Source: a virus
Taxonomy: Duplodnaviria > Heunggongvirae > Uroviricota > Caudoviricetes
Length of the DNA stretch: 64,000 bases
Virus record (IMG/VR): IMGVR_UViG_3300027770_000046
Strand: one strand, 5' to 3'
The position numbers were made by a program, and so were the translations under genes. Positions 1-64,000 of this stretch are shown here, in pieces. Position 1 is the stretch's first letter, and the number at the start of each line of letters is the position of its first letter. The notes beneath the pieces are model-generated. The model saw nothing but the letters and a program-made list of their open reading frames with translations, was not told where the DNA came from and did not search any database.

Positions 1-188
1 TTTTTAATTGTTTACCTGATTGAGCCCACCAGTCTCTCTCAAACTTCCATTCGTTAGGTTCTGGATAGTGCTGCTTGTCTTTGTCTACTGATCCTGCTAG
101 GAGAGCATTCTTTTCACTCTCCATGTCACAGAATTTAATTACATCATCTATACCATATTTACTGATTAGATGGGTTAGTATATCACTG
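1..188 (-). CDS. hypothetical protein, truncated by the window edge (start codon inside the window)
   Basis: Minus-strand ATG at 186-188 (reverse complement of cat) opens a frame that stays open to position 1. Same orientation as its neighbours. It is absent from the ORF track because it has no stop inside the window. Confidence 0.3.
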
Positions 189-743
189 TTATACATATTG
201 TTTAATTTTATCAAGGTCTAATGATTCTTTATCTTCCAAAAATATTGTCCAAACTTCACTATTTTCATCTAATTGCATATCAATTTTTTCTTCCCAAAAC
301 TCTTTCAAGTCTTCTGTTTTATTAAATATACGATACTGAAGAGTAGTTTTAGTCTCAAAAGTATTTGTACTTATATAAACTCTCATTGTTTTTGGAAACA
401 GTGATTGGAATTTTTTAGAAGTTTGAGAATATTTACCTTCTTTAATTAGTTTGAAGTCTTTTTTATATGTAATATCTAGTTTGTAAACTACTACAACATA
501 TCCATCTTCATAATCATAATCATCTATAATAGCTTTTGTTCTTTCATACTCTTCTTCTAGAAAGTATCTAAACTTGTCTAAGTTTATTGGTTTAAATAAA
601 AGATAGATGGAGTTTTCATATTGAATCTCTCTTCTAATATCTTTACTAAAACCATTAATAAAGTTATTTTGTTTGAGTATATCTCTATCAATATTAAGTG
701 TGGGAACAAAAAAAATAGTTGTTATTGTTTTTTTAAATTCCAT
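189..743 (-). CDS. hypothetical protein (184 aa)
   Basis: Long ORF co-oriented and tightly packed with its neighbours. No motif I recognise. Confidence 0.5.
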   Translation of the reverse strand: MEFKKTITTIFFVPTLNIDRDILKQNNFINGFSKDIRREIQYENSIYLLFKPINLDKFRYFLEEEYERTKAIIDDYDYEDGYVVVVYKLDITYKKDFKLIKEGKYSQTSKKFQSLFPKTMRVYISTNTFETKTTLQYRIFNKTEDLKEFWEEKIDMQLDENSEVWTIFLEDKESLDLDKIKQYV

Positions 744-750
744 ATGTGTT

Positions 751-1794
751 TTACCCTAGTTTTACAATACCATTAGATAAATAGTTTTCTTGTGATATGT
801 TCCATTTGTCATTCTCTAAAGCCCATTTAAGATCTTCAATGAGTTGTTGAACACCTGGATATTCTCTTCCTTTGTGCTCAAATCCAGCACGAGCATCCAC
901 CATATTTATATCAGACATTGCATAAATCAGAGGATTCATATAGTTTGTGCTGTCACAGACAATAAACTTAGGATATAGTATTTTATAATCTCCATATCCC
1001 ATTTCACTAGCCCAAGACTCTGCAGCTTTATGATATAAAAATCCTTGAATGTAAGCTCTTCTATAAAGGTAATACTCATTGTAGAAGTTCTCTACAGACC
1101 ATGTACATTTAAGATCATACACTTGTACTTTCTTATTTGCGTGATCTACATGTACCAAATCCATCATGCTCTTAAACATATGACCAAACACTTCATATCC
1201 CTCAACTTGTAACTGATTGTGCACAGAATACTGTACATCATCTACTAAGTTTACAATGTCTGCTGTAACTGGATTAGTCTTTAACTCTGTTACAATCTTC
1301 TCAGCATTTGTAATGTCTTGTGTAGTTACTACTGTCAATCCTTTGCTTCTCACCTCTCTAATCTCTTTGTAATATACCTCAGCATCAGATCCTATAAACT
1401 TAGTCAACACAGCATCTAGTTTAATCTTAAACCCTGAATCTGTATATGCATCTTTAGCTAAGTCTTCAAAGGTTCTAGTTATCATACCATCTTCAGCTGT
1501 AGCTTCTGCAGTGTGCTTATATAAAGCTTCTACAAACTCTAGCATAAGACCAGTGGGTGTAGTCATGCATGTAGATAAATGAAATCTTTCATCAAAGAAC
1601 TGTGGTTCCATTAGTAATGTCTCCACCATTCTGCCCATTGTGGCAGCTTTACTGTCTTCATCCTCAACTACTTCGTTAAGTATATATTTCTTATGGTATT
1701 TTCTCCTGTCTGTGGAGAAATCCTTTAAACTAGAACTACTGTCTAGATAAATTGCTCTGTATTGAGCTTCTGTTTTTACTGTTCCTTGTATCAT
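751..1794 (-). CDS. PD-(D/E)XK nuclease, RecB/Cas4/lambda-exonuclease-like
   Basis: Motif ...VDHANKKVQVYDLKCT... fits the D...(D/E)xK catalytic core. It is followed by a QhxxY-like motif (AYIQGFLY) typical of RecB-family nucleases. 347 aa. Confidence 0.55.
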   Translation of the reverse strand: MIQGTVKTEAQYRAIYLDSSSSLKDFSTDRRKYHKKYILNEVVEDEDSKAATMGRMVETLLMEPQFFDERFHLSTCMTTPTGLMLEFVEALYKHTAEATAEDGMITRTFEDLAKDAYTDSGFKIKLDAVLTKFIGSDAEVYYKEIREVRSKGLTVVTTQDITNAEKIVTELKTNPVTADIVNLVDDVQYSVHNQLQVEGYEVFGHMFKSMMDLVHVDHANKKVQVYDLKCTWSVENFYNEYYLYRRAYIQGFLYHKAAESWASEMGYGDYKILYPKFIVCDSTNYMNPLIYAMSDINMVDARAGFEHKGREYPGVQQLIEDLKWALENDKWNISQENYLSNGIVKLG

Positions 1795-2081
1795 TTGTCT
1801 GTTTGTTTGTTTAAAAAATCCATGTTTCTTCTTGCATTTGCTGGTAATTTAGTTACTACATCAGGATCTGGAACCAAATCTTCTCCTGCAGTGGGATTAC
1901 CATATACAGAGAGATCATTTTGATCAACAGTTCTAAGCTGTCCTGTGTTATAAAACCTTACAATAAATTGAGGATTAGAATGAATACTACCTACAATCAT
2001 AAACAATGCCACACCATATCCTAATTGTTTAACTTCTACATCAAATGGATTTAGAATCTCGTGTACTGTTTGGACTATCAT
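1791..2081 (-). CDS. hypothetical protein
   Basis: ORF 1791-2117. An internal Met (MIVQTV...) at about 2081 reduces the overlap with the upstream gene. The ATGA-type 4 nt overlap with the 751-1794 gene suggests coupling. Confidence 0.4.
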   Translation of the reverse strand: MIVQTVHEILNPFDVEVKQLGYGVALFMIVGSIHSNPQFIVRFYNTGQLRTVDQNDLSVYGNPTAGEDLVPDPDVVTKLPANARRNMDFLNKQTDK

Positions 2082-2322
2082 GTCTGTTTTCTTTAAAGTC
2101 TTTAATAATTTGTTCACTCATGGATCTAATCTCCATTGGTACTTGTTTAAACCACCATCTTATCTCCATTTCATATTCACGTCCTTGTTCATCAAGTCCT
2201 CTAGGATTGATTAACCAAAACATGTATTCTGTTTCATTATATGTAACAGAGCCTTCATGCCATATCTCTGTAAAAGATGGCTGTCTGTTAATAGAAACTA
2301 CTACTTGTTCTTCACTACTCAT
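2041..2322 (-). CDS. hypothetical protein (93 aa)
   Basis: ORF in the same orientation with 4 nt overlaps to its neighbours. Confidence 0.4.
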   Translation of the reverse strand: MSSEEQVVVSINRQPSFTEIWHEGSVTYNETEYMFWLINPRGLDEQGREYEMEIRWWFKQVPMEIRSMSEQIIKDFKENRHDSPNSTRDSKSI

Positions 2323-2606
2323 TTTTCTGATATTTTAGTGGGTTCCCAAAGATAGGATAGCAAATGATATGGCTTATCCCCATACTTTGGCTCAGCAATA
2401 TACTGTCTGCCAACACATTTTGTTTTGAGTTCTTCTGGTGTAAGTATCATTGACTTACCTCTGTATTCAATTTCATAGTCTTCTTTCTTTTGAATACATT
2501 CTCTTACATTGTGATCTACTAGATCTGCATGCTTCTTGTTGTTAAGCTTGGTAATTGTCCTTTTCATGTTTATCTGCTTTTGTTTTTTTGTCATGGCATT
2601 TTTCAC
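2319..2606 (-). CDS. hypothetical protein (95 aa)
   Basis: ORF in operon orientation. Its N-terminal part overlaps the HNH gene, so the true start may be an internal Met. Confidence 0.35.
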   Translation of the reverse strand: MKNAMTKKQKQINMKRTITKLNNKKHADLVDHNVRECIQKKEDYEIEYRGKSMILTPEELKTKCVGRQYIAEPKYGDKPYHLLSYLWEPTKISEK

Positions 2607-2967
2607 ATAAGACTTGTAAGTTGTCTACCTCACAGAATAATCTCTCTACAAATCCTGGCAGGTCTTTTGAGCTTCTTAAGCTACCTGCAGCATTAATGTG
2701 GTCAACATTTATTTTCTTCTCTATGAACCAGTTTTTACATACATTGCATTGATACTCAAACTTTTGTCTCTTATTTGTGCCCTTGTACAATCTGCGTGCT
2801 TTAAGCTTGCATTCTGTAATAGGCTTCCAAAATCTAGACTTTTGTCTAAGTGCACTGCGTATAAAGCTCCAAAATGCTGACTCTGTCATGGTCCCATGGC
2901 ATCTTGTTTTACTGACTACCTTTTTAGGTATTTTAGAGATTCTCTTTGTTGCGTTCTTTTTTATCAT
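2542..2967 (-). CDS. HNH endonuclease
   Basis: C-terminal ...VDHINAAGSL...NLQVLCEKCHDKKT matches the HNH beta-beta-alpha-metal core (His, Asn, zinc-ligating Cys/His). Upstream CxxC/CxxxH pairs are also present. 141 aa, free-standing. Confidence 0.7.
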   Translation of the reverse strand: MIKKNATKRISKIPKKVVSKTRCHGTMTESAFWSFIRSALRQKSRFWKPITECKLKARRLYKGTNKRQKFEYQCNVCKNWFIEKKINVDHINAAGSLRSSKDLPGFVERLFCEVDNLQVLCEKCHDKKTKADKHEKDNYQA

Positions 2968-2979
2968 AATATATATAAT

Positions 2980-2999
2980 CCCAGGGTTTTATCCCTGGG
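2980..2999 (-). terminator. intrinsic-terminator-like hairpin downstream of the 3009-4487 gene
   Basis: Perfect 7 bp inverted repeat CCCAGGG-ttttat-CCCTGGG. It is followed on the minus strand by an A/T-rich run (attatatatat) and then the start of the next gene. Confidence 0.45.
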
Positions 3000-3008
3000 A
3001 CTACAAAT

Positions 3009-4487
3009 TTAATCAATTTCTACAATTCTTTTAGATATTTCTTGTTTTATTTCATCAAGACTCTTTACAATTGTATAAACTTCTACAGCAGATAGGGCAG
3101 GGAGATTGAAATCATACTTCTTACGCTCTTCTGTAAATCCTTCTTTAGCCTTCTCAGCTAAGTTATCTAATTCACGTACAGCATAACTCTCATCAAGCTC
3201 TAGTGTATCAAAGTCTAGGTCATGTAAAATCTCTGTTGCTTCATCTGTAGGAACAGTCATAATTGGTAAATACTCATAACATCTACCCTTAGACTCACCA
3301 ATACCTACTACCTTCATTGGGTTAATAAGTACGAGAACGCTTGTATCTCCACATCCTACATAATGAATCTCATCACTAGTAAAATGTAAGCCTGCAGAAC
3401 CACAATCATCAGTATTCCATCTACATTTCTCCATAGGCATACTCACTGGTCTACCAATTCTGATGTCAAATGTCTTTGTATAAGCATCTGTAAATCTATT
3501 CTCTGCTCTATTAGGAAGATCAAGATAAAGCTCAGTTAAGTCACCTATATGTTCACCATATTGACTCTCTTCATGTTTAAAGATGGTACCTGAACCAGAA
3601 CATTCTGGACATTCACCACTATAATCATATTCATCTTCACCATCACATTCACTTTCAGGAATAGATCCTGAACCATCACAGTAGATACATGGCTCTAGTT
3701 CATCAAATATAGATTTAGCAACTAGTTTATATTCTCCATTCTTTAAATACACTAAATAATCAGATGGATTCTTCTTCCACACAGCTTTCACTTTATTGTA
3801 TGCATTGCTTACAAATTGTACAAGCTCTGTACCCCCATGTAATGTAACTACGTTTCTCAAAGCTACAAAGAAGCCCTGTTTAGTGATGCTAAAGCTATTC
3901 TTCTTCAAGAAGTTAAACAACTTGTCTGCAACCTCAGCTCTTGGATTTAAGCAGCACCACATAAAGAATCTATGCAAAGCATTGAATTCATCATTCTTTG
4001 TACCACCATGTTTACCTACCACTTCTAAGAATTCTTCTACTAGTAATGGAGGAAGACTTCTACTAATACCTTTTAAATATAAAGCGTTATTCTTCATCTC
4101 AAATTCCTCAAGGGTAGCTAAGAATTCAGCACCTCGTTGGATGGCCTTAGCTTTCTCATAAGCAGCTTCAGCTTTTCTTCTTTCATCTTTTACTTCCTGT
4201 GTGCTTACAAGATCAAATAGACATGCTTCTGATCTACAGTCTCTAGCAGCATTGAAATCTTCTGATGTTGCTGGAGATTTGGTAATAATATTACCATCAT
4301 TCATTACAATAGTCAATGTATCATTAACCATTTTAATGTTGAGATATGGCTTTTCACCTTGAATAGGAGAAGGGGCTGTCTGCCCCTCCTCATTATCCAA
4401 TTGAATAAAAGCCTGCTCAATTTTGTTTTCTACTACTTTCTCAATTGTGCGTTCAATAGCACTTTTAAACCATTTCAAGCTTAACAT
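3009..4487 (-). CDS. DnaJ-type (CxxCxGxG) zinc-finger protein, function unknown
   Basis: Two canonical DnaJ cysteine-rich-domain repeats, CIYCDGSG and CPECSGSG, separated by an acidic linker. Extra Cys/His clusters (CRWNTDDCG, HYVGCGD). 492 aa. Lies immediately downstream of the GHKL ATPase gene. Confidence 0.5.
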   Translation of the reverse strand: MLSLKWFKSAIERTIEKVVENKIEQAFIQLDNEEGQTAPSPIQGEKPYLNIKMVNDTLTIVMNDGNIITKSPATSEDFNAARDCRSEACLFDLVSTQEVKDERRKAEAAYEKAKAIQRGAEFLATLEEFEMKNNALYLKGISRSLPPLLVEEFLEVVGKHGGTKNDEFNALHRFFMWCCLNPRAEVADKLFNFLKKNSFSITKQGFFVALRNVVTLHGGTELVQFVSNAYNKVKAVWKKNPSDYLVYLKNGEYKLVAKSIFDELEPCIYCDGSGSIPESECDGEDEYDYSGECPECSGSGTIFKHEESQYGEHIGDLTELYLDLPNRAENRFTDAYTKTFDIRIGRPVSMPMEKCRWNTDDCGSAGLHFTSDEIHYVGCGDTSVLVLINPMKVVGIGESKGRCYEYLPIMTVPTDEATEILHDLDFDTLELDESYAVRELDNLAEKAKEGFTEERKKYDFNLPALSAVEVYTIVKSLDEIKQEISKRIVEID

Positions 4488-4498
4488 GTTTTGCTTTT

Positions 4499-6853
4499 TT
4501 AAATTGTTTGTAATTCTTCAATTGTGTCTTGTGTTAACACCTCCTCTAAAGGGGCATCTTCTGTTAGTGTAATTTTATAATGCTCTAGATTCACTCTATG
4601 CTTATGATATTTGAATAAATCAACTATGGCTACCATCATAGCAGAATCCTTTCTAGAATTGCTATAACCCATTGTATCTAATATAGCATCTAAGAACTTT
4701 AGCTTGGTAAACACTTCATTAACCTGCTTGTACACTAAATATGTAGGTTGGTCAAATAAATTGTTTGCTATAGCATGTTCTACAACTGCTTTTTTAGTGT
4801 TATCATCAGCGTAACTTCTGTATTGGCTATTATGATATTCCCACAATGTTTGTAATTTATCTGCTAGATCAACAGATATATCTCTAACTGTACTGATTCT
4901 CTTAAATGTAGCACTATATTTTTCAATCAAATCACTGATTATGAACTCTGTAGCTACTGTTTTAAATGGTCTATTTTTACCTTCCATAAATTTATCTAAT
5001 GTTATCCAGTTATGTAAATCAGCTTTCTGTAAGTTGTCATATGTAGCTTGGGCTACTATTACAAATGTTGCATGTTTATTAAAACAAGACCAAACATTAT
5101 CCATTGTCTTCTTATCAGCCTCTCTAGCATACACATGTAACTCATTTAATTTATGGATGTTTTCCATTTTAAATGTTTTAGGAACAAACTTAGCATATTG
5201 ATCAGATAAATTCACTTCTGTTTTTGTACCCACTTTACCAGAAAATTCACCTTTCAATCTAATTTTCTTAGGACCTTTCACTGCTGCTGTTGCTATGGTT
5301 ACTTTCATTCTCTTAGCTTTCTGAGCATCTTTGAATGATTGTGGTATTTCAATAGCATCTGCATCTATAAAGTCTTTAGAATATAGACCTATTACATATT
5401 GAAACTCTTGGATAAGTTGTCTCCATTGAGTTCTTGGATAGCTACTAAGATCTAAAACAGAATCATAATACTTAGCATAATCTGTTTGACCAGTTTTATT
5501 CCTAAGTTTAAATGGTGTTTTCTTTACAAAATATATATGTTTATTATCTGGTAAAATAGTTCTTAGATAATCTTGTTTACCTTTAGAAAGCTCATTCTCA
5601 TAAATATATACACCACCAAAGTTATAACCTGTTAAGTCTGACATTCTTAAATACTGATGATAGTAACTTTTCATGTTCTGAAACTTACCAGTAAATCTAT
5701 ATTTAAACTTGTATTCAGCCAGGATATACTCTTTTGATTTTACAGCAAGTCTTTCTAAGTTCAACAACTTTATGTTATCTAGTTTAGGCTGTGCTACAGC
5801 TACAGTAGAATGTTGTACAAGATCATCTATACAAACATCTTCATCTGCACCTTTGTACCAGGATTTGATATGCTTACTATTTTGACCATAGAATTCCATA
5901 ATAGCTTTGATATCACTTTGTGTAGTGATGGCATCATTGAACTTATCCATAAACACATTAGCCACTGTAACTATCTTCTTTAGAATAGTTTCCTTAGCTT
6001 CTTTAGTATATCTAATAGCCTCTCTGTTTGGTGTAGGAAATAATCCATCACTAAGACTAAAGCGTAAAGCCATCTTTATATGTATCCTATCAATGCCAAG
6101 TTTTTCCCAGTCAATAGGATAACTAACATTGTCTAGACACAAATGCATATCATTATTCATAGCTATTTGAGAATATTGAAAATGTTCAGCTCTATGTATT
6201 ATAAAATCATTAGGAACATTATAGCTACCCATTGGTTCTACATCAAAATAAACACTGTCAAAATAAGCTAATTGCTCTTTAATCTTGCTGTGAAATGAAT
6301 ATCTATCAGACCAATCCACTGGAACAATAACTTTTACACCATTGCTTTCTTTAGTTGATTGCTCATACAAAAGATCAATACTGTTTGTATCTTCTCCTTC
6401 ATACATCATGTATTTACGCTCTATACCATCTTTTCTACATACAAAGTAGAAACTAGAGCTATATGCTAATGGAGCCTTGAAACCAAGACCCATCATACCT
6501 AATTCTGTATTGCTATCACGCTTGGTTGATTTACCATACTTACTAATGATGTTACGTACATCATCTGCATCTAGGCCAATACCAAAGTCTTCAACAGCAA
6601 ACTCATATGTATCTGCCTTATCGTTTCTCTTAAATGAAACAATGATAGGCTTGTCACTCCCAGCTCTTCTATGACTATCTAGTGCATTAGATGCACATTC
6701 TCTGACAGTAGAGCCTATTGAATCTGAATATAGATTCTTACTTAACATCTGCATCAGGACCTGAGCAGAATCTAAGTCTAGTGACATTTTCACAGTTTCC
6801 TGTGTACTTCCTTCTTCGAGGATGTGTGATTCTGTTTGTTTTTCTAAAATCAT
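4499..6853 (-). CDS. Hsp90/HtpG-like GHKL (Bergerat-fold) ATPase domain protein (784 aa)
   Basis: N-terminal block ...LYSDSIGSTVRECASNALDS... aligns to the Hsp90 N-box (..[21 protein letters not shown]..). G1 box VEDFGIGLD (DxGxG) and G2 box GMMGLGFKA (GxxGxGF) are present. I found no toprim or transducer motif, so it is not a type II topoisomerase. Confidence 0.7.
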   Translation of the reverse strand: MILEKQTESHILEEGSTQETVKMSLDLDSAQVLMQMLSKNLYSDSIGSTVRECASNALDSHRRAGSDKPIIVSFKRNDKADTYEFAVEDFGIGLDADDVRNIISKYGKSTKRDSNTELGMMGLGFKAPLAYSSSFYFVCRKDGIERKYMMYEGEDTNSIDLLYEQSTKESNGVKVIVPVDWSDRYSFHSKIKEQLAYFDSVYFDVEPMGSYNVPNDFIIHRAEHFQYSQIAMNNDMHLCLDNVSYPIDWEKLGIDRIHIKMALRFSLSDGLFPTPNREAIRYTKEAKETILKKIVTVANVFMDKFNDAITTQSDIKAIMEFYGQNSKHIKSWYKGADEDVCIDDLVQHSTVAVAQPKLDNIKLLNLERLAVKSKEYILAEYKFKYRFTGKFQNMKSYYHQYLRMSDLTGYNFGGVYIYENELSKGKQDYLRTILPDNKHIYFVKKTPFKLRNKTGQTDYAKYYDSVLDLSSYPRTQWRQLIQEFQYVIGLYSKDFIDADAIEIPQSFKDAQKAKRMKVTIATAAVKGPKKIRLKGEFSGKVGTKTEVNLSDQYAKFVPKTFKMENIHKLNELHVYAREADKKTMDNVWSCFNKHATFVIVAQATYDNLQKADLHNWITLDKFMEGKNRPFKTVATEFIISDLIEKYSATFKRISTVRDISVDLADKLQTLWEYHNSQYRSYADDNTKKAVVEHAIANNLFDQPTYLVYKQVNEVFTKLKFLDAILDTMGYSNSRKDSAMMVAIVDLFKYHKHRVNLEHYKITLTEDAPLEEVLTQDTIEELQTI

Positions 6854-6857
6854 TGTG

Positions 6858-7220
6858 TTAGTAGTTTACTATAATGTTAAATTCTCTTAACACTTCTTTA
6901 TCTGTTAAAAGTCTTTCTATAGTTTCTTGGTCTGTAATGTTTTCTCTGTTTAATTTAAGAATTCTTGTAGCACTTGGGCTATTAACAAAGCTTTTGCTCA
7001 TTTGAGAAATTGTAAGTGGTTTCATTGGTTTATCACCTTTCCAGTTCTTTAACTTTTCTTCATGCCAATCTCTAGCTGCTGTAGCAGAACCAGGCCAAAG
7101 ATATTGAACTGTTCCTCCTTGTCCTCTTCCAATATAAATACCAATACTCATGTAGCTACTACTAGCCACTGCTATTAAATCTCCTTTGTGGATATCTCCA
7201 CCATGTAATACTGTATACAT
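6858..7220 (-). CDS. hypothetical protein (120 aa)
   Basis: ORF in operon orientation. Confidence 0.5.
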   Translation of the reverse strand: MYTVLHGGDIHKGDLIAVASSSYMSIGIYIGRGQGGTVQYLWPGSATAARDWHEEKLKNWKGDKPMKPLTISQMSKSFVNSPSATRILKLNRENITDQETIERLLTDKEVLREFNIIVNY

Positions 7221-7230
7221 AATTGTGTTT

Positions 7231-7947
7231 TTAAAAGGGTGTGTCTAACATCCAATCTATCTGTAGATTGTTGTTTTCCTTTAATATTTTGTTAATTTTT
7301 GTAAATGTTCCTTCTGTGTCCCATTCAGTTTGTTTATAAGACGCACTGGCTGGATGACTCAATGTGAAATGCCATGTAAATGGTGCCACATATTTCTCAT
7401 ATTTAGAAGCATCTTTACCTAGAAACAATATAGGTGTTCCTGTTGGTGCTAAGACTTCCTCAAATAGATATTTAGTAAATGGTTCCCACAAATCAATGTG
7501 AGAGCCTGCTTTATTAATCTCTGTAGTGAGAGCAGCGTTGTACATCAATACACCTTGTTGTGCCAAGAAAGATACATCTGCTGGTCTTTCACATGTCACG
7601 CATAATCCATTGTGTATCTCTTTTTCAACACCATCATAAAACTTTATTAGAGAAGGTTGTAATATGCCTGTTGTAGAACAGCCCATCAATAGGCCATCTG
7701 CTACATACTGTCCATTCTTTATAGAATGATATGGACACATGCCCACCATAACCAACTTCAGGTCATCATATGATGTCTCAGAGAAGCATCTATAAACATT
7801 CTGAGAGAGAGGAGCAATCTTCTTGCCCCTCTGACTTTCAGCTTTGAGATATTTATAGATGTTATCACATGCTTCGCTTTCAATAAAAGGCTGCATAAAT
7901 CTATGCCAAGAAGGATGAAAATGATCTTTAAATTTCTCCCAATTCAT
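7231..7947 (-). CDS. uracil-DNA glycosylase (family 1-like)
   Basis: VMVGMCPYHS matches the UDG water-activating motif GQDPYH. LMYNAALTTE matches LLLNxxLTV. The C-terminal SHPASASY matches HPSPLSA. The annotated ORF extends to 8022, but a Met at 7945-7947 sits 1 nt after the upstream gene's stop and is the more likely start. Confidence 0.65.
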   Translation of the reverse strand: MNWEKFKDHFHPSWHRFMQPFIESEACDNIYKYLKAESQRGKKIAPLSQNVYRCFSETSYDDLKLVMVGMCPYHSIKNGQYVADGLLMGCSTTGILQPSLIKFYDGVEKEIHNGLCVTCERPADVSFLAQQGVLMYNAALTTEINKAGSHIDLWEPFTKYLFEEVLAPTGTPILFLGKDASKYEKYVAPFTWHFTLSHPASASYKQTEWDTEGTFTKINKILKENNNLQIDWMLDTPF

Positions 7948-7948
7948 G

Positions 7949-8710
7949 TTAAAATATTGATAATTGACTAAATGTTGCTTCTTCTGCTTCCCATGGAGCT
8001 GATTGATCATATACATAATCATTGAAGAACTTATGTGCTTTGATGTGACTCTCCATCCATTGAGAAGGATGAGTTTCTTTCATAGCAAATGTTGTATAAT
8101 TGTACAACTCCCATAAGCTATCTTTAGCATTATAATCATGTGTAGGAGCTTTTAACTCTTTACCAATTATGCTTAATTGTGTAGATGTAATGAAATGTTC
8201 TTCTAGCATCATTCTACCAACTAACTCAGCTTTGGTACGCTTAGTTATTTGCACTTGTTTCATTTGTTCTCTTTGCTTTTGCATAGTAGTAAATGCTTCA
8301 CCTGCACCTTTGATGTAATCAACGATGGCACCTGGTGTAAAGTCTTGTATGTCACCTTTATGTCTTTTCTTAAAGGCACCAAAGTCTCCTGATACACAAC
8401 CATTAGAGCATATCATAATTCTTGTACCAATAGCAAACTTCAAGCTCATACTTCTGTCATAGCTATTCTGCCAACCAATTTGCAACTGCATCTCGCTGTC
8501 TGCAACATTGCTGATAGAAAATCTACCATTAGCAACATTACCATCTCTAGCTGCAGAATAAGTTTCTTTGTCTAGGATAAATCCTGCTTTCTCAATACTG
8601 TTTAGTGTAAGGTCAATCAATGATGAATGACTCACTGGCTTATATGTACGTGTTTGTACAGGAACTGATGCATTTATAATCAATTCCTTTGTGGTGTTAA
8701 ATGTGTCCAT
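7949..8710 (-). CDS. hypothetical protein (253 aa)
   Basis: ORF in operon orientation with a 1 nt overlap to the primase-like gene. Confidence 0.5.
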   Translation of the reverse strand: MDTFNTTKELIINASVPVQTRTYKPVSHSSLIDLTLNSIEKAGFILDKETYSAARDGNVANGRFSISNVADSEMQLQIGWQNSYDRSMSLKFAIGTRIMICSNGCVSGDFGAFKKRHKGDIQDFTPGAIVDYIKGAGEAFTTMQKQREQMKQVQITKRTKAELVGRMMLEEHFITSTQLSIIGKELKAPTHDYNAKDSLWELYNYTTFAMKETHPSQWMESHIKAHKFFNDYVYDQSAPWEAEEATFSQLSIF

Positions 8711-9714
8711 TATAACAGGTTTTTACTTTTTAAATAATCTTTTATTGCTTGTAATCCATGGGCTTTTGCAAGGTCTGCCCAATCTTTAATACCCTCTGCT
8801 AGATACTGACGTGGGACGTTAGTATAATCAAAATCAAACATCTTTGTAATCTGTACAGAATTCTGTACACCTACATCATCAGCATCAAAGCTAAGGATTT
8901 GTCTATCAGAGTTTGCTTTTAGATACTCTACATTCTCATGTGAGAAACATCCAAGTCCTTCATTCTGGACAGCACAGCTGCATGGGAATATCTTCTTCAT
9001 CACCATAAAGTCTTTCTTACTCTTGTTGATGAATGCTACGCTGCAGTCTTTGATATTCTCTTTACCATCCATTGCTGTGATAGGAACATTATTAGGCATC
9101 CACTTATGCTTCTTATCAGCATATGGCCTATATATCTTCCAATACTGTCCTTCATAAAGGTACCCAAACCTGAGCTCGTTTTCTTCTAATGGGAATCTTT
9201 GCTTGTTAAGATAGAGTTCTTTAATGGAATATACGTTGTTATCTCTAAGGTCTTGTAGATCCTGGTGATACTCTGCCCAATACTCAAGTTCTCTATTAGT
9301 GAACTTTCTAGTCTTGACTTGAATAAGGGAATATCTCTTCTCTAGATGGGGCTGTTTATATTCAGCTATAATCTTCTTATAATCTTCTGTCATCACTCCT
9401 GTAGAAAGACCAAGACCAAAATCTTTGTCAATCATCTTCAGAGTTTCACTCATAGTGAGAAGATTATGCATCATTTGAACAAAGTTAAAACAGTCACCAC
9501 GTTTACTACCATCAGCATAGTCTATAAATAGAAGATAGCCCATCTTATTACCTATCATGAATGATGGATTGTTCTCATGTCTAAATGGAGAATATGTCAC
9601 TCTATTAAGCTTCCAATCTTGATTAGGCATGTAAAATCTAAAGATGTCATACTCTGATATCCTGCTTAGAATAGCCTCCATGGATAGTTTTGTTTTTCTT
9701 ACTCCATTAATCAT
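8710..9714 (-). CDS. DnaG-like primase (degenerate zinc-binding region plus toprim-like DxD)
   Basis: N-terminus ...SPFRHENNPSFMIGNKMGYLLFIDYADGSKRGDCFNFV parallels the DnaG zinc-ribbon region (CPFHxExTPSF...YHCFGCGxxGD), but most of the Cys are replaced. A later ILSFDADDVG resembles the toprim DxD motif. It sits in the replication module next to the helicases. Confidence 0.5.
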   Translation of the reverse strand: MINGVRKTKLSMEAILSRISEYDIFRFYMPNQDWKLNRVTYSPFRHENNPSFMIGNKMGYLLFIDYADGSKRGDCFNFVQMMHNLLTMSETLKMIDKDFGLGLSTGVMTEDYKKIIAEYKQPHLEKRYSLIQVKTRKFTNRELEYWAEYHQDLQDLRDNNVYSIKELYLNKQRFPLEENELRFGYLYEGQYWKIYRPYADKKHKWMPNNVPITAMDGKENIKDCSVAFINKSKKDFMVMKKIFPCSCAVQNEGLGCFSHENVEYLKANSDRQILSFDADDVGVQNSVQITKMFDFDYTNVPRQYLAEGIKDWADLAKAHGLQAIKDYLKSKNLL

Positions 9715-9733
9715 AATGTAAAGTTAATGAAAA

Positions 9734-9753
9734 GGCCCCACAGAAGTGAGGCC
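9734..9753 (-). terminator. intrinsic terminator downstream of the 9780-10655 gene
   Basis: GGCCCCAC-agaa-GTGAGGCC, an 8 bp stem with one mismatch. It is followed on the minus strand by a T-run (ttttcatt). Confidence 0.5.
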
Positions 9754-9779
9754 AATTCTTATTTTGGTGGGACCCATTA

Positions 9780-10655
9780 TTAAAAATCACTATCATCTTC
9801 TGCAATCACTTTGTCAGAAGCTACTAAATTGTCTTCAGAATTGTAATCTTTTAACTCTTTGAATGTAAAGAAATCTTTACAACCATATTCGCCAACCACA
9901 TTCAATACAAAACGCTCATGAGGTTTTAATTCTTTCTGTGACTTTTGACGCAATGCACTAATTGCATCTGCTTTATTATAGTCTATCAATCTGAATGCCT
10001 TAATACTATATGGAGGTAAGAATGCTTTGCTATATATAGCTTGATATTCTTTTGTACCATCTGGTGTCTCTTTTGAAGTAACAGTGGCTAATGCTACAAT
10101 GTTTGTAGCCCACTCACCATTGATTTCATCTTTAAGTTCTTTAACATTACCTTTGATCAACTTGTTGAATTCTAATTGTAATGTAGATTTCTTGCTGCTA
10201 AAGTCAATGTTACTTAACCAAGAGCGTAAGAAATTGTAAAGATCTTCTTCACCTACAAATGACACACGATTCTCTCTTTCTTTGAACCATGGTGGTAAGT
10301 TGTTTGGACTATCAGCCCATGTACAACGTCCAATGTTATTAATGTATTGTTTCTTTGTAAGATCTTTGTTCTCTTTCTCTTTGTTCTCAATAAAGAAAGT
10401 TAATTTAAACTTCTCTCTTGTTTTAACTTCTTCTAACCAAAAGTCAATACGTAATCTAGCATTACCATCTTTACTAGTACCTAAGTACTCTGTAGATTTA
10501 CTATCTTCTTTTAATTGTCTTCCCAATACATCAGCGTATTCTTCTGTTGTAGGGTTAACTGCAATCACTCTTGCTTCGAATAAGCCAATCTTCTTGGCAA
10601 ACTCTTTGTCTTCAAATACTGGGCTTTGTCTTTTGTCTCCTCCAATGTTACTCAT
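9780..10655 (-). CDS. putative single-stranded DNA-binding protein
   Basis: 291 aa. The acidic C-terminal tail ends ...AEDDSDF, an acidic stretch with a terminal Phe as in E. coli SSB (DDDIPF) and T7 gp2.5. It lies immediately downstream of the Sak4-like ATPase. The sequence has no clear OB-fold motif, so the call is tentative. Confidence 0.4.
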   Translation of the reverse strand: MSNIGGDKRQSPVFEDKEFAKKIGLFEARVIAVNPTTEEYADVLGRQLKEDSKSTEYLGTSKDGNARLRIDFWLEEVKTREKFKLTFFIENKEKENKDLTKKQYINNIGRCTWADSPNNLPPWFKERENRVSFVGEEDLYNFLRSWLSNIDFSSKKSTLQLEFNKLIKGNVKELKDEINGEWATNIVALATVTSKETPDGTKEYQAIYSKAFLPPYSIKAFRLIDYNKADAISALRQKSQKELKPHERFVLNVVGEYGCKDFFTFKELKDYNSEDNLVASDKVIAEDDSDF

Positions 10656-10676
10656 GTTTTCTTGATTTATTTATTA

Positions 10677-11348
10677 TTAATTGTAATATTCGTCAATTGC
10701 ATTGACTACTTCTTGTAAGTTATTTGGTATTTTAATCTCTGCAAACATTCCATCAGGACTCTTTGCTGGATATTTTTTAAATCTGTTAGTTACAAAGTTA
10801 TATGTGGCTGTGCCATCTTTGCTTTCTTCTACAAACGTGTACAAACAAACTGTTAACAATCCTTCTAATACAATCTGATTGTCAATCAATTTACCTGCTG
10901 TCTTAATCTTGTATCCTATAATCTCACCACCATCCTCAATAGTCTCAGGGTGTGTAAAATAGAATACTTTTAAGTCATCACGTAAGCGTCTAGCTTCTCT
11001 AAATAGTTCCACCATATCTTTAGCCATAATGGTAAATTTGGTGAAACCAACTTCTGTAGCTCGTGCTAACATATTGAAGCCCATAATGTAATTAGAGTCT
11101 TCAATAATAATGTTCTTAATGTGTGGTGCCTTGTCAGAGATAGTCCTTAATAGACGTGTAATCTCGTTAGCATCATCCACTTCTTTGTAATTCTTTGCTT
11201 CTGCGTTGTACAACTTTTCTGCTCCTTTGAAAGGTAATTCCTTTTTAGCAACATTGATGATGTACGTTTCTTTGGGATTCAAATGTTTGATTGATGTTGA
11301 TTTGCCAGTCCCTGTTTGACCAACAATTCCAATTAATTTACTTGACAT
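10677..11348 (-). CDS. P-loop ATPase, AAA_24/Sak4-like (RecA-fold) phage recombination ATPase
   Basis: Walker A LIGIVGQTGTGKST at the N-terminus, followed by ...ETYIINVAKKELPF as in the AAA_24 family. Walker B IIIEDSNYI. 223 aa. Confidence 0.6.
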   Translation of the reverse strand: MSSKLIGIVGQTGTGKSTSIKHLNPKETYIINVAKKELPFKGAEKLYNAEAKNYKEVDDANEITRLLRTISDKAPHIKNIIIEDSNYIMGFNMLARATEVGFTKFTIMAKDMVELFREARRLRDDLKVFYFTHPETIEDGGEIIGYKIKTAGKLIDNQIVLEGLLTVCLYTFVEESKDGTATYNFVTNRFKKYPAKSPDGMFAEIKIPNNLQEVVNAIDEYYN

Positions 11349-11353
11349 GTTTT

Positions 11354-11566
11354 TTACTGATTTGTTTCCTCCAAAGGTAGGGTAATTTCTTCAGATTTCA
11401 AAATATTTCTTACAGGTTTTATTATATTTGGGTCAGAAATAATATCATTATAAAACTTCTCTGCAACCTCTTTTTGAGCAAACCATTTAATAGATGAATC
11501 ATCTACTCTTACGCAATACATTGTACCAGTTGTAATGCTGATGTCTTCTGTTAATTCTATTTTCAT
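11354..11566 (-). CDS. hypothetical protein (70 aa)
   Basis: Small ORF with a 4 nt overlap to the helicase gene. Confidence 0.45.
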   Translation of the reverse strand: MKIELTEDISITTGTMYCVRVDDSSIKWFAQKEVAEKFYNDIISDPNIIKPVRNILKSEEITLPLEETNQ

Positions 11567-12660
11567 GTGTATTTAATTTTATCTTTATCAAAAAATTCTA
11601 GTGCTTTTTTAAGCCACTTTCTTTCTACATCTTCTACAGTGCACACGATGTAGATATGTGCTTTCTTATCAGGTGTATTGTACTCCATAGCCATGCATCT
11701 GTTAATCTTCTGTGCAAGATTCTCTGCGTTGCTATCAAAGTAATTGATTATCACTCTATTAAGAGGTTTATATGTAACACCAGTGTTGCCTATCTTGACA
11801 ACAGCTAAATGATTACCATCACCATTAGCAAAATCTTCAAAGACATCTTTGTCTCCTGCTTTGCTATGATATACAGGAATTCCTAAGCCATCTGCTATAC
11901 TTGTGAGTCCACAGAACACTAACACACGTTCATCTTTGTGTCTTGCCAATAGAGCTTTTGTTTTCTCCATTTTAGCAAGACTATTCTGAATCACTCTCAT
12001 TCTAGCTAGTCTTAAGAACATTGTATTTTGACCCTTTCTTTCTAGTTGGTCTATCACCCATCCATATGAGTCAAATTGCTGTTTCTCAGTCTTCAATTTG
12101 CCCTTGTAGTCATTCTTTCTTTTGTTATCAAGTGGTACTCCCACCACTGTGATTTCATAGTCTGTAATGACACCTTCTTTAATTGCCTGATCTATGGAAT
12201 AGGTGGCTAAAACTGGTAGTTTTAACTCTAATCCTAATGTTTCTTCTGTTTGACTAGATAATGTACCTGTTAAACCAAGCACACTGACGCATTGTAGCTC
12301 CTTTACAGCCTCTATTTGTGCTTCAGAGAGTAAATGTATCTCATCAAGCACAACTAGGTCGTAAAAGCCAGCTGTGTGCTTTTTAATAGACAAATGAGTG
12401 GTATAAGTGATGTTTTGATTCTTATACTTCCTTTTCTTGAAATCCTCTTCCCAAGCACTCTTAATCTTAAGATCAGGGTATGCTATCAGGATGTTGATGT
12501 CATCATCTAATTTCTCTAGGATGTTGATAGTTGTAAATATCTTACCAAATCTAGGGCATAGATTAAGGATACCAAATTCTGCATGGTCTAAGAATACTTG
12601 AGCAAACTCAGCTTGTCTTCTATCTCGTAATGTAAGGGTGGGGAGTGTTTTGACTGCCAT
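11563..12660 (-). CDS. SF2 (DExH-box) helicase
   Basis: Motif II VVLDEIHLLSE (DEIH), motif III LGLTGT, and a degenerate motif I around PRFGKIF. 365 aa. Confidence 0.65.
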   Translation of the reverse strand: MAVKTLPTLTLRDRRQAEFAQVFLDHAEFGILNLCPRFGKIFTTINILEKLDDDINILIAYPDLKIKSAWEEDFKKRKYKNQNITYTTHLSIKKHTAGFYDLVVLDEIHLLSEAQIEAVKELQCVSVLGLTGTLSSQTEETLGLELKLPVLATYSIDQAIKEGVITDYEITVVGVPLDNKRKNDYKGKLKTEKQQFDSYGWVIDQLERKGQNTMFLRLARMRVIQNSLAKMEKTKALLARHKDERVLVFCGLTSIADGLGIPVYHSKAGDKDVFEDFANGDGNHLAVVKIGNTGVTYKPLNRVIINYFDSNAENLAQKINRCMAMEYNTPDKKAHIYIVCTVEDVERKWLKKALEFFDKDKIKYT

Positions 12661-12835
12661 AGCTTATAATTGTTGTAAATGACCAGAATAACCACTCCAT
12701 GTTTAGAGCTATATATGGGTCATGTTTTTGGATGTTGTTCATCACACTCATTGTAGGAATCAATACCACCTGCCACCAATGACTATTCTTTACAGGTAGT
12801 GTATTATACATTTTTATATTTAATCTCATTATCAT
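12620..12835 (-). CDS. hypothetical small protein (71 aa)
   Basis: ORF bridging the helicase and DnaB-like genes, overlapping both. Coding status is uncertain. Confidence 0.3.
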   Translation of the reverse strand: MIMRLNIKMYNTLPVKNSHWWQVVLIPTMSVMNNIQKHDPYIALNMEWLFWSFTTIISYGSQNTPHPYITR

Positions 12836-13893
12836 TTATTTAAAAAGAATGCTTTACTAGTAATATCACTATATACACTCTCGTTCATATACTTGACCTT
12901 AGGTAGTTCTTTGAACATACCAACCTGACCAAGAAAACCTAAGCCTATTCTTACATCATCTTCTCCATAACTGTTCTTTATTAGTCTCAATGATCTGAAA
13001 TACTTTGCACCAAACTCATCTCTAAGTTTGTTTAGGTCATACCCTGATGGGTCTGTCACTTTATATCGCATAGGGTCAAACAATGCTAAGACAACGTCAG
13101 CATCATTCTGTGTTTGTGAACTCTCAGCAAAGTCTTCTAGCTGTGGTTCTACATCACCATTCTTAATCCTAATAGGATTGTTTATGTCTCTGTTAAATTG
13201 ACTAACAATTACAGGACTGTATCCATACATGTCACGAGCATATCTCAGCTCATCAGACATCTTATCAATTGTCTGCTTCTTTGTAGGATAGTCTTTAGTT
13301 GGTTTTAACAAACCTATATGGTCAATAACAATAATAGTTATTTCATTCTCATCATTGGGAATGTATTTCTTATTGTATTGATCTACCTCTTCTATGACAC
13401 CATTAGCTAATGCATGGTCCCTTATTTGCTTTGATACACCAATTGGATTGTCTGGTCCATCAATAAGCGTAATCACTTCTTTCATATGTCCCATGTAATC
13501 TTCATACATCAGGAACAGATCGTGCTCATCTTTGGTCATCTTCTCTGTCCAACCTAATAGCTTGGGTACAGGTATAATAACTCCTTGGTCTAAGAATATC
13601 TTTCTTGAAACCCATTTAGCATATTTATATGTCCTGCTACGTTCCATCGATCTATATATGATGCGTAACTTCAGACCTGGAGTCTTTTGACTGATAAACC
13701 AATCAAATGGATTTAAAACATATGCATCATCTAAGAAGCTAGTTTTACCACTACCAGTGAGGCCACCAATCAGTGTGTACATAGATTTTCTGATGCCTAT
13801 ATATCTGTTCAATCTTTCAAAGCCCATAGGTATACCATTGTTCCTACCATCTAGGCCTGCTTGAACTTCTCGTTTTAAATCTTCAAAACTCAT
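12832..13893 (-). CDS. DnaB-like replicative helicase (RecA-fold C-terminal domain only)
   Basis: Walker A/H1 LIGGLTGSGKTSFL, Walker B/H2 IIVIDHIGLL, H3 ...VIVSQFNRD (the DnaB SQLNR motif). 353 aa, with no N-terminal primase-interaction domain. Confidence 0.7.
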   Translation of the reverse strand: MSFEDLKREVQAGLDGRNNGIPMGFERLNRYIGIRKSMYTLIGGLTGSGKTSFLDDAYVLNPFDWFISQKTPGLKLRIIYRSMERSRTYKYAKWVSRKIFLDQGVIIPVPKLLGWTEKMTKDEHDLFLMYEDYMGHMKEVITLIDGPDNPIGVSKQIRDHALANGVIEEVDQYNKKYIPNDENEITIIVIDHIGLLKPTKDYPTKKQTIDKMSDELRYARDMYGYSPVIVSQFNRDINNPIRIKNGDVEPQLEDFAESSQTQNDADVVLALFDPMRYKVTDPSGYDLNKLRDEFGAKYFRSLRLIKNSYGEDDVRIGLGFLGQVGMFKELPKVKYMNESVYSDITSKAFFLNK

Positions 13894-14516
13894 ATATCCA
13901 TACCTTTAATTGGTTCAGCAGATTCTTTGATAGTCTTACCATCTCTTATCAATTCAATGAAAGGCTCAAATGACCTCTGGTTGAGATAGGTGAGACTGTT
14001 CTGCATAAATGTAAGTCTATTGACTTTTGTCTTAATTGAATTCTCTTTCTTCTGCAGTATTTCGTATTCTAATGCTGCTATGAGCTCTGTAGGTTTGTAC
14101 TCGCCTTCTCCAACAATGCTGTTGAATTTAAGTTTACACTCATCTTTCTTTACACGCATACCACGTGTACCTGTAAATGATTGACTCTTATATGTGAATG
14201 TATCAGTACCTGGGTACGTCATCCACCACTTATCAAAGTCTGAATCTGTTTTCTTCTTTTTAACTATTTTAGGTTGTTCTATCTTCTCATTAAGAAAAGA
14301 CAAAACTTCTTTACCTACTATAGTAATCTTATTTGACTCTGACAATAGACCTTTTCTGCGTACAGTTTGATAGAGCATTTTTATTTTGCTATCATCTGCA
14401 CACATTTCATCTACATCATTGCCTTCTTCAACTAGTGTTATGAAGCATAACATGTCTAAGCTGTAGCCAGCCTTAGCTAGCTCCTTAAAATGGGAGAACG
14501 TTAGTGTGAGGTTCAT
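13890..14516 (-). CDS. hypothetical protein (208 aa)
   Basis: ORF in operon orientation with a 4 nt overlap to the dnaB-like gene. Confidence 0.5.
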   Translation of the reverse strand: MNLTLTFSHFKELAKAGYSLDMLCFITLVEEGNDVDEMCADDSKIKMLYQTVRRKGLLSESNKITIVGKEVLSFLNEKIEQPKIVKKKKTDSDFDKWWMTYPGTDTFTYKSQSFTGTRGMRVKKDECKLKFNSIVGEGEYKPTELIAALEYEILQKKENSIKTKVNRLTFMQNSLTYLNQRSFEPFIELIRDGKTIKESAEPIKGMDI

Positions 14517-14676
14517 TGTGTTTTTCTAGTATTTTGTCTTTATCAATCACTACTATCTGAGCAGGTAGTTTTATTCTTCTAAACTCCTCTTCAAGTATCT
14601 GTTGTGTCTCTTGCAAATATACTAAATCTTTAAGATATTCCCTCTCCCAATCCTCCTTTATTTTTAGGTCTTTCAT
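14485..14676 (-). CDS. hypothetical protein (63 aa)
   Basis: Small ORF overlapping the start of 13890-14516. Confidence 0.35.
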   Translation of the reverse strand: MKDLKIKEDWEREYLKDLVYLQETQQILEEEFRRIKLPAQIVVIDKDKILEKHNEPHTNVLPF

Positions 14677-14881
14677 TTTTATATTCTTTATTATTCCAAA
14701 AATAGGAGCAACTTAATGTTGCAACACCTAGACCAACATGATGTTCGTCAAACATAAAGTCTAATTTATATGGAGGCTCAGAGAAAAATGATTGTCCAAT
14801 CTCCTCAGCTTTAGCTGTATATCTGTGGCAGTTTAGTCTTAATAGACAACTACCACCTTTGCACATTGAAATGTCTGGCAT
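14630..14881 (-). CDS. hypothetical Cys-containing small protein (83 aa)
   Basis: ORF containing CKGGSC...CHRY...C, a possible zinc ribbon. Confidence 0.4.
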   Translation of the reverse strand: MPDISMCKGGSCLLRLNCHRYTAKAEEIGQSFFSEPPYKLDFMFDEHHVGLGVATLSCSYFWNNKEYKNERPKNKGGLGEGIS

Positions 14882-14882
14882 T

Positions 14883-15056
14883 TTATTTGATTTTAGTTAA
14901 TTGATCTGTAATAACGTTTACAGGAATCTCTTCTTTCTTGAATGTGGCTATGTATTCTTTTATGCACCATTTAAGCATCTTCCATACAGCCTTTCTTCTT
15001 TGTCTAGCAGGCTTAGTGTAAAACACTTGAAACACCTGAAATACTACATCACTCAT
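14883..15056 (-). CDS. micro-ORF (57 aa), paralogue of the micro-ORF at 17833-17955
   Basis: My own minus-strand translation gives MSDVVFQVFQVFYTKPARQRRKAVWKMLKWCIKEYIATFKKEEIPVNVITDQLTKIK. It shares the motif W(K/D)M(L/I)KWCIKEYI with the other micro-ORF. Its stop is 2 nt before the start of the 14630-14881 gene. The plus-strand ORF 14901-15140 in the track is its antisense artefact. Confidence 0.4.
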   Translation of the reverse strand: MSDVVFQVFQVFYTKPARQRRKAVWKMLKWCIKEYIATFKKEEIPVNVITDQLTKIK

Positions 15057-15066
15057 ATTATGTTAT

Positions 15067-15627
15067 TTATTCTGCTGCATAACCAAAGAATACCCACTCA
15101 CCATCTCTTTCTGTTGGTGCTTTCTTGTATGTTATCTTAGCTACCATTGATCCACCTTTCTCAAGCACCTTTTCCATAGCAATGAATGTAGGAACTTGTT
15201 TCTTTTCAGTGTATGCTCTAGCAGACTTAACAGCATCTCCTTTGGTTAAATGAGAGCTTATAAGTAGTGTACTATTTTCATATACACAGTATTTAAGAAT
15301 CCATTTCTTGGTACCAGGAGTAACTATGTGTTCCACTTGAGACTTAGTCTTGTTCTTATTACCTACAGGTTTTACAACACATATAGCTGAACAATCACGT
15401 TTGTTCATACTATGACTATCAAATCTGTCACGTATGTAAGCAGATACATCATTAAACTTACTTTTATTATATGCTTCTGTTTCATCTCTAAATCCATGTG
15501 TAGTACTAATAGTACCATTGTAGCCATCTTGACTACCATATTCTTGTTCTGCGTCATCACAAGCGTTTTTATATGCTTCATCTGCATGTTTACCACCATA
15601 TCTTACTTTAAATTGACATGCTCCCAT
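15067..15627 (-). CDS. hypothetical protein (186 aa)
   Basis: ORF in operon orientation. Confidence 0.5.
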   Translation of the reverse strand: MGACQFKVRYGGKHADEAYKNACDDAEQEYGSQDGYNGTISTTHGFRDETEAYNKSKFNDVSAYIRDRFDSHSMNKRDCSAICVVKPVGNKNKTKSQVEHIVTPGTKKWILKYCVYENSTLLISSHLTKGDAVKSARAYTEKKQVPTFIAMEKVLEKGGSMVAKITYKKAPTERDGEWVFFGYAAE

Positions 15628-15629
15628 AA

Positions 15630-15884
15630 TTAATTTTTTATTTTAAGGCCATATTGTACATTGAACCAGTCAAATGTACTCTTAGCCTTGTTTGTGTTAA
15701 ATTTAAATGTTTTCTTGAGAAGAGGAATAGCATATGCTTTGAACTTCTCATGTTGTTCTGTTGTAATAGTCCATTCTTGAAACCAATCAGGATTCTGCAT
15801 GGCTTCAAACATTGTCTTATTAACAATCTTTAACTGAACACTTAATAAATGCTCAGCTATATTAAACCTATTTATCTTTGACAT
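15630..15884 (-). CDS. hypothetical protein (84 aa)
   Basis: ORF between the PolB gene and 15067-15627, sharing 1 nt with the PolB gene. Confidence 0.45.
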   Translation of the reverse strand: MSKINRFNIAEHLLSVQLKIVNKTMFEAMQNPDWFQEWTITTEQHEKFKAYAIPLLKKTFKFNTNKAKSTFDWFNVQYGLKIKN

Positions 15885-17836
15885 TAGAATAGACTCATTT
15901 GATTAGGATTAATAATAACTCTGCGTTTCTTGCCTTCAAACTGTATTTTACCTATCAGTTTTTCAGCACGCTCTATATAATATGCATGATTGATGTTATC
16001 TAGAGGATGATCTGATGTTAGATGATTACATACTGTCATCACCCATTCACCTGCTTCAACCTGAGATACATTTACAGCTGTGCTATCTGAGTTATCATTC
16101 TTAACCTTTAATAGCTTCTCACCAGTTTTACTTACATAATATCTGATAAGTTTATTGTAGACTCTTGTCTTGTCTTTACTGTGCCCTTCGTAGTGAAAGT
16201 CTTTACTAGCTTTCTGCCTGAGAGCAAAGTCATATATATTTGTGTGATTGTGAATAGTAGTAGCCACAGGCACACCATGAACATAATAATGCTCGAGTGC
16301 AATAGGTACAACCCTAGCTGACTTATTTTTGTGTAACTCAAAGTCAGTGAGGAAGTCACCTTTCTTTTTAATTTCTCCATTTGTTTTAATTGCTATGTAG
16401 TCATTTACTGTAGAGAATATAATCTTTTGATAGTCAGTACGTTCCAATTCATATTTGGTCAATTCCATCCACCATTGATTAACCTCATGCATCTTATCTA
16501 TTAATGATTTCTTAACCATAATAGTTACACCATCTGTATTTGCAGATATAACATGTATATCAGCTAACTCATATGCTTCGATCAACATCAACAAGCTTAG
16601 CTCACCTGTAATAGTGGTAAACATAGTTAGTTGTCTGTCATAAATCCAGCTTTGCATATCAGAGCTTTTGCCATACACAGAATTGACAGCAAGCTTAAGA
16701 GCTCCCACAATTCCTTGTATCTTCTTATCTCGCTTAGCCAAGGGTTTGAGCTCCAATCTTTTATTAAACATTTGCTCATAGCCTCTAAGAAAGTCAGGAC
16801 CAAGATGCTGAGGATAACGCTTATTGTTAATAATAATAGCAGGATAATAGCTGGAGACATCCCAATCAACAATAATATGCTCTTCATCAGCTTCAAATAC
16901 CTTAGCCTTGTTTTCTGTGTGTAGGCCACCTTTTGCGAATGTATATATGTTTCCATGAAACTCTAATGCTTCTTTAAATTCATCCTTGATTGTAAAACGC
17001 TCTTTGCTAATTTTCTTTAAGAACTGTTGCAGCTCTGGTGTCTGGAATGCTACATAATCAGCAATACAATGTTTCACCTTTACTTCAGTTCTAAATAATC
17101 CTTTCTTTGGTAGATCAGAATATTGTATGCCCTTGGCCTCACAATAATACTTCTTAATCATTTCATCACCAATCTTGCTATCTGAATAGTTTAAGCATGG
17201 TATACCAAACTCTTCGTATATGTCTTCTCTTAGTTCTATCTGATTATTACCTTTGTATAGTGGATGCTCAGTGTTACCTGTGGTTATCTTATAGAATTCA
17301 TAAGTAGCTTGTACATCATTATAACAATAGTAAATGATCTCAACAATTTCTAATTGAGTCATGTTTTCTTTACTATGATGTATAGACATCTCTTCAATGT
17401 TTTCTAGATCCATCTCAAACTCTAATCTTTTTAGTGAGACCATTCTATTTTTGTTATCATAGTGGTTCACCTTGAATAGATCTATTTGCTTGAGACTTAA
17501 CCATTCTTCTCTATATTCAGGGAATACATCATAATTAGCATCATGTATTGTGTCTGCAGCCTTCTGTGCTATTAGTGCACAGATCTCAAGACCACTCAGC
17601 TCATGCCAATTCTCATAGTTTCTAAGTATATGCTCAACAACTTGACTATCAAAGCGTAAGTTGTTGTAGCCCACCCAATAATGCTCATCATGTTCCTCAG
17701 TAAATCTTATGAACCCATCTAATTGATTAGTCCACCTACTCACCTGAAACTCATATGTTACATCACTCTCTGGATTGTATATAACAATAAGAAACAGTTC
17801 TTTAAGTGTTTCTATATCATAGATAAGTACATTCAT
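15884..17836 (-). CDS. family B DNA polymerase (compact, phi29-like size, 650 aa)
   Basis: Exo I at the N-terminus (MNVLIYDIETL). Exo II YNNLRFD and Exo III YCYNDVQATYEFY. Pol motif A DWDVSSYYPAII (Dx2SLYPS), motif B KLAVNSVYGK (Kx3NSxYG), and motif C reading ISANTDGV (NTDG rather than DTDS). Confidence 0.8.
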   Translation of the reverse strand: MNVLIYDIETLKELFLIVIYNPESDVTYEFQVSRWTNQLDGFIRFTEEHDEHYWVGYNNLRFDSQVVEHILRNYENWHELSGLEICALIAQKAADTIHDANYDVFPEYREEWLSLKQIDLFKVNHYDNKNRMVSLKRLEFEMDLENIEEMSIHHSKENMTQLEIVEIIYYCYNDVQATYEFYKITTGNTEHPLYKGNNQIELREDIYEEFGIPCLNYSDSKIGDEMIKKYYCEAKGIQYSDLPKKGLFRTEVKVKHCIADYVAFQTPELQQFLKKISKERFTIKDEFKEALEFHGNIYTFAKGGLHTENKAKVFEADEEHIIVDWDVSSYYPAIIINNKRYPQHLGPDFLRGYEQMFNKRLELKPLAKRDKKIQGIVGALKLAVNSVYGKSSDMQSWIYDRQLTMFTTITGELSLLMLIEAYELADIHVISANTDGVTIMVKKSLIDKMHEVNQWWMELTKYELERTDYQKIIFSTVNDYIAIKTNGEIKKKGDFLTDFELHKNKSARVVPIALEHYYVHGVPVATTIHNHTNIYDFALRQKASKDFHYEGHSKDKTRVYNKLIRYYVSKTGEKLLKVKNDNSDSTAVNVSQVEAGEWVMTVCNHLTSDHPLDNINHAYYIERAEKLIGKIQFEGKKRRVIINPNQMSLF

Positions 17837-17955
17837 TTCTTATATGTTTTAATGTATTCTTTAATACACCATTTAATCATGTCCCATATGTAATACCTTT
17901 GCATAGGTTTACTTAGCTTGTATAAGCTCTCATAATAACTGAAATATTCATTCAT
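17833..17955 (-). CDS. micro-ORF (40 aa), paralogue of 14883-15056
   Basis: My own translation gives MNEYFSYYESLYKLSKPMQRYYIWDMIKWCIKEYIKTYKK. Its stop overlaps the PolB start codon in an ATGA arrangement. The DNA carries the repeat atgtattctttaatacaccatttaatcat, which matches atgtattcttttatgcaccatttaagcat at about 14945-14975. Confidence 0.35.
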   Translation of the reverse strand: MNEYFSYYESLYKLSKPMQRYYIWDMIKWCIKEYIKTYKK

Positions 17956-17956
17956 A

Positions 17957-18205
17957 TCATTTCTTTTTAACAGGTTTAGCAATAGGCTTCTTTTTAGATT
18001 CTAACTGCTGAATAGCAAACTCAAGAGATGCTGCTAATATTCTTTTAATATCTGCATTACTTTTAGCTTTGCTTGTTAATAACATACCAAATGCTGCAGC
18101 TAATGATGTATCATCACCAGCCATATCAACATTGATTACATCATTGTTAATACTCATAAAGAAATAACCTTTTACCTTATTCTCAACCTTTTTACTTATT
18201 GCCAT
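17957..18205 (-). CDS. hypothetical basic protein
   Basis: ORF 17957-18265. The likely start is MAISKKV (ATGGC), giving about 82 aa with a lysine-rich C-terminal tail (KKKPIAKPVKKK) suggestive of nucleic-acid binding. Confidence 0.4.
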   Translation of the reverse strand: MAISKKVENKVKGYFFMSINNDVINVDMAGDDTSLAAAFGMLLTSKAKSNADIKRILAASLEFAIQQLESKKKPIAKPVKKK

Positions 18206-18313
18206 ATTTGTCTTTTTTGTTTTTATTATTATCATTATCTGAATATGGTGCACTGAAGAATTCATATGCTACCCATATCCAGATGACAATAACAAAGATA
18301 ATAAAATATACTA

Positions 18314-18589
18314 TCATTTTCCAATGTTTTTTACCCTGATGAACAACTCTCTAGTTATTTCATATTCATCAGAATTGATGTACATAAAGTGACGTCCTTT
18401 TTTGTGTATGCAATCTACACGTCTAGATGGTTTATATCTACCTTTTGATTTGTCAGTAAATATAGCATCTATTAGTTTAGAACAAGCTTTTATTCCTTTT
18501 GTATAAGGAGAGTCTTGTTTAGATGATTCATACACATTGATTGTATGTGTGCTATGTGGTTTAGCACTGTAGACTAGGCTGTAAGACAT
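18314..18589 (-). CDS. hypothetical protein (91 aa)
   Basis: ORF in operon orientation. Confidence 0.45.
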   Translation of the reverse strand: MSYSLVYSAKPHSTHTINVYESSKQDSPYTKGIKACSKLIDAIFTDKSKGRYKPSRRVDCIHKKGRHFMYINSDEYEITRELFIRVKNIGK

Positions 18590-18607
18590 GATGTGTTAGT
18601 TTATTAG

Positions 18608-18916
18608 TTAGAAATAAAATGTCATTCCTGTATCAGATATCTCTATTTTGCTTGGCTTACCAAAGCTAATAGATTTTTTCATGCTCACAATAGGAGTGGT
18701 TGTCACTTCCTTTGTTCTTTTAGTATATGTACGCTTCTGAGGCATACTCAATATTTTATAATAGACTCCTATTACAGGTCTATTGATTGCATTAGCCACA
18801 AGAGTAGCTAACTTACGCTTAGACAATGGTTTAAAGCTATTCTTGTTAGTAGCTACCATTGCTTTGATTGACTTTAATTCCTTACTGGAATAGTTAGTCT
18901 GTCCTTTACTTTTCAT
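18608..18916 (-). CDS. hypothetical basic protein
   Basis: ORF 18608-19024. An internal Met (MKSKGQ...) avoids the overlap with 18942-19181. Confidence 0.4.
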   Translation of the reverse strand: MKSKGQTNYSSKELKSIKAMVATNKNSFKPLSKRKLATLVANAINRPVIGVYYKILSMPQKRTYTKRTKEVTTTPIVSMKKSISFGKPSKIEISDTGMTFYF

Positions 18917-18941
18917 GTGTATGTATTTGATTGTTAATAAA

Positions 18942-19181
18942 TTACTTTTTGTTTTCAAAGAATTCAATTGTTTCTGGACTACCTGTAAGTTTCTTATATA
19001 TGATTTGAGCCTTTGCAGCACCAATAGCAGTTTTATAACCTGATAAGGCCAATCCTGCCACTTTTAAATCTTTGTTACTGTAATACATCGTAGCAAGACT
19101 ATCACCCATATCTCTTGTTACATTAATTACATCTGTTACGTTAATTGTTTTAATTACTGGTGTTTTTGTTAATTTTGACAT
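18942..19181 (-). CDS. hypothetical protein (79 aa)
   Basis: ORF in operon orientation. Confidence 0.4.
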   Translation of the reverse strand: MSKLTKTPVIKTINVTDVINVTRDMGDSLATMYYSNKDLKVAGLALSGYKTAIGAAKAQIIYKKLTGSPETIEFFENKK

Positions 19182-19693
19182 GTTTTTTGTTTTAATTGTC
19201 TTTGTAATTTAAGTGATTTTCTTTTTAGTTCTACTATTTCTTGACTAATATCTGAAGGTTTTAAAGATGTATAGTTAATAAGAAGTTTTTTTACATATTT
19301 TTCAGATAAACTATCAATATGTTTTCTATTATACCTTTTTATAGAGTTTTTGTTAATCTCTTTAGTTCTTTCAGGATTAGCCATTTGCCATTTTGATACT
19401 CTAGCTTTTAGTTTATCTGTATATTTTTTATAATATGTTCTTTTATAAGAACTGTCTAACTGTTTGGTTCTTTCAGGGTCTTTATTTCTATGAGCTTTCT
19501 TAATGGCTTTTACCCTTTCAGGATTGTTTGTCTTCCATCTATTAATACCTTCTGTTACTTTAACATAACACATATAGCGTATAAATATCTTATCTTTATC
19601 TTTATATTTAGATCTAGATTTAAAAGAAGATTGACGCCATTTAGTCCCACCACAGTGAGGACATACCTTATCAGGTATAATTACTGTAGGCAT
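19169..19693 (-). CDS. zinc-ribbon protein with tandem basic NPER-repeat motifs (possible DNA-binding)
   Basis: CPHCGGTKW...C..V zinc-ribbon-like N-terminus. Repeats W(K/Q)x(N/A)NPER(V/T)K(A/E)I(K/N)K occur twice, plus NKDPERTKQL. Start chosen at MPTV (19693) because the upstream part of the annotated ORF is overlapped by a terminator hairpin. Confidence 0.5.
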   Translation of the reverse strand: MPTVIIPDKVCPHCGGTKWRQSSFKSRSKYKDKDKIFIRYMCYVKVTEGINRWKTNNPERVKAIKKAHRNKDPERTKQLDSSYKRTYYKKYTDKLKARVSKWQMANPERTKEINKNSIKRYNRKHIDSLSEKYVKKLLINYTSLKPSDISQEIVELKRKSLKLQRQLKQKTCQN

Positions 19694-19718
19694 TATAATT
19701 TGATTTAATATGAATAAA

Positions 19719-19742
19719 AAGCCCCACATTTCTGCAGGGCTT
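19719..19742 (-). terminator. intrinsic terminator downstream of the 19773-19958 gene
   Basis: AAGCCC-cacatttctgca-GGGCTT hairpin. It is followed on the minus strand by ttttta. Confidence 0.5.
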
Positions 19743-19772
19743 ATTTACTTACTAACCACACACACATCTAAC

Positions 19773-19958
19773 CTAATTTCTTTGTAATGAGTTATTAATA
19801 TGTCTATACCATTCATTTATCTCTAATTGCTCTTCAGGTGTAGCTGTAGATTTAAGCTTTATCTCAAGCTTTAATGGCTGTTCTTCAGGCTTTTTGCCTT
19901 CAAATAAAATTTCATATAGCTTCTTCATCTCTTTGGTTTTTAATGATTTATCTTTCAT
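19773..19958 (-). CDS. hypothetical protein (61 aa)
   Basis: Small ORF. Confidence 0.4.
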   Translation of the reverse strand: MKDKSLKTKEMKKLYEILFEGKKPEEQPLKLEIKLKSTATPEEQLEINEWYRHINNSLQRN

Positions 19959-19964
19959 ATAATG

Positions 19965-20561
19965 TTATTCTGAGCCACCTATTTCAAATTCAGGTTCATC
20001 ATCCATATCATCCCAATCTTCTTCATCCTCAAGATACTCTTCTTCTATTGTATCATAGTCATCATCTTCATTTACATAGTCTGATTGTTTGATAATAACC
20101 TTGCCTGTATCATTGCCTTCATCATCAAGATATGTAATGGCTTCTCTGTCATCATTGACTTCAAGAGCTATGAGACCATCATTGTCTCCATTCTCACCAT
20201 ATATCCATTCATTGATAATCTTAGGTGAAAGATCTTCCAATACAATGTTCTCAAACCAGGCACCAGAATCATCTTCTGCACCATCATCATATTCCCACCA
20301 ACCTATATGCTCAGGACGTACAAGTATTTCTTCTACATCATCAGGATTGTTCATTGGTTGAATAATAAATGGCTCAACTGGTGCTCCATACTCAGACATA
20401 TATTCATACATGTCATTAGGAATCTCTTTTAGTTCATATATGGTGATATAGTTATATATCTTACCATAGACCACATCGCTGTGATCTTTCTTAAACCACA
20501 TACCCACCTCGAATCTTCTAGGCAGATATGATTTAAATACAAGTTTTGCTAATATAAGCAT
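19965..20561 (-). CDS. hypothetical highly acidic protein (198 aa)
   Basis: The C-terminal third is strongly acidic (DD, EE, DDEE runs). Confidence 0.5.
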   Translation of the reverse strand: MLILAKLVFKSYLPRRFEVGMWFKKDHSDVVYGKIYNYITIYELKEIPNDMYEYMSEYGAPVEPFIIQPMNNPDDVEEILVRPEHIGWWEYDDGAEDDSGAWFENIVLEDLSPKIINEWIYGENGDNDGLIALEVNDDREAITYLDDEGNDTGKVIIKQSDYVNEDDDYDTIEEEYLEDEEDWDDMDDEPEFEIGGSE

Positions 20562-20590
20562 ATCGTTTGTTTTTGATGATTAGTAAAAAA

Positions 20591-20616
20591 GGACCCTGCT
20601 AGGGGAAGCAGAGTCC
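20591..20616 (-). terminator. intrinsic terminator downstream of the 20702-20920 gene
   Basis: GGACCCTGCT-agggga-AGCAGAGTCC, a 10 bp stem with one mismatch. It is followed on the minus strand by a T6 run (ttttttac). Confidence 0.55.
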
Positions 20617-20701
20617 TAAATCTAACACACATATTACCAACCAGCCAATGTTTTTTGTAGCTTTAGTTGTGTTGTGTAATAACTAATTGATAATGTGTTC
20701 T

Positions 20702-20920
20702 TTATTTGATTATTTTCATCTCGTCTTCTTCTCCAGAGCTCACACCATACATAATAGCTGTAATGGTGAAATAGAAGAACATAACAACTATCCATATCTC
20801 TGATGTAACAGCCATATGATAGTTATATATAAGACCTGTAATTAGCAAAACAAATGCTAAAAGAATAAATGGTATGCTCCATAGGAACATAATGTTAATG
20901 ACGTGTTTGATTAGTTTCAT
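20702..20920 (-). CDS. small membrane protein (72 aa, two predicted transmembrane helices)
   Basis: Hydrophobic stretches FLWSIPFILLAFVLLITGLI and IWIVVMFFYFTITAIMYGV. Confidence 0.5.
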   Translation of the reverse strand: MKLIKHVINIMFLWSIPFILLAFVLLITGLIYNYHMAVTSEIWIVVMFFYFTITAIMYGVSSGEEDEMKIIK

Positions 20921-21008
20921 GTGTTAATGTGTTAAATGATTGATTAATAATGTGTTATATAATATATATCGCCTTTGGCACGCTAAAGGCTAATAGCTGA
21001 GATATATA

Positions 21009-21344
21009 TTATTGTAATTCATGAGGAATAGCAGGATATTTATGTATGTCCCAATATTCTGAGCCATCATATTCATGCCTATCCATCCAAATACCATTTG
21101 TAAACCATACTGTACCATATAGTTCTTGACTACCATAACCTGAATTATATTCAAAGTCAAGACTATTTAAGAACCCTTCAAGTTCAAGAGGTGTATGTCC
21201 TTGTTTAAGAATATGTGGTTTAGGCTCTTCGTCATCCCAATAACCATATGGATCAATATTAATACTAGCACAAATTATCTTTGTACCACCTAACCATTCA
21301 TCAATCTGCTTTATTTTATCTAATAGCTCTTGTTTAGCGTTCAT
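21009..21344 (-). CDS. hypothetical protein (111 aa)
   Basis: ORF in operon orientation. Confidence 0.5.
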   Translation of the reverse strand: MNAKQELLDKIKQIDEWLGGTKIICASINIDPYGYWDDEEPKPHILKQGHTPLELEGFLNSLDFEYNSGYGSQELYGTVWFTNGIWMDRHEYDGSEYWDIHKYPAIPHELQ

Positions 21345-21367
21345 AACTAATTGATTTAAAGAGGATG

Positions 21368-21604
21368 CTAAGCAGCAACCTCTTGATTAACAAAATGTTT
21401 CTCATATATATCCACACTCTTGAATAATGTCTCTATATCAGAGAATGGAAGATTCCATTTAGTACTAAGTGCAAAATAATACAAGTTAAAATCATCATCT
21501 GCAGTCATATGAGAAGCATATAATCTTCTAGACTCAGAGAGTTGTCTAACATTATCAAATGTATCACCTAATAATGTCTTAATCTGTTCTTGTGCTTTAG
21601 TCAT
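21368..21604 (-). CDS. hypothetical protein (78 aa)
   Basis: ORF in operon orientation. Confidence 0.5.
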   Translation of the reverse strand: MTKAQEQIKTLLGDTFDNVRQLSESRRLYASHMTADDDFNLYYFALSTKWNLPFSDIETLFKSVDIYEKHFVNQEVAA

Positions 21605-21794
21605 GTGTTTTTTATTTAATGCTATATATATTGTATTGTATAGCTGTTATTAATGATGTGTCAAAATGTGGTAATAAGTGGTAATACAAGCCACACCTAT
21701 TCTCATTCTCACAGATAAAATGTTGAAGATCAGTGTGTTATATTGTACATATTCCCACAACCCCTAGCCCCTACACCCACTTGTATATAAAAAG

Positions 21795-21814
21795 AAAGGG
21801 GTTTTACCCCCTTT
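21795..21814 (-). terminator. intrinsic terminator downstream of the first early gene
   Basis: AAAGGGG-ttttac-CCCCTTT perfect hairpin. It is followed on the minus strand by ctttttatat. Confidence 0.55.
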
Positions 21815-21825
21815 CCTATTAATAA

Positions 21826-22302
21826 TTACCAAGTTTCAGCGTCAAGGTTAGCTTTCTTCTCAACAATGTTAACTTTGATACGAGTGCCACCTTCAGGACG
21901 AGCAATAACAAACTTAACAACTTGTTCGCCTGTTGCTTCATCAATCAATGGTTCTTTGTTCTCAAGGTCTTGGAAGATTAATTGTCTTTGAACAGGATAA
22001 TCTAACATTTGACCAATAGTCATTCTACCACCACGAATAGATTTACTCAATCCTTTACTAAAACACAACAAGCCATACTCGCCTGTTTCAGCAGTATCTT
22101 CATAATCTAAGCGAATTGTCACACACTTAGTGTCTTCAGCATCACGAACATTCTCACTCAATGATTGAGAGATAGATTCGTTTAGATAATCACGAAATGA
22201 ACCCAAGATGTCACGCTCTGCAGCGTTAACATTACCTTGTTTTCTAATAGAGAATAACTTTGCAGTTTTAACTGCCTTTTTTGTTTGGCTGATAGTTGCC
22301 AT
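21826..22302 (-). CDS. hypothetical protein, first gene of the minus-strand arm
   Basis: The annotated ORF extends to 22434, but its N-terminal 44 codons are the G/C-tract and hairpin DNA of the switch region (they encode MGGEGTT...GGIPP). The plausible start is MATISQTKK (ATGGCA) at 22300-22302, giving about 158 aa. Confidence 0.45.
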   Translation of the reverse strand: MATISQTKKAVKTAKLFSIRKQGNVNAAERDILGSFRDYLNESISQSLSENVRDAEDTKCVTIRLDYEDTAETGEYGLLCFSKGLSKSIRGGRMTIGQMLDYPVQRQLIFQDLENKEPLIDEATGEQVVKFVIARPEGGTRIKVNIVEKKANLDAETW

Positions 22303-22723
22303 AGGAATGGTGGTTTTTGTTTTGGTGCTTATGACCTGCACACTTTTTGTTAATTGATTTGTCAACATAGGGGGGATACCCCCACATTGCTGATGATAGG
22401 GAGGGTCTGAATAGGTAGTACCCTCTCCTCCCATACATACAAAGGGGGTGGGGGGGCTATATAAAATTTTGTGTTCTTAGCTAGGGATAGTTCCATATGG
22501 AACGTCAAGGGATAGCTTGACTGTGGGGGATGTTTAGTCAAGCTATAGCTTTACATAATGTGTCTTATTATACCCATAAGCATATAGTTTGGTCTTTATA
22601 AGGGACATTATATCTTAGGGCATATAAAAATAAATTTGGTGGGTAAGAATATTTACCTGTATCTTTGGGGGGGATTTAGGGGGGGCCCTGCTAATACCTC
22701 CTCATTAAACAAAGCTTAGATAT
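22303..22723. promoter_or_regulatory. divergent strand-switch control region (probable bidirectional promoters/operators, possible origin)
   Basis: About 420 bp non-coding between diverging genes. Perfect palindromes TTCCATATGGAA (22491-22502) and AAGCTATAGCTT (22540-22551). Inverted repeat AGCTTGACT-N13-AGTCAAGCT (22514-22544). Direct repeats GGGATAG. G-tracts at 22370-22375, 22444-22456 and GGGGGGGATTTAGGGGGGGCCC at 22667-22688. A TAAATTTG Bacteroidota -7-like element near 22628-22635. Confidence 0.5.
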
Positions 22724-22969
22724 ATGGTAGTATTAAATGTGTTGTTGACAATAGTGGCTGTCCTTATGATAGCTGTAGTGATATGGGGGTTTGCCAATTT
22801 TGAAGAATGGGAATTTGGTATAGAGTTTCTCCCTAAGGATTACAATAGTTTTGAACTAGGGGTGTCTAATAGAAACTACGTTACAGACGATGGTGGATTG
22901 GAGCAAGAGCTTAGAATAGGCTTGCTTATATTCAGTGTTATTTTCCTGTTTAGGAGATTTGGTGCATAA
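22724..22969 (+). CDS. small membrane protein (81 aa), first gene of the plus-strand arm
   Basis: N-terminal and C-terminal hydrophobic helices (VVLNVLLTIVAVLMIAVVIWGF; IGLLIFSVIFLF). Confidence 0.5.
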   Translation: MVVLNVLLTIVAVLMIAVVIWGFANFEEWEFGIEFLPKDYNSFELGVSNRNYVTDDGGLEQELRIGLLIFSVIFLFRRFGA

Positions 22970-23047
22970 TATAGCATTAAGTTTTATAATAACTAAATTA
23001 GTTATTTGAAGATCAATGGAATATACATACCTTTGTCCTAACTAATT

Positions 23048-23407
23048 ATGGAAACCAAACCAAAATCTCCCATTGTACAGCGACTGAAAAAATCAGTGAA
23101 GGATGATATTGCCTTGGCTGAGAAGTATTATAGAATATTGTCAGCCATCAATGACCTTAAGCTCACAAATAGGGAGATACAATTAATTGCGTTTGCTGCT
23201 ATAAAGGGGAATATATCCTATGCTAATATTAGACAAGAGTTTTGCCTAACATACAACAGCACATCTGCTGCAATTAATAACATTATTAGTAAGCTGAAGA
23301 AGATGGGAGTGTTTGTAAAGGATGGGACAAAGGTGAAGGTCAATCCTCTTATTCTGCTGAACTTCGAGAAGGACATCATATTGCAAATAAGTCTAATACA
23401 TGGATAA
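23048..23407 (+). CDS. hypothetical protein (119 aa)
   Basis: ORF in plus-strand operon orientation. The N-terminal half could hold a helix-turn-helix, but I cannot confirm this. Confidence 0.5.
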   Translation: METKPKSPIVQRLKKSVKDDIALAEKYYRILSAINDLKLTNREIQLIAFAAIKGNISYANIRQEFCLTYNSTSAAINNIISKLKKMGVFVKDGTKVKVNPLILLNFEKDIILQISLIHG

Positions 23408-23786
23408 GCCTATAAGCATGTCTGTCAAAGACTTCCTAATTAGAACTCTGGCAGTGAAGATGTTGATAAGTGAGAAGACAATTGAGGCTGTAATAAACCA
23501 CCAGTTTCAGTCTGCAAACGAGGCGATGGATTTTAACAACAGTCTAGAGATAGCTGGCTTTGGTAAGTTCTATTTCAATGAGAAGAAGGCTACAAAAAGA
23601 ATTGGGGCATTGAACGCTAAGAAGACAGCGATGGAAACTATAATAGCAGATGAGACCACATCTGAACAAAAGAGACGTTCGTCTCAGGTGACACTAGAAA
23701 AAACAGAAGCTCTGATCAATTTGTTAAAAACAAAAACTATATATGAAGATCAACTTCTCTCAGATTTACGAGGGGTGGAAGAATAA
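23400..23786 (+). CDS. HU/IHF-like DNA-binding protein
   Basis: ...SLEIAGFGKFYFNEKKATKR... matches the HU/IHF arm region (e.g. IPGFGKFEVRERAARKGRNP). 128 aa. Confidence 0.65.
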   Translation: MDKPISMSVKDFLIRTLAVKMLISEKTIEAVINHQFQSANEAMDFNNSLEIAGFGKFYFNEKKATKRIGALNAKKTAMETIIADETTSEQKRRSSQVTLEKTEALINLLKTKTIYEDQLLSDLRGVEE

Positions 23787-23805
23787 CCTCTTTCCAGCAG
23801 ACGAC

Positions 23806-24090
23806 ATGAAGGAACATATAAGACAAGTGAGCCAAACAAGAATGGCTATTTGTGATGCTTGTGAATGGTGTTCTGAGAACAAACCTAAGAAACCTCGTAG
23901 GTTTGATAAACATTGTACTCATTGTGGGTGTGTTCTCTCAGCCAAGACTAAGTGTTTGTCTTGTGCTTGTCCCATAGAAAAATGGGTTGCAGAAATGGAA
24001 TCTAGAGATGATGAAAATCAATTAATACAAACAATATATGGCACAGAGGGAAGTAAAAATAGAGAGGATTCCACTGGACAGGCTAATTGA
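23806..24090 (+). CDS. Cys-rich zinc-finger/zinc-ribbon protein
   Basis: CDACEWC...HCTHCGC...CLSCAC is three CxxC pairs. ORF 23743-24090, with start chosen at MKEHIRQ just after the HU-like gene's stop. Confidence 0.45.
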   Translation: MKEHIRQVSQTRMAICDACEWCSENKPKKPRRFDKHCTHCGCVLSAKTKCLSCACPIEKWVAEMESRDDENQLIQTIYGTEGSKNREDSTGQAN

Positions 24091-24292
24091 TACGCTTGTT
24101 GACTTGTATAATAAAGGTATAGATTATGTAGATGTAGTGGGAGTTCCTGGTAAAGAATTCGATAGGATGGGCATAGCCTTCACTGGAGAATACATGACAG
24201 AACAGGGAAGAAAAAACTTTGAAGGTGTTGATCTAGAAGTGGAGATCAAAACTGAGAAGTTAACAGATGATGATTTAAATGAATTAATATAA
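24038..24292 (+). CDS. hypothetical protein (84 aa)
   Basis: ORF in operon orientation. Its start overlaps the previous ORF. Confidence 0.4.
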   Translation: MAQREVKIERIPLDRLIDTLVDLYNKGIDYVDVVGVPGKEFDRMGIAFTGEYMTEQGRKNFEGVDLEVEIKTEKLTDDDLNELI

Positions 24293-24297
24293 GACTA

Positions 24298-24582
24298 ATG
24301 AGTAAAAAGACTCAATATACAGAAGTGATTGAAATCTTACAAGAACTACATAAGGACTTTCCAACGTATAACATTGGAAGACACCTAGCAACAGCTCTTG
24401 CAGATTATGGTGATACGTGGGGACTAACAGATAAAGAGTTTGCATTTGCTCTTAGCAAATATAAGTCTGAAATAGAAATGGATGTTCCTCATACAGACGA
24501 ATCTGAACTAGAAAAAATAATCAAAGAGGGCATGGACCTCGATAATATCCTCAAGGAGGAGGAAGAAGATGGCGACTATTAA
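24298..24582 (+). CDS. hypothetical acidic protein (94 aa)
   Basis: ORF in operon orientation. Confidence 0.5.
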   Translation: MSKKTQYTEVIEILQELHKDFPTYNIGRHLATALADYGDTWGLTDKEFAFALSKYKSEIEMDVPHTDESELEKIIKEGMDLDNILKEEEEDGDY

Positions 24583-24901
24583 GAAAACTACATATGTAAA
24601 TACAGAGCTTGAATGGGCTGAGTCACAACTCGTTTCATGGAAAGCTTATGTGAATGCTAACCCACTACATGAATTGAAAGATAGGATTGAGTGGAAACCT
24701 ACAGCTAAAGGAGGAATGTTACCAATGGTGATAGCCTCTATAGAAGCTCAAGGTAAATTTGTCCAAGAGACAATGAAGAATTATTTAGCATTAATAGAGG
24801 TGGTTGATAAGCTAAGAAACATGGAAGAAGCAAAGGTGGAAGTGAGAGGTAAGGGTGAGTTATCAGGAGCTGCTGCTGAGTTCTTAGCAAATAGAAAATA
24901 A
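24569..24901 (+). CDS. hypothetical protein (110 aa), possible small terminase subunit by position only
   Basis: Immediately upstream of TerL with a 1 nt overlap. No recognisable motif. Confidence 0.35.
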   Translation: MATIKKTTYVNTELEWAESQLVSWKAYVNANPLHELKDRIEWKPTAKGGMLPMVIASIEAQGKFVQETMKNYLALIEVVDKLRNMEEAKVEVRGKGELSGAAAEFLANRK

Positions 24902-26940
24902 TGGAACTACAAAGTATAGACTACAAAGACTGGTTTATAAATCAGAAGCGTATTCCTGATAAAGAGTCTCAGGAATGTAAACCATTCTTTGACTTTCACA
25001 GAGAGTTATGCTTAAATGGAGCTATGATGGGGGGTACATACATTAACCCCTTTTTATATTGGCACCTTAACATATGGCATACAGAAGTAGATATAATAGA
25101 TGATTATGGGAGGATTGCACAGAAATATGCCAATCCCCTATTGAGAGATAATGAATGGCTTGTGACGAACGAAATTGACAGAGCTCAACAAGAAAAGAGG
25201 GGCTTAGTCATTCTAGGTATTAGACGTTTTGCCAAGTCTGTTCTTGAAGCATCCTATATTGCATGGGGTGCGACCTTTGATGAAAACAGTCAGAATATCA
25301 TAGCAGGCTTAAATGCCCCAGATATAAAACTGATTACTGATAAGATTGACAAAGGATTGAATTTCATTCCTGAGTATTGGAGATGGCAGAGAATTGAGGA
25401 CAACTGGAAGAACCAAGTGACTCTAGGTATAAAGACCAAGTCTGGTGAACGTATCCCATTCTCTTCCATTCTAATACGTAACCTTGATGAAGGTAATAAT
25501 GAGGAAGCAATTGCAGGTACAAAACCACGTAAATTAATTATAGATGAAATTGGTAAAGGAAATTTCCTTAGAGGCTTACAGGCAGCTATTCCTGGTTTCA
25601 CTACACCCTATGGCTGGGGATGTAGCCCCATACTTACTGGGACTGGTGGTGACATGAAGAAATTCATGGATGCTAAAAGCTTGATGTTTGACGTAGATAA
25701 CTTTAATTTCCTTACATATAACAATGCTAAAGATGATAAACGTATACATGGTTTATTCATCTCACATAAGTATAGGATGGAGGCAAAGGAAGATTCTACA
25801 TTAGGAGCATATTTAAATATATCAGGTAAATCTGATTTGCATAATGTTAAAATGCTTGTAAGTAATGAAGAGAAGGCTACAGAAATTACTAATAGAGATT
25901 TAGAAAGACTTAAGAAAGCTGGTGATCGTATAGCCTATCTAAAAGAAAAGATGTACTATCCTCAGGAAGTGGATGATATCTTCTTGAATGAGGATACAAA
26001 TATATTTGATATTGAGAGTGCTAAGAGACAGAAAGCTAGATTGTTACAACAAGAAAGAACAGGAACTCCTGTCGTATTGTTTAATGATGGAGAGAAGATA
26101 GCTCATGAGTTTACAGATAAACTACCCATCTCTAACTTCCCTCTAAAGAACTCAGACCTAAAAGAAGCACCTATAGTTATATATGAATTCCCTATAGATA
26201 ATCCACCTTATGGATTGTATGTAGCAGGAGTCGATCCATATAGACAAGGTAAGTCTGCATATTCAACTTCACTTGGATCTGTATACATATATAAGAGGAT
26301 GCATGAAATTAGTGGTGAGAAATATCAAGATATGTTCGTAGCTTCGTATTGTGCAAGACCTGATAAGAAAGAAACTTGGGAAGAACAAGCTAGACTTCTT
26401 ATAAAGTATTATAATGCACGAGCTCTTTGTGAGAATGATGATATATCCTTTATTGAATATATGAAGAGTAAAGGAGATGCTCATTATCTAGAAAAACAAC
26501 CTGAATGGTTAAAAGAGATTGTACCAAACACCACTGTAAAAAGAGACTTTGGTATACATCGTTCAGCTGCAAAGATAATTGACTATCTTCACACTTGTTT
26601 AAAGAAGTATATGGAAGCTGCAATCTTTAAAGAGACAAATGAAGCAGGTGAAGTGATAAGAGAAGTACTAGGTGTAAGTAAGATATTTGATCCTGTATTA
26701 CTTGAAGAGATTATTCAATATAATGATTCAGGTAACTTTGATAGAATTGTGGCTGCAGAGTTAGCCATAGCACAGGCTTTAAAGATGGACCCAATTATGG
26801 GTAGGATAGGTGGAACATCAGATGAAAGAGTTGCTTCTATGTTTAAGAAGAGGAAAGGAAACATACTCTTCACTGAATCTAGAAATAACATGTTTGGACA
26901 ATCAAAAAATAAATATAAACGCAATAAATTGTTTTCATAA
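24901..26940 (+). CDS. terL: terminase large subunit
   Basis: Walker A-like GIRRFAKS(VLEAS), Walker B KLIIDEIG, and a C-terminal nuclease-type acidic motif VAGVDPYRQGKS. 679 aa. Immediately followed by the portal-sized gene. Confidence 0.75.
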   Translation: MELQSIDYKDWFINQKRIPDKESQECKPFFDFHRELCLNGAMMGGTYINPFLYWHLNIWHTEVDIIDDYGRIAQKYANPLLRDNEWLVTNEIDRAQQEKRGLVILGIRRFAKSVLEASYIAWGATFDENSQNIIAGLNAPDIKLITDKIDKGLNFIPEYWRWQRIEDNWKNQVTLGIKTKSGERIPFSSILIRNLDEGNNEEAIAGTKPRKLIIDEIGKGNFLRGLQAAIPGFTTPYGWGCSPILTGTGGDMKKFMDAKSLMFDVDNFNFLTYNNAKDDKRIHGLFISHKYRMEAKEDSTLGAYLNISGKSDLHNVKMLVSNEEKATEITNRDLERLKKAGDRIAYLKEKMYYPQEVDDIFLNEDTNIFDIESAKRQKARLLQQERTGTPVVLFNDGEKIAHEFTDKLPISNFPLKNSDLKEAPIVIYEFPIDNPPYGLYVAGVDPYRQGKSAYSTSLGSVYIYKRMHEISGEKYQDMFVASYCARPDKKETWEEQARLLIKYYNARALCENDDISFIEYMKSKGDAHYLEKQPEWLKEIVPNTTVKRDFGIHRSAAKIIDYLHTCLKKYMEAAIFKETNEAGEVIREVLGVSKIFDPVLLEEIIQYNDSGNFDRIVAAELAIAQALKMDPIMGRIGGTSDERVASMFKKRKGNILFTESRNNMFGQSKNKYKRNKLFS

Positions 26941-29522
26941 TGGCAATTATAAGATACACGAAAGACGCAACTATAAGATATGCTTATCTGAATATCTTTC
27001 CTGATCAGTTTAAAACTGAGAAGGAAAAGATGGATGAGAGCTGGATAAAGAATTCAATGGATTACTTTGCTAACAAAGCATATGCTGAATACATTAAAGC
27101 TAGAGATACATTTGTAAAGAACTATGATCTTATAAAGGGTATTTTAAGAAGAGAGGATTTCTTTGTAGAACCAGAAGTAAGAAGCTTTACAGATGTGCTT
27201 ACATCTGATCTTGCACTTCCTGCTTATGTAAAACATTATTCTATAATGACCACTCCTATTAATGAGTTGATAGGAGAGATCAGTAAAAGACCTGACGCAT
27301 TTCGTGTCAAAGCATTTGATGATGATAGTAAGTCTGAAGAGTTAGAATTCAAAACTCAGATATTAAATGACTATATTGTTAACAATGCTAAGCAGAAAAT
27401 AATGGAAGATGCTGCTATGTCTGGAGAAGAACTTAATGATGAGGAGATAAGTCAAATGACTTTAGATGAAGTTAAGGATGAGTTAGACTCTTATACATCT
27501 ATAGCTGAGAAATGGGCAAACCATATTCTTACAGCTCAGAAAATGGAATTTAATCTTAAAGAAAAAGGTGAAGATTCATTTAGAGATCTTTTAATATCTG
27601 CTAGAGAATTCTTTCATATATATGAAGATAACTCTAAACTTGGATTTAATGTAGAGGTAGCCAATCCTAAGAACACATGGTTCTTAACTACTCCTGATAG
27701 AAAATATATTTCAGATACTACAGGTAGAGCACAAGGAGCATATGCTGCTGGTACTGTACAAGTATTAGAATTATCTGAAATCATTGAGTCTATTCCTGAT
27801 TTAACTAAGGATGAGATTGATCACTTACGTTCTTCATTACAAGACTATGGATTGATTAATGTACGTGAATCAAATCTTGGTAATCCTAATGCTGTTCCAG
27901 GTAATGACTCTATTCAATATGATACATATGATCCTCTTGTTCTACAAACTAGAATGATTATTGAGTCTGAGATGAAAGAGAACAATGATGGACTTAGAGA
28001 TTTCTTAGGACTTACATCTAATGTAAGTTCATTTGGTTACAAGTATGTAGTTGTAAGAGCATATTGGATTAGTAAAAAGAAGATTGGTAAAGTTATATAT
28101 ATAGATGAGATGGGTAATGAACAATCAATGTTAGTTGATGAGAATTACAAGTCTGGAACTATTCCCACTCAAGAGTCGTTAGAATGGGGATGGATTAACC
28201 AATGGTACCAAGGTATTAAGATTGGTCCAGACATCTATCATATTAAACCTTATAAGTTATTACCTTATTGTCCTATTATTGGTCAAACATTTGAAGTTAA
28301 GAATACAGAAGCTAAGAGCTTAGTGGATATGATGAAACCTTTCCAAGTAATTTATAATGTTTGTATGAATCAACTTTATAAGTTATTAGAGAAGGAAGTG
28401 GGTAAGGTACAGTTAATGTCTATTAGACACATTCCTATTCCTAAAGATGGTGATGCTCAAGATGCATTAGATATCTGGGAAATGGAAGCACGTAATAGAG
28501 GTGTAGTATTTGTTGATGACAGTCCTGAGAACTTAAAGAGTCCATCTAGCTTCAATCAATACACTAGCTTAGATCTTACACGTACTACAGAAATCCAAGC
28601 AAGATATACTCTAGCACAACAAATAAAGAATGAATGTTGGGAACTTATAGGTATGTCTAGACAAAGACTTGGATCTGTACAAGCTAGTGAATCAGCTACA
28701 GGTACTAATGCAGCTATTACACAATCTTATGCTCAGACAGAACCTTTGTTTGTAGCACATGAATATATTATGGGTCAGTTGTATCAAGCTGTTATTGATG
28801 CAGCTTTATACGTAGAAGCTAAGAAGCCACAATCAACTATTTCTTATATAACAAACGAAGGTGAATCAGCATTTGTACAAGTAAATGGTACAGATATTAG
28901 ATTTAGAGATTTAAAAGTTTATTTAACTAATAGACCTGAAGATAAACAAATGTTTAATGAAATTAGAGGCTTGTCTCAAGCTGTTATACAAAATGGTGGT
29001 AGCTTATATGATATTATTGAGCTTTATAGTACTAACTCTGTACGTCAGATGAAAAAGGTATTTAAGACTCTTAAGAATAGACAAGATGAGTTACAAAATC
29101 AGCAATTACAACAAAAGCAACAGCAATTAGATCAACAAAACGAACAAGCTCAAGCTCAGTTACAACAAGCTCAGCAACAATATGATCAAAAGATTGCTCA
29201 TGATGATTACCAAAAAGATCTTGATAGAATTAATAAGGTTGAGGTTGCTACAATTATGGCTGAATCTAAAGGTCAACTTGTAACAGATAATGATTCAAAT
29301 GGAGTACCTGATGCATTAGAAATTAGTAAACTACAGAATGAAGAATCTAAAGCTGCTAAAGACTATCAATCTAAAATGATGGATATTCAAAATAAAAACA
29401 GACTTGCTTCTGAGAAGTTACAACTAGAGAGAGAAAAACTACAGTTAGCTAGAGAAAACCAAGCAAATGATTTAGCTGTGGCCAAGGAGAATGCCAAGGG
29501 CAGAGCTAAGAAAACTAAATAA
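26940..29522 (+). CDS. portal protein (putative)
   Basis: 860 aa, directly downstream of TerL with an ATGA-type overlap. C-terminal Gln-rich coiled-coil segment (QQLQQKQQQLDQQNEQAQAQLQQAQQQ). Size and position fit crAss-like portals. Confidence 0.6.
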   Translation: MAIIRYTKDATIRYAYLNIFPDQFKTEKEKMDESWIKNSMDYFANKAYAEYIKARDTFVKNYDLIKGILRREDFFVEPEVRSFTDVLTSDLALPAYVKHYSIMTTPINELIGEISKRPDAFRVKAFDDDSKSEELEFKTQILNDYIVNNAKQKIMEDAAMSGEELNDEEISQMTLDEVKDELDSYTSIAEKWANHILTAQKMEFNLKEKGEDSFRDLLISAREFFHIYEDNSKLGFNVEVANPKNTWFLTTPDRKYISDTTGRAQGAYAAGTVQVLELSEIIESIPDLTKDEIDHLRSSLQDYGLINVRESNLGNPNAVPGNDSIQYDTYDPLVLQTRMIIESEMKENNDGLRDFLGLTSNVSSFGYKYVVVRAYWISKKKIGKVIYIDEMGNEQSMLVDENYKSGTIPTQESLEWGWINQWYQGIKIGPDIYHIKPYKLLPYCPIIGQTFEVKNTEAKSLVDMMKPFQVIYNVCMNQLYKLLEKEVGKVQLMSIRHIPIPKDGDAQDALDIWEMEARNRGVVFVDDSPENLKSPSSFNQYTSLDLTRTTEIQARYTLAQQIKNECWELIGMSRQRLGSVQASESATGTNAAITQSYAQTEPLFVAHEYIMGQLYQAVIDAALYVEAKKPQSTISYITNEGESAFVQVNGTDIRFRDLKVYLTNRPEDKQMFNEIRGLSQAVIQNGGSLYDIIELYSTNSVRQMKKVFKTLKNRQDELQNQQLQQKQQQLDQQNEQAQAQLQQAQQQYDQKIAHDDYQKDLDRINKVEVATIMAESKGQLVTDNDSNGVPDALEISKLQNEESKAAKDYQSKMMDIQNKNRLASEKLQLEREKLQLARENQANDLAVAKENAKGRAKKTK

Positions 29523-29524
29523 AT

Positions 29525-30055
29525 ATGTTCGATAAACTGATAGAGATAATCACCAATTGGTGGTTACAACTCACACCAGCTATCATTATTAGAGACTATG
29601 AAGAAGCAGTATTGCTCAGGTTTGGTATCTTTAAAAAAGTACTAAAACCTGGAATACATTTCAAGATGCCTCTATTTGATGAAGTGATTGACCAACATGT
29701 GGTTGTCACAACTCTCAGTTTAGATGCCCAATCTTTATATACAAAAGACAAGCAAAACATTGTAGTGAAGGGAGTCATTAAATATAAGATAGCTGATGTC
29801 AAGATATTTCTTCTTGAGGTATTTGATGCCCAAGATGCTCTGTCAGATATGTCTCAAAGCATCATCAAAAATGTCATTATGTCTATGACAATGGATGAGT
29901 GTACAGATTCAGAACTTGATAATACTTTGACAAAGAAAGTTAGGGTGGAAGCTAGGAAATGGGGAGTTGAGGTTCAACAAGTTACCCTCACTGACCTTGC
30001 CCCAATAAGGAGTTATAGGTTAATAAATGATACTTTTACTAACAAATTAGATTAG
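29525..30055 (+). CDS. SPFH/band-7 (stomatin/prohibitin-like) domain protein
   Basis: IIRDYEEAVLLRFGIFKKVLKPGIHFKMPLFDEVIDQHVVVTTLSLDAQSLYTKDKQNIVVKGVIKYKIADVKIF matches the band-7 core (..ErgVv.rfGk....l.PGlhf.iPf.d.v..vd.r....d...q...TkDn..v.vd.vv.yri.d). 176 aa with no obvious transmembrane anchor. Confidence 0.6.
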   Translation: MFDKLIEIITNWWLQLTPAIIIRDYEEAVLLRFGIFKKVLKPGIHFKMPLFDEVIDQHVVVTTLSLDAQSLYTKDKQNIVVKGVIKYKIADVKIFLLEVFDAQDALSDMSQSIIKNVIMSMTMDECTDSELDNTLTKKVRVEARKWGVEVQQVTLTDLAPIRSYRLINDTFTNKLD

Positions 30056-30173
30056 AGTAAAAAACATTAATGCTATATTATATTGAATAATGATCTATAT
30101 AGAGCCTTGTCTCTTTGCTGTTAATTTAACTTGATATACTTTTACATTGAAAACCAAATAAATACAACTACAT

Positions 30174-31451
30174 ATGGCTGAAAATTTAGATATGCCCCAA
30201 ATGGGCAACTTTAGTATTCAAGATACTATGGAGGGAATAGGTAGTCAACAGTTATTAAATGACTTATTGTCCCCTGAAAGTGCAACTTCTAATCCTGATG
30301 ATATTCAGGACATTAAGAATGAACCTGTTCCTGCTCCAACAAAGAAAACTACTTCTAAACAACCAGCTGCTTCAGAACCAGAACCTGAAAAGAAAGATGA
30401 CAATCCTACAAAGGATATTCAAAGTTTCTTATATGGTGAAGATGATGAAGAGAGCGAGGAAGAAACAAATGATAAACCAGCAGTTGCCCCAGCTAAGAAA
30501 GCTGCACAAACTACTGATAATCAAGAAGATAGTAAAGACGATAATGAAGAAGGTGAAGAAGCTCCTGCGAGTCAATTCACTGCATTATCAAGAGATCTTT
30601 TCAAACTAGGTGTATTCTCAAAAGAAGAAGATGAGGAAGAAGCTACAATAGACACTCCTGAAGCTTTCTTGGAAAAGTTCCAAGAAGCAGAGAAAAAGAA
30701 AGGAGCTATTGAAATTGTAGACAACTTCATTGGACAGTTTGGAGAAGATTATCAAAAAGCATTTGATGCCATATATGTAAAAGGTGTAAAACCTGAAGAT
30801 TACTTTGGTGCATTTAACCAAATCAAATCTTTCTCTGATATGGACTTAACTCAAGAGAACAATCAGGTGGCTGTTATTAAACAAGCTTTAACTGATCAAG
30901 GATTTGAGCCTGAGGATGTTACAACAGAAGTAGAAAGATTAAAAAATTATGGTGACCTAGAAAGTGTTGCTACTAAACACCATAAAGTCCTAATAAAGAA
31001 AGAAGGCCAAAAGCTTCAACAAATGGAGCAAGAAAGAGAGGCCCAATTACAACAACAACAAGCTATCAAACAGCAATATTATCAAAATGTAAACAATGTT
31101 TTACAAGAGAAAATAAAAGCTAAAGAATTTGATGGCATACCAATTAACACTAAACTAGCTGGTGAACTACAAGATTTCCTAGTAACAGACAAGTACAAAA
31201 CAAATTCAGGTGAGACTCTCACTGATTTTGATCGTACAATTCTGGAGCTGAAACGTCCTGAGAATCATGCAACAAAAGTAAAGCTTGCGTTGCTAATGAA
31301 GATAATGGAGAAAGATCCTACATTATCAACTATTCAAAAGACAGGTATTACCAAAAAGTCTAATGAATTATTTGGTGAAGTTGCCAGACAAGCCCAGAAG
31401 AGTTCAGTGAAATCTAAACCAGTTACACAATCCACTTCTTGGTTTCAATAA
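30174..31451 (+). CDS. acidic, Gln-rich low-complexity protein (scaffold-like by composition and position)
   Basis: 425 aa with an acidic N-terminal half (EEEE, DDDEESEEE), a QQQQ coiled-coil region, and a basic C-terminus. It lies between the portal/SPFH genes and the capsid gene and is preceded by the conserved leader motif. Confidence 0.45.
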   Translation: MAENLDMPQMGNFSIQDTMEGIGSQQLLNDLLSPESATSNPDDIQDIKNEPVPAPTKKTTSKQPAASEPEPEKKDDNPTKDIQSFLYGEDDEESEEETNDKPAVAPAKKAAQTTDNQEDSKDDNEEGEEAPASQFTALSRDLFKLGVFSKEEDEEEATIDTPEAFLEKFQEAEKKKGAIEIVDNFIGQFGEDYQKAFDAIYVKGVKPEDYFGAFNQIKSFSDMDLTQENNQVAVIKQALTDQGFEPEDVTTEVERLKNYGDLESVATKHHKVLIKKEGQKLQQMEQEREAQLQQQQAIKQQYYQNVNNVLQEKIKAKEFDGIPINTKLAGELQDFLVTDKYKTNSGETLTDFDRTILELKRPENHATKVKLALLMKIMEKDPTLSTIQKTGITKKSNELFGEVARQAQKSSVKSKPVTQSTSWFQ

Positions 31452-31487
31452 ACAATTTATATAACAAAAATTAAAAAAGAATAACAA

Positions 31488-33041
31488 ATGGCAATTCAAA
31501 CAATCCCAGGTTTAACTGGTTTTACCTATGCTAGAGTAGCTTCTATGGACAAGCGTGCTGTAGGTAAATTGACTGACGCAAACCATTTAGAGAGCTTTCA
31601 CTCAACTGAGCCTGCTGACTATGATAAAAAAATCATCAGCTTATACACTCAGAGTTCTCTTTATAGTAATGACTTCTTAGACATGATTAACAAGTCTACT
31701 CCTTACTACATTGACAACAATAGTGATGCTTGGAAATGGCAAGTGCAAGTACCTTACAAGTTCCCAAAATTCATTGATGTTCCAGTTTCTACTCAGGATT
31801 TAAGTAAGCCTGGTATTGATGGACAAGAGTTTCAACTAATTGTTGATACTAATGAATTTTCTAAGAACGCAATTATTTCTGTAGGTACACGTCAATATGG
31901 TCCTCGTTTTTACGTAGTAAAAGATCCAGTTCCTTGGAACGTTGGATTCTTATACACTTTCACTTTAGTAAGTGACAACCCAACTGTAGATTTCGTAAGC
32001 CCTGTCTTCTTGCAAGTGGGTGTGGAATTAGAGTTAGTTGATGCTGCTATTGGTGAGTTCGATCAAGACTTATTAGGTCTTCCTCGTTTAGGTGAGCAAA
32101 TCACTATGTTTGAATCTTTAGGTTCTGCATATGGTTATGAGCACAAAATCACTGAGTGGGCTGATGACAAGATGATGAGAGATGCTTCTGGCAAACCTTT
32201 AGATATCTTAGTATATGCTCCTCAAATACGTAACCAATTACCTTTAACTCGTAACGATGTTAAGTGGGAACCATTTATTGAGTTCTGGATGCGTAAGTCT
32301 ATGTTAGAATTAAAAGTTAAGCGTATGATCTGGGCTAAGCCTGGAACTGTAAAGACTAATGGTTCTCAACAAAACTTAAAGCGTACATCTGCTGGTGTTT
32401 ACCACAGAATGCGTAACAATGGTAACTTAGTACAGTACAACAGAGGTGAGTTCACTGCGAACTTAATTCGTTCTGTATTTGGTGACTTATTCTACAGACG
32501 TGTGGATGTTAAAGACAGACGTGTAAAAATGTACACTAATGAAGCTGGCTTTGACGTATTCCAACAAGCTTTAAAGAATGATGCTTTAAATTCTGGTCTT
32601 ACTTTCATGGCAGATTCTGGTAACAGATATATGCAAGGAGAGGGCCAACATATCACATATAACTTTGCATTCGATGCAATGGTTACTCGTGAGACTGGTC
32701 GTGTTGAGTTAATTCACTTGAAAGAGTTGGATCTTCCTCAAACAAACTTAGAATTTGGTCAAAATAAAAAATCAACTCCTGTATTCATGGTATTTGATGT
32801 AAGCCCTATGAGCGATGGTTCTATGGTTAACAACATTCGTGAAGTACGTATGAAGGGTGCTCCTTCTATGACTTGGGGTTATATTGATGGAACTCGTAGC
32901 CACTTAGGTTTTGCTAAGTCTCAAGGAATGCAGTCTGCAAACAAATTCCCTGGATATGAGATCTGGATGAAAGATCGTTGTGATGTATTTATCGAAGATT
33001 TATCTCGTACAGTATTGATAGAAGAAATTCCTCAATTCTAA
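31488..33041 (+). CDS. major capsid protein (putative)
   Basis: 517 aa, directly after the scaffold-like gene and followed by a strong GC-rich hairpin cluster. Size and context match crAss-like MCPs. No motif-level proof. Confidence 0.55.
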   Translation: MAIQTIPGLTGFTYARVASMDKRAVGKLTDANHLESFHSTEPADYDKKIISLYTQSSLYSNDFLDMINKSTPYYIDNNSDAWKWQVQVPYKFPKFIDVPVSTQDLSKPGIDGQEFQLIVDTNEFSKNAIISVGTRQYGPRFYVVKDPVPWNVGFLYTFTLVSDNPTVDFVSPVFLQVGVELELVDAAIGEFDQDLLGLPRLGEQITMFESLGSAYGYEHKITEWADDKMMRDASGKPLDILVYAPQIRNQLPLTRNDVKWEPFIEFWMRKSMLELKVKRMIWAKPGTVKTNGSQQNLKRTSAGVYHRMRNNGNLVQYNRGEFTANLIRSVFGDLFYRRVDVKDRRVKMYTNEAGFDVFQQALKNDALNSGLTFMADSGNRYMQGEGQHITYNFAFDAMVTRETGRVELIHLKELDLPQTNLEFGQNKKSTPVFMVFDVSPMSDGSMVNNIREVRMKGAPSMTWGYIDGTRSHLGFAKSQGMQSANKFPGYEIWMKDRCDVFIEDLSRTVLIEEIPQF

Positions 33042-33112
33042 TAAATGCCCCTCTAAGGATAGTATCCTCAGACTGACACCAATGGTGTTTCGCAAAAAAC
33101 TAAGAAGACATT

Positions 33113-33136
33113 CCCCCCACTCTCCCAGTGGGGGAG
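33113..33136 (+). terminator. GC-rich hairpin downstream of the putative MCP gene
   Basis: CCCCCACT-ctccc-AGTGGGGG, an 8 bp stem, followed by tcttct. A second hairpin GTTCCC-ttcgat-GGGAAC lies at 33182-33199. Confidence 0.45.
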
Positions 33137-33235
33137 TCTTCTAAATCACAGATGGACATGTACAAGTAAATGCTGTACAGTGTTCCCTTCGATGGGAACC
33201 ATCTGCAAATAAACCAAACAAAAAAACAACTACAT

Positions 33236-34204
33236 ATGGGTAAGATAGGAAAAATCTCTACTATTAAGAAAGAGTACAACAACTCGCAATTGCAAACGAT
33301 GCAAGGTGGACTAGCTATTAAAGGATACACTAGAATTCCTGGTACAGGAGTTTTTAAATATCCTTATAAAGAATTAGATGGTCAGTATAGAACAGGCTTA
33401 GATCCTAACGCTAGCTACATCAAAAGAATCCAAGATCCTTTAGAAAAGGAATTGGAGATAGAAAGAGTAACAGAAGTACGTAGCAGATTAGAAGCTGCAT
33501 TAGGTGATATTGACTTAGGACCAAGATCTCAATTTTGGAACTATGGATTATCAACTTCTACAGATGATTCTTTGCACGTTCAACCAGTAAAGTTACTAGA
33601 TGGTGATAACTATTTTGACTTTACATTACCATTAAGAGAAGTAGCATTCTCATGGTTAAGAGTTCATCCAACAATTGCTTCTAGCTACCAAGCTTGGGAG
33701 AGGGGTGAATATCCTGCTGATATTCAATACTATGTTGCTGATGATGATATTGAGAACAAGGTAATGTTTAAGAAGAAACAACTTATCAACAAAGCAATTG
33801 TTAAGTTTGATAGTATGACTCCTGAGAAGAAGAAGAAAGTGGCTCGTCTACTTGGTCTTCCAGTGTCAGATGATTCCAAAGAAGAAGCAGTTTACAATCA
33901 GGTGGATAACCTATTGAAACAAACTGAATTCAAGAATGGCAGATATCAAGGTTTGAATCCAATTGAGGTATTCAACAGATTTGCAGATATGAAAGAAAAC
34001 TTACTCCATATTAAAGACTTGGTTAAACAAGCTGTTGCTCACTCAGTATATAGAGCTAAACCTAATGGTAAGATTTATGAAGGTGAGTTTGAGATAGCTA
34101 AAGACGAAGATGATTTAGTGAAGTTCTTAGCAGATGAAGATAACCAAGACCAATTGTTAATTTTAGAAGGTAAATTGAAAGGTAAAAAAATAGCTGCACT
34201 ATGA
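33236..34204 (+). CDS. virion structural protein (putative)
   Basis: ORF 33170-34204. The likely start is MGKIGKIS at 33236, directly preceded by the conserved ...AACCAAA...ACAACTACATATGG leader. About 322 aa. Confidence 0.5.
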   Translation: MGKIGKISTIKKEYNNSQLQTMQGGLAIKGYTRIPGTGVFKYPYKELDGQYRTGLDPNASYIKRIQDPLEKELEIERVTEVRSRLEAALGDIDLGPRSQFWNYGLSTSTDDSLHVQPVKLLDGDNYFDFTLPLREVAFSWLRVHPTIASSYQAWERGEYPADIQYYVADDDIENKVMFKKKQLINKAIVKFDSMTPEKKKKVARLLGLPVSDDSKEEAVYNQVDNLLKQTEFKNGRYQGLNPIEVFNRFADMKENLLHIKDLVKQAVAHSVYRAKPNGKIYEGEFEIAKDEDDLVKFLADEDNQDQLLILEGKLKGKKIAAL

Positions 34205-34932
34205 TCCCAGTAGATAGTTTATTATATAAGATTGATCAGAAACTAAATAAACTATCCACTAATGAGCATCAAGAAATTCCTGTAGAAGATAAAATTCTAG
34301 CATTGAATGAAGCTCAAATCAAATTGATAAAGCAAAAAGTTGATGGGTTTAGTACAGTTTCTGGATTAGGTCTGGATGCTTTTAAGAAACGTTATGAAGA
34401 CTTACAAAGTCTTGTAGAGACTTACAACCACCAACCACTTACCCTAGCATTGAAAAATGCTGAACTAAATCAATGGTTTGCAAACGTCCATCTCCTTACA
34501 CCTCAGTACATGTTCTATATAGATAGTTATGTATTAGCTGATAAAGGAAGATGCACAGATAGAAAGATATGGATTAATAGAGACTTGGCTAAGCATGGTG
34601 ACTTACAGTTTTGCTTAAACAACACTCACTATAAACCCTCTTTTGAATATCAAGAGACATTCAACTTTATATCTTCTGATGAGATCTCTATATTTACAGA
34701 TGGTACATTTACACCAAAAACTATAAATATATCTTACATGAGATATCCTCAATATATAAATAAGGCAGGATATATCATGCTTGATGGATTACCATCATTC
34801 GATCAGGATTGCGAACTTGAACTATACCTAGAAGATGAACTATTAGATCTTACAGTACAAAACTTGGCTATGTATACAGAAAACCAAAGTGCTGTTCAAA
34901 GCTCAATCTATAGAATACAAACAAACGAATAA
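34201..34932 (+). CDS. virion structural protein (putative, 243 aa)
   Basis: ORF in the late operon with a 4 nt overlap to the upstream gene. Confidence 0.5.
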   Translation: MIPVDSLLYKIDQKLNKLSTNEHQEIPVEDKILALNEAQIKLIKQKVDGFSTVSGLGLDAFKKRYEDLQSLVETYNHQPLTLALKNAELNQWFANVHLLTPQYMFYIDSYVLADKGRCTDRKIWINRDLAKHGDLQFCLNNTHYKPSFEYQETFNFISSDEISIFTDGTFTPKTINISYMRYPQYINKAGYIMLDGLPSFDQDCELELYLEDELLDLTVQNLAMYTENQSAVQSSIYRIQTNE

Positions 34933-34959
34933 TTTTTAATAACCTAAAACATAATCAAA

Positions 34960-36120
34960 ATGGCTGATTTTTCATTAACCACGCTCTTTGTCGTTCCAGT
35001 AGGAAATACTCTACCTAGCTCTGGCTCTACACAAGATTTAACAGCTGGTCAAGTAGGAATTTTTAATAGTGATTACACAGTATCTACTACTGGTAACATT
35101 ACAAACTATCCTTACTTTTACATCGCACAAGGTAGAGTAAATACATACTTACAAGGATCTAAGCGTTCAGACAAAATATCTGGATGTCCAAGTGGCTCTT
35201 CTTGTAAAACAAACGTAACTGAGTGGTACAAATCTTTAGGATGTGCTACTCCTGTAAATCAAGTAACTGATGTAGTTGACTTCACAGTAAAATGTGGTGA
35301 AATTGTTACATTAACATTACGTGGCTTCTCTAGCTATTTAAACACATTGTACTTCAATGGTTTCACTCGTAGTGTAACTGTTAATGCACCTTGTTGTGAT
35401 TGTGGTGGAGATCCTTGTACAGATACTGATGTTCCTGCTTTAATTGATTCATTAATCTTAAAGTTAGAATCTCATGCACCTGGTGACAACCCAGACAACA
35501 TTTACTTATCTCAGTTTTATCAATTCCAAAGACTTGGTGATGATCAATCTGCTTTCTTACGTATCACTGGTAAACCATTAACTGCTTATGGACAACCTTG
35601 TGACATTGCTGCATTCCCTTTTGAGTATGACAGATTCTACTTTAGAACTTTCATTTTCTCTGGTCCTGCAACTACTGCTGACTTTATTGTTGATGATCCT
35701 TGTAACAAAGTAGCTCAACCTGTAATTATTCAACGTTCTAACTATGCTGTTGGTACTTCTGCTGAGGTTCAACAATTAGAGAAGAACTTCTATAGTTACC
35801 AAGCTGGTTACTTAAAGCATCTTTACAGAATGAATGGTTACAACGAGAACTTTGAGTCTTGGGTAACTGATGGTACAATCTATGATTTGTATTACATCAA
35901 ATTCAATGAGTATGATAGATCTGCTTACCAATGGGGTGATTACATCATGGAAGATAGCATGGTAATTATTGCTGTTCCTGAATCTGAAACATCTGCAATT
36001 GAAGATATCTTAGTAGCTGGTTTAGGAGCTGTAGCTGGAGATACTGCTTGTATCACAACTACTAGCACTACAACTACTGTATGGCCTAGTACTTCAACAA
36101 CAACTACTTTGATTCCTTAA
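34960..36120 (+). CDS. virion structural protein with C-terminal poly-Thr tail
   Basis: 386 aa ending ...TTTSTTTTVWPSTSTTTTLIP. Cys-rich central part. Confidence 0.5.
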   Translation: MADFSLTTLFVVPVGNTLPSSGSTQDLTAGQVGIFNSDYTVSTTGNITNYPYFYIAQGRVNTYLQGSKRSDKISGCPSGSSCKTNVTEWYKSLGCATPVNQVTDVVDFTVKCGEIVTLTLRGFSSYLNTLYFNGFTRSVTVNAPCCDCGGDPCTDTDVPALIDSLILKLESHAPGDNPDNIYLSQFYQFQRLGDDQSAFLRITGKPLTAYGQPCDIAAFPFEYDRFYFRTFIFSGPATTADFIVDDPCNKVAQPVIIQRSNYAVGTSAEVQQLEKNFYSYQAGYLKHLYRMNGYNENFESWVTDGTIYDLYYIKFNEYDRSAYQWGDYIMEDSMVIIAVPESETSAIEDILVAGLGAVAGDTACITTTSTTTTVWPSTSTTTTLIP

Positions 36121-36148
36121 GAATAAAAGTAGCATCATATTAACCTAT

Positions 36149-36192
36149 GCCAGAGGGTGAGAGGATATCTCAAATCCTCTGGCATTTTTATT
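36149..36192 (+). terminator. intrinsic terminator
   Basis: GCCAGAGG...CCTCTGGC 8 bp stem (with a nested GAGGAT/ATCCTC stem) followed by ATTTTTATT. Confidence 0.7.
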
Positions 36193-36202
36193 ATAAAAAA
36201 CC

Positions 36203-36760
36203 ATGATATTAGATTTTTTAGTAATCAACACATATAACACACAAACACTTGGTGTGGCTGATATATCTGTTTATGATACAGATCCACCTAATGTTAGTGC
36301 TGCTACTATGCAAATTACTGTTCCTGGTTTTCCTACACCTGTTTCTATTCCATTCAATGTGAATAGCTTTAATGTTTACAACTCAATTATTTTAGGACTA
36401 AGTACATTCCCAGCAGTGACACCATTGCCTGATGGAATATATTTCATGAAATATTCAGTTGCCCCAGCTACTACAAACTTTGTAGAGAAGAACATTATGC
36501 GTACTGAACTTATTCAAGAAAAGTTTGATGGTGCGTTTATGAAGCTTGACATGATGGAATGTGATTCAGCTATAAGAACCCAGTCGAAAGTAGTATTGAA
36601 TAGTATTTGGTATATGATTCAAGGCTCTATAGCAGCAGCTAATAACTGTGCTATTGATACAGCCAATAAATTATATATCCAAGCAAATAGACAATTGGAT
36701 TATTTTATTGCAAATCAATGTGGTTGTACAGGAAACAACTATATAATTAATTTCCCTTAA
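36203..36760 (+). CDS. virion structural protein (putative, 185 aa)
   Basis: ORF in the late operon. Confidence 0.5.
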   Translation: MILDFLVINTYNTQTLGVADISVYDTDPPNVSAATMQITVPGFPTPVSIPFNVNSFNVYNSIILGLSTFPAVTPLPDGIYFMKYSVAPATTNFVEKNIMRTELIQEKFDGAFMKLDMMECDSAIRTQSKVVLNSIWYMIQGSIAAANNCAIDTANKLYIQANRQLDYFIANQCGCTGNNYIINFP

Positions 36761-36761
36761 T

Positions 36762-36908
36762 ATGGCAAACTGTAGAGGATGTGGTATGAAGGTGGGCTGT
36801 GGCTGTCAATTAATTAATGGCCTATGTTCAGCATGCAACAACAAACTTAAAACTGCTACAAAAAGAATAAAAGATGTTATCACCAAGATTAACAGATTGT
36901 GTAGTTGA
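36762..36908 (+). CDS. Cys-rich micro-ORF (48 aa, zinc-ribbon-like)
   Basis: My own translation gives MANCRGCGMKVGCGCQLINGLCSACNNKLKTATKRIKDVITKINRLCS. It has seven Cys, including CRGC and CSAC pairs. It starts 1 nt after the stop of 36203-36760 and is not in the ORF track because it is under 60 aa. Confidence 0.35.
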   Translation: MANCRGCGMKVGCGCQLINGLCSACNNKLKTATKRIKDVITKINRLCS

Positions 36909-37149
36909 TGCTAGCATTCCTGCTACACTATTACAAATTGATGAAAGATTAACTTACTGGGCAACTCGCCAGTATAATAATATTATCTTCTCTATGAATA
37001 ATTGTATTCCTGGAGAGATAATTGATGATTTATTACATTACAAACAAATATTAACATATAGACTTTGTACTCCCACTTATGCTATGGTGTGTGGTCTTCC
37101 CACTACCTCTCAGGTTGTGAGTAGAGTTAAAGTGTTAATTCATAAATAA
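36874..37149 (+). CDS. hypothetical protein (91 aa)
   Basis: ORF overlapping the 3' end of the micro-ORF in another frame. Confidence 0.35.
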   Translation: MLSPRLTDCVVDASIPATLLQIDERLTYWATRQYNNIIFSMNNCIPGEIIDDLLHYKQILTYRLCTPTYAMVCGLPTTSQVVSRVKVLIHK

Positions 37150-37157
37150 ATTAAACC

Positions 37158-38249
37158 ATGTCTTGCGAAAGTTGTTATAATGGATGTGTTCAGACAGTAT
37201 CTGATGAATGTGTTAGATATACAGGTATAAACTATGAGGCACTAGGTGTTGAAACAGGAGACAATTTAGTTTCTGTTGAACAAGCTATAATGAATGCTCT
37301 AGTTCCTTTATTAACTGGTACAGGGGATGCTATTACATTAAGTATATCTTGTCCTATAGTTGATTTATATTTACCTGCTCATACACCAAATACTCAAGAG
37401 TTATTTACAGCTACAGTATCAGCTATATGTAGCTTACAAGCACAAGTATTTACTATTGATGATATATTAACTATACTAAATGCTGATTATGCAATTGATT
37501 GTCTTACAGGGGTAACTGCTTCTTCTGACACTCATGCTATTGTCCAAGCTATTATAAATAAGCTTTGTTTAACTGTCACTGATCTTGCTGCTCTTACACT
37601 TGATGTAGATACAAACTATGTTAAGCTAGCAGACTTAGATGCTTTGATTGCAGCTTATTTAGCTAGTCAAAGTGGTGGTGGTTCAAATCAACAATATTTA
37701 AAAATGGTTCCATATGTAGCATATGAATACTATGGATCATTAACTAACTTTGATGGAACAGGTGCAGGTTTAAATGCTGCTGGGTTCTACAAGGTATATC
37801 TATGTAATGGCTTAAATGGCACTCCTGATAGAAGAGGACGTGTTGCTGTTGGAGCTATTCAAAATGTTCCTCCAATAGGAGTTGGATTGGATGCTGCAGT
37901 TAATCCTGCAAATCCTGGTAATCCAAACTATGCAATATTTAATACAGCTGGAGCAAATACAGTGACGCTTATTGCATCACAGATGCCTTCTCACTCACAT
38001 AGTGCAACTGCTACATCTATTGGTACTATTTCTCCAAATCCTCATAGCCATAGTTATGCAGGAGTTCAAGCTCCTTCAGGACAAGGAGATGGAAGTAGAA
38101 CTTCTGTGCCTCTAACTAGAGATACTAGTAGTGTTAGTCTTACTGTTGATATAACTACAAGTGTTACAAATACTAATACAGGTGGTGGGGAAGCTCACGC
38201 AAATATTCAACCTGTCATAGCTGCATATTATATTATGTACATTCCTTAA
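37158..38249 (+). CDS. tail fibre protein with C-terminal phage tail-collar domain
   Basis: C-terminus ...SQMPSHSHSATA...NPHSHSYAG...GGGEAHANIQPVIAAYYIMYIP matches the tail-collar fibre domain signature (HtH...G..aHnN.QPyl.lnyiI). 363 aa. Confidence 0.6.
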   Translation: MSCESCYNGCVQTVSDECVRYTGINYEALGVETGDNLVSVEQAIMNALVPLLTGTGDAITLSISCPIVDLYLPAHTPNTQELFTATVSAICSLQAQVFTIDDILTILNADYAIDCLTGVTASSDTHAIVQAIINKLCLTVTDLAALTLDVDTNYVKLADLDALIAAYLASQSGGGSNQQYLKMVPYVAYEYYGSLTNFDGTGAGLNAAGFYKVYLCNGLNGTPDRRGRVAVGAIQNVPPIGVGLDAAVNPANPGNPNYAIFNTAGANTVTLIASQMPSHSHSATATSIGTISPNPHSHSYAGVQAPSGQGDGSRTSVPLTRDTSSVSLTVDITTSVTNTNTGGGEAHANIQPVIAAYYIMYIP

Positions 38250-38270
38250 TCTTATTAAACTAATTATAAA

Positions 38271-40031
38271 ATGGCTTGCAATCCTGGAGATCCTTGTTAC
38301 AATGCTTACTATCATCCTAATGAAAACTGTAGTTCAGTTCCTTGTGAAACAGTATCAGGTCTTGTTACATATAATGGACCCAACCTTCCTTGTTCAGGAA
38401 TTCACACTGGAGATAACTTAAACTGTGCTCTATCAAAAATAGATGACGCTCTTTGCAATGGTGTTGTTGGTCTTAATGGTACCTCTGGAACTTCTGGTTC
38501 TAGTGGTATAACAGGAAGCTCTGGAACATCTGGAAGTTCAGGTGCTACAGGTTCATCTGGAACCTCTGGTTCATCTGGTAGCTCAGGTAGTAACGGTGCC
38601 GCTGGTGCTGCTGGTAGTAGTGGTACCTCTGGATCTAATGGTACGTCTGGAAGTTCTGGTAGAGAAGGTTCTAATGGTACTTCAGGTTCTGGTGGTCTTT
38701 CTGGAACTGCTGGTACATCTGGTTCTTCTGGTCTTTCTGGAAGTTCAGGAAGTTCTGCAACTTCAGGTACAGATGGTAGCTCTGGTACCACAGGTACATC
38801 AGGTCGTGATGCTACTGCTGGTACTTCAGGTCAAGATGCAACCTCTGGTACTTCTGGTTCTACTGGTACTACTGGTACATCTGGAACATCTGCGTCTAGT
38901 GGTACAAATGGTACTTCAGCTTCTTCAGGTACAGCTGGTTTAGATGGAGATAGATATTTAACATCTTCTGTTACATCTTTATTAATAGGAACTGGTACTA
39001 GAACATTAACTGTTGGTACAGGATTAGCTTATAGTGTTGCACAGACAGTCATCATAGTATATGATGTAAGTAATACAATGCAAGGATCTGTTACCTCTTA
39101 CAATAGTGGTACAGGTGTTATGGTGGTTAACGTTACCACTACAGTGGGTGCAGGAACATATGCAGCTTGGGCTGTAAACTTATTTGGAGCTGCTGGTGGT
39201 AATGGAACAAGTGGTACTTCAGGTTCAACTGGTACTTCTGCAACAGCAGGAACAAGTGGATCTAGTGCTACATCAGGAACATCTGCAAGCTCTGGTTCAT
39301 CAGGTACATCTGCAAGTTCAGGAAGCTCAGGTTCTTCAGCTACAGCAGGTACATCAGCTAGTTCTGGTACATCTGCTTCTAGTGGAACAAGTACAGGAAC
39401 AGCTGGCACATCAGCATCAGCTGGTACTTCTGGTGCTGCTGGTACTTCTGGTGCTGCTGGTCCCACTGGCCCTCAAGGTCCACAAGGAGCTACTGGTCCA
39501 CAAGGTCCTACAGGAGGTCCTGGTCCAACTGGACCACAGGGAGCTACAGGACCTCAAGGAGCAACAGGAGGACCTGGTCCTACTGGTCCTCAAGGTGCCC
39601 AAGGTCCCCAAGGAGCAACTGGCCCTACTGGCCCTACTGGCCCTGGATTTACATCTATCTCTCCAGCAACTGCAGGAGCAATAGTTATATGTACTAATGC
39701 AAACTCTGGATATACAAACTCAACTGTATATGTAAGTGGTAATTCAATATATGCAGATTCTTTCTTCCAAAACTCTGACTTAAGACTTAAAGATATAATT
39801 ACAGCTATTCCATCAAACAATGTAGAAACTGTAGCATTTACTTGGAAAGATGAAGCAAAAGATAATAAAACTCATTGGGGATATATTGCACAAGAAGTAC
39901 AGAATGTATTACCAGATGCTGTAGAAGAAAAAGAAGATGGTTTCTTAGTAGTGGATTATACACAGGTACATAGCTGGAAGATTGCTCAATTAGAAAAACG
40001 TATTTCTGAATTAGAAGCTAAATTGAAATAA
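38271..40031 (+). CDS. collagen-like tail fibre with C-terminal intramolecular chaperone (peptidase S74-like) domain
   Basis: Long Ser/Thr-rich Gly-X-Y tracts ([13 protein letters not shown]...), then canonical collagen triplets ([28 protein letters not shown]...). C-terminal ...SDLRLKDI...[17 protein letters not shown] resembles the auto-cleaving chaperone domain of endosialidase-type fibres (Ser-Lys dyad SDxxLK). Confidence 0.7.
38480..39650 (+). repeat. highly repetitive 9 bp-periodic (GGT-NNN-NNN) collagen-like coding repeats
   Basis: Visible tandem ggtacttctggt/ggaagctct... units. They generate the spurious antisense and alternative-frame ORFs 38402-38791, 38542-38943, 39098-39466, 39184-39684, 39417-39611 and 39590-39820. 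Confidence 0.6.
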
Positions 40032-40885
40032 TGCAAACATTTAATGCTTTAGTAACATATACAGATTTAACAACAATGGGGCTTACTCCAATAGGAACAC
40101 CACCTACAGGTAATCAAATTGCTACTAAACAATTTATAGTTAGTAATTATTATGTAGATAGTGGTCCTTTAGTTGGATATGCAAACAATCAATGTCCTCC
40201 ATATCAATCTATAACAAATACAACATTTTTTAATGCATCAGTTAGTTATGGTAGCACTTCATATATAGCATGTTATAGTCCAGCAGGTAGTGTAACAGTA
40301 TTAGGAAATACTTCAACATTTTGTACTTCTACTATATTTACTTCATCAGGATTTGTAACATTTGCTAATGGTAACTACCTTTTATCATATGGAGGAAATG
40401 CTGTAAATATAAATATATCAGGAGCTCCAACTAATATTGCAACTATGTATGGTGGTGGATGTGCAGCATGTACAACTACTACAACTACCACTACAATACC
40501 TCCTCCTCCTCCTCCAGTATTAACATGTTTTACATTAAGTAATAATACAACTTTTCCTGATGGTTGTAATGGAACTGTTGATCAACAAGACGTATATACA
40601 GTTACATTAAAAGATCAATATGGTAATCCAATTGCTGCTCCATATACTATAACATTTGAATTTTCATATGATTTTGCTAATATAGAAGATAATCCACTTT
40701 GTGAAAGTTCAGGAACAGCATATGCAACATTAAATGTAAATTCAGGAAATACTTCAGGACAATATACATTTTATACACTTAGTCATGCAAACTGTTGTCA
40801 ATCAGGTATTTGTGATGGATCTTGTTACTCATACCAAAATAATGTTACTTACTTATCAAACTCAGCAGGATTATCACTTTGTTAA
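40031..40885 (+). CDS. fibre/receptor-binding-like protein with poly-Thr/poly-Pro linker
   Basis: 284 aa. Linker CAACTTTTTTTIPPPPPPVL. Cys-rich C-terminus (CCQSGICDGSCYSY). Confidence 0.5.
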   Translation: MQTFNALVTYTDLTTMGLTPIGTPPTGNQIATKQFIVSNYYVDSGPLVGYANNQCPPYQSITNTTFFNASVSYGSTSYIACYSPAGSVTVLGNTSTFCTSTIFTSSGFVTFANGNYLLSYGGNAVNINISGAPTNIATMYGGGCAACTTTTTTTTIPPPPPPVLTCFTLSNNTTFPDGCNGTVDQQDVYTVTLKDQYGNPIAAPYTITFEFSYDFANIEDNPLCESSGTAYATLNVNSGNTSGQYTFYTLSHANCCQSGICDGSCYSYQNNVTYLSNSAGLSLC

Positions 40886-40896
40886 AATAAACCAAT

Positions 40897-41466
40897 ATGA
40901 CAGTATTAATAACACTTACCCTAGCAGGATCTGATACAGGTCCATTCAACTTATACTCAAATGTAGATGGTTACATAACAGCATTTGAAACTGGTATTTC
41001 TAGAGCAGCTCTTGTTGCTGGATACACATCAACTCTAGTTCCACAATATACTACAGAAGTTCTTGTAAGATCTACAGGAGTCTGTGATAGAGACCTTTAT
41101 TTAGATGTAGTGGGAGCTCCAACTACCACCACCACTAGTACTTCTACAAGTAGTACAAGTACAACTTCCACATCTACAACTCTTAATCCAGAGGATTATT
41201 ATTTAGCTGAGGTTGGACAGTATGCTGAAAATGATGGATGTCCTACAGGTTCAGTTTTAAGAATATACTTAGATGCTTCTGACTATACCTTGTTTGTAGC
41301 TAATAGCTACTCATTTGCAGGCCTTGGAGGAGGTGCTCCTACAACTTGTACAGCAATTGCTAGAAACGCTGTAGGTACTCCTATCACTGCTCTTTTGTTT
41401 GATCAAGAGAATATATCTTGGAATATTACAAGTGGCAACTTTCAATATAATTCGTTCCAATGCTAA
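40897..41466 (+). CDS. fibre-associated protein with Ser/Thr linker
   Basis: 189 aa. Linker PTTTTTSTSTSSTSTTSTSTTLNP. Followed by a terminator. Confidence 0.5.
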   Translation: MTVLITLTLAGSDTGPFNLYSNVDGYITAFETGISRAALVAGYTSTLVPQYTTEVLVRSTGVCDRDLYLDVVGAPTTTTTSTSTSSTSTTSTSTTLNPEDYYLAEVGQYAENDGCPTGSVLRIYLDASDYTLFVANSYSFAGLGGGAPTTCTAIARNAVGTPITALLFDQENISWNITSGNFQYNSFQC

Positions 41467-41506
41467 TACAATTTTAAAAATCCTGTTTGTTGGTTTACAG
41501 GGAGTT

Positions 41507-41540
41507 CTCCTAGGGTTTCCACCCTGGGAGTTTTTGTTTT
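41507..41540 (+). terminator. intrinsic terminator
   Basis: CTCCTAGGGT-ttcc-ACCCTGGGAG (10 bp stem, one mismatch) followed by TTTTTGTTTT. Confidence 0.6.
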
Positions 41541-41650
41541 AACTATAACTAAAAAAGTTATTCCATATAACCAAAATAGTTAACTTATTTTTGGGAAATT
41601 CAGAAATAGTTCCTATCTTTACATTAATTTTTAACCAAAATAAACTACAT

Positions 41651-42901
41651 ATGCCTGAGAATCAAGCATTACTGAACCAGCTAGAAGAAATCCTACATTG
41701 GAAAAAGAGTAAAAAGTTCTACGCTGACAAGCTTGGAATTACAGAATTAGAGGTTGATGAGTTATTGGTAGAGTTAAGAAACAGAGAAATTGTTGAAGAA
41801 GTGGCAGAGGTGGGTAACTATGTTTCTGAGCTAGAGGAAACAATAGTGAGATTTGAAGAAGACATTGTTAAAGGAACAGGAGAGATTGTCTTCAATAGCA
41901 AAGATGAAATTAAGAGCTTAGATGAGCTCATAGTAAAGTGTAAGATTGACACAGACAAATGGGAAATCACCAAGTACGTACAGAACTACTGGGGAAATGG
42001 TGGGAATCCACATTGGCAAGTCAAAGCCTGGTTAGGGAAGAAGTCTACAGAACAAGTTTTTCAAGATGCGTTTGTAGACTTTTTAGCTTCATATAAGCCT
42101 GTAAGTCAAGAGGTTATGAGTCCTAAGGTTGACTTTGACAAACCAAAAGGTATGTTAGTCATCAACAAACAGGATTCTCACTTGAACAAATATGACATAG
42201 ATGGTAACAATGATGTTACTAATAGACTAGCTCATATCATGTACAAGGTGGAGTTGATAGCTAACCAAGCTCAGCTTTCAAACAACTTAGAAGAAATTAC
42301 ATACATCATTGGGTCTGATGAGTTCAATAGTGAATACAGTGGTATGACTACAAAAGGAACTCCTCAAACAAACACTCACACATATCAAACATCATTCGAG
42401 TACATATGTGGACATGAGATCTTAATGATTACAATGTTATTACAGTATGGTCATGAAGTGAAGGTAGTATATGTAGCAGGTAATCATGATGAGTTTGTAG
42501 GATGGCATATGGTTAATTGGTTACAAACCTACTTTAGAAATACAGAGAGAGTAACATTTGATTGTTCTCCTAAGTATAGAAAGTATGTAAGCTATGGTCA
42601 ATCAGCATTGATGTTTAATCATGGAGATGCTATTAAACCTGCAAAGCTTGCTGCATTGTTTCCAATAGAATATAGAGCAGGGTGGTCTTTACATGATAAG
42701 TTCTATATATTCACAGGAGATAAACACCATGAGGTGAGTCATGATTTCAATGGTATTAAGTTTTACCAAATCTCAGCATTCTCAAATTCTAAGAGTCTAT
42801 GGGATGATAAGAATGGTCATACAATGTCTAAAGCAGAAGTAACAGGATTCCTAATTGATTATGATGAAGGAATAACAAATATATTCAAACAGTATTTATA
42901 A
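41651..42901 (+). CDS. calcineurin-like metallophosphoesterase domain protein (Mre11/SbcD-like motif set)
   Basis: Motifs in order: DSH (VINKQDSHLN), GSDEF, VYVAGNHDEF (GNHD), FNHGD, TGDKHHEVSHD. ORF 41591-42901, with start chosen at MPENQ (41651), which is preceded by the conserved AACCAAAA..AACTACATATG leader. Confidence 0.5.
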   Translation: MPENQALLNQLEEILHWKKSKKFYADKLGITELEVDELLVELRNREIVEEVAEVGNYVSELEETIVRFEEDIVKGTGEIVFNSKDEIKSLDELIVKCKIDTDKWEITKYVQNYWGNGGNPHWQVKAWLGKKSTEQVFQDAFVDFLASYKPVSQEVMSPKVDFDKPKGMLVINKQDSHLNKYDIDGNNDVTNRLAHIMYKVELIANQAQLSNNLEEITYIIGSDEFNSEYSGMTTKGTPQTNTHTYQTSFEYICGHEILMITMLLQYGHEVKVVYVAGNHDEFVGWHMVNWLQTYFRNTERVTFDCSPKYRKYVSYGQSALMFNHGDAIKPAKLAALFPIEYRAGWSLHDKFYIFTGDKHHEVSHDFNGIKFYQISAFSNSKSLWDDKNGHTMSKAEVTGFLIDYDEGITNIFKQYL

Positions 42902-43638
42902 TGGCTACATTAAGAAAAATGGTCTCAGATGTTCGTGCAATGCACAAACTATTAACAACAGATAACCTTATCACTGATAGGGTTGTTGCGTCTGAGGTTA
43001 GAAACAATACATTTTTATTGGTAAAGAGAGAAACAAATCTCAGAAAGCTTTGGGCTACAGACACTGTATTCCAAACACTTCCTTGTTTAGAGATGATAGA
43101 GGTTCCTATTTCTGATTGCTGTGAGTATGTTGATCCTTGTCAAGTGGCAAGAAGCAGATTCAAACTTCCTCGCATCAGTGAAGGAAACTATCAATATCTA
43201 ATACAAGGTGTATATTCTATCAACGCTATGGGTGGTAAAGGAAAAAGATTTAAAGAGATTACAATTAACAGATACTTAAATTTATTAAAGCTACCTATCA
43301 TTAGAGCTGAACAATATTACTGGATAGCAAATGGAGGATATTTATATATTAATAATCCTAATTTGCACTCAGTGAGAATTTCTGCATTCTTTGAAGAAGA
43401 TGTTCCTAATGAGATACTATACCCATCAGACTGTGCATGTGGCCCAACTCCTACAGTGAGCGATGAAGACTATTGTATGAATCCATTGGATAAGGAGTTT
43501 GGATGTCCTGGTTATTTAGAAAAACAAGTATTAGAGTTAACATCTCAAAAACTATTATCTACTTACTTTAGCATTAAAACAGACATGACATTTGAAGGTA
43601 TAGATGGTCAGGCTCCTAATGCTAAACCAACTAGTTAA
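42901..43638 (+). CDS. hypothetical protein (245 aa)
   Basis: ORF in the late operon. Start overlaps the previous stop (ATAATG). Confidence 0.5.
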   Translation: MATLRKMVSDVRAMHKLLTTDNLITDRVVASEVRNNTFLLVKRETNLRKLWATDTVFQTLPCLEMIEVPISDCCEYVDPCQVARSRFKLPRISEGNYQYLIQGVYSINAMGGKGKRFKEITINRYLNLLKLPIIRAEQYYWIANGGYLYINNPNLHSVRISAFFEEDVPNEILYPSDCACGPTPTVSDEDYCMNPLDKEFGCPGYLEKQVLELTSQKLLSTYFSIKTDMTFEGIDGQAPNAKPTS

Positions 43639-44114
43639 TGCGAACCAAGATTGACTGGAGAAGCTCCAGTAAAGAAAACTACAACAATTTCTGCAGAAAA
43701 AATCCCACCATAAAAGTTACATTTGATGAGTGGAGAAACGTTATATATCAATATAATGAGCATTTCAAAAACTACATTCTAGAAACAGGAGAGAAAGCAA
43801 GACTTCCTTTTGGCTTTGGTGAATTCTCTATCAATAAAAAGAAGAGAAAGAAGATGAAAACAGTTGATGGTAAGGAGATGGTTAACCTACCAGTTGATTG
43901 GCAAAAGACAAAACAAAAGGGTAAGATCATTTACAACTTCAACTATCATACAGAAGGATTCTTCTTTGGTTGGATGTGGTTTAAAGAGTCTACAAGAATT
44001 CGTAACATCAACTTATGGTACTTCAAACCTTCTCGTACTACTTCTAGATTGCTGTCACATTACATAAAAACAGATGACAAATACCAGCACCTTTATAGGG
44101 AATGGAAAAAATAA
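43638..44114 (+). CDS. hypothetical basic protein (158 aa)
   Basis: ORF in the late operon. Confidence 0.5.
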   Translation: MRTKIDWRSSSKENYNNFCRKNPTIKVTFDEWRNVIYQYNEHFKNYILETGEKARLPFGFGEFSINKKKRKKMKTVDGKEMVNLPVDWQKTKQKGKIIYNFNYHTEGFFFGWMWFKESTRIRNINLWYFKPSRTTSRLLSHYIKTDDKYQHLYREWKK

Positions 44115-44120
44115 AATAAC

Positions 44121-45077
44121 ATGGCATACTATTACAGATACAACTTTATCTCTCCTGAGCCAATCTATTCAATTGTTAAAGAAGAGTTAAAATCCTACTT
44201 TGATACAGGAGCAGTTGATGATTTAATGTTCCCCACTTATTTAGACAAGTGTCTACAAAAGATGGGTAGATCAAGTTATGTTATTGCTGAACAGACATTA
44301 GATATTTCTGGATATGAAGCTAGACTTCCTGACAACTTCTTTGCTGTTAGAGAAGCCTGGATGTGTACAGAGATTCCTCAGCTTCCCTATCAGACAGCTA
44401 ACTCATTCTATTCTCAGGCAGCTAGCCAAACAACTATACAAGTTTCTCCTGTTATTAGTGGTGGAGTACCATGTACAAATCCACAATGTACAACAGGATG
44501 TCCTACGTGTATGCCTGACATCATCCAAGCTGTATATAAAACCAATCAACAGATAGCTAGAGGTATAAGAAAAGAGTATTTATTAAAACCAGGCAATATA
44601 TCTTGCCAAGGTAAATGTGATGTAAGTTATACAGATGCTTGGCAGTTTTATACAAATGCACCCCCTGTGCACGAGTTCACTCCAGGAAGTGCTGGTTATG
44701 ATAGCTTTGATATTAGAGATAATAAGTTTGTCACAAACTTCAGCTGTGGTATTGTTCATATGATTTTCTATGCTACAGACTATGATTGTGTAGGGAATCA
44801 ATTGATTCCTGATAACTATCGTATAAGAGAATATGTAGAAGCCTTTATTAAATATAAAGTTTTTGAAACCTTATCTAACCAAATCAATGATGAGACATTC
44901 AACCAAATACAAGCTAAGTTAGTTTACTATAAGCAACTTTCAGAAGAAGCCTTTATTATGGCTTACACTGAGATTAAGAAACAAGATGTATGGACTAAGC
45001 AAAGAAGAGTAAGAAATGATTTACAACGCTTTGCACAATATGAATTACCAAACAGAAGCTCAAGATATGGCAGATAA
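44121..45077 (+). CDS. hypothetical protein (318 aa)
   Basis: ORF in the late operon. Cys cluster CTNPQCTTGCPTC. Confidence 0.5.
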   Translation: MAYYYRYNFISPEPIYSIVKEELKSYFDTGAVDDLMFPTYLDKCLQKMGRSSYVIAEQTLDISGYEARLPDNFFAVREAWMCTEIPQLPYQTANSFYSQAASQTTIQVSPVISGGVPCTNPQCTTGCPTCMPDIIQAVYKTNQQIARGIRKEYLLKPGNISCQGKCDVSYTDAWQFYTNAPPVHEFTPGSAGYDSFDIRDNKFVTNFSCGIVHMIFYATDYDCVGNQLIPDNYRIREYVEAFIKYKVFETLSNQINDETFNQIQAKLVYYKQLSEEAFIMAYTEIKKQDVWTKQRRVRNDLQRFAQYELPNRSSRYGR

Positions 45078-48000
45078 CCAAGAAGGACAATCTAACATAA
45101 GACAAGAGTATAATCTTGGCAGAGTTGGACTAGATATGGATTCTTCTGTAAACCAAATACAGAAGGGTAAACTTTCTTATGCCCTAAATGGAGCATTAGA
45201 AAACTTTGATGCTAATTCTGTAAGTTATCAAAATGAGCCAAGTAATGAAATTTGTTTAGAGTTTCCTGCAGGATATCATTTAATTGGAACTCATTTCATT
45301 CAAGAGAAAAACAAACACATATTCTTCTTAGCTAATCCTGAAACAGGAGGAAGTGAAATTGGATATATGGATAATAATGATTGTGTATATCATACACTAT
45401 GTACAGAATACCCTGATTTAGAAATCACTGTATGTGCTAACTCTGTATGCTTAAACTTTGATATAAACTATCCAATTCATAAGTCTGTACATAAGATTAC
45501 AAACTGTACCACTGAGGTATATTGGACTGATGGATTGAATCCAAGAAGATATATAAACATTGAACAAGTTCCCTATATTTCAACTTATGTGGGTGATTCA
45601 AGTTGTGATCCAATTGTCACTCCTGTACTTGACTGTAATAAGTTAAAAGTACAACCTAACTTCTCTATTCCTAGCATAGATATTACTGGTACAGCTGTAG
45701 GTGGAGATTTACAAGCAGGTACATATCAGTTTGCTGTTCAATATTGTAATGCTTCAGGAGATGGATATACATCCTATTATTCTGTAACTAATCCCACATC
45801 TATTGCAAATACAGAGATAACTACTCCTGATTTTCAATACTCTGTAGGAAAGTCTATATTGTTAAGTATTGGTAATGTAGATATTACAGGATACTTCCAA
45901 TATTTTAATTTAGCTGTTATTAAGACTATTAATAATGGTACCAGTGTAGAACTTGTAGGAACTTTTAAGATCCAAGACAAAGTAACAACAACCACCTATT
46001 CAGGTCAAAACCAAACACAAATACCTTTAAGCTTAGGTGATATATTAGAGAAGTTCCCTTATTATGATATTGCACAAGATGTTACAAGTGTACAAGACTA
46101 TATAGTTTGGGACAATCTTACTTCTATTGATAGAATTAACTATCAATCAATTGCTAGTAGAATAACATTAGAATGGGAAACTTATAAGTTACCAGCAGGT
46201 AATAGCTATGCAGATCCTTTCTATACAGCTAATTTAAGAGGATATCTAAGAGATGAGGTATATGCATTCGAGATAGTCTTTTTACTAGATAATGGTAAAC
46301 AAACAGATGGCTTTCATATTCCTGGTAGAGTTAAAAATGCTCAGGAGTTATCTCAGCCAGATGTAACTACAGCTAATGCAGATTACATAGGAGATGGAGC
46401 TCCTCAACCTTATTGGAAAATATATAACACTGCCACTGTATCCACTACATATCCTGTTTCTAGCACTCAAAATATAGGACAAGCATATCCATATCAATCT
46501 GGAGAATTTGCCTATTGGGAAGCTCAAGATGAAGAATATCCTTGTAATGTAGATGTGTGGGGAGACCTTGCTGGTGAGAAAATTAGACATCACAAATTTC
46601 CTGATGTATTAGTTTCTCCTTACTTTGAGACTCCTCCTATTACATATGTAGGTGGTCAGATAGAACCAGTGATGCAAACTTCTAATGCCATCTATCCAAT
46701 AGGTGTAAAAATAGATGTACAACAAGTAGCGTTCTTAATTCAAACATCTACTTTAACAACTGAAGAAAAAGCTTCAATTGTTGGATTTAAAATAGTAAGA
46801 GGTAATAGAAGTGCAAACAAATCTATTATTGCTAAAGGTATATTGAGGAATGTAGGCAAGTATACTAGACAAGGTACAGACTATTACTATCCTAATTATC
46901 CATATAATGATCTTGATAAAGATCCATTCTTACTTGAGAAGAGCAATTCTTACATGTCTCAATGTGATACTTTCCAAGTAACAGCTACAGCTAATGGTGC
47001 ATTACAATATACAGATTGTTATACAGGCACTGTATCAAGTAAAGATTTTACTACAGCTACCACTGAAATATGTTCTCTTACACTTCCTGTTGTAAATACA
47101 GGAGCAGCTACATTTAAAAATATTACATCTAGTACTTATATAATCTCTTCAAACTATAAATGTGTAGTTACTCCAAGACCTGAATTTACTTATGTAGATC
47201 CTATAACTTTAGCAAATCAAACTATCACTGTACCATTTAATACATCAGTGACAATTAATTCAATAGGTCCTCCTACATTTGTAACAGGATGTAATCGTTA
47301 CACTATAGTGGAAAGTAGTAAAGTAAATATTAATTGTTTTCCAAATAACTTAGATGGATTTAGTAGTATTGAATCTAAATACAGACAGGTATTTAATTCA
47401 CCAGAAACTTCTTTTGGACAACCTACATTAGGTAATGTTCTTAAATTAGAAAGTGTATTGTTTGGTGGTGGAAGAGCTCATTTTGTTGAGGTAATGAAGC
47501 ATTCTATGTACAAGCTTCTCACCAGACAAACTCAAATAGATGCCTTAAACTCTAGCAAGAAGATAGCTGACCTAGGAGGATTTAGTGCTACAGCAATGTT
47601 TACAGCCTATCAATCTTATCTACAAATCTACCTAAATGGTATTAGTAGAAAGAACTTTGCACAATCATTTAACTCCATCTCTAGCTATGACTATAATGCA
47701 GATATACAGAATGCTGCTGCTAATCCTCTAACTGGTAATATAGGTATTAAACAAAGACAACTTGATAAGTGTCAGTATGTATTCCCAGGTGTACAGAACG
47801 TAGGTGATAATCATGATCTTAATAACTGGAATAGAGAGTCTTCAATATATACTAAAACTATTGAAACTAGAACTGGGGTAGTAAATCCTATTGATCCTTT
47901 ACCTTTTCCAAATCAAACTCCTTCTTTATATATAGCAGGTGTAAGTCAGATATCTGATGATTCAAGATTTACTATTTCTCAAGCAAATAACTGTAGTGCT

Positions 48001-51000
48001 CCTGAGCAGCAAGAAGATATAAAAGTTGTATCTTATTATGCTTCAATAAAGACTATTAATAATAATCAATATGGACAAATATATTCTTATCAAACTATTG
48101 ATACAGGATTCCAAAGAATATTTAGTTCTCTTCCATTAGGTGATACTGAAGTTGTATTTGGTGGTGATACATATATTGGTAAGTTTGGATTCAAAACTAA
48201 ACTTCCTTTCTTTATTGATAATAGAGTGGGAGCTCCAGATGATAGTGATATTTACTATGATGAGTTAGGTAATGTAGCCTATCCACAATATTGGTATTCT
48301 GCTAGATCTATATTAGCTGATTACTATGTAGGAGCTACTTTGATGAAGAATATCATTTCTACCAAAGCTCACTATTTAGACTGTCCTAATGATAATATAG
48401 TGGATAATATTAGTACAACTACCACTACCTCTTCTACAACTCCTGCTCCAGGTACTGTATTAACTGGTTCACAAAACTACATATATGATGGTAAGATGTA
48501 CACTTTTGCATATGGTATTCCTTATTTCTATGTAGAGAGTTCTATTAATGTAGACTTACGTCAAGCATTTAATAACCTAGAGGGTGACTTCTATCCACAC
48601 GTGAGCTCAGGTATTCCTGATACTTGGTTCCAAGAAAGCAGAGTTCCTATTGTACTTGATAATACATATTATTACAATACCACTTTCTCTAAACAAAACA
48701 CAGAGAACTATTTCTCTCATTTACCTTCAGACTGGATAAAGCAACTTTGCTTTACATACTTCCCATTCAGAGCTATATACTCTGATCCACAAGAAAGTTA
48801 TTCTGATAATAGAATTAATAGTTGGTTGATATATCGTCCAATAAGTTTCTTTGACTTCCCTCAAAACTATGGCAAGTTAGTATCATTAGATGGTATACAG
48901 AATAAGGCTACCCTAGCTAGATTTGAAAACAAATCATTGCTTTATGGTAACTTATTGACAATGAACACAAGTAATCCTCAGTCAGCTTTCTTAGGTAACC
49001 CTACATTATTTACATCAGCTCCTGCAATTGATTATGCTGAAACTGACCTAGGTTATGTAGGTTCTCAAAACAAGTTTTTACTTAAACTACCTGATGGACA
49101 AATAACAATAGATGCTAAGAGAGGTCAAATATTTATGATAGCTAATGCTACCAAAGCAATAGATATCTCAGGGTTTGGTAGTGGTCTAAACAGGTTCTTT
49201 ACAGACCATTTAGCATTTGAAATATTAAGACACTTCCCTACAGCAAATATAGATAACCACTTTAATGGTCTTGGTTTACATGGTGTATATGATAGTAAGT
49301 TTGAGAGAATAATTATAACTAAGTTAGATTATATCCCTCAACCTAATAAGCAAATATACTATAATGAAGCTTTACAGAAGTTTTATATAAATCAACCAGT
49401 GGCTGGTAATACATCAGTTATAAGATATGTAAACCTAACAGATGTAGAATATTTCTGCAATAAGTCATGGACTGCATCATTTAACTTGAATACCAAAGCT
49501 TGGGTAAGTTTCCACACATACATACCTAATTTCTACATAGGAGAAAATGGTTTCTACTATTCTGGATTAAATGAAGGATGTGAAGTGGCAGCAATAGCTG
49601 TTACAGAGATACCTTCTCCAACCACTACAACTACTACTACAGCAGTTCCATTGGAGTGTGCTTTAAATGGTGAAGCTATATATGCTGATACTGATGCATA
49701 TTGGGAAAATGTAGGAGTTCCATATTGTGGTGAAGGAAGTTGTGTAACATATCAAGAACAAATTGATATCAATCCAAGTTCTCCAACATTTAATGATACT
49801 AGAAATATAGAAGTTACACCTAATATATGTAACACTGCAGCTAACTATGTAGTATATGGTGCTGCATATTGTGTTGAGTGTAATGCTTATCAAAACTATA
49901 TAGATAACAATCCTTGTTCTCCAACAGTTGGAAACATTGAAACTAATCTTTTAGGAACTGGAGCACCATGTGATTATGAACCTGCATGGGTGAATACAGG
50001 AGATCCTTACTGTGAAGTGACTGATCCTGCTACACGTACATGTACAAGTTTCCAATTGCAAACAAATACTAACCCTTGTTATACAAATGTAGAACAAACA
50101 AGAATCATTGTTTCTCCTGTAGATGTATGTGATACATCTCCTATCTGGGTACAATTAGATGAGGCTCAAAACTATGTTTGTGTGTACAATGCAGTAACTG
50201 GTTTATATGATGAGTATTATAAAGAGGAAGATCAAAATCCTTGCTCTAATAGTTATACACAAACAAGAACTGGTGGACTAGTTCCAGGTGGTGAAGGTAA
50301 TGCTAAATGTAATGCTTTCCCTGACATATGGTTTAGACTAGAAGAGTGTTATACAGGTGATCTATTCTGGTCATCAGCATTTACTAATGGAGGACCTAGT
50401 AATCCAGTAATTGGTCAATTAGTATTTGGATTTGTTCCACCTAATTTTAATGATCCTACTAATCCTATTCCTGGACGTAATACACAATTTATTATAATCA
50501 ATAGCATATTAACTGATCCAAGTGCTTCTCCTTCAATAGGTATTGCATCTGCAGGTGGTACAACATGTTTAACTACAACAACTACAACAACAACTAGATA
50601 TGCGTATGCTGTATCTAGATCTACGACATCTCCTGTTACAGATTTATGTAATACTAATTTCCCTGGAAGCAGTGTAATACCATCTAGTATATTTACAGAT
50701 ATGGAAATAGTACCATTCTTTACTCAGACAGTTTACAGATATGCAACTCCTGGAGATAGTACATTATTTAATGGTGGTGGATATAAGTGGTTTATTGTGT
50801 CAGAGTCAGATTACAAGTATCATTATTCATTTAATATTTCTAGTTTAGGTGTAATGAGTAACTGGGCAGGTTGTACTGGTTCAGCATATACTTCATATGA
50901 TTTAAATCTAGTGGGTCAAGCTGATGCAGCTCTTGCATGTGCTTACCCAGTGATTCAAACAGTTTATGCTAGTGCTGCACAACCAACTGGTAATTTAGTA

Positions 51001-51147
51001 ACTAGGTTATTTGTAGATCAATTATGTAATATAAGATTTGAAGGTCAAGATGGATTTTACTATGCTTGGGTTCCTACAGGTGGAGGTACTAAATACAGTG
51101 GAAATATTGATAACGCAGGAGTTCCAACTAATGTAAATCCATGTTAA
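45067..51147 (+). CDS. giant tail protein (about 2026 aa) with poly-Thr linkers and four Cys-rich tandem modules
   Basis: ORF 45016-51147. Likely start MADNQ (ATGGCAGAT) at 45067, overlapping the previous gene by 11 nt. Thr linkers STTTTSSTTPAP, PSPTTTTTTTAVP and TTTTTTTRY. Four repeats of about 45-50 aa of the type ...Y-C-x(2-6)-C-x(2-3)-Y-x(4-6)-(D/N/Q)-N-P-C-S... between about 49650 and 50300. No RNAP-type DxDGD motif seen. Confidence 0.6.
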   Translation: MADNQEGQSNIRQEYNLGRVGLDMDSSVNQIQKGKLSYALNGALENFDANSVSYQNEPSNEICLEFPAGYHLIGTHFIQEKNKHIFFLANPETGGSEIGYMDNNDCVYHTLCTEYPDLEITVCANSVCLNFDINYPIHKSVHKITNCTTEVYWTDGLNPRRYINIEQVPYISTYVGDSSCDPIVTPVLDCNKLKVQPNFSIPSIDITGTAVGGDLQAGTYQFAVQYCNASGDGYTSYYSVTNPTSIANTEITTPDFQYSVGKSILLSIGNVDITGYFQYFNLAVIKTINNGTSVELVGTFKIQDKVTTTTYSGQNQTQIPLSLGDILEKFPYYDIAQDVTSVQDYIVWDNLTSIDRINYQSIASRITLEWETYKLPAGNSYADPFYTANLRGYLRDEVYAFEIVFLLDNGKQTDGFHIPGRVKNAQELSQPDVTTANADYIGDGAPQPYWKIYNTATVSTTYPVSSTQNIGQAYPYQSGEFAYWEAQDEEYPCNVDVWGDLAGEKIRHHKFPDVLVSPYFETPPITYVGGQIEPVMQTSNAIYPIGVKIDVQQVAFLIQTSTLTTEEKASIVGFKIVRGNRSANKSIIAKGILRNVGKYTRQGTDYYYPNYPYNDLDKDPFLLEKSNSYMSQCDTFQVTATANGALQYTDCYTGTVSSKDFTTATTEICSLTLPVVNTGAATFKNITSSTYIISSNYKCVVTPRPEFTYVDPITLANQTITVPFNTSVTINSIGPPTFVTGCNRYTIVESSKVNINCFPNNLDGFSSIESKYRQVFNSPETSFGQPTLGNVLKLESVLFGGGRAHFVEVMKHSMYKLLTRQTQIDALNSSKKIADLGGFSATAMFTAYQSYLQIYLNGISRKNFAQSFNSISSYDYNADIQNAAANPLTGNIGIKQRQLDKCQYVFPGVQNVGDNHDLNNWNRESSIYTKTIETRTGVVNPIDPLPFPNQTPSLYIAGVSQISDDSRFTISQANNCSAPEQQEDIKVVSYYASIKTINNNQYGQIYSYQTIDTGFQRIFSSLPLGDTEVVFGGDTYIGKFGFKTKLPFFIDNRVGAPDDSDIYYDELGNVAYPQYWYSARSILADYYVGATLMKNIISTKAHYLDCPNDNIVDNISTTTTTSSTTPAPGTVLTGSQNYIYDGKMYTFAYGIPYFYVESSINVDLRQAFNNLEGDFYPHVSSGIPDTWFQESRVPIVLDNTYYYNTTFSKQNTENYFSHLPSDWIKQLCFTYFPFRAIYSDPQESYSDNRINSWLIYRPISFFDFPQNYGKLVSLDGIQNKATLARFENKSLLYGNLLTMNTSNPQSAFLGNPTLFTSAPAIDYAETDLGYVGSQNKFLLKLPDGQITIDAKRGQIFMIANATKAIDISGFGSGLNRFFTDHLAFEILRHFPTANIDNHFNGLGLHGVYDSKFERIIITKLDYIPQPNKQIYYNEALQKFYINQPVAGNTSVIRYVNLTDVEYFCNKSWTASFNLNTKAWVSFHTYIPNFYIGENGFYYSGLNEGCEVAAIAVTEIPSPTTTTTTTAVPLECALNGEAIYADTDAYWENVGVPYCGEGSCVTYQEQIDINPSSPTFNDTRNIEVTPNICNTAANYVVYGAAYCVECNAYQNYIDNNPCSPTVGNIETNLLGTGAPCDYEPAWVNTGDPYCEVTDPATRTCTSFQLQTNTNPCYTNVEQTRIIVSPVDVCDTSPIWVQLDEAQNYVCVYNAVTGLYDEYYKEEDQNPCSNSYTQTRTGGLVPGGEGNAKCNAFPDIWFRLEECYTGDLFWSSAFTNGGPSNPVIGQLVFGFVPPNFNDPTNPIPGRNTQFIIINSILTDPSASPSIGIASAGGTTCLTTTTTTTTRYAYAVSRSTTSPVTDLCNTNFPGSSVIPSSIFTDMEIVPFFTQTVYRYATPGDSTLFNGGGYKWFIVSESDYKYHYSFNISSLGVMSNWAGCTGSAYTSYDLNLVGQADAALACAYPVIQTVYASAAQPTGNLVTRLFVDQLCNIRFEGQDGFYYAWVPTGGGTKYSGNIDNAGVPTNVNPC

Positions 51148-51160
51148 ATAAATAAGAAAG

Positions 51161-52027
51161 ATGGCTAAAACAGTAATAATAAGATTAACATGTTCAGGTG
51201 GCAGAACTGGACCCTTTGATATCTCTGATAACTTAGGGACTGTCTTGGGCACTGATATAACCAAACAAAATCTTATTGATGGGTATACTGTTAGTGTGGA
51301 TAATTCTGTCACTACAATTACTATAACATCTACAGGTAAATGCCATACAGTTTTACAAGTTACTATTGGCACTGCCACTATAGAACAGCTTGCTGCATTA
51401 CCCTACACAGAATGTAATACAGGTTCTTTATGGAGACACTTAACTGATGTAGTTAACTACAATAAATACTATGGTAACGTAGAACCTTACATTATAGAGT
51501 ATCCATTTGCTTATCAAAGCTATGATGAAATACTTCAGAATATAAAAGACTACAGTAAGGTGTTTAATTATCTACCTATCCCAGATGGTGTGTTTAATGA
51601 TAATGCTCAGATAAGTGTTGATAATCAATGGTTTAACAAAGCTGTTCTTTACAATAGTCAACAGTCTACTGGTATACTAGAATTAGTACCAAAGCCAATG
51701 CATAACCTACAACAATACTTAACCTACCCAATCTATAATACTGAAAGTAAAACTATCACTTATACTAAGTCAGATAATTTCTATCAATATAATACTTTCT
51801 GGGGATTAATTAAAAGTAAATCTGTACCTTTGTTTACAACAAGTTGTGAATCTTTATCAATAGATAAGGTTGTAAACCAAGCAAATATGGATTATGGAAA
51901 AAGATCATTTAAGAAAGAACCACTAAGAGCTAAGGATCTTAAGGTGAGACACATCTTAGATGATAGCTCTACAGCTCACATTGTTTCTCAATTCATTGTT
52001 GCACCATCTCAAATCTCTTACAAGTAA
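51161..52027 (+). CDS. hypothetical structural protein (288 aa)
   Basis: ORF in the late operon, followed by an ATGA-type junction (AGTAATGG) to the next gene. Confidence 0.5.
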   Translation: MAKTVIIRLTCSGGRTGPFDISDNLGTVLGTDITKQNLIDGYTVSVDNSVTTITITSTGKCHTVLQVTIGTATIEQLAALPYTECNTGSLWRHLTDVVNYNKYYGNVEPYIIEYPFAYQSYDEILQNIKDYSKVFNYLPIPDGVFNDNAQISVDNQWFNKAVLYNSQQSTGILELVPKPMHNLQQYLTYPIYNTESKTITYTKSDNFYQYNTFWGLIKSKSVPLFTTSCESLSIDKVVNQANMDYGKRSFKKEPLRAKDLKVRHILDDSSTAHIVSQFIVAPSQISYK

Positions 52028-54786
52028 TGGCAAATTGGTTAGACAAATATGAACAAGGTGGCTTGGTCTTAAAGAAAAAGACTAAGGATAACTATGGCAA
52101 ACAAAGTAACTACAATGATGCAAAAGCATCTGTAGGTCCTGACTTTGTAGGACTTGGATATAATACCAAGGGTAGAGACTATTCTCCTGCATGGGGGGGA
52201 CGATTTGCTATGGGTGGTGCATTACCAGGTGCTGTAGGATTCATGTACGCACGTACACAAGACCCTGCTCCTAGTAATGGCAAGTATGCTAAGAAGACAA
52301 AAGCAAGTGCTCAGAATGGCTCTGTAATCAAAGATGACATGGGTCAATGGGCTCACCCAGGTGAGGTGACAGAGATAGGTTCTAATGACATCACTATGCA
52401 GGGAGTTGACTATCCTGTTCTTGGTGTATCTGATACAGGTGATACAAAGATGATGCAGCCTGATCAAGATTATAAATTTGATGGTAAGAAGGTTACAGAA
52501 TATCCAATGATGCAAGAAGGTGGTTGGTTAGATAAGTATCCTGAACCAATGCGTCAAGATGCTACAAGAGTAGCTCCTCCTGTATTAAAACTTACAGAGA
52601 GAGAGAAACTAGAGAATGCTGCAAAATATGACCAAGGTCAAAAGAAAGCATTGGTTAATGCTAAAGAAGAACTAGCAGAAAGAAAAAAGAACAAAGCTAC
52701 AAAGGGAGATTTAAATACTCCTGGTAGTTGGCACTTAGAAGATAAAGGTAGATTATCTAATATTCTTCCAGCAAGTTGGGCTCCACCTGGAGGAGCTGTA
52801 GACGTATTTGATGAATATGTTAATCCAGTTACATATATAGGATTGTTAACAGATGCTCTAGGAGAATCAATTGCAGCAAGAGATCCAAAAGGTATTGCTG
52901 CATCTCTAGCACTTTCTGCTGGAGCAGGAGTATTAGGACTTGATCCTCTTGGTGGTGCTATTAAAACTGCTAAAGGTATTGGTAAACGTTTTGTTAAGCC
53001 ATATTTTACTGATGGAAAAGAAGCTTTAAAATATTTAAGTAATGTATCAGATAACCTTGGAGAAGAAGAGTTTTTAAAAACTATGGTTAAAAAGACAGGA
53101 AAAACTCCAGAGCAACTTGAAAGGGAGTTTAATGCAGCTGTTGGTAATGGTGACAATATTAGAGATCCTGAGTTTGTTATACGTCATGCAAATATGTTAA
53201 GTGGTAAAAATAATATTCCAAGTCTTCCAAAGCTTCCAAAGTCTTTAAAAGAACTAGATGAAAAAGCTGGTAAGTTAGTATCTCCATCTTCTTCTAGTGA
53301 ATTTAATACTGTAGATAGTAAGATGATAAATAGAGCTAATGAAATTTTAAAAAAGGGAGTTGGAATTAAAAATAAAGATATACCAATTGAATTAAAATCT
53401 GCAACTAATGGTGAACTTCAATTATGGGTAAATGATAATAATCCTCAATATGTAACTGGGCAATCAAAATCAGGAACAATTGAGTTAAGCCCTAATTTTA
53501 AAGAAGCTAATAAATCTTTAACTTTTACAGATTGGTTAAAAGGAGAAAAACCAAAAACTAAATATAACACTTATGATCCTGATGCAATTCCAGGTGTAAT
53601 TAAAGCAGGTGATTTTCCATACCAAAATAGACTGGATTTAGAAGGAACAGGTATTGGAGCTGAAGCTGCAGAAGCTTTAAAACAAGCTTTAAATGAAGAG
53701 GGATTACAACTATATAGTAGCAAGTCTCATACAGAGGCTGGAAAACTTAGATATTTAACTGAGTTTTTAAACAATAGAAAAAAGGTTGTAGACTATAGTG
53801 AAAATCCTGACTGGATGCTTGATGCTGAGACTTTAAGAGATCTATTAGGAGGAGCACCTATTTCTAAAAAAGAAGCTAAAGCATACATGAATCAATATCC
53901 TGTACTTAAACCTACACGAGTAAGATTTCAATATCAAGATGGTGGAAACATTAATAAAAAATTAAAGGAAGAAGCTGAAGAAAGATTAGCAAGAATGAAT
54001 AGACCTAAGGCTACCATCTCTCAATACACTCCTAAACCAGGAGAACAAGCTAAGTTTGATAAACAGAAGTTAGAAAGAATAGCTGAAGACAATGCTCCAT
54101 TAAATAGAATGGCTGCTAGCAAAGGGGCTGAGAATATGCAGGATGCTATAGAAGCAGCATTGATAATGGAAGGTGGAATGGCAGCAGGTAAGCTTGTTGG
54201 TAAAGGTGCTAAAGCTGCAGGTAAATATCTTACAGAAGAGACAGCTTTAAAGAATGCTTATAAGTTAAACCCATATGCATTCAAAGCAAATCCAGAAGCT
54301 TACTATCATAGAAGTCCTAATCTAGATAATATAGTTAATAAAGAAACAGGACTACTTCAAGGATTTGGACAAAGTCCTGCAGGTAGGGAGTTTAGTGAAC
54401 GTGCATATTCACGTGACATAGGAAATGTAGTGATGCGTTCAGATGGTACATATAGTAGGATTAATTTATTAAAACCTGCTAACAGTAATTTATACTTTTC
54501 AAAAGGGGTTCCTTTAGATGGTGGTAGATATAATTCTCCTAAATTAGGAATGACTGGTCAAGGATACCCAGGTCCATATATGGTAGAAGTAAAAGATGTT
54601 CCTATGGGATCATCAGTAAAAGGAAGAAAACCAAAAACCTATGCCCCATCAAGACCTGAAGGATATGCTGTTTCTCATAGACCAATTTCTATAGACGAAG
54701 CAAAATTTTATAAAGAAGATTGGTTAAAAGGATATAAAGAAATTCCTAAAAAAGAAGAAGGTGGATGGTTAAACAAATATAAATAA
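52027..54786 (+). CDS. large low-complexity virion protein (cargo/ejection-like, 919 aa) with terminal GGWL(D/N)KY motifs
   Basis: Gly/Lys/Ala-rich. The motif occurs as MANWLDKYEQGG at the N-terminus, MQEGGWLDKYPEP internally, and KKEEGGWLNKYK at the extreme C-terminus. Confidence 0.5.
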   Translation: MANWLDKYEQGGLVLKKKTKDNYGKQSNYNDAKASVGPDFVGLGYNTKGRDYSPAWGGRFAMGGALPGAVGFMYARTQDPAPSNGKYAKKTKASAQNGSVIKDDMGQWAHPGEVTEIGSNDITMQGVDYPVLGVSDTGDTKMMQPDQDYKFDGKKVTEYPMMQEGGWLDKYPEPMRQDATRVAPPVLKLTEREKLENAAKYDQGQKKALVNAKEELAERKKNKATKGDLNTPGSWHLEDKGRLSNILPASWAPPGGAVDVFDEYVNPVTYIGLLTDALGESIAARDPKGIAASLALSAGAGVLGLDPLGGAIKTAKGIGKRFVKPYFTDGKEALKYLSNVSDNLGEEEFLKTMVKKTGKTPEQLEREFNAAVGNGDNIRDPEFVIRHANMLSGKNNIPSLPKLPKSLKELDEKAGKLVSPSSSSEFNTVDSKMINRANEILKKGVGIKNKDIPIELKSATNGELQLWVNDNNPQYVTGQSKSGTIELSPNFKEANKSLTFTDWLKGEKPKTKYNTYDPDAIPGVIKAGDFPYQNRLDLEGTGIGAEAAEALKQALNEEGLQLYSSKSHTEAGKLRYLTEFLNNRKKVVDYSENPDWMLDAETLRDLLGGAPISKKEAKAYMNQYPVLKPTRVRFQYQDGGNINKKLKEEAEERLARMNRPKATISQYTPKPGEQAKFDKQKLERIAEDNAPLNRMAASKGAENMQDAIEAALIMEGGMAAGKLVGKGAKAAGKYLTEETALKNAYKLNPYAFKANPEAYYHRSPNLDNIVNKETGLLQGFGQSPAGREFSERAYSRDIGNVVMRSDGTYSRINLLKPANSNLYFSKGVPLDGGRYNSPKLGMTGQGYPGPYMVEVKDVPMGSSVKGRKPKTYAPSRPEGYAVSHRPISIDEAKFYKEDWLKGYKEIPKKEEGGWLNKYK

Positions 54787-54804
54787 ATCATACAATAGTA
54801 TAAT

Positions 54805-57800
54805 ATGAAAGACCAAATGTTAAAGATGGCTAAAGTTAAATCTGAGAAGGAGTTCTATAAGAAGTATCCATCAGAGGAAGCATTTATGAAAGCTCATGGT
54901 AAAGCATTTAAGAAAGCTGCTATGGGTAAGTCTATGGTAAATAAACAGTTACACCAACTTACAGACTTTGGCAATCCTCCTATTGCTGAAGTTGGAGCCA
55001 CTACACCACCAAAGTTTGAATTTACTAAACCAGAGAGTTTTGGTGCTGGTGCAGAAACAGCAGGTATGAGTGCTCTTCAGAACGTAGATAAGATTATTGG
55101 TGGTATAGAAGCAATAGGTCAACAAAAGAAAGCAATTAAAAAAGCTGATCAAAGTTCTCAACTATCAGGACTTGCTAACCAAGCTGCAGGTACAAGAGAA
55201 AAAGTTGAGCGTAAGTATGTAAGACCAGAAGATGCTTTGGTACAACCTGGACAATTAGGTAATCCTTATGGTACAGGTACAAACTATTTAGCAGCTCAGA
55301 ATGGTACAATGATTGGTGGCAATCCTACAGAGATTCAAAATACATATACTCCTGGAGATTTGTATTCAGATCTTGGATATGAACCAATGGAAAAAGCATA
55401 CAAACAATATCAAGAAGGTGGTAAACTTCTTTCTAGAGATAAAATTAATGTTGATTCTTATGGTAATCGAGGAACTGCATTTAGAGATATATATCAAAAT
55501 CCTAATATGACAAGGGATACAACTTATGCTTATGATAGTCCAAATGCTATGTTAAGATATAATACTAATCATGGTAATCCTAATGCATATGTAGGAGGAA
55601 GAGGTGGATTTACATCAGCTCAACCAGACTCATTAGCTAAGTATAAACAATTATTAAGTTCACCATTTAATAATGATGACTCTGGTAATATGAAGAGATT
55701 GGTAAGTGGTAAATATGAAGATGGTGGTGATTTACCTAAAGCAGAGTTTGGAGAATACTTCCAAGATTCTGGTCAAGCACAAATAGGCAGTGCTGTAGGA
55801 GAATCTATTGGTTCTGCCTTTGGTCCTGCAGGAGCTATGGTTGGTAAATATGCTGGTAAGGTCATAGGTAATCTAGCAGGTGGTGTTAAAGATGCTAGAA
55901 AACTACAAAAGTATAAAGATGAAACTGCTATGAATTCTCAACAAGCAGCATGGCAAAATCAATTACAAAGTGGTCAGTTTAGTAAGTCTATGGAACATGG
56001 TGGATATATGAATCCTGAATACAATCCACAAGTGATTGCTAAGTTTGGTGATTATAATGTTAAAGATCTTTTACAACCTCCACATGATGCAGATATGTTA
56101 AGAAGTGGTGGTCATCTTGCACAAGTGGGTTATACAGCTCCTAGTGCAGAAGCAATGTTCACTGGCAGACCAAACATGCCTTATGCTGAATATGGTACAC
56201 AGATGGCTATGGGTGGTGAGTTAGAAGTGGGAGATGGTGGACGTCTTGAAACTTTGTCATACAATCCTAATTTGCCAGGTGGTGAAATAGGAATGTTCAG
56301 AGGAGCGTCTCATGACAATGGTGGTATCAAAACTAAGTATGGTGAGAATGAAGTGGAAGTAGAAGGTGGTGAACCAGCTGTTAAATTACAAGATGGTGGT
56401 TCTGCAGAGAATCTTGTTGTATTTGGTAATATTAAAATTAATAAAGAAATAGCAGATCTTATGGGAGATCCAAAAGCAAAAGGTAAGAAGTTTAAAACAT
56501 ACATAGCTGATATAGCTAAGAATGATGCAAAACAATTAAAGACTATTCAAAAAGGACTTGATTTAGTTGAGGAGTATAATGGAAATAGTTCATATGATAA
56601 ATTAGGAATGAATTCTGGTATGGCTAATCTTATGGGTGCAAAAGCACAGCAAAAGATTAATGCTGAGAAGATTAAGGAAGCAAGTATTGTACAAGATGCT
56701 ATTCATCAAACAGCTAGACAACTAGGTGCAAAGAGTGACAAGTTGGCTGAAGGTAAGATTGAGAAGGAAACAGATCCAAGTATGGTAGCTAAATTTGGTA
56801 CTAATATGGATATTGCACAACGTGGTATTAAAGCTCCTTTATTTGGAAGAATGTTAGGAGTGCAAGATAGACCTGCATATTACAATGAAGTATTACAAAA
56901 TCAATTAATGAATGCTGGTATGCCTACTAAAGATCCTGAAGTTACACCATTTACAAAAGCAAATATGCTAGCTCAAGGATTTAAAGACACTACTGATAAA
57001 CCTGTAGCTAGTAAATCTTCTTCAGCTAAAGGAAAAGGAAAAGGAAAAGAAAAAGGTCAAGATAAAGGTCAAGTGTATGTTCCACCAACTGCAGTTAACT
57101 TAACAGATGGTCGTCAAGGTAACTATGAATGGACTAATCCACAATCTCTTCCTAATGCTAGTACTGCTGTAGCACCTGCCTATGATTCATTTCCTCAATC
57201 TTCTAATATTACAGGAGTAGATATATTTGGTAATTACACAGGTCCACAAGAGACGTTTGCTGATGAGCCAGGTGGTAATTCTAAAAAACGTTTTGACTGG
57301 AATAAAGCAGGAAATATAGGAGCAGCACTTCTATCTAATTTAGATTCTTATTTAAGACCTAGCAATGCTAATGATGACTTACCTCCAGATCAACTATATC
57401 CTGAATACTTTGCATTGGCTACCAATCAGTTAGATCCTGTACAGGCTCAGACATATCAACCAATGTTAGATACTCCATATGACATTTCTTTGAATGATCA
57501 AATTAATGCTATTGATTCTCAGGCTAGATCTGCTATTAGAGCAGGTGGTAATAACCCTGCTGCTCAGTCAATGATTATGGCCCAAGCAATAGAAGCTAAG
57601 AATAAAGTGCTAGGAGAACAAACTAGAATCAACCAAACAAACAAAATGCAAACCTATTCTAAGAATAGAGATTTGTTAAATGATGCTCAGTTGAAAAACT
57701 TACAAATCCTTGATCAACAATATGTTAGACAGGCCCAAGCTAAATCTAACACTAAACAACAATCCCTTGCTGCATTAAGTTCCATAGCTGCTAAGACTGC

Positions 57801-58128
57801 ACAACAAAGAGCTACCAATAGAAAGCTAGCTATTATGGAAAACATGTATGGATTTAGATTCTCTCCAAGTGGTAGAGCTATTAATATGAATGCTCCTGCT
57901 CAATTCAATATGTCAGGAAATCCATTTGGTGGAAGTACAGGCAGAGGATTAGCTCCTAACAGAGCATTTACCTATGATGACCAACAGCAAATTGTAGGTA
58001 CTATGGCAGTACCTAAATCTAAACAACTTTCTATGGATGATTTTGAGGGAGACTTTAAAAATGGTGGAAAGAAATCAAAGACAAAAGCTAGAAATAGCTC
58101 AATTGTAAAAGCATTAAAAAACCTCTAA
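54805..58128 (+). CDS. large low-complexity virion protein (cargo/ejection-like, 1107 aa)
   Basis: Gly-rich with recurrent (Q/E/D)(E/D)GG motifs (YQEGGKLL, YEDGGDL, LQDGGSAENL, MAMGGELEVGDGG). KGKGKGKEKGQDKGQ low-complexity segment. Confidence 0.5.
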   Translation: MKDQMLKMAKVKSEKEFYKKYPSEEAFMKAHGKAFKKAAMGKSMVNKQLHQLTDFGNPPIAEVGATTPPKFEFTKPESFGAGAETAGMSALQNVDKIIGGIEAIGQQKKAIKKADQSSQLSGLANQAAGTREKVERKYVRPEDALVQPGQLGNPYGTGTNYLAAQNGTMIGGNPTEIQNTYTPGDLYSDLGYEPMEKAYKQYQEGGKLLSRDKINVDSYGNRGTAFRDIYQNPNMTRDTTYAYDSPNAMLRYNTNHGNPNAYVGGRGGFTSAQPDSLAKYKQLLSSPFNNDDSGNMKRLVSGKYEDGGDLPKAEFGEYFQDSGQAQIGSAVGESIGSAFGPAGAMVGKYAGKVIGNLAGGVKDARKLQKYKDETAMNSQQAAWQNQLQSGQFSKSMEHGGYMNPEYNPQVIAKFGDYNVKDLLQPPHDADMLRSGGHLAQVGYTAPSAEAMFTGRPNMPYAEYGTQMAMGGELEVGDGGRLETLSYNPNLPGGEIGMFRGASHDNGGIKTKYGENEVEVEGGEPAVKLQDGGSAENLVVFGNIKINKEIADLMGDPKAKGKKFKTYIADIAKNDAKQLKTIQKGLDLVEEYNGNSSYDKLGMNSGMANLMGAKAQQKINAEKIKEASIVQDAIHQTARQLGAKSDKLAEGKIEKETDPSMVAKFGTNMDIAQRGIKAPLFGRMLGVQDRPAYYNEVLQNQLMNAGMPTKDPEVTPFTKANMLAQGFKDTTDKPVASKSSSAKGKGKGKEKGQDKGQVYVPPTAVNLTDGRQGNYEWTNPQSLPNASTAVAPAYDSFPQSSNITGVDIFGNYTGPQETFADEPGGNSKKRFDWNKAGNIGAALLSNLDSYLRPSNANDDLPPDQLYPEYFALATNQLDPVQAQTYQPMLDTPYDISLNDQINAIDSQARSAIRAGGNNPAAQSMIMAQAIEAKNKVLGEQTRINQTNKMQTYSKNRDLLNDAQLKNLQILDQQYVRQAQAKSNTKQQSLAALSSIAAKTAQQRATNRKLAIMENMYGFRFSPSGRAINMNAPAQFNMSGNPFGGSTGRGLAPNRAFTYDDQQQIVGTMAVPKSKQLSMDDFEGDFKNGGKKSKTKARNSSIVKALKNL

Positions 58129-58204
58129 CTAATTAAGTTATAGTGAATTACTAAAATTTGTTATAGCTCTTGGTAATTCTAATATTTTAAATTAATTTTG
58201 TATT

Positions 58205-61060
58205 ATGGCATCGTTTACAGATCAAATATCACAGTTTAACCCCTACATCCAAGAACTCCCAGTTCAGGAGATGGTTCAGGTTGGTATGGCTAAGCAAGCC
58301 CAATACAACCAAGGTGTGCAAAAAATCCAAAGTTATATTGATAGGATTGCTGGAATGGATATTATTAAAAATGTTGATAGACAACATTTACAGTCAAAGC
58401 TAAATGAATTAGGTAGTAGATTAAAGACTGTGGCAGCAGGAGACTTCTCTAACCAACAACTAGTTAATTCTGTTGCTGGCATGACAGGTCAAATTGCCAA
58501 AGATGAAACTATTCAAAATTCTGTTTATTCTACAGCTCATTACAAAAAGGAAATGGCTAGGTTACAGAAAGATGTAGATGCAGGAAAATCTAGTCCTGAT
58601 AATATTACAAACTTTCAAAAGAAAGCCAATACTTGGTTAAGTAGTACAACTCCAGGAGAAAAATTCAATGGTTCATATACACCATACTTTGATGTAAGTA
58701 AGTTTGCAAAAGATCAATTTGACGCTGTAAAGCCTAGAGGATGGTCTTCTGACAAGATATTTGAATATGACTCAGATGGTAATCAAAAGTTTAATATTGT
58801 AAAAGACAAAAAAGGAAACATTATTGAAAAGACTCCTGTATTGTCTCCTTATATGATTAGAGAAGAAAGGGAAGGTAGGCTTCCTGAAGAGGTCAAAGCT
58901 ACAATCAATACAATCTTTTCTGATCCTAGAGTTAGACAACAGTTACAAATTACAGGAGAATACAATCTTGCTGGTGTAAATGAAGAAGGTTTAGTTGCAT
59001 TAATTAATGGACAAAGAGACAACAACTTAATAGCATATGAAGATTTAATTAATGAATTAAATTTAAGAAAAAACTTAGAAAAGGATGAAAATAACAAGAA
59101 ACTAATAGATGAAAGAATAGAACAAGTTTCAGGGAAAATGAAAGATGTTACAAAAACTTATGCAGAGTATGCTCAAGAAGCTATGTCAAATCCAGATGCT
59201 ATTAGAGGAAAGATATACTCTGAAAGTATGACTAATAATCTTACACAAATGTATGGAAGTGTTACAAAATCTACAAAGGTAGAGAACAGTGCTGCTTATG
59301 ACATGAGATTTAAAGAAATTCAAGAAGCTACTAGAATTGCCCAGTTTAATGCAAACTTAAAAAAGGACTATTATTCTTTAGCACAAACAGTTACTGAAAA
59401 TGAAAAGAATAGAGCTGCAGCAAAAGAATTAAAACTAATGGACCTATCAGCAAAAGGTAAAGATAAAGGTGCTGGTGTAGGAGGTAATCGACTAGATAAT
59501 ATTTGGGAACGTGGAGATACTCCATCAGATATGGATATAGTGGGTGACTTTAAAAATAAAATTACAGGAGCTGCAGATAAGATGTTAGCTTCTGGGTATG
59601 ATTTAGTTTGGAATAGTGTAATTGGTACACTTCCTCAAAACATAAATACTTTAGAAAAATTAATGAACACTGGTAAAACTAGACCAGAAGCTATTAAAAT
59701 AATAGTAGATAATACTGCAAAAAAAGCAAGACAAACACCTGATGAATTTTTAAATTACTGGACCAGTAGAACTATAGATAAAGTTAATGCTACAGGTAAA
59801 GTTGATCCAAATATACAAGATGCATACAGTGTTTATAAACGTGCTCAAAAAGACTTTTCTGATTTTAATAATCAAAACAAATCATATGATGATGAAGTGA
59901 GTAAAGAAGTTGGTGATAGTATTGTTGATAAGATAAATAAGTTAGACATTAAGCCTATACCAGTTAAATATAAAGGTAAAGATTTTGAAGTGAGTAAAGA
60001 AGACCTATCTGACTTAGCTATTTATATGAGAGGCTATCAAAGTTTAGGTGGTATATTTGAAGGCACTGAAAAAAATAAACAAACTAAACAAGCTGAACAA
60101 AGACTTATTAGTAAAGGTAAAGAATTTTTATTAGAATCAGGAGTAGATCTTTTTGCAGGAGGTCCTTCATCAAGACTAGTTAGAATGTTTAAGGTTGCTG
60201 GTAAATCCATACCACAATTGTTTGGTAGTGAGTCTCCTTATATTCAAGATGAAAAAGGTAATCCTATTAAATCAGGAAGAGAGGGATATGAAAATAGTAG
60301 ATTTGGTAAATCTCTTAAGCAAGTGTATGATATTGTTGGTACAGAAGATGGGGAAAAAGCTTTGGTTGCCAAAGCAGCTCTTATAAAAAACAAAGGGTTT
60401 ACAACTCCAAATCTTAAGAGCAACATGTTAACAGGAGAAGCTAAAGTAGATCAACAAACTTTAAACTCTCTTAGAAACTATGCAAGTGAATATAGTACAA
60501 AGGGTAACAACCTTGCTGGAGCTAATGAAATTAAAAACATTCTTTCTGCACTTGGTGGAGATGTAAAAGATCTTTCAATTGAAGGACGTATTATAAAAGG
60601 TTCAAGTGGTGAACCTGTTACAAGTGTAAGAGTTAGAAACTTTGCAACTAATACAGAAGGAACTATGATACTTCCAAATGATGAGGCATTTAATGTAGGT
60701 ATAGATGTATCAACAGCCTATGAGCCTGAGTTGATTACAAACATAAGAAACAAGATTAAATTTTCAACATCATCTGCTACATCTGCAGGACCTGCAAATA
60801 ATATAAATACATATGTAACTGGAGATACCTATTTTGATGGTGTGGAAGATTTCCCTCTACTTAAAGGTTCTCCATTTGATGCCAAAGGAAATATACTACA
60901 ATCTGATGCAACTGGATTATATTATGGATATATCTATGGTAAAAATAAAGTTACTGGAAAACAAGGATTAGAATCTACAGATGGTTTTGATAATTTATCA
61001 GACTTAGTAGGAAGAATGAAAACAATTAATCCACAGTTCATTCAAAACTTTGTAAAATAA
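58205..61060 (+). CDS. large virion protein (cargo/ejection-like, 951 aa)
   Basis: ORF in the late operon. Lys/Asn-rich, no recognisable catalytic motif. Confidence 0.5.
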   Translation: MASFTDQISQFNPYIQELPVQEMVQVGMAKQAQYNQGVQKIQSYIDRIAGMDIIKNVDRQHLQSKLNELGSRLKTVAAGDFSNQQLVNSVAGMTGQIAKDETIQNSVYSTAHYKKEMARLQKDVDAGKSSPDNITNFQKKANTWLSSTTPGEKFNGSYTPYFDVSKFAKDQFDAVKPRGWSSDKIFEYDSDGNQKFNIVKDKKGNIIEKTPVLSPYMIREEREGRLPEEVKATINTIFSDPRVRQQLQITGEYNLAGVNEEGLVALINGQRDNNLIAYEDLINELNLRKNLEKDENNKKLIDERIEQVSGKMKDVTKTYAEYAQEAMSNPDAIRGKIYSESMTNNLTQMYGSVTKSTKVENSAAYDMRFKEIQEATRIAQFNANLKKDYYSLAQTVTENEKNRAAAKELKLMDLSAKGKDKGAGVGGNRLDNIWERGDTPSDMDIVGDFKNKITGAADKMLASGYDLVWNSVIGTLPQNINTLEKLMNTGKTRPEAIKIIVDNTAKKARQTPDEFLNYWTSRTIDKVNATGKVDPNIQDAYSVYKRAQKDFSDFNNQNKSYDDEVSKEVGDSIVDKINKLDIKPIPVKYKGKDFEVSKEDLSDLAIYMRGYQSLGGIFEGTEKNKQTKQAEQRLISKGKEFLLESGVDLFAGGPSSRLVRMFKVAGKSIPQLFGSESPYIQDEKGNPIKSGREGYENSRFGKSLKQVYDIVGTEDGEKALVAKAALIKNKGFTTPNLKSNMLTGEAKVDQQTLNSLRNYASEYSTKGNNLAGANEIKNILSALGGDVKDLSIEGRIIKGSSGEPVTSVRVRNFATNTEGTMILPNDEAFNVGIDVSTAYEPELITNIRNKIKFSTSSATSAGPANNINTYVTGDTYFDGVEDFPLLKGSPFDAKGNILQSDATGLYYGYIYGKNKVTGKQGLESTDGFDNLSDLVGRMKTINPQFIQNFVK

Positions 61061-61066
61061 TAAGTA

Positions 61067-64000
61067 ATGCCAGACGAACAAGAACTTAATTTAGGAGGTG
61101 TAATTTCAGGATCTCCAGCACAGGCAAAGGTCTATCAAGGACCAGATATCCCTATTAGGAATAGTCAGGTTGCTGGAACTAATATGTCTTTTCAAGACAT
61201 GTTTAGAGCAATGACTTACAATGCTAATGCTGATACTGGTGGTGGACGTAAGTCTGCAGAAGCTGTGCCTTTGTCTTCTTTATATACAGGTTCAAGATAT
61301 GCTAGCAGTAGACCTTATGAAGAACCAATGTTGGAAGAGATGTATGCTAAGAATCAGAGTGGTGTATCTCAGCTTATCAATGGATCTTTGAAAATGGCAG
61401 GTACTTTTTCAGCAGCTCTTGCTGGAGGTACTGCAGGTTTATTATATGGAATAAAGGACTTTCGTAACACTGGTAAGTTTTCTTCATTGTTTAACAATGA
61501 TGCAACTAGAATGGCTGATGATTTTTCAAAGAAATTAGAAGATGTTCTTCCAAACTACATGAGTCAAAATGAAAAAGATGCTGACTGGTGGTCTCCTGAT
61601 TACTTATTAACTCCTAACTTTGTTGCTGATGGACTTCTTAAAAACTTAGGATATACATATGGTTCAATAGCTGGTGGTAAGATGTGGGTCAAAGCTTTAA
61701 ACTCTGTAGGTATAATTGATAAGTTAGTAAAGGTTGGTAAAGGATTAGAAGCTGCTGTTGCTATAGAAAGATCAATGGCTACTGTTCCTAAATTACAAAG
61801 AGCTGCAGCATTTGAGAATACATTAAACTCTCTTGCTCAAACATATCTAAAAACTCCAGCATCAAGTATATTAAAGAACTCTGATAGAATCTTAACTTCT
61901 GTAACTGGTATGTATGGAGAAGCTGGTTTAGAATCTTTAAACAGTTCTAATGAGTTTAGAAAAACTGCAATTGAAGAATATATAAATACATATGGTGAAA
62001 CTCCTACAGGACAAGCACTTGAAAAGATTGAAAATTACACAAATGAGTTGGGTAAGTTTACGTGGGGATTTAATGCATTGGTATTATCTGGTTCAAACTA
62101 CATTCAACTTCCTAAGATGTTAAACTCTTCTAGAAGAGCAGACAAAGCATTAATTAATGATGTTACACAAAAAACATTAGGGAGTGCATTTGCAGAAGTT
62201 GCTCCTAAGACACTAGTACAAAAAGCACTTTCTAAAACTAATACTGTTCTTGGTTTAATGTTACCAGAGGGTATTGAAGAAGGTACACAATTTGCTATAC
62301 AAACTGGTGTAAATGATTACTTTAATAGAGCACGTAGAAATCAAGCTGACACTAAAGACTTTTTAGAGAATTTGAATGGAGCATTAGGTAATGTATTCTC
62401 ATATGGTATTAATGAAACACTTCATACCAAAGAAGGTATGTCAAATGTTATATTAGGTGCATTGTCTGGAGGAATTCAGCAATCTGGTATTATAGGTATG
62501 TACCAAAATAAAGAAGGTAAAACTAGAGTTGGCTTTGGTAAGACTGGTGCAATTGCTGAAAGTCGTGAGAGAGCAACTAACACAGATTTTGCAATAGGTA
62601 AATTAAACATAACAAACATAAATAATACATTAGCTGATCAAGCTAAGTATATTGGTATTGCAATTGGTTCTCAAAAAGGAAGAATTGCATCTATAGAAGC
62701 TGGAGATGTTGTTGGAGAAAAGAACTTTGAAAATGACTATGCTTTATCTTATGTTATGCCAAGGGTTAAATATGGCAAAACACAAACCATTTATAATGAG
62801 CTAGATTACTATGCTTCTCAAGCAACTACAGAAGAAGGTTTTCAAGAACTTGTATCTGAAGGTATAGCCAATAGTAATGAAAAGAAAGAAGACTTTTTAG
62901 CAAGAATAAGTAATTTAAGAGAAATAACTAAAAAAGTTGATAATACATATGATCTACTTAATGATAGATATTCTAATGAGTTAAACCCTCAAGGTAAAAA
63001 GAATTACACAGATGATGTAATTGAGAAGATGGTTTATGCCACTGCTAAGGTTTCTAACTATGATATGCGTATTCCTGAGGTTAATGATAACTTAATTAAG
63101 AATGGCATTGTAACAACTGACATTTTAGAAAGTATTATTGCAAGTAATAAGCCAAACAGAGAAGCAACAGCAGAAGCTGTTAAACAAATCAATGAGTTAA
63201 AGATCAATGATTTACCTGCTTTGTCTGAAGTTAAGGTGGGATTAAAAAAAGAGTTAGCTGACTTGATTAGATTATCAATGGAGAGAAAAGACTTTATTGA
63301 TGAGTATGATGCTATGAGATCTAGTCCTGAAAGCTTTATAACACCTTCATCCTTTGAGTTTGGAGAGGCTGATGAAGTTCCAGTTACTGTTGAACAAGAA
63401 GAAGGAAATAAAAAGAAGACCATCACTGAAAAGAAATTAAAGGTGGGTGAGGAATATTCTTTATCTGAACCAATTAGAAAAGAAGGAAACAGATTAATTG
63501 TTGGTCCTAAGATTACTGTATTGTCACAAACTTTAGGTGGTGAATATGAAGTGAAGCTTCCAAATGGTGAGATAGATTTCATGACTCCTGAAGAGTTCAA
63601 ACAGTTTAATATTTCTGATATAGATAGCATGGATGTTGAAATAACTGATGCTATAGATACTGCAATTGATAAATTGTTAAAGAGTAAAAAGTATTCTGAT
63701 ATTTCTATTCCTGAAGGAGAGAACAAGTTAGACTACATCAACTCTTTAAATAATACACAATTAGTTGATGATATCATTAAGGATGTTGAGAAACAAACTA
63801 AAGACTACATCAAACAAAAACAAGAAGAGGAAAACATATTAAAGGATGAAACATTAGAACAAGAACTACTTGACACCTTAGATACTACTAACTTATTTAC
63901 TAGAAGTAATGACCAAGGAGAGTTCGAAGCAAATAGTAAAAAGTCTGGAGAGATAGCTATTGGTGCATCTGTTCCAAGCAAGAAGATACCTGGGTACGAA
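61067..64000 (+). CDS. very large virion protein, truncated by the window end (at least 978 aa)
   Basis: ATG at 61067 and an open frame to the end of the window. Gly-rich hydrophobic segment AGTFSAALAGGTAGLLYG about 100 aa in, transmembrane-like as in phage ejection proteins. The minus-strand ORF 63058-63726 is its antisense artefact. Confidence 0.5.
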   Translation, partial: MPDEQELNLGGVISGSPAQAKVYQGPDIPIRNSQVAGTNMSFQDMFRAMTYNANADTGGGRKSAEAVPLSSLYTGSRYASSRPYEEPMLEEMYAKNQSGVSQLINGSLKMAGTFSAALAGGTAGLLYGIKDFRNTGKFSSLFNNDATRMADDFSKKLEDVLPNYMSQNEKDADWWSPDYLLTPNFVADGLLKNLGYTYGSIAGGKMWVKALNSVGIIDKLVKVGKGLEAAVAIERSMATVPKLQRAAAFENTLNSLAQTYLKTPASSILKNSDRILTSVTGMYGEAGLESLNSSNEFRKTAIEEYINTYGETPTGQALEKIENYTNELGKFTWGFNALVLSGSNYIQLPKMLNSSRRADKALINDVTQKTLGSAFAEVAPKTLVQKALSKTNTVLGLMLPEGIEEGTQFAIQTGVNDYFNRARRNQADTKDFLENLNGALGNVFSYGINETLHTKEGMSNVILGALSGGIQQSGIIGMYQNKEGKTRVGFGKTGAIAESRERATNTDFAIGKLNITNINNTLADQAKYIGIAIGSQKGRIASIEAGDVVGEKNFENDYALSYVMPRVKYGKTQTIYNELDYYASQATTEEGFQELVSEGIANSNEKKEDFLARISNLREITKKVDNTYDLLNDRYSNELNPQGKKNYTDDVIEKMVYATAKVSNYDMRIPEVNDNLIKNGIVTTDILESIIASNKPNREATAEAVKQINELKINDLPALSEVKVGLKKELADLIRLSMERKDFIDEYDAMRSSPESFITPSSFEFGEADEVPVTVEQEEGNKKKTITEKKLKVGEEYSLSEPIRKEGNRLIVGPKITVLSQTLGGEYEVKLPNGEIDFMTPEEFKQFNISDIDSMDVEITDAIDTAIDKLLKSKKYSDISIPEGENKLDYINSLNNTQLVDDIIKDVEKQTKDYIKQKQEEENILKDETLEQELLDTLDTTNLFTRSNDQGEFEANSKKSGEIAIGASVPSKKIPGYE

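Follow-up and report, generated by a model that had tools for sequence, protein, structure and literature searches.

Locus and gene content

The question raised by this locus was what function is served by two adjacent genes of an uncultured tailed phage, one encoding a 784-aa GHKL-type ATPase and the other a 492-aa protein with two CxxCxGxG motifs. The genes lie in a 64,000-nucleotide stretch of DNA (the window), and a sequence-only reading had described them as an Hsp90-like ATPase paired with a DnaJ-type zinc-finger protein. Both open reading frames (ORFs) and the motifs reported for them (YS-x7-RE, G1, G2 and two CxxCxGxG) were read exactly as claimed. With good confidence, the two genes are assigned to the rIIA–rIIB module of this phage, most likely countering RexAB-type abortive infection, and the sole unusual feature of the pair here is a small zinc-binding loop inserted in RIIB. 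The locus comprises:

4499..6853, minus strand: rIIA homologue, 784 aa (ORF; N-terminal GHKL ATPase domain, then RIIA-specific region)
3009..4487, minus strand: rIIB homologue, long form, 492 aa (ORF)
2974..3005, minus strand: terminator-like hairpin, 13-bp stem, immediately following the rIIB stop codon (consensus match only)

The ORFs are 11 nt apart on the minus strand, rIIB downstream of rIIA, and a strong hairpin follows rIIB, so the genes are probably co-transcribed; the tail of the putative terminator holds no clean T-run. The replication/early setting noted earlier was confirmed. The same-strand block around the pair encodes a primase, two helicases, a DNA polymerase, a Sak4-like annealing protein, a UDG-like protein and an exonuclease, and the pair is flanked by UDG-like and primase genes at one end and by exonuclease genes at the other. 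Related phage contigs reach about 100-118 kb, and no close relative of the window's lineage was found among GenBank phages.

Identification of RIIA

The 784-aa protein matched phrog_612 ('RIIA lysis inhibitor') at E 2.1e-57, residues 1-734 covering positions 1-712 of the 725-position profile, and T4 rIIA is likewise assigned to this PHROG (E 9e-250). Compared directly with T4 rIIA, it was aligned by BLASTP over residues 1-294 (E 3e-18, 23% identity, collinear from residue 1), and its family was matched by hhalign at 97.8%. A tblastn search returned 2,645 phage records; among the matches listed, most were annotated rIIA. The pairwise alignment with T4 rIIA ends near residue 300, and the C-terminal 450 residues are spanned by the PHROG profile only. 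On these comparisons, the 784-aa protein is identified as RIIA. What had been presented as an unplaced Hsp90-like ATPase thus belongs to a GHKL family whose role in phages is known, and the profile search placed the N-domain in this non-Hsp90 family.

Conservation was assessed across 13 RIIA homologues with 18-67% identity to the window protein, including those of T4, FelixO1, CcrPW and Sham. About 600 residues follow the ATP-binding domain and are specific to the RIIA family; they contain a second family-wide block:

6020..6121, minus strand: second RIIA-wide conserved block, Y245-P-I-D … P-T-P-N-R277-E278-A (alignment of 13 RIIA)

Y245, R277 and E278 are invariant among these diverse proteins, T4 included (YPID … APSREA). 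T4 rIIA therefore has its PHROG, the invariant GHKL motifs and the YPID … P-x-REA block in common with the window protein, at a length of 725 aa versus 784 aa. The predicted structure of RIIA is a low-confidence model (pLDDT 44).

The RIIA ATP-binding domain

The N-terminal region contains the following features:

6314..6781, minus strand: Bergerat/GHKL ATP-binding domain, about residues 25-180 (Pfam, PDB profile search, hhalign)
6677..6700, minus strand: GHKL motif I, E52-x3-N56-x2-D59, catalytic base and Mg-ATP ligand (invariant in 13 RIIA)
6575..6589, minus strand: GHKL G1 box, D89-F-G91-I-G93 (D89, G91, G93 invariant)
6479..6499, minus strand: GHKL G2 box, G119-M-M-G122-L-G124-F125 (G119, G122, G124 invariant)

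Motif I lies in the context Y42-S43, seven residues, R51-E52-x2-S55-N56-A57-x-D59-S60. E52, N56, D59, D89, G91, G93, G119, G122 and G124 were unchanged in the 13 homologues, and because this invariance extends to identities as low as 18%, the motifs are not due to chance. As judged from these residues, everything required for Mg-ATP binding and hydrolysis is intact in the predicted ATPase domain. At residues 46-149, Pfam HATPase_c scored 26.2 bits, slightly under its cut-off of 26.4, and HATPase_c_3 scored 25.8 bits, above its cut-off of 25; the latter family is also matched by T4 rIIA. No Toprim match was obtained with Pfam; the call of a GHKL ATPase without toprim stands. The domain search detected no DNA-binding domain and no recognised transducer domain in RIIA.

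The Hsp90-type character given to the N-domain held in part. With the RIIA-family profile, PDB matches were obtained to TRAP1 (E 7e-10), HtpG (E 1e-8) and Hsp90-alpha (about 1e-5). These Hsp90-family matches take in the helix before motif I (LYS…RE..SNA.D), which, with the Bergerat fold, is common to RIIA, the Hsp90 family (HtpG, TRAP1, Grp94, Hsp90-alpha) and sacsin. By hhalign, the RIIA family was matched to E. coli HtpG at 95.4% (HtpG residues 15-180 of 624), versus 83.2% to MutL (219 columns, reaching MutL's second domain). Against this, the best solved-structure match was to Topo VI-B (E 1.6e-12), over 83 profile positions covering motifs I to G2 only, and the Pfam HSP90 family gave no match. 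The best NCBIfam match, 'HSP90 family protein', reached 31 bits where the cut-off is 455, with sacsin next. The likeness ends after about 150 residues, with neither an Hsp90 middle nor a C-terminal domain. RIIA is not a member of the Hsp90 family; the Hsp90-like N-domain is a trait of the whole RIIA family, T4 rIIA included. ATP-binding motifs are also held in common with Topo VI-B, MORC and MutL (MORC2 was among the matches of the single-sequence search), but Toprim, transducer, CW and S5-fold domains are not demonstrated in RIIA. In three relatives (L019, L020 and L035), a group I intron interrupts the G2 box, the break lying exactly after G122.

Identification and architecture of RIIB

The 492-aa protein was aligned with T4 rIIB by BLASTP in two collinear blocks (residues 181-213 and 332-406; E 5e-5 and 4e-6). 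An 82-sequence family profile was matched to T4 rIIB by hhalign at 99.5% (E 8.8e-23, T4 residues 106-304, about 24% identity). PHROGs 609, 36818 and 11221, all 'RIIB', matched the protein at E 2e-15 to 5e-7, and T4 rIIB also falls in phrog_609; Pfam PF26926 (Phage_T4_rIIB) is precomputed on distant relatives. The AlphaFold model (pLDDT 80.2, pTM 0.69) was compared with viral structures (BFVD) by Foldseek, giving 30 matches at E ≤ 1e-3, down to 1e-11 among the named ones; 16 of the 19 named matches were RIIB or its synonyms, and one further entry was labelled 'RIIA-RIIB'. These matches identify the protein as a long-form RIIB in which the core fold is kept. It is organised as follows:

4389..4487, minus strand: N-terminal helix, residues 1-33, in the place of the T4 rIIB HTH (model helix 4-33, pLDDT <50)
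3840..4232, minus strand: core block A, residues 86-216, equivalent to T4 rIIB 106-219 (hhalign; BLASTP block 181-213)
3501..3839, minus strand: ~113-aa expansion, residues 217-329 (T4 rIIB runs through this point without a gap)
3261..3500, minus strand: core block B, residues 330-409, equivalent to T4 rIIB 220-304, with G-L-H368 motif (hhalign; BLASTP 332-406; PHROG RIIB at 328-412)
3012..3251, minus strand: helical C-terminal extension, residues 413-492 (model helices 414-421, 433-440, 443-457 and 467-487)

Invariant residues were F174, G205 and R211 in block A and T333, H368, G380 and P390 in block B, where K400, R402 and E405 are nearly so. The expansion is common to the long-form family and carries the conserved sequence LVxFISxxYxKxKxWKK … GNLxxLYxxLP either side of the zinc knuckle described below. 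The C-terminal extension lies beyond the end of the T4 alignment (window residue 409) and is conserved in the long-form family. The N-terminal helix has a moderate hydrophobic moment (0.44-0.52), with W6 and F7 nearly invariant. The domain search found no HTH in the window RIIB; that of T4 rIIB occupies residues 7-50. T4 rIIB thus has 312 aa with an HTH, against 492 aa with a plain helix here, and the window protein exceeds it by the ~113-aa expansion, the zinc knuckle within it and the ~80-aa C-terminal extension.

A zinc knuckle inserted in RIIB

The CxxCxGxG motifs lie within a loop of the expansion:

3555..3716, minus strand: clade-specific zinc-knuckle insertion, residues 258-311, beta-hairpin loop (relatives' loop lengths; hhalign insert state)
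3666..3689, minus strand: first CxxCxGxG motif, C267-IYC-DGSG (motif-bearing relatives)
3588..3611, minus strand: second CxxCxGxG motif, C293-PEC-SGSG (motif-bearing relatives)

C267, C270, C293 and C296 are kept in all motif-bearing relatives (45/45), and the glycines nearly so (G272 42/45, G274 44/45, G298 42/45, G300 43/45); the intervening linker is variable, both in sequence and in length. The stretch corresponding to window residues 256-312 has a median length of 12 residues in relatives without the motif versus 54 in the 45 with it; of 107 full-length representative RIIB relatives, 105 have no knuckle. The modelled knuckle has a pLDDT of 82-91, and its acidic linker 62. By sequence, the knuckle (~42 aa, four invariant cysteines) is sufficient for one predicted zinc site.

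The DnaJ-type label was accordingly right about the motif, a real CxxCxGxG metal site, and wrong about the protein, which is RIIB with a knuckle. Pfam scores were below cut-off for Anti-TRAP (24.2 bits, cut-off 32) and DnaJ_CXXCXGXG (19.5 bits, cut-off 32.7), and neither a DnaJ J-domain nor a DnaJ C-terminal domain was matched by Pfam. Local structural similarity to the DnaJ-type zinc-finger protein BSD2 was weak (Foldseek, probability 0.51). What the knuckle has in common with the DnaJ cysteine-rich domain, anti-TRAP and BSD2 is the CxxCxGxG pair and its four invariant cysteines; DnaJ has four repeats and two metal sites, versus two repeats and one predicted site here, and, unlike DnaJ-type modules, the knuckle is inserted into a loop of an unrelated fold. 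No description of such a knuckle in RIIB was found in the literature searched. As most RIIB proteins are without it, the knuckle cannot belong to the core mechanism. We speculate that, as a rigid surface addition peculiar to one clade, it adjusts which partner or target is contacted by RIIB.

Conservation of the gene pair

Of 33 related loci, 32 had RIIA immediately upstream of RIIB and in the same orientation, with RIIA identities of 25-85%; in the single exception, the contig ends 42 nt before the RIIB gene, making 32/32 of the assessable loci. Gene order and strand are alike in T4, with rIIA directly upstream of rIIB, and rIIA then rIIB is also the annotated order in FelixO1 and CcrPW. The pairing, earlier called unusual, is not so, because this order is canonical in very different phages. 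As the knuckle is missing in most relatives that still pair RIIB with RIIA, it cannot define the function of the pair.

Function and alternative explanations

Abortive infection by lambda RexAB involves membrane depolarisation that kills infected cells, and T4 rII proteins carry the synonyms 'protector from prophage-induced early lysis' and 'membrane integrity protector'. The rII pairs of T4, MM02, EdH4, SUSP1 and N4 were shown experimentally to counter lambda RexAB, and when divergent rII modules (below 40% identity, from four subfamilies and five genera) are knocked down, plating falls only on RexAB-expressing cells (PMC11879866). T4 rIIA and rIIB transposon mutants are likewise depleted only where RexAB is present (bioRxiv 10.1101/2025.11.20.689424). 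One published account gives RIIA an N-terminal GHKL domain, a variable C-terminal domain and a counter-defence role (PMC7824862). RIIB is an anti-RexAB factor that itself triggers a CARD–gasdermin defence, and is toxic to E. coli when expressed alone (PMC10312443). An anti-defence module, one of three roles offered in the sequence-only reading, is the known role of the rII pair, which is widespread and lets phages evade suicide systems encoded by prophages. By homology, the window pair most likely counters such a system in its own host, whether Rex-like or of another kind; going by GHKL enzymes in general, RIIA would probably act as an ATP-gated switch or clamp, like Hsp90, MutL, MORC and Topo VI-B, with RIIB probably its obligate partner. 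Identity to every experimentally studied RIIA or RIIB is low, only about 23-24% between the T4 and window pairs, so function is transferred by family and not by orthology.

Other explanations were weighed against counter-defence. A phage chaperone pair, in which the Hsp90-like ATPase and a DnaJ-like zinc-finger co-chaperone fold or remodel clients, would account for the Hsp90 likeness of the RIIA N-domain over about 110-150 residues, for the NCBIfam ranking of HSP90 and sacsin, and for a CxxCxGxG pair of the DnaJ/anti-TRAP/BSD2 type, modules that bind client proteins. It is opposed by the missing Pfam HSP90 match, the early end of the HtpG alignment, the NCBIfam score and Topo VI-B, which outscores every Hsp90. 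It is also opposed by RIIB, with two of DnaJ's four repeats, scores below the Pfam cut-offs and no J-domain or DnaJ C-terminal match. RIIA pairing is kept in the relatives without the knuckle, and the two proteins belong to RIIA and RIIB, families whose known phenotype is conditional on a defence system. The chaperone pair is very unlikely.

It is unlikely that the pair is a DNA-directed GHKL machine (MORC/MutL/Topo VI-B type) in which RIIA clamps or manipulates DNA for replication and recombination and RIIB serves as its regulatory or DNA-binding subunit. The Topo VI-B, MORC2 and MutL matches and the position within a replication block agree with this, as does T4 rIIB, with its N-terminal HTH and its classification as a specific transcription factor (Iyer et al. 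2021). However, the Topo VI-B match is confined to motifs I to G2, Toprim, DNA-binding and recognised transducer domains were not detected, and in published experiments phages can do without rII unless they meet RexAB. As the window RIIB is without an HTH, DNA- or transcription-related roles suggested for its T4 counterpart may not apply to it. That RIIB is an enzyme, with an ADP-ribosyltransferase-like core modifying a host or defence protein under regulation by RIIA, is considered highly improbable. MORC/paraMORC-type GHKL ATPases occur in bacterial defence systems and, with the toxicity of RIIB alone, would suit a defence or superinfection-exclusion module against other phages; a defence module was also among the options of the sequence-only reading. 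That explanation is extremely improbable: no PADLOC defence model was matched by RIIA or RIIB, the family sits in the early/replication block of lytic-type phage genomes, and published genetics favour counter-defence.

Variation of rII modules

The rII modules are of very variable length: those of N4-like, FelixO1-like, Caulobacter CcrPW-like and other phages share the two-gene architecture of the window pair, and the RIIB matches in BFVD span 265-644 aa. The BFVD entry labelled RIIA-RIIB is a 1,049-aa protein of RB43, for which the evidence of a natural fusion is ambiguous.

Identification of the two proteins as RIIA and RIIB

Both proteins of the pair are encoded on the minus strand, and the features of the region are listed by coordinates, strand and description. 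The two ORFs and the GHKL and CxxCxGxG motifs that the sequence-only reading had quoted from them were all present as described.

Features of the rII region
2542..2967, minus strand, gene for an HNH endonuclease of 141 aa (phrog_1985, E 1.7e-24), directly next to the rIIB hairpin on its downstream side
2974..3005, minus strand, hairpin with a 13-bp stem, 6 G-C pairs, directly after the rIIB stop codon
3009..4487, minus strand, ORF, rIIB homologue, 492 aa
4499..6853, minus strand, ORF, rIIA homologue, 784 aa
6858..7220, minus strand, ORF of 120 aa, ends 4 nt upstream of rIIA

The 784-aa protein is assigned to RIIA on its profile and pairwise matches. Residues 1-734 aligned to positions 1-712 of 725 in phrog_612, 'RIIA lysis inhibitor' (PHROGs, E 2.1e-57), which is also the best PHROG of the rIIA proteins of T4, FelixO1 and Caulobacter CcrPW, and six more RII PHROGs matched (five labelled RIIA, and phrog_609). 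BLASTP against T4 rIIA was collinear over residues 1 to 294 (E 3e-18), and comparison of the window RIIA family with T4 rIIA using hhalign gave 97.8%. The tblastn search returned 2,645 phage records, and the majority among the matches listed carry an rIIA annotation.

The 492-aa protein was harder to place by pairwise methods. BLASTP against T4 rIIB gave two collinear blocks (residues 181-213 on T4 185-217, and 332-406 on T4 221-301), between which T4 rIIB is continuous and the window protein is longer by about 115 residues. A tblastn search of phage records with RIIB matched only four crAss-like records, over the C-terminal third. Pairwise methods badly under-detect this family, and profiles are needed. 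An 82-sequence RIIB profile aligned to T4 residues 106-304 with 99.5% probability (hhalign, E 8.8e-23), with the cysteine segment as an insert state, and the conserved RIIB core (T4 residues ~106-304), including its G-L-H motif, is present in the window protein. PHROGs 609, 36818 and 11221 were matched, the first of which also contains T4 rIIB, and two distant relatives (P0413 and P0409) carry a precomputed annotation of Pfam PF26926, Phage_T4_rIIB. Among 1.84 billion representative proteins, searched exhaustively, 1,096 clusters (50% identity) were recovered at E ≤ 1e-3; in most of them the match is split in two and leaves out the cysteine motifs.

The AlphaFold model of RIIB, built from a diverse 101-sequence alignment, reached pLDDT 80.2 and pTM 0.69. 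Searched with Foldseek against the viral predicted structures of BFVD, it gave 30 matches at E ≤ 1e-3, and 16 of the 19 named matches were RIIB or synonyms, drawn from T4-like, N4-like, Caulobacter, Pseudomonas, Delftia and other phages. Other named matches were a 'RIIA-RIIB' entry of phage RB43, two uncharacterised proteins and one annotated transposase. With this confident model, no solved relative of the fold was found. Taken on alignments and predicted structure, the 492-aa protein is best described as an RIIB into which a zinc knuckle has been inserted. At its N-terminus, T4 rIIB carries a helix-turn-helix (HTH; residues 7-50; HTH_7, HTH_28, HTH_29), whereas no HTH was matched by Pfam in window RIIB and its alignment to T4 begins at T4 residue 106; the HTH is a feature of the T4-type subfamily and not of all RIIB proteins. 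No membrane-spanning segment of sufficient length was found in RIIA or RIIB (maximum 19-residue Kyte-Doolittle means 0.89 and 1.19).

ATP-binding domain of RIIA

A GHKL/Bergerat domain was detected in RIIA by Pfam HATPase_c_3 above its cut-off. Motif I reads Y42-S43 … R51-E52 … S55-N56-A57-x-D59-S60, the G1 box D89-F-G-I-G93 and the G2 box G119-MM-G-L-G-F125. Across 13 aligned, diverse RIIA proteins, T4 among them, that share 18-67% identity with the window protein, no variation was seen at E52, N56, D59, D89, G91, G93, S109, K111, G119, G122, G124, G172, Y245, R277 and E278. As the motif residues are invariant across all 13, the ATP-binding and hydrolysis machinery is under strong selection. 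Y245 and R277-E278 lie in a second block conserved family-wide and common with T4 (YPID … P-x-R-E-A).

The same reading had found no Toprim domain in the 784-aa protein, and Pfam agreed; the sole weak Toprim signal nearby was in the primase gene (8710..9714). With no Pfam Toprim match, RIIA was not classed as a type II topoisomerase ATPase subunit.

The reading had also aligned the N-terminus specifically to the Hsp90 N-domain. As the AlphaFold model of RIIA was unusable (mean pLDDT 44, pTM 0.27; 33 sequences of 82-95% identity), sequence-profile tests were used instead of a fold comparison between Hsp90 and MORC/MutL. The single sequence matched Topo VI-B (E 0.003) and MORC2 best among solved structures, and no Hsp90 was among its matches. 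With the 13-sequence profile, Topo VI-B was again best (E 1.6e-12, spanning motifs I to G2), followed by the N-domains of the Hsp90 family (TRAP1, 7e-10; HtpG, 1e-8; Grp94, 1e-6; Hsp90-alpha, ~1e-5), whose alignments were longer than that of Topo VI-B and take in the helix before motif I. By hhalign, RIIA scored 95.4% against E. coli HtpG (HtpG residues 15-180 of 624) and 83.2% against MutL, reaching MutL residue 257. GHKL machines of the MORC, MutL and Topo VI-B type have a transducer (S5-fold) domain with a phosphate-sensing lysine behind the ATPase domain; bearing on such a domain in RIIA were only this MutL alignment and the invariant R277. The best NCBIfam model was 'HSP90 family protein' at 31 bits (cut-off 455), then the sacsin ATP-binding domain at 29 bits (cut-off 50), and the HSP90 family was not matched by Pfam. 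Neither the middle (client-binding) nor the C-terminal dimerisation domain of Hsp90 was found by Pfam, hhalign or NCBIfam.

The motif-level resemblance to Hsp90 is thus real, but it is limited to about 150 residues, Topo VI-B scores higher, and it is a property of the whole RIIA family, as can be read in a 20-residue stretch of T4 rIIA. RIIA was rejected as an Hsp90 on its missing middle and C-terminal domains and on the short, family-wide extent of the similarity. By profile comparison, the ATP-binding domain appears nearest to Topo VI-B and Hsp90.

Zinc knuckle in RIIB

The cysteine motifs of RIIB are C267-IYC-DGSG and C293-PEC-SGSG. They were found in 2 of 107 full-length representatives at 50% identity and in 43 of 120 diverse clusters at 90% identity, and within the 101-sequence alignment, built from these 90% clusters, every motif-bearing member shares ≥50% identity with the window protein. 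In sequences without the motif, a turn of ~12 residues stands in for residues 256-312, against ~54 residues in the 45 motif-bearing sequences, among which the four cysteines are invariant, the glycines nearly so, and the acidic linker freely variable. This pattern of insertion and cysteine conservation indicates that the apparent 'DnaJ zinc finger' is a selected, single-metal-site knuckle that one clade carries on a surface hairpin of its RIIB. A weak local Foldseek match of the knuckle was to BSD2, a DnaJ-type zinc-finger protein. In a neighbor-joining tree, the smallest clade with all 45 motif-bearing sequences also held 24 without two CxxC motifs; either the knuckle was repeatedly lost or gained, or the tree is unreliable.

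The partner had been taken for a DnaJ-type zinc-finger protein, a label that did not survive. DnaJ has four CxxCxGxG repeats and two zinc centres, whereas window RIIB has two repeats; no J-domain was matched by Pfam in the 492-aa protein, and DnaJ_CXXCXGXG scored 19.5 bits (Pfam cut-off 32.7). A J-protein was rejected on these three grounds. In the paper library searched, no paper on such a zinc feature in RIIB came up, judged by title and abstract. The knuckle represents a minor variation in architecture, and extreme variability was already a known trait of the family.

Gene organization and conservation of the pair

The two genes are separated by 11 non-coding bases on the same strand, and no Shine-Dalgarno sequence was found before rIIB. 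The hairpin after rIIB may serve as a terminator or for RNA processing; its tail is not a clean T-run. A promoter scan of the window gave 30 sites, with 26 ± 6 expected by chance, and thus no excess. The pair lies in a minus-strand replication/early block (exonuclease, HNH endonuclease, UDG-like protein, DUF932 protein, primase, Sak4-like annealing protein, two helicases and DNA polymerase), and a plus-strand structural block follows from ~23 kb (terminase, portal, major head and tail-fibre genes).

Adjacency of the two genes had been thought unusual, whereas it is the canonical arrangement. By tblastn with both window proteins, 32 of 33 fetched loci had rIIA immediately ahead of rIIB in the same orientation, with identities from 85% down to 25%; the contig of the 33rd starts 42 nt before the RIIB gene and was not assessable, giving 32 of 32 assessable loci. 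The same order is annotated in T4, FelixO1 and CcrPW. Conservation of the neighboring gene in relatives therefore held, but that of its zinc finger did not.

For RB43, a 1,049-aa 'RIIA-RIIB' protein is listed in BFVD (Q56C47), and phrog_609 spans both window proteins. The related Citrobacter phage CfP1 (L042; KX245890.1 1-6640) has two tandem 749-aa CDSs and then a 299-aa CDS, all three annotated 'rIIb protein', the second 749-aa CDS being the match of the window RIIA N-terminus. The 1,049 aa of Q56C47 correspond approximately to one 749-aa gene plus the 299-aa gene. As the annotation of CfP1 shows a 749-aa and a 299-aa gene abutting here, a natural RIIA–RIIB fusion was set aside as evidence of interaction, and the reported RB43 fusion may be an annotation artefact.

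The HNH gene at 2542..2967 may be a free-standing homing endonuclease beside the rII module. One fetched locus (L003) has a 131-aa gene at the matching position. Pfam, PHROGs, NCBIfam and PADLOC gave no match for the ORF at 6858..7220, which may belong to the rII transcription unit as its third gene. ORFs of the same size lie upstream of rIIA in L003 (120 aa) and in another locus, L020 (119 aa), the latter with a visibly similar N-terminal sequence.

Group I intron in rIIA of relatives

In three relatives (L019, L020 and L035), an insertion splits rIIA within the G2 box at one common point, after G122 (…ELGMMG / LGFKAP…, the slash marking the insertion). The window rIIA is uninterrupted; its homologous site is 6488/6489, after the G122 codon. 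The L019 insertion is 301 nt long (positions 632-932) and ORF-less, with the final 25 endonuclease codons left; U is the last base of the 5' exon and G that of the insertion. It matched the Rfam group I intron model RF00028 at full length (63.6 bits, gathering threshold 50, E 4.8e-16) and folded far better than shuffled sequence (z = -5.75). The match was missed when the three loci were searched together against Rfam, and was scored clearly with the small region alone. The insertions in L020 (~3020-3993) and L035 (~2008-3002) are ~1 kb and encode a LAGLIDADG homing endonuclease. The three insertions are a mobile group I intron.

Proposed function

For other rII pairs, published work supports a requirement for rII in growth on hosts with a RexAB-type exclusion system and its dispensability elsewhere. 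When rIIA or rIIB was knocked down in five phages of four subfamilies (<40% identity), plating changed only where the cells expressed lambda RexAB (PMC11879866), and T4 rIIA/rIIB transposon insertions were depleted only with RexAB present (bioRxiv 10.1101/2025.11.20.689424). A CARD–gasdermin defence senses RIIB itself (PMC10312443). How RIIA/RIIB block RexAB-type abortive infection at the molecular level was described in 2025 as unclear (PMC11879866). By homology with these pairs, the most likely target of the window pair is an abortive-infection system of the phage's own host, which it would neutralise. No PADLOC defence model matched RIIA or RIIB.

ATP-gated switch or clamp behavior is established for GHKL enzymes generally. 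RIIA would probably act in this manner, with RIIB as its partner. The knuckle is missing from most RIIB proteins and would therefore be no more than a modifier specific to one clade, possibly acting on contact with a partner or target.

Two other roles were weighed against neutralisation of host defence. A chaperone pair, in which an Hsp90-like ATPase would work with a DnaJ-like partner, had been among the roles proposed for these genes; it fails on the domain content of both proteins and on the patchy distribution of the knuckle. A DNA-directed GHKL machine is suggested by the Topo VI-B match, by the genomic context and by the HTH of T4 rIIB. However, no DNA-binding or cleavage domain was detected in the window pair, and such a machine fits poorly with a phenotype that is conditional on defence. 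Neutralisation of abortive infection is the preferred reading.

The window pair is a new, divergent member of a gene pair that is among the earliest known in phages. Present-day phage annotation software would assign it the right label, as PHROGs does, and its value is modest, as a resource for the rII mechanism: a large, uncultured long-form RIIB family (1,096 clusters) with a confident RIIB model. The invariant residues of RIIA and RIIB can guide mutagenesis, and the knuckle, a natural variant with a selected zinc site on a surface loop, may mark an interaction surface. The corrected label, the good RIIB model and the lists of invariant residues are the main value.

Phage lineage and other features of the window

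The window lineage is uncultured. No close relative was found by megablast of 20 kb against GenBank phages, and the RIIB gene was not found in 185,579 reference bacterial and archaeal genomes. The large terminase gene (24901..26940, plus strand) is nearest to that of Leptolyngbya phage Lbo-JY46 (38%), followed by Cellulophaga phages phi17:2 and phi4:1 (33%) and crAss-like phages (27%). No tRNA genes and no Rfam matches were found in the window.

A 613-nt gap (22435..23047) separates the divergent minus-strand early and plus-strand structural blocks. It coincides with the turn of the cumulative GC skew and holds an imperfect 19-nt inverted repeat (22504-22554), and is a candidate divergent promoter or origin region. 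The virion protein gene at 45016..51147 (plus strand, 2,043 aa) matched phrog_37948, 'virion structural protein' (E 1.6e-94); the three large genes after it (919-1,107 aa) had no PHROG match. The UDG-like ORF (7231..8022, minus strand, 263 aa) overlaps the upstream DUF932 ORF (7949..8710, minus strand) by 74 nt. As its homologue in L003 is 239 aa, the real start in the window is probably an internal Met near residue 26. The 586-aa tail-fibre gene (38271..40031, plus strand) contains collagen-like Gly-X-Y repeats with a 9-nt period (38567-39644), which are behind a local rise in GC (0.43, compared with ~0.34) and several spurious overlapping ORFs on both strands.
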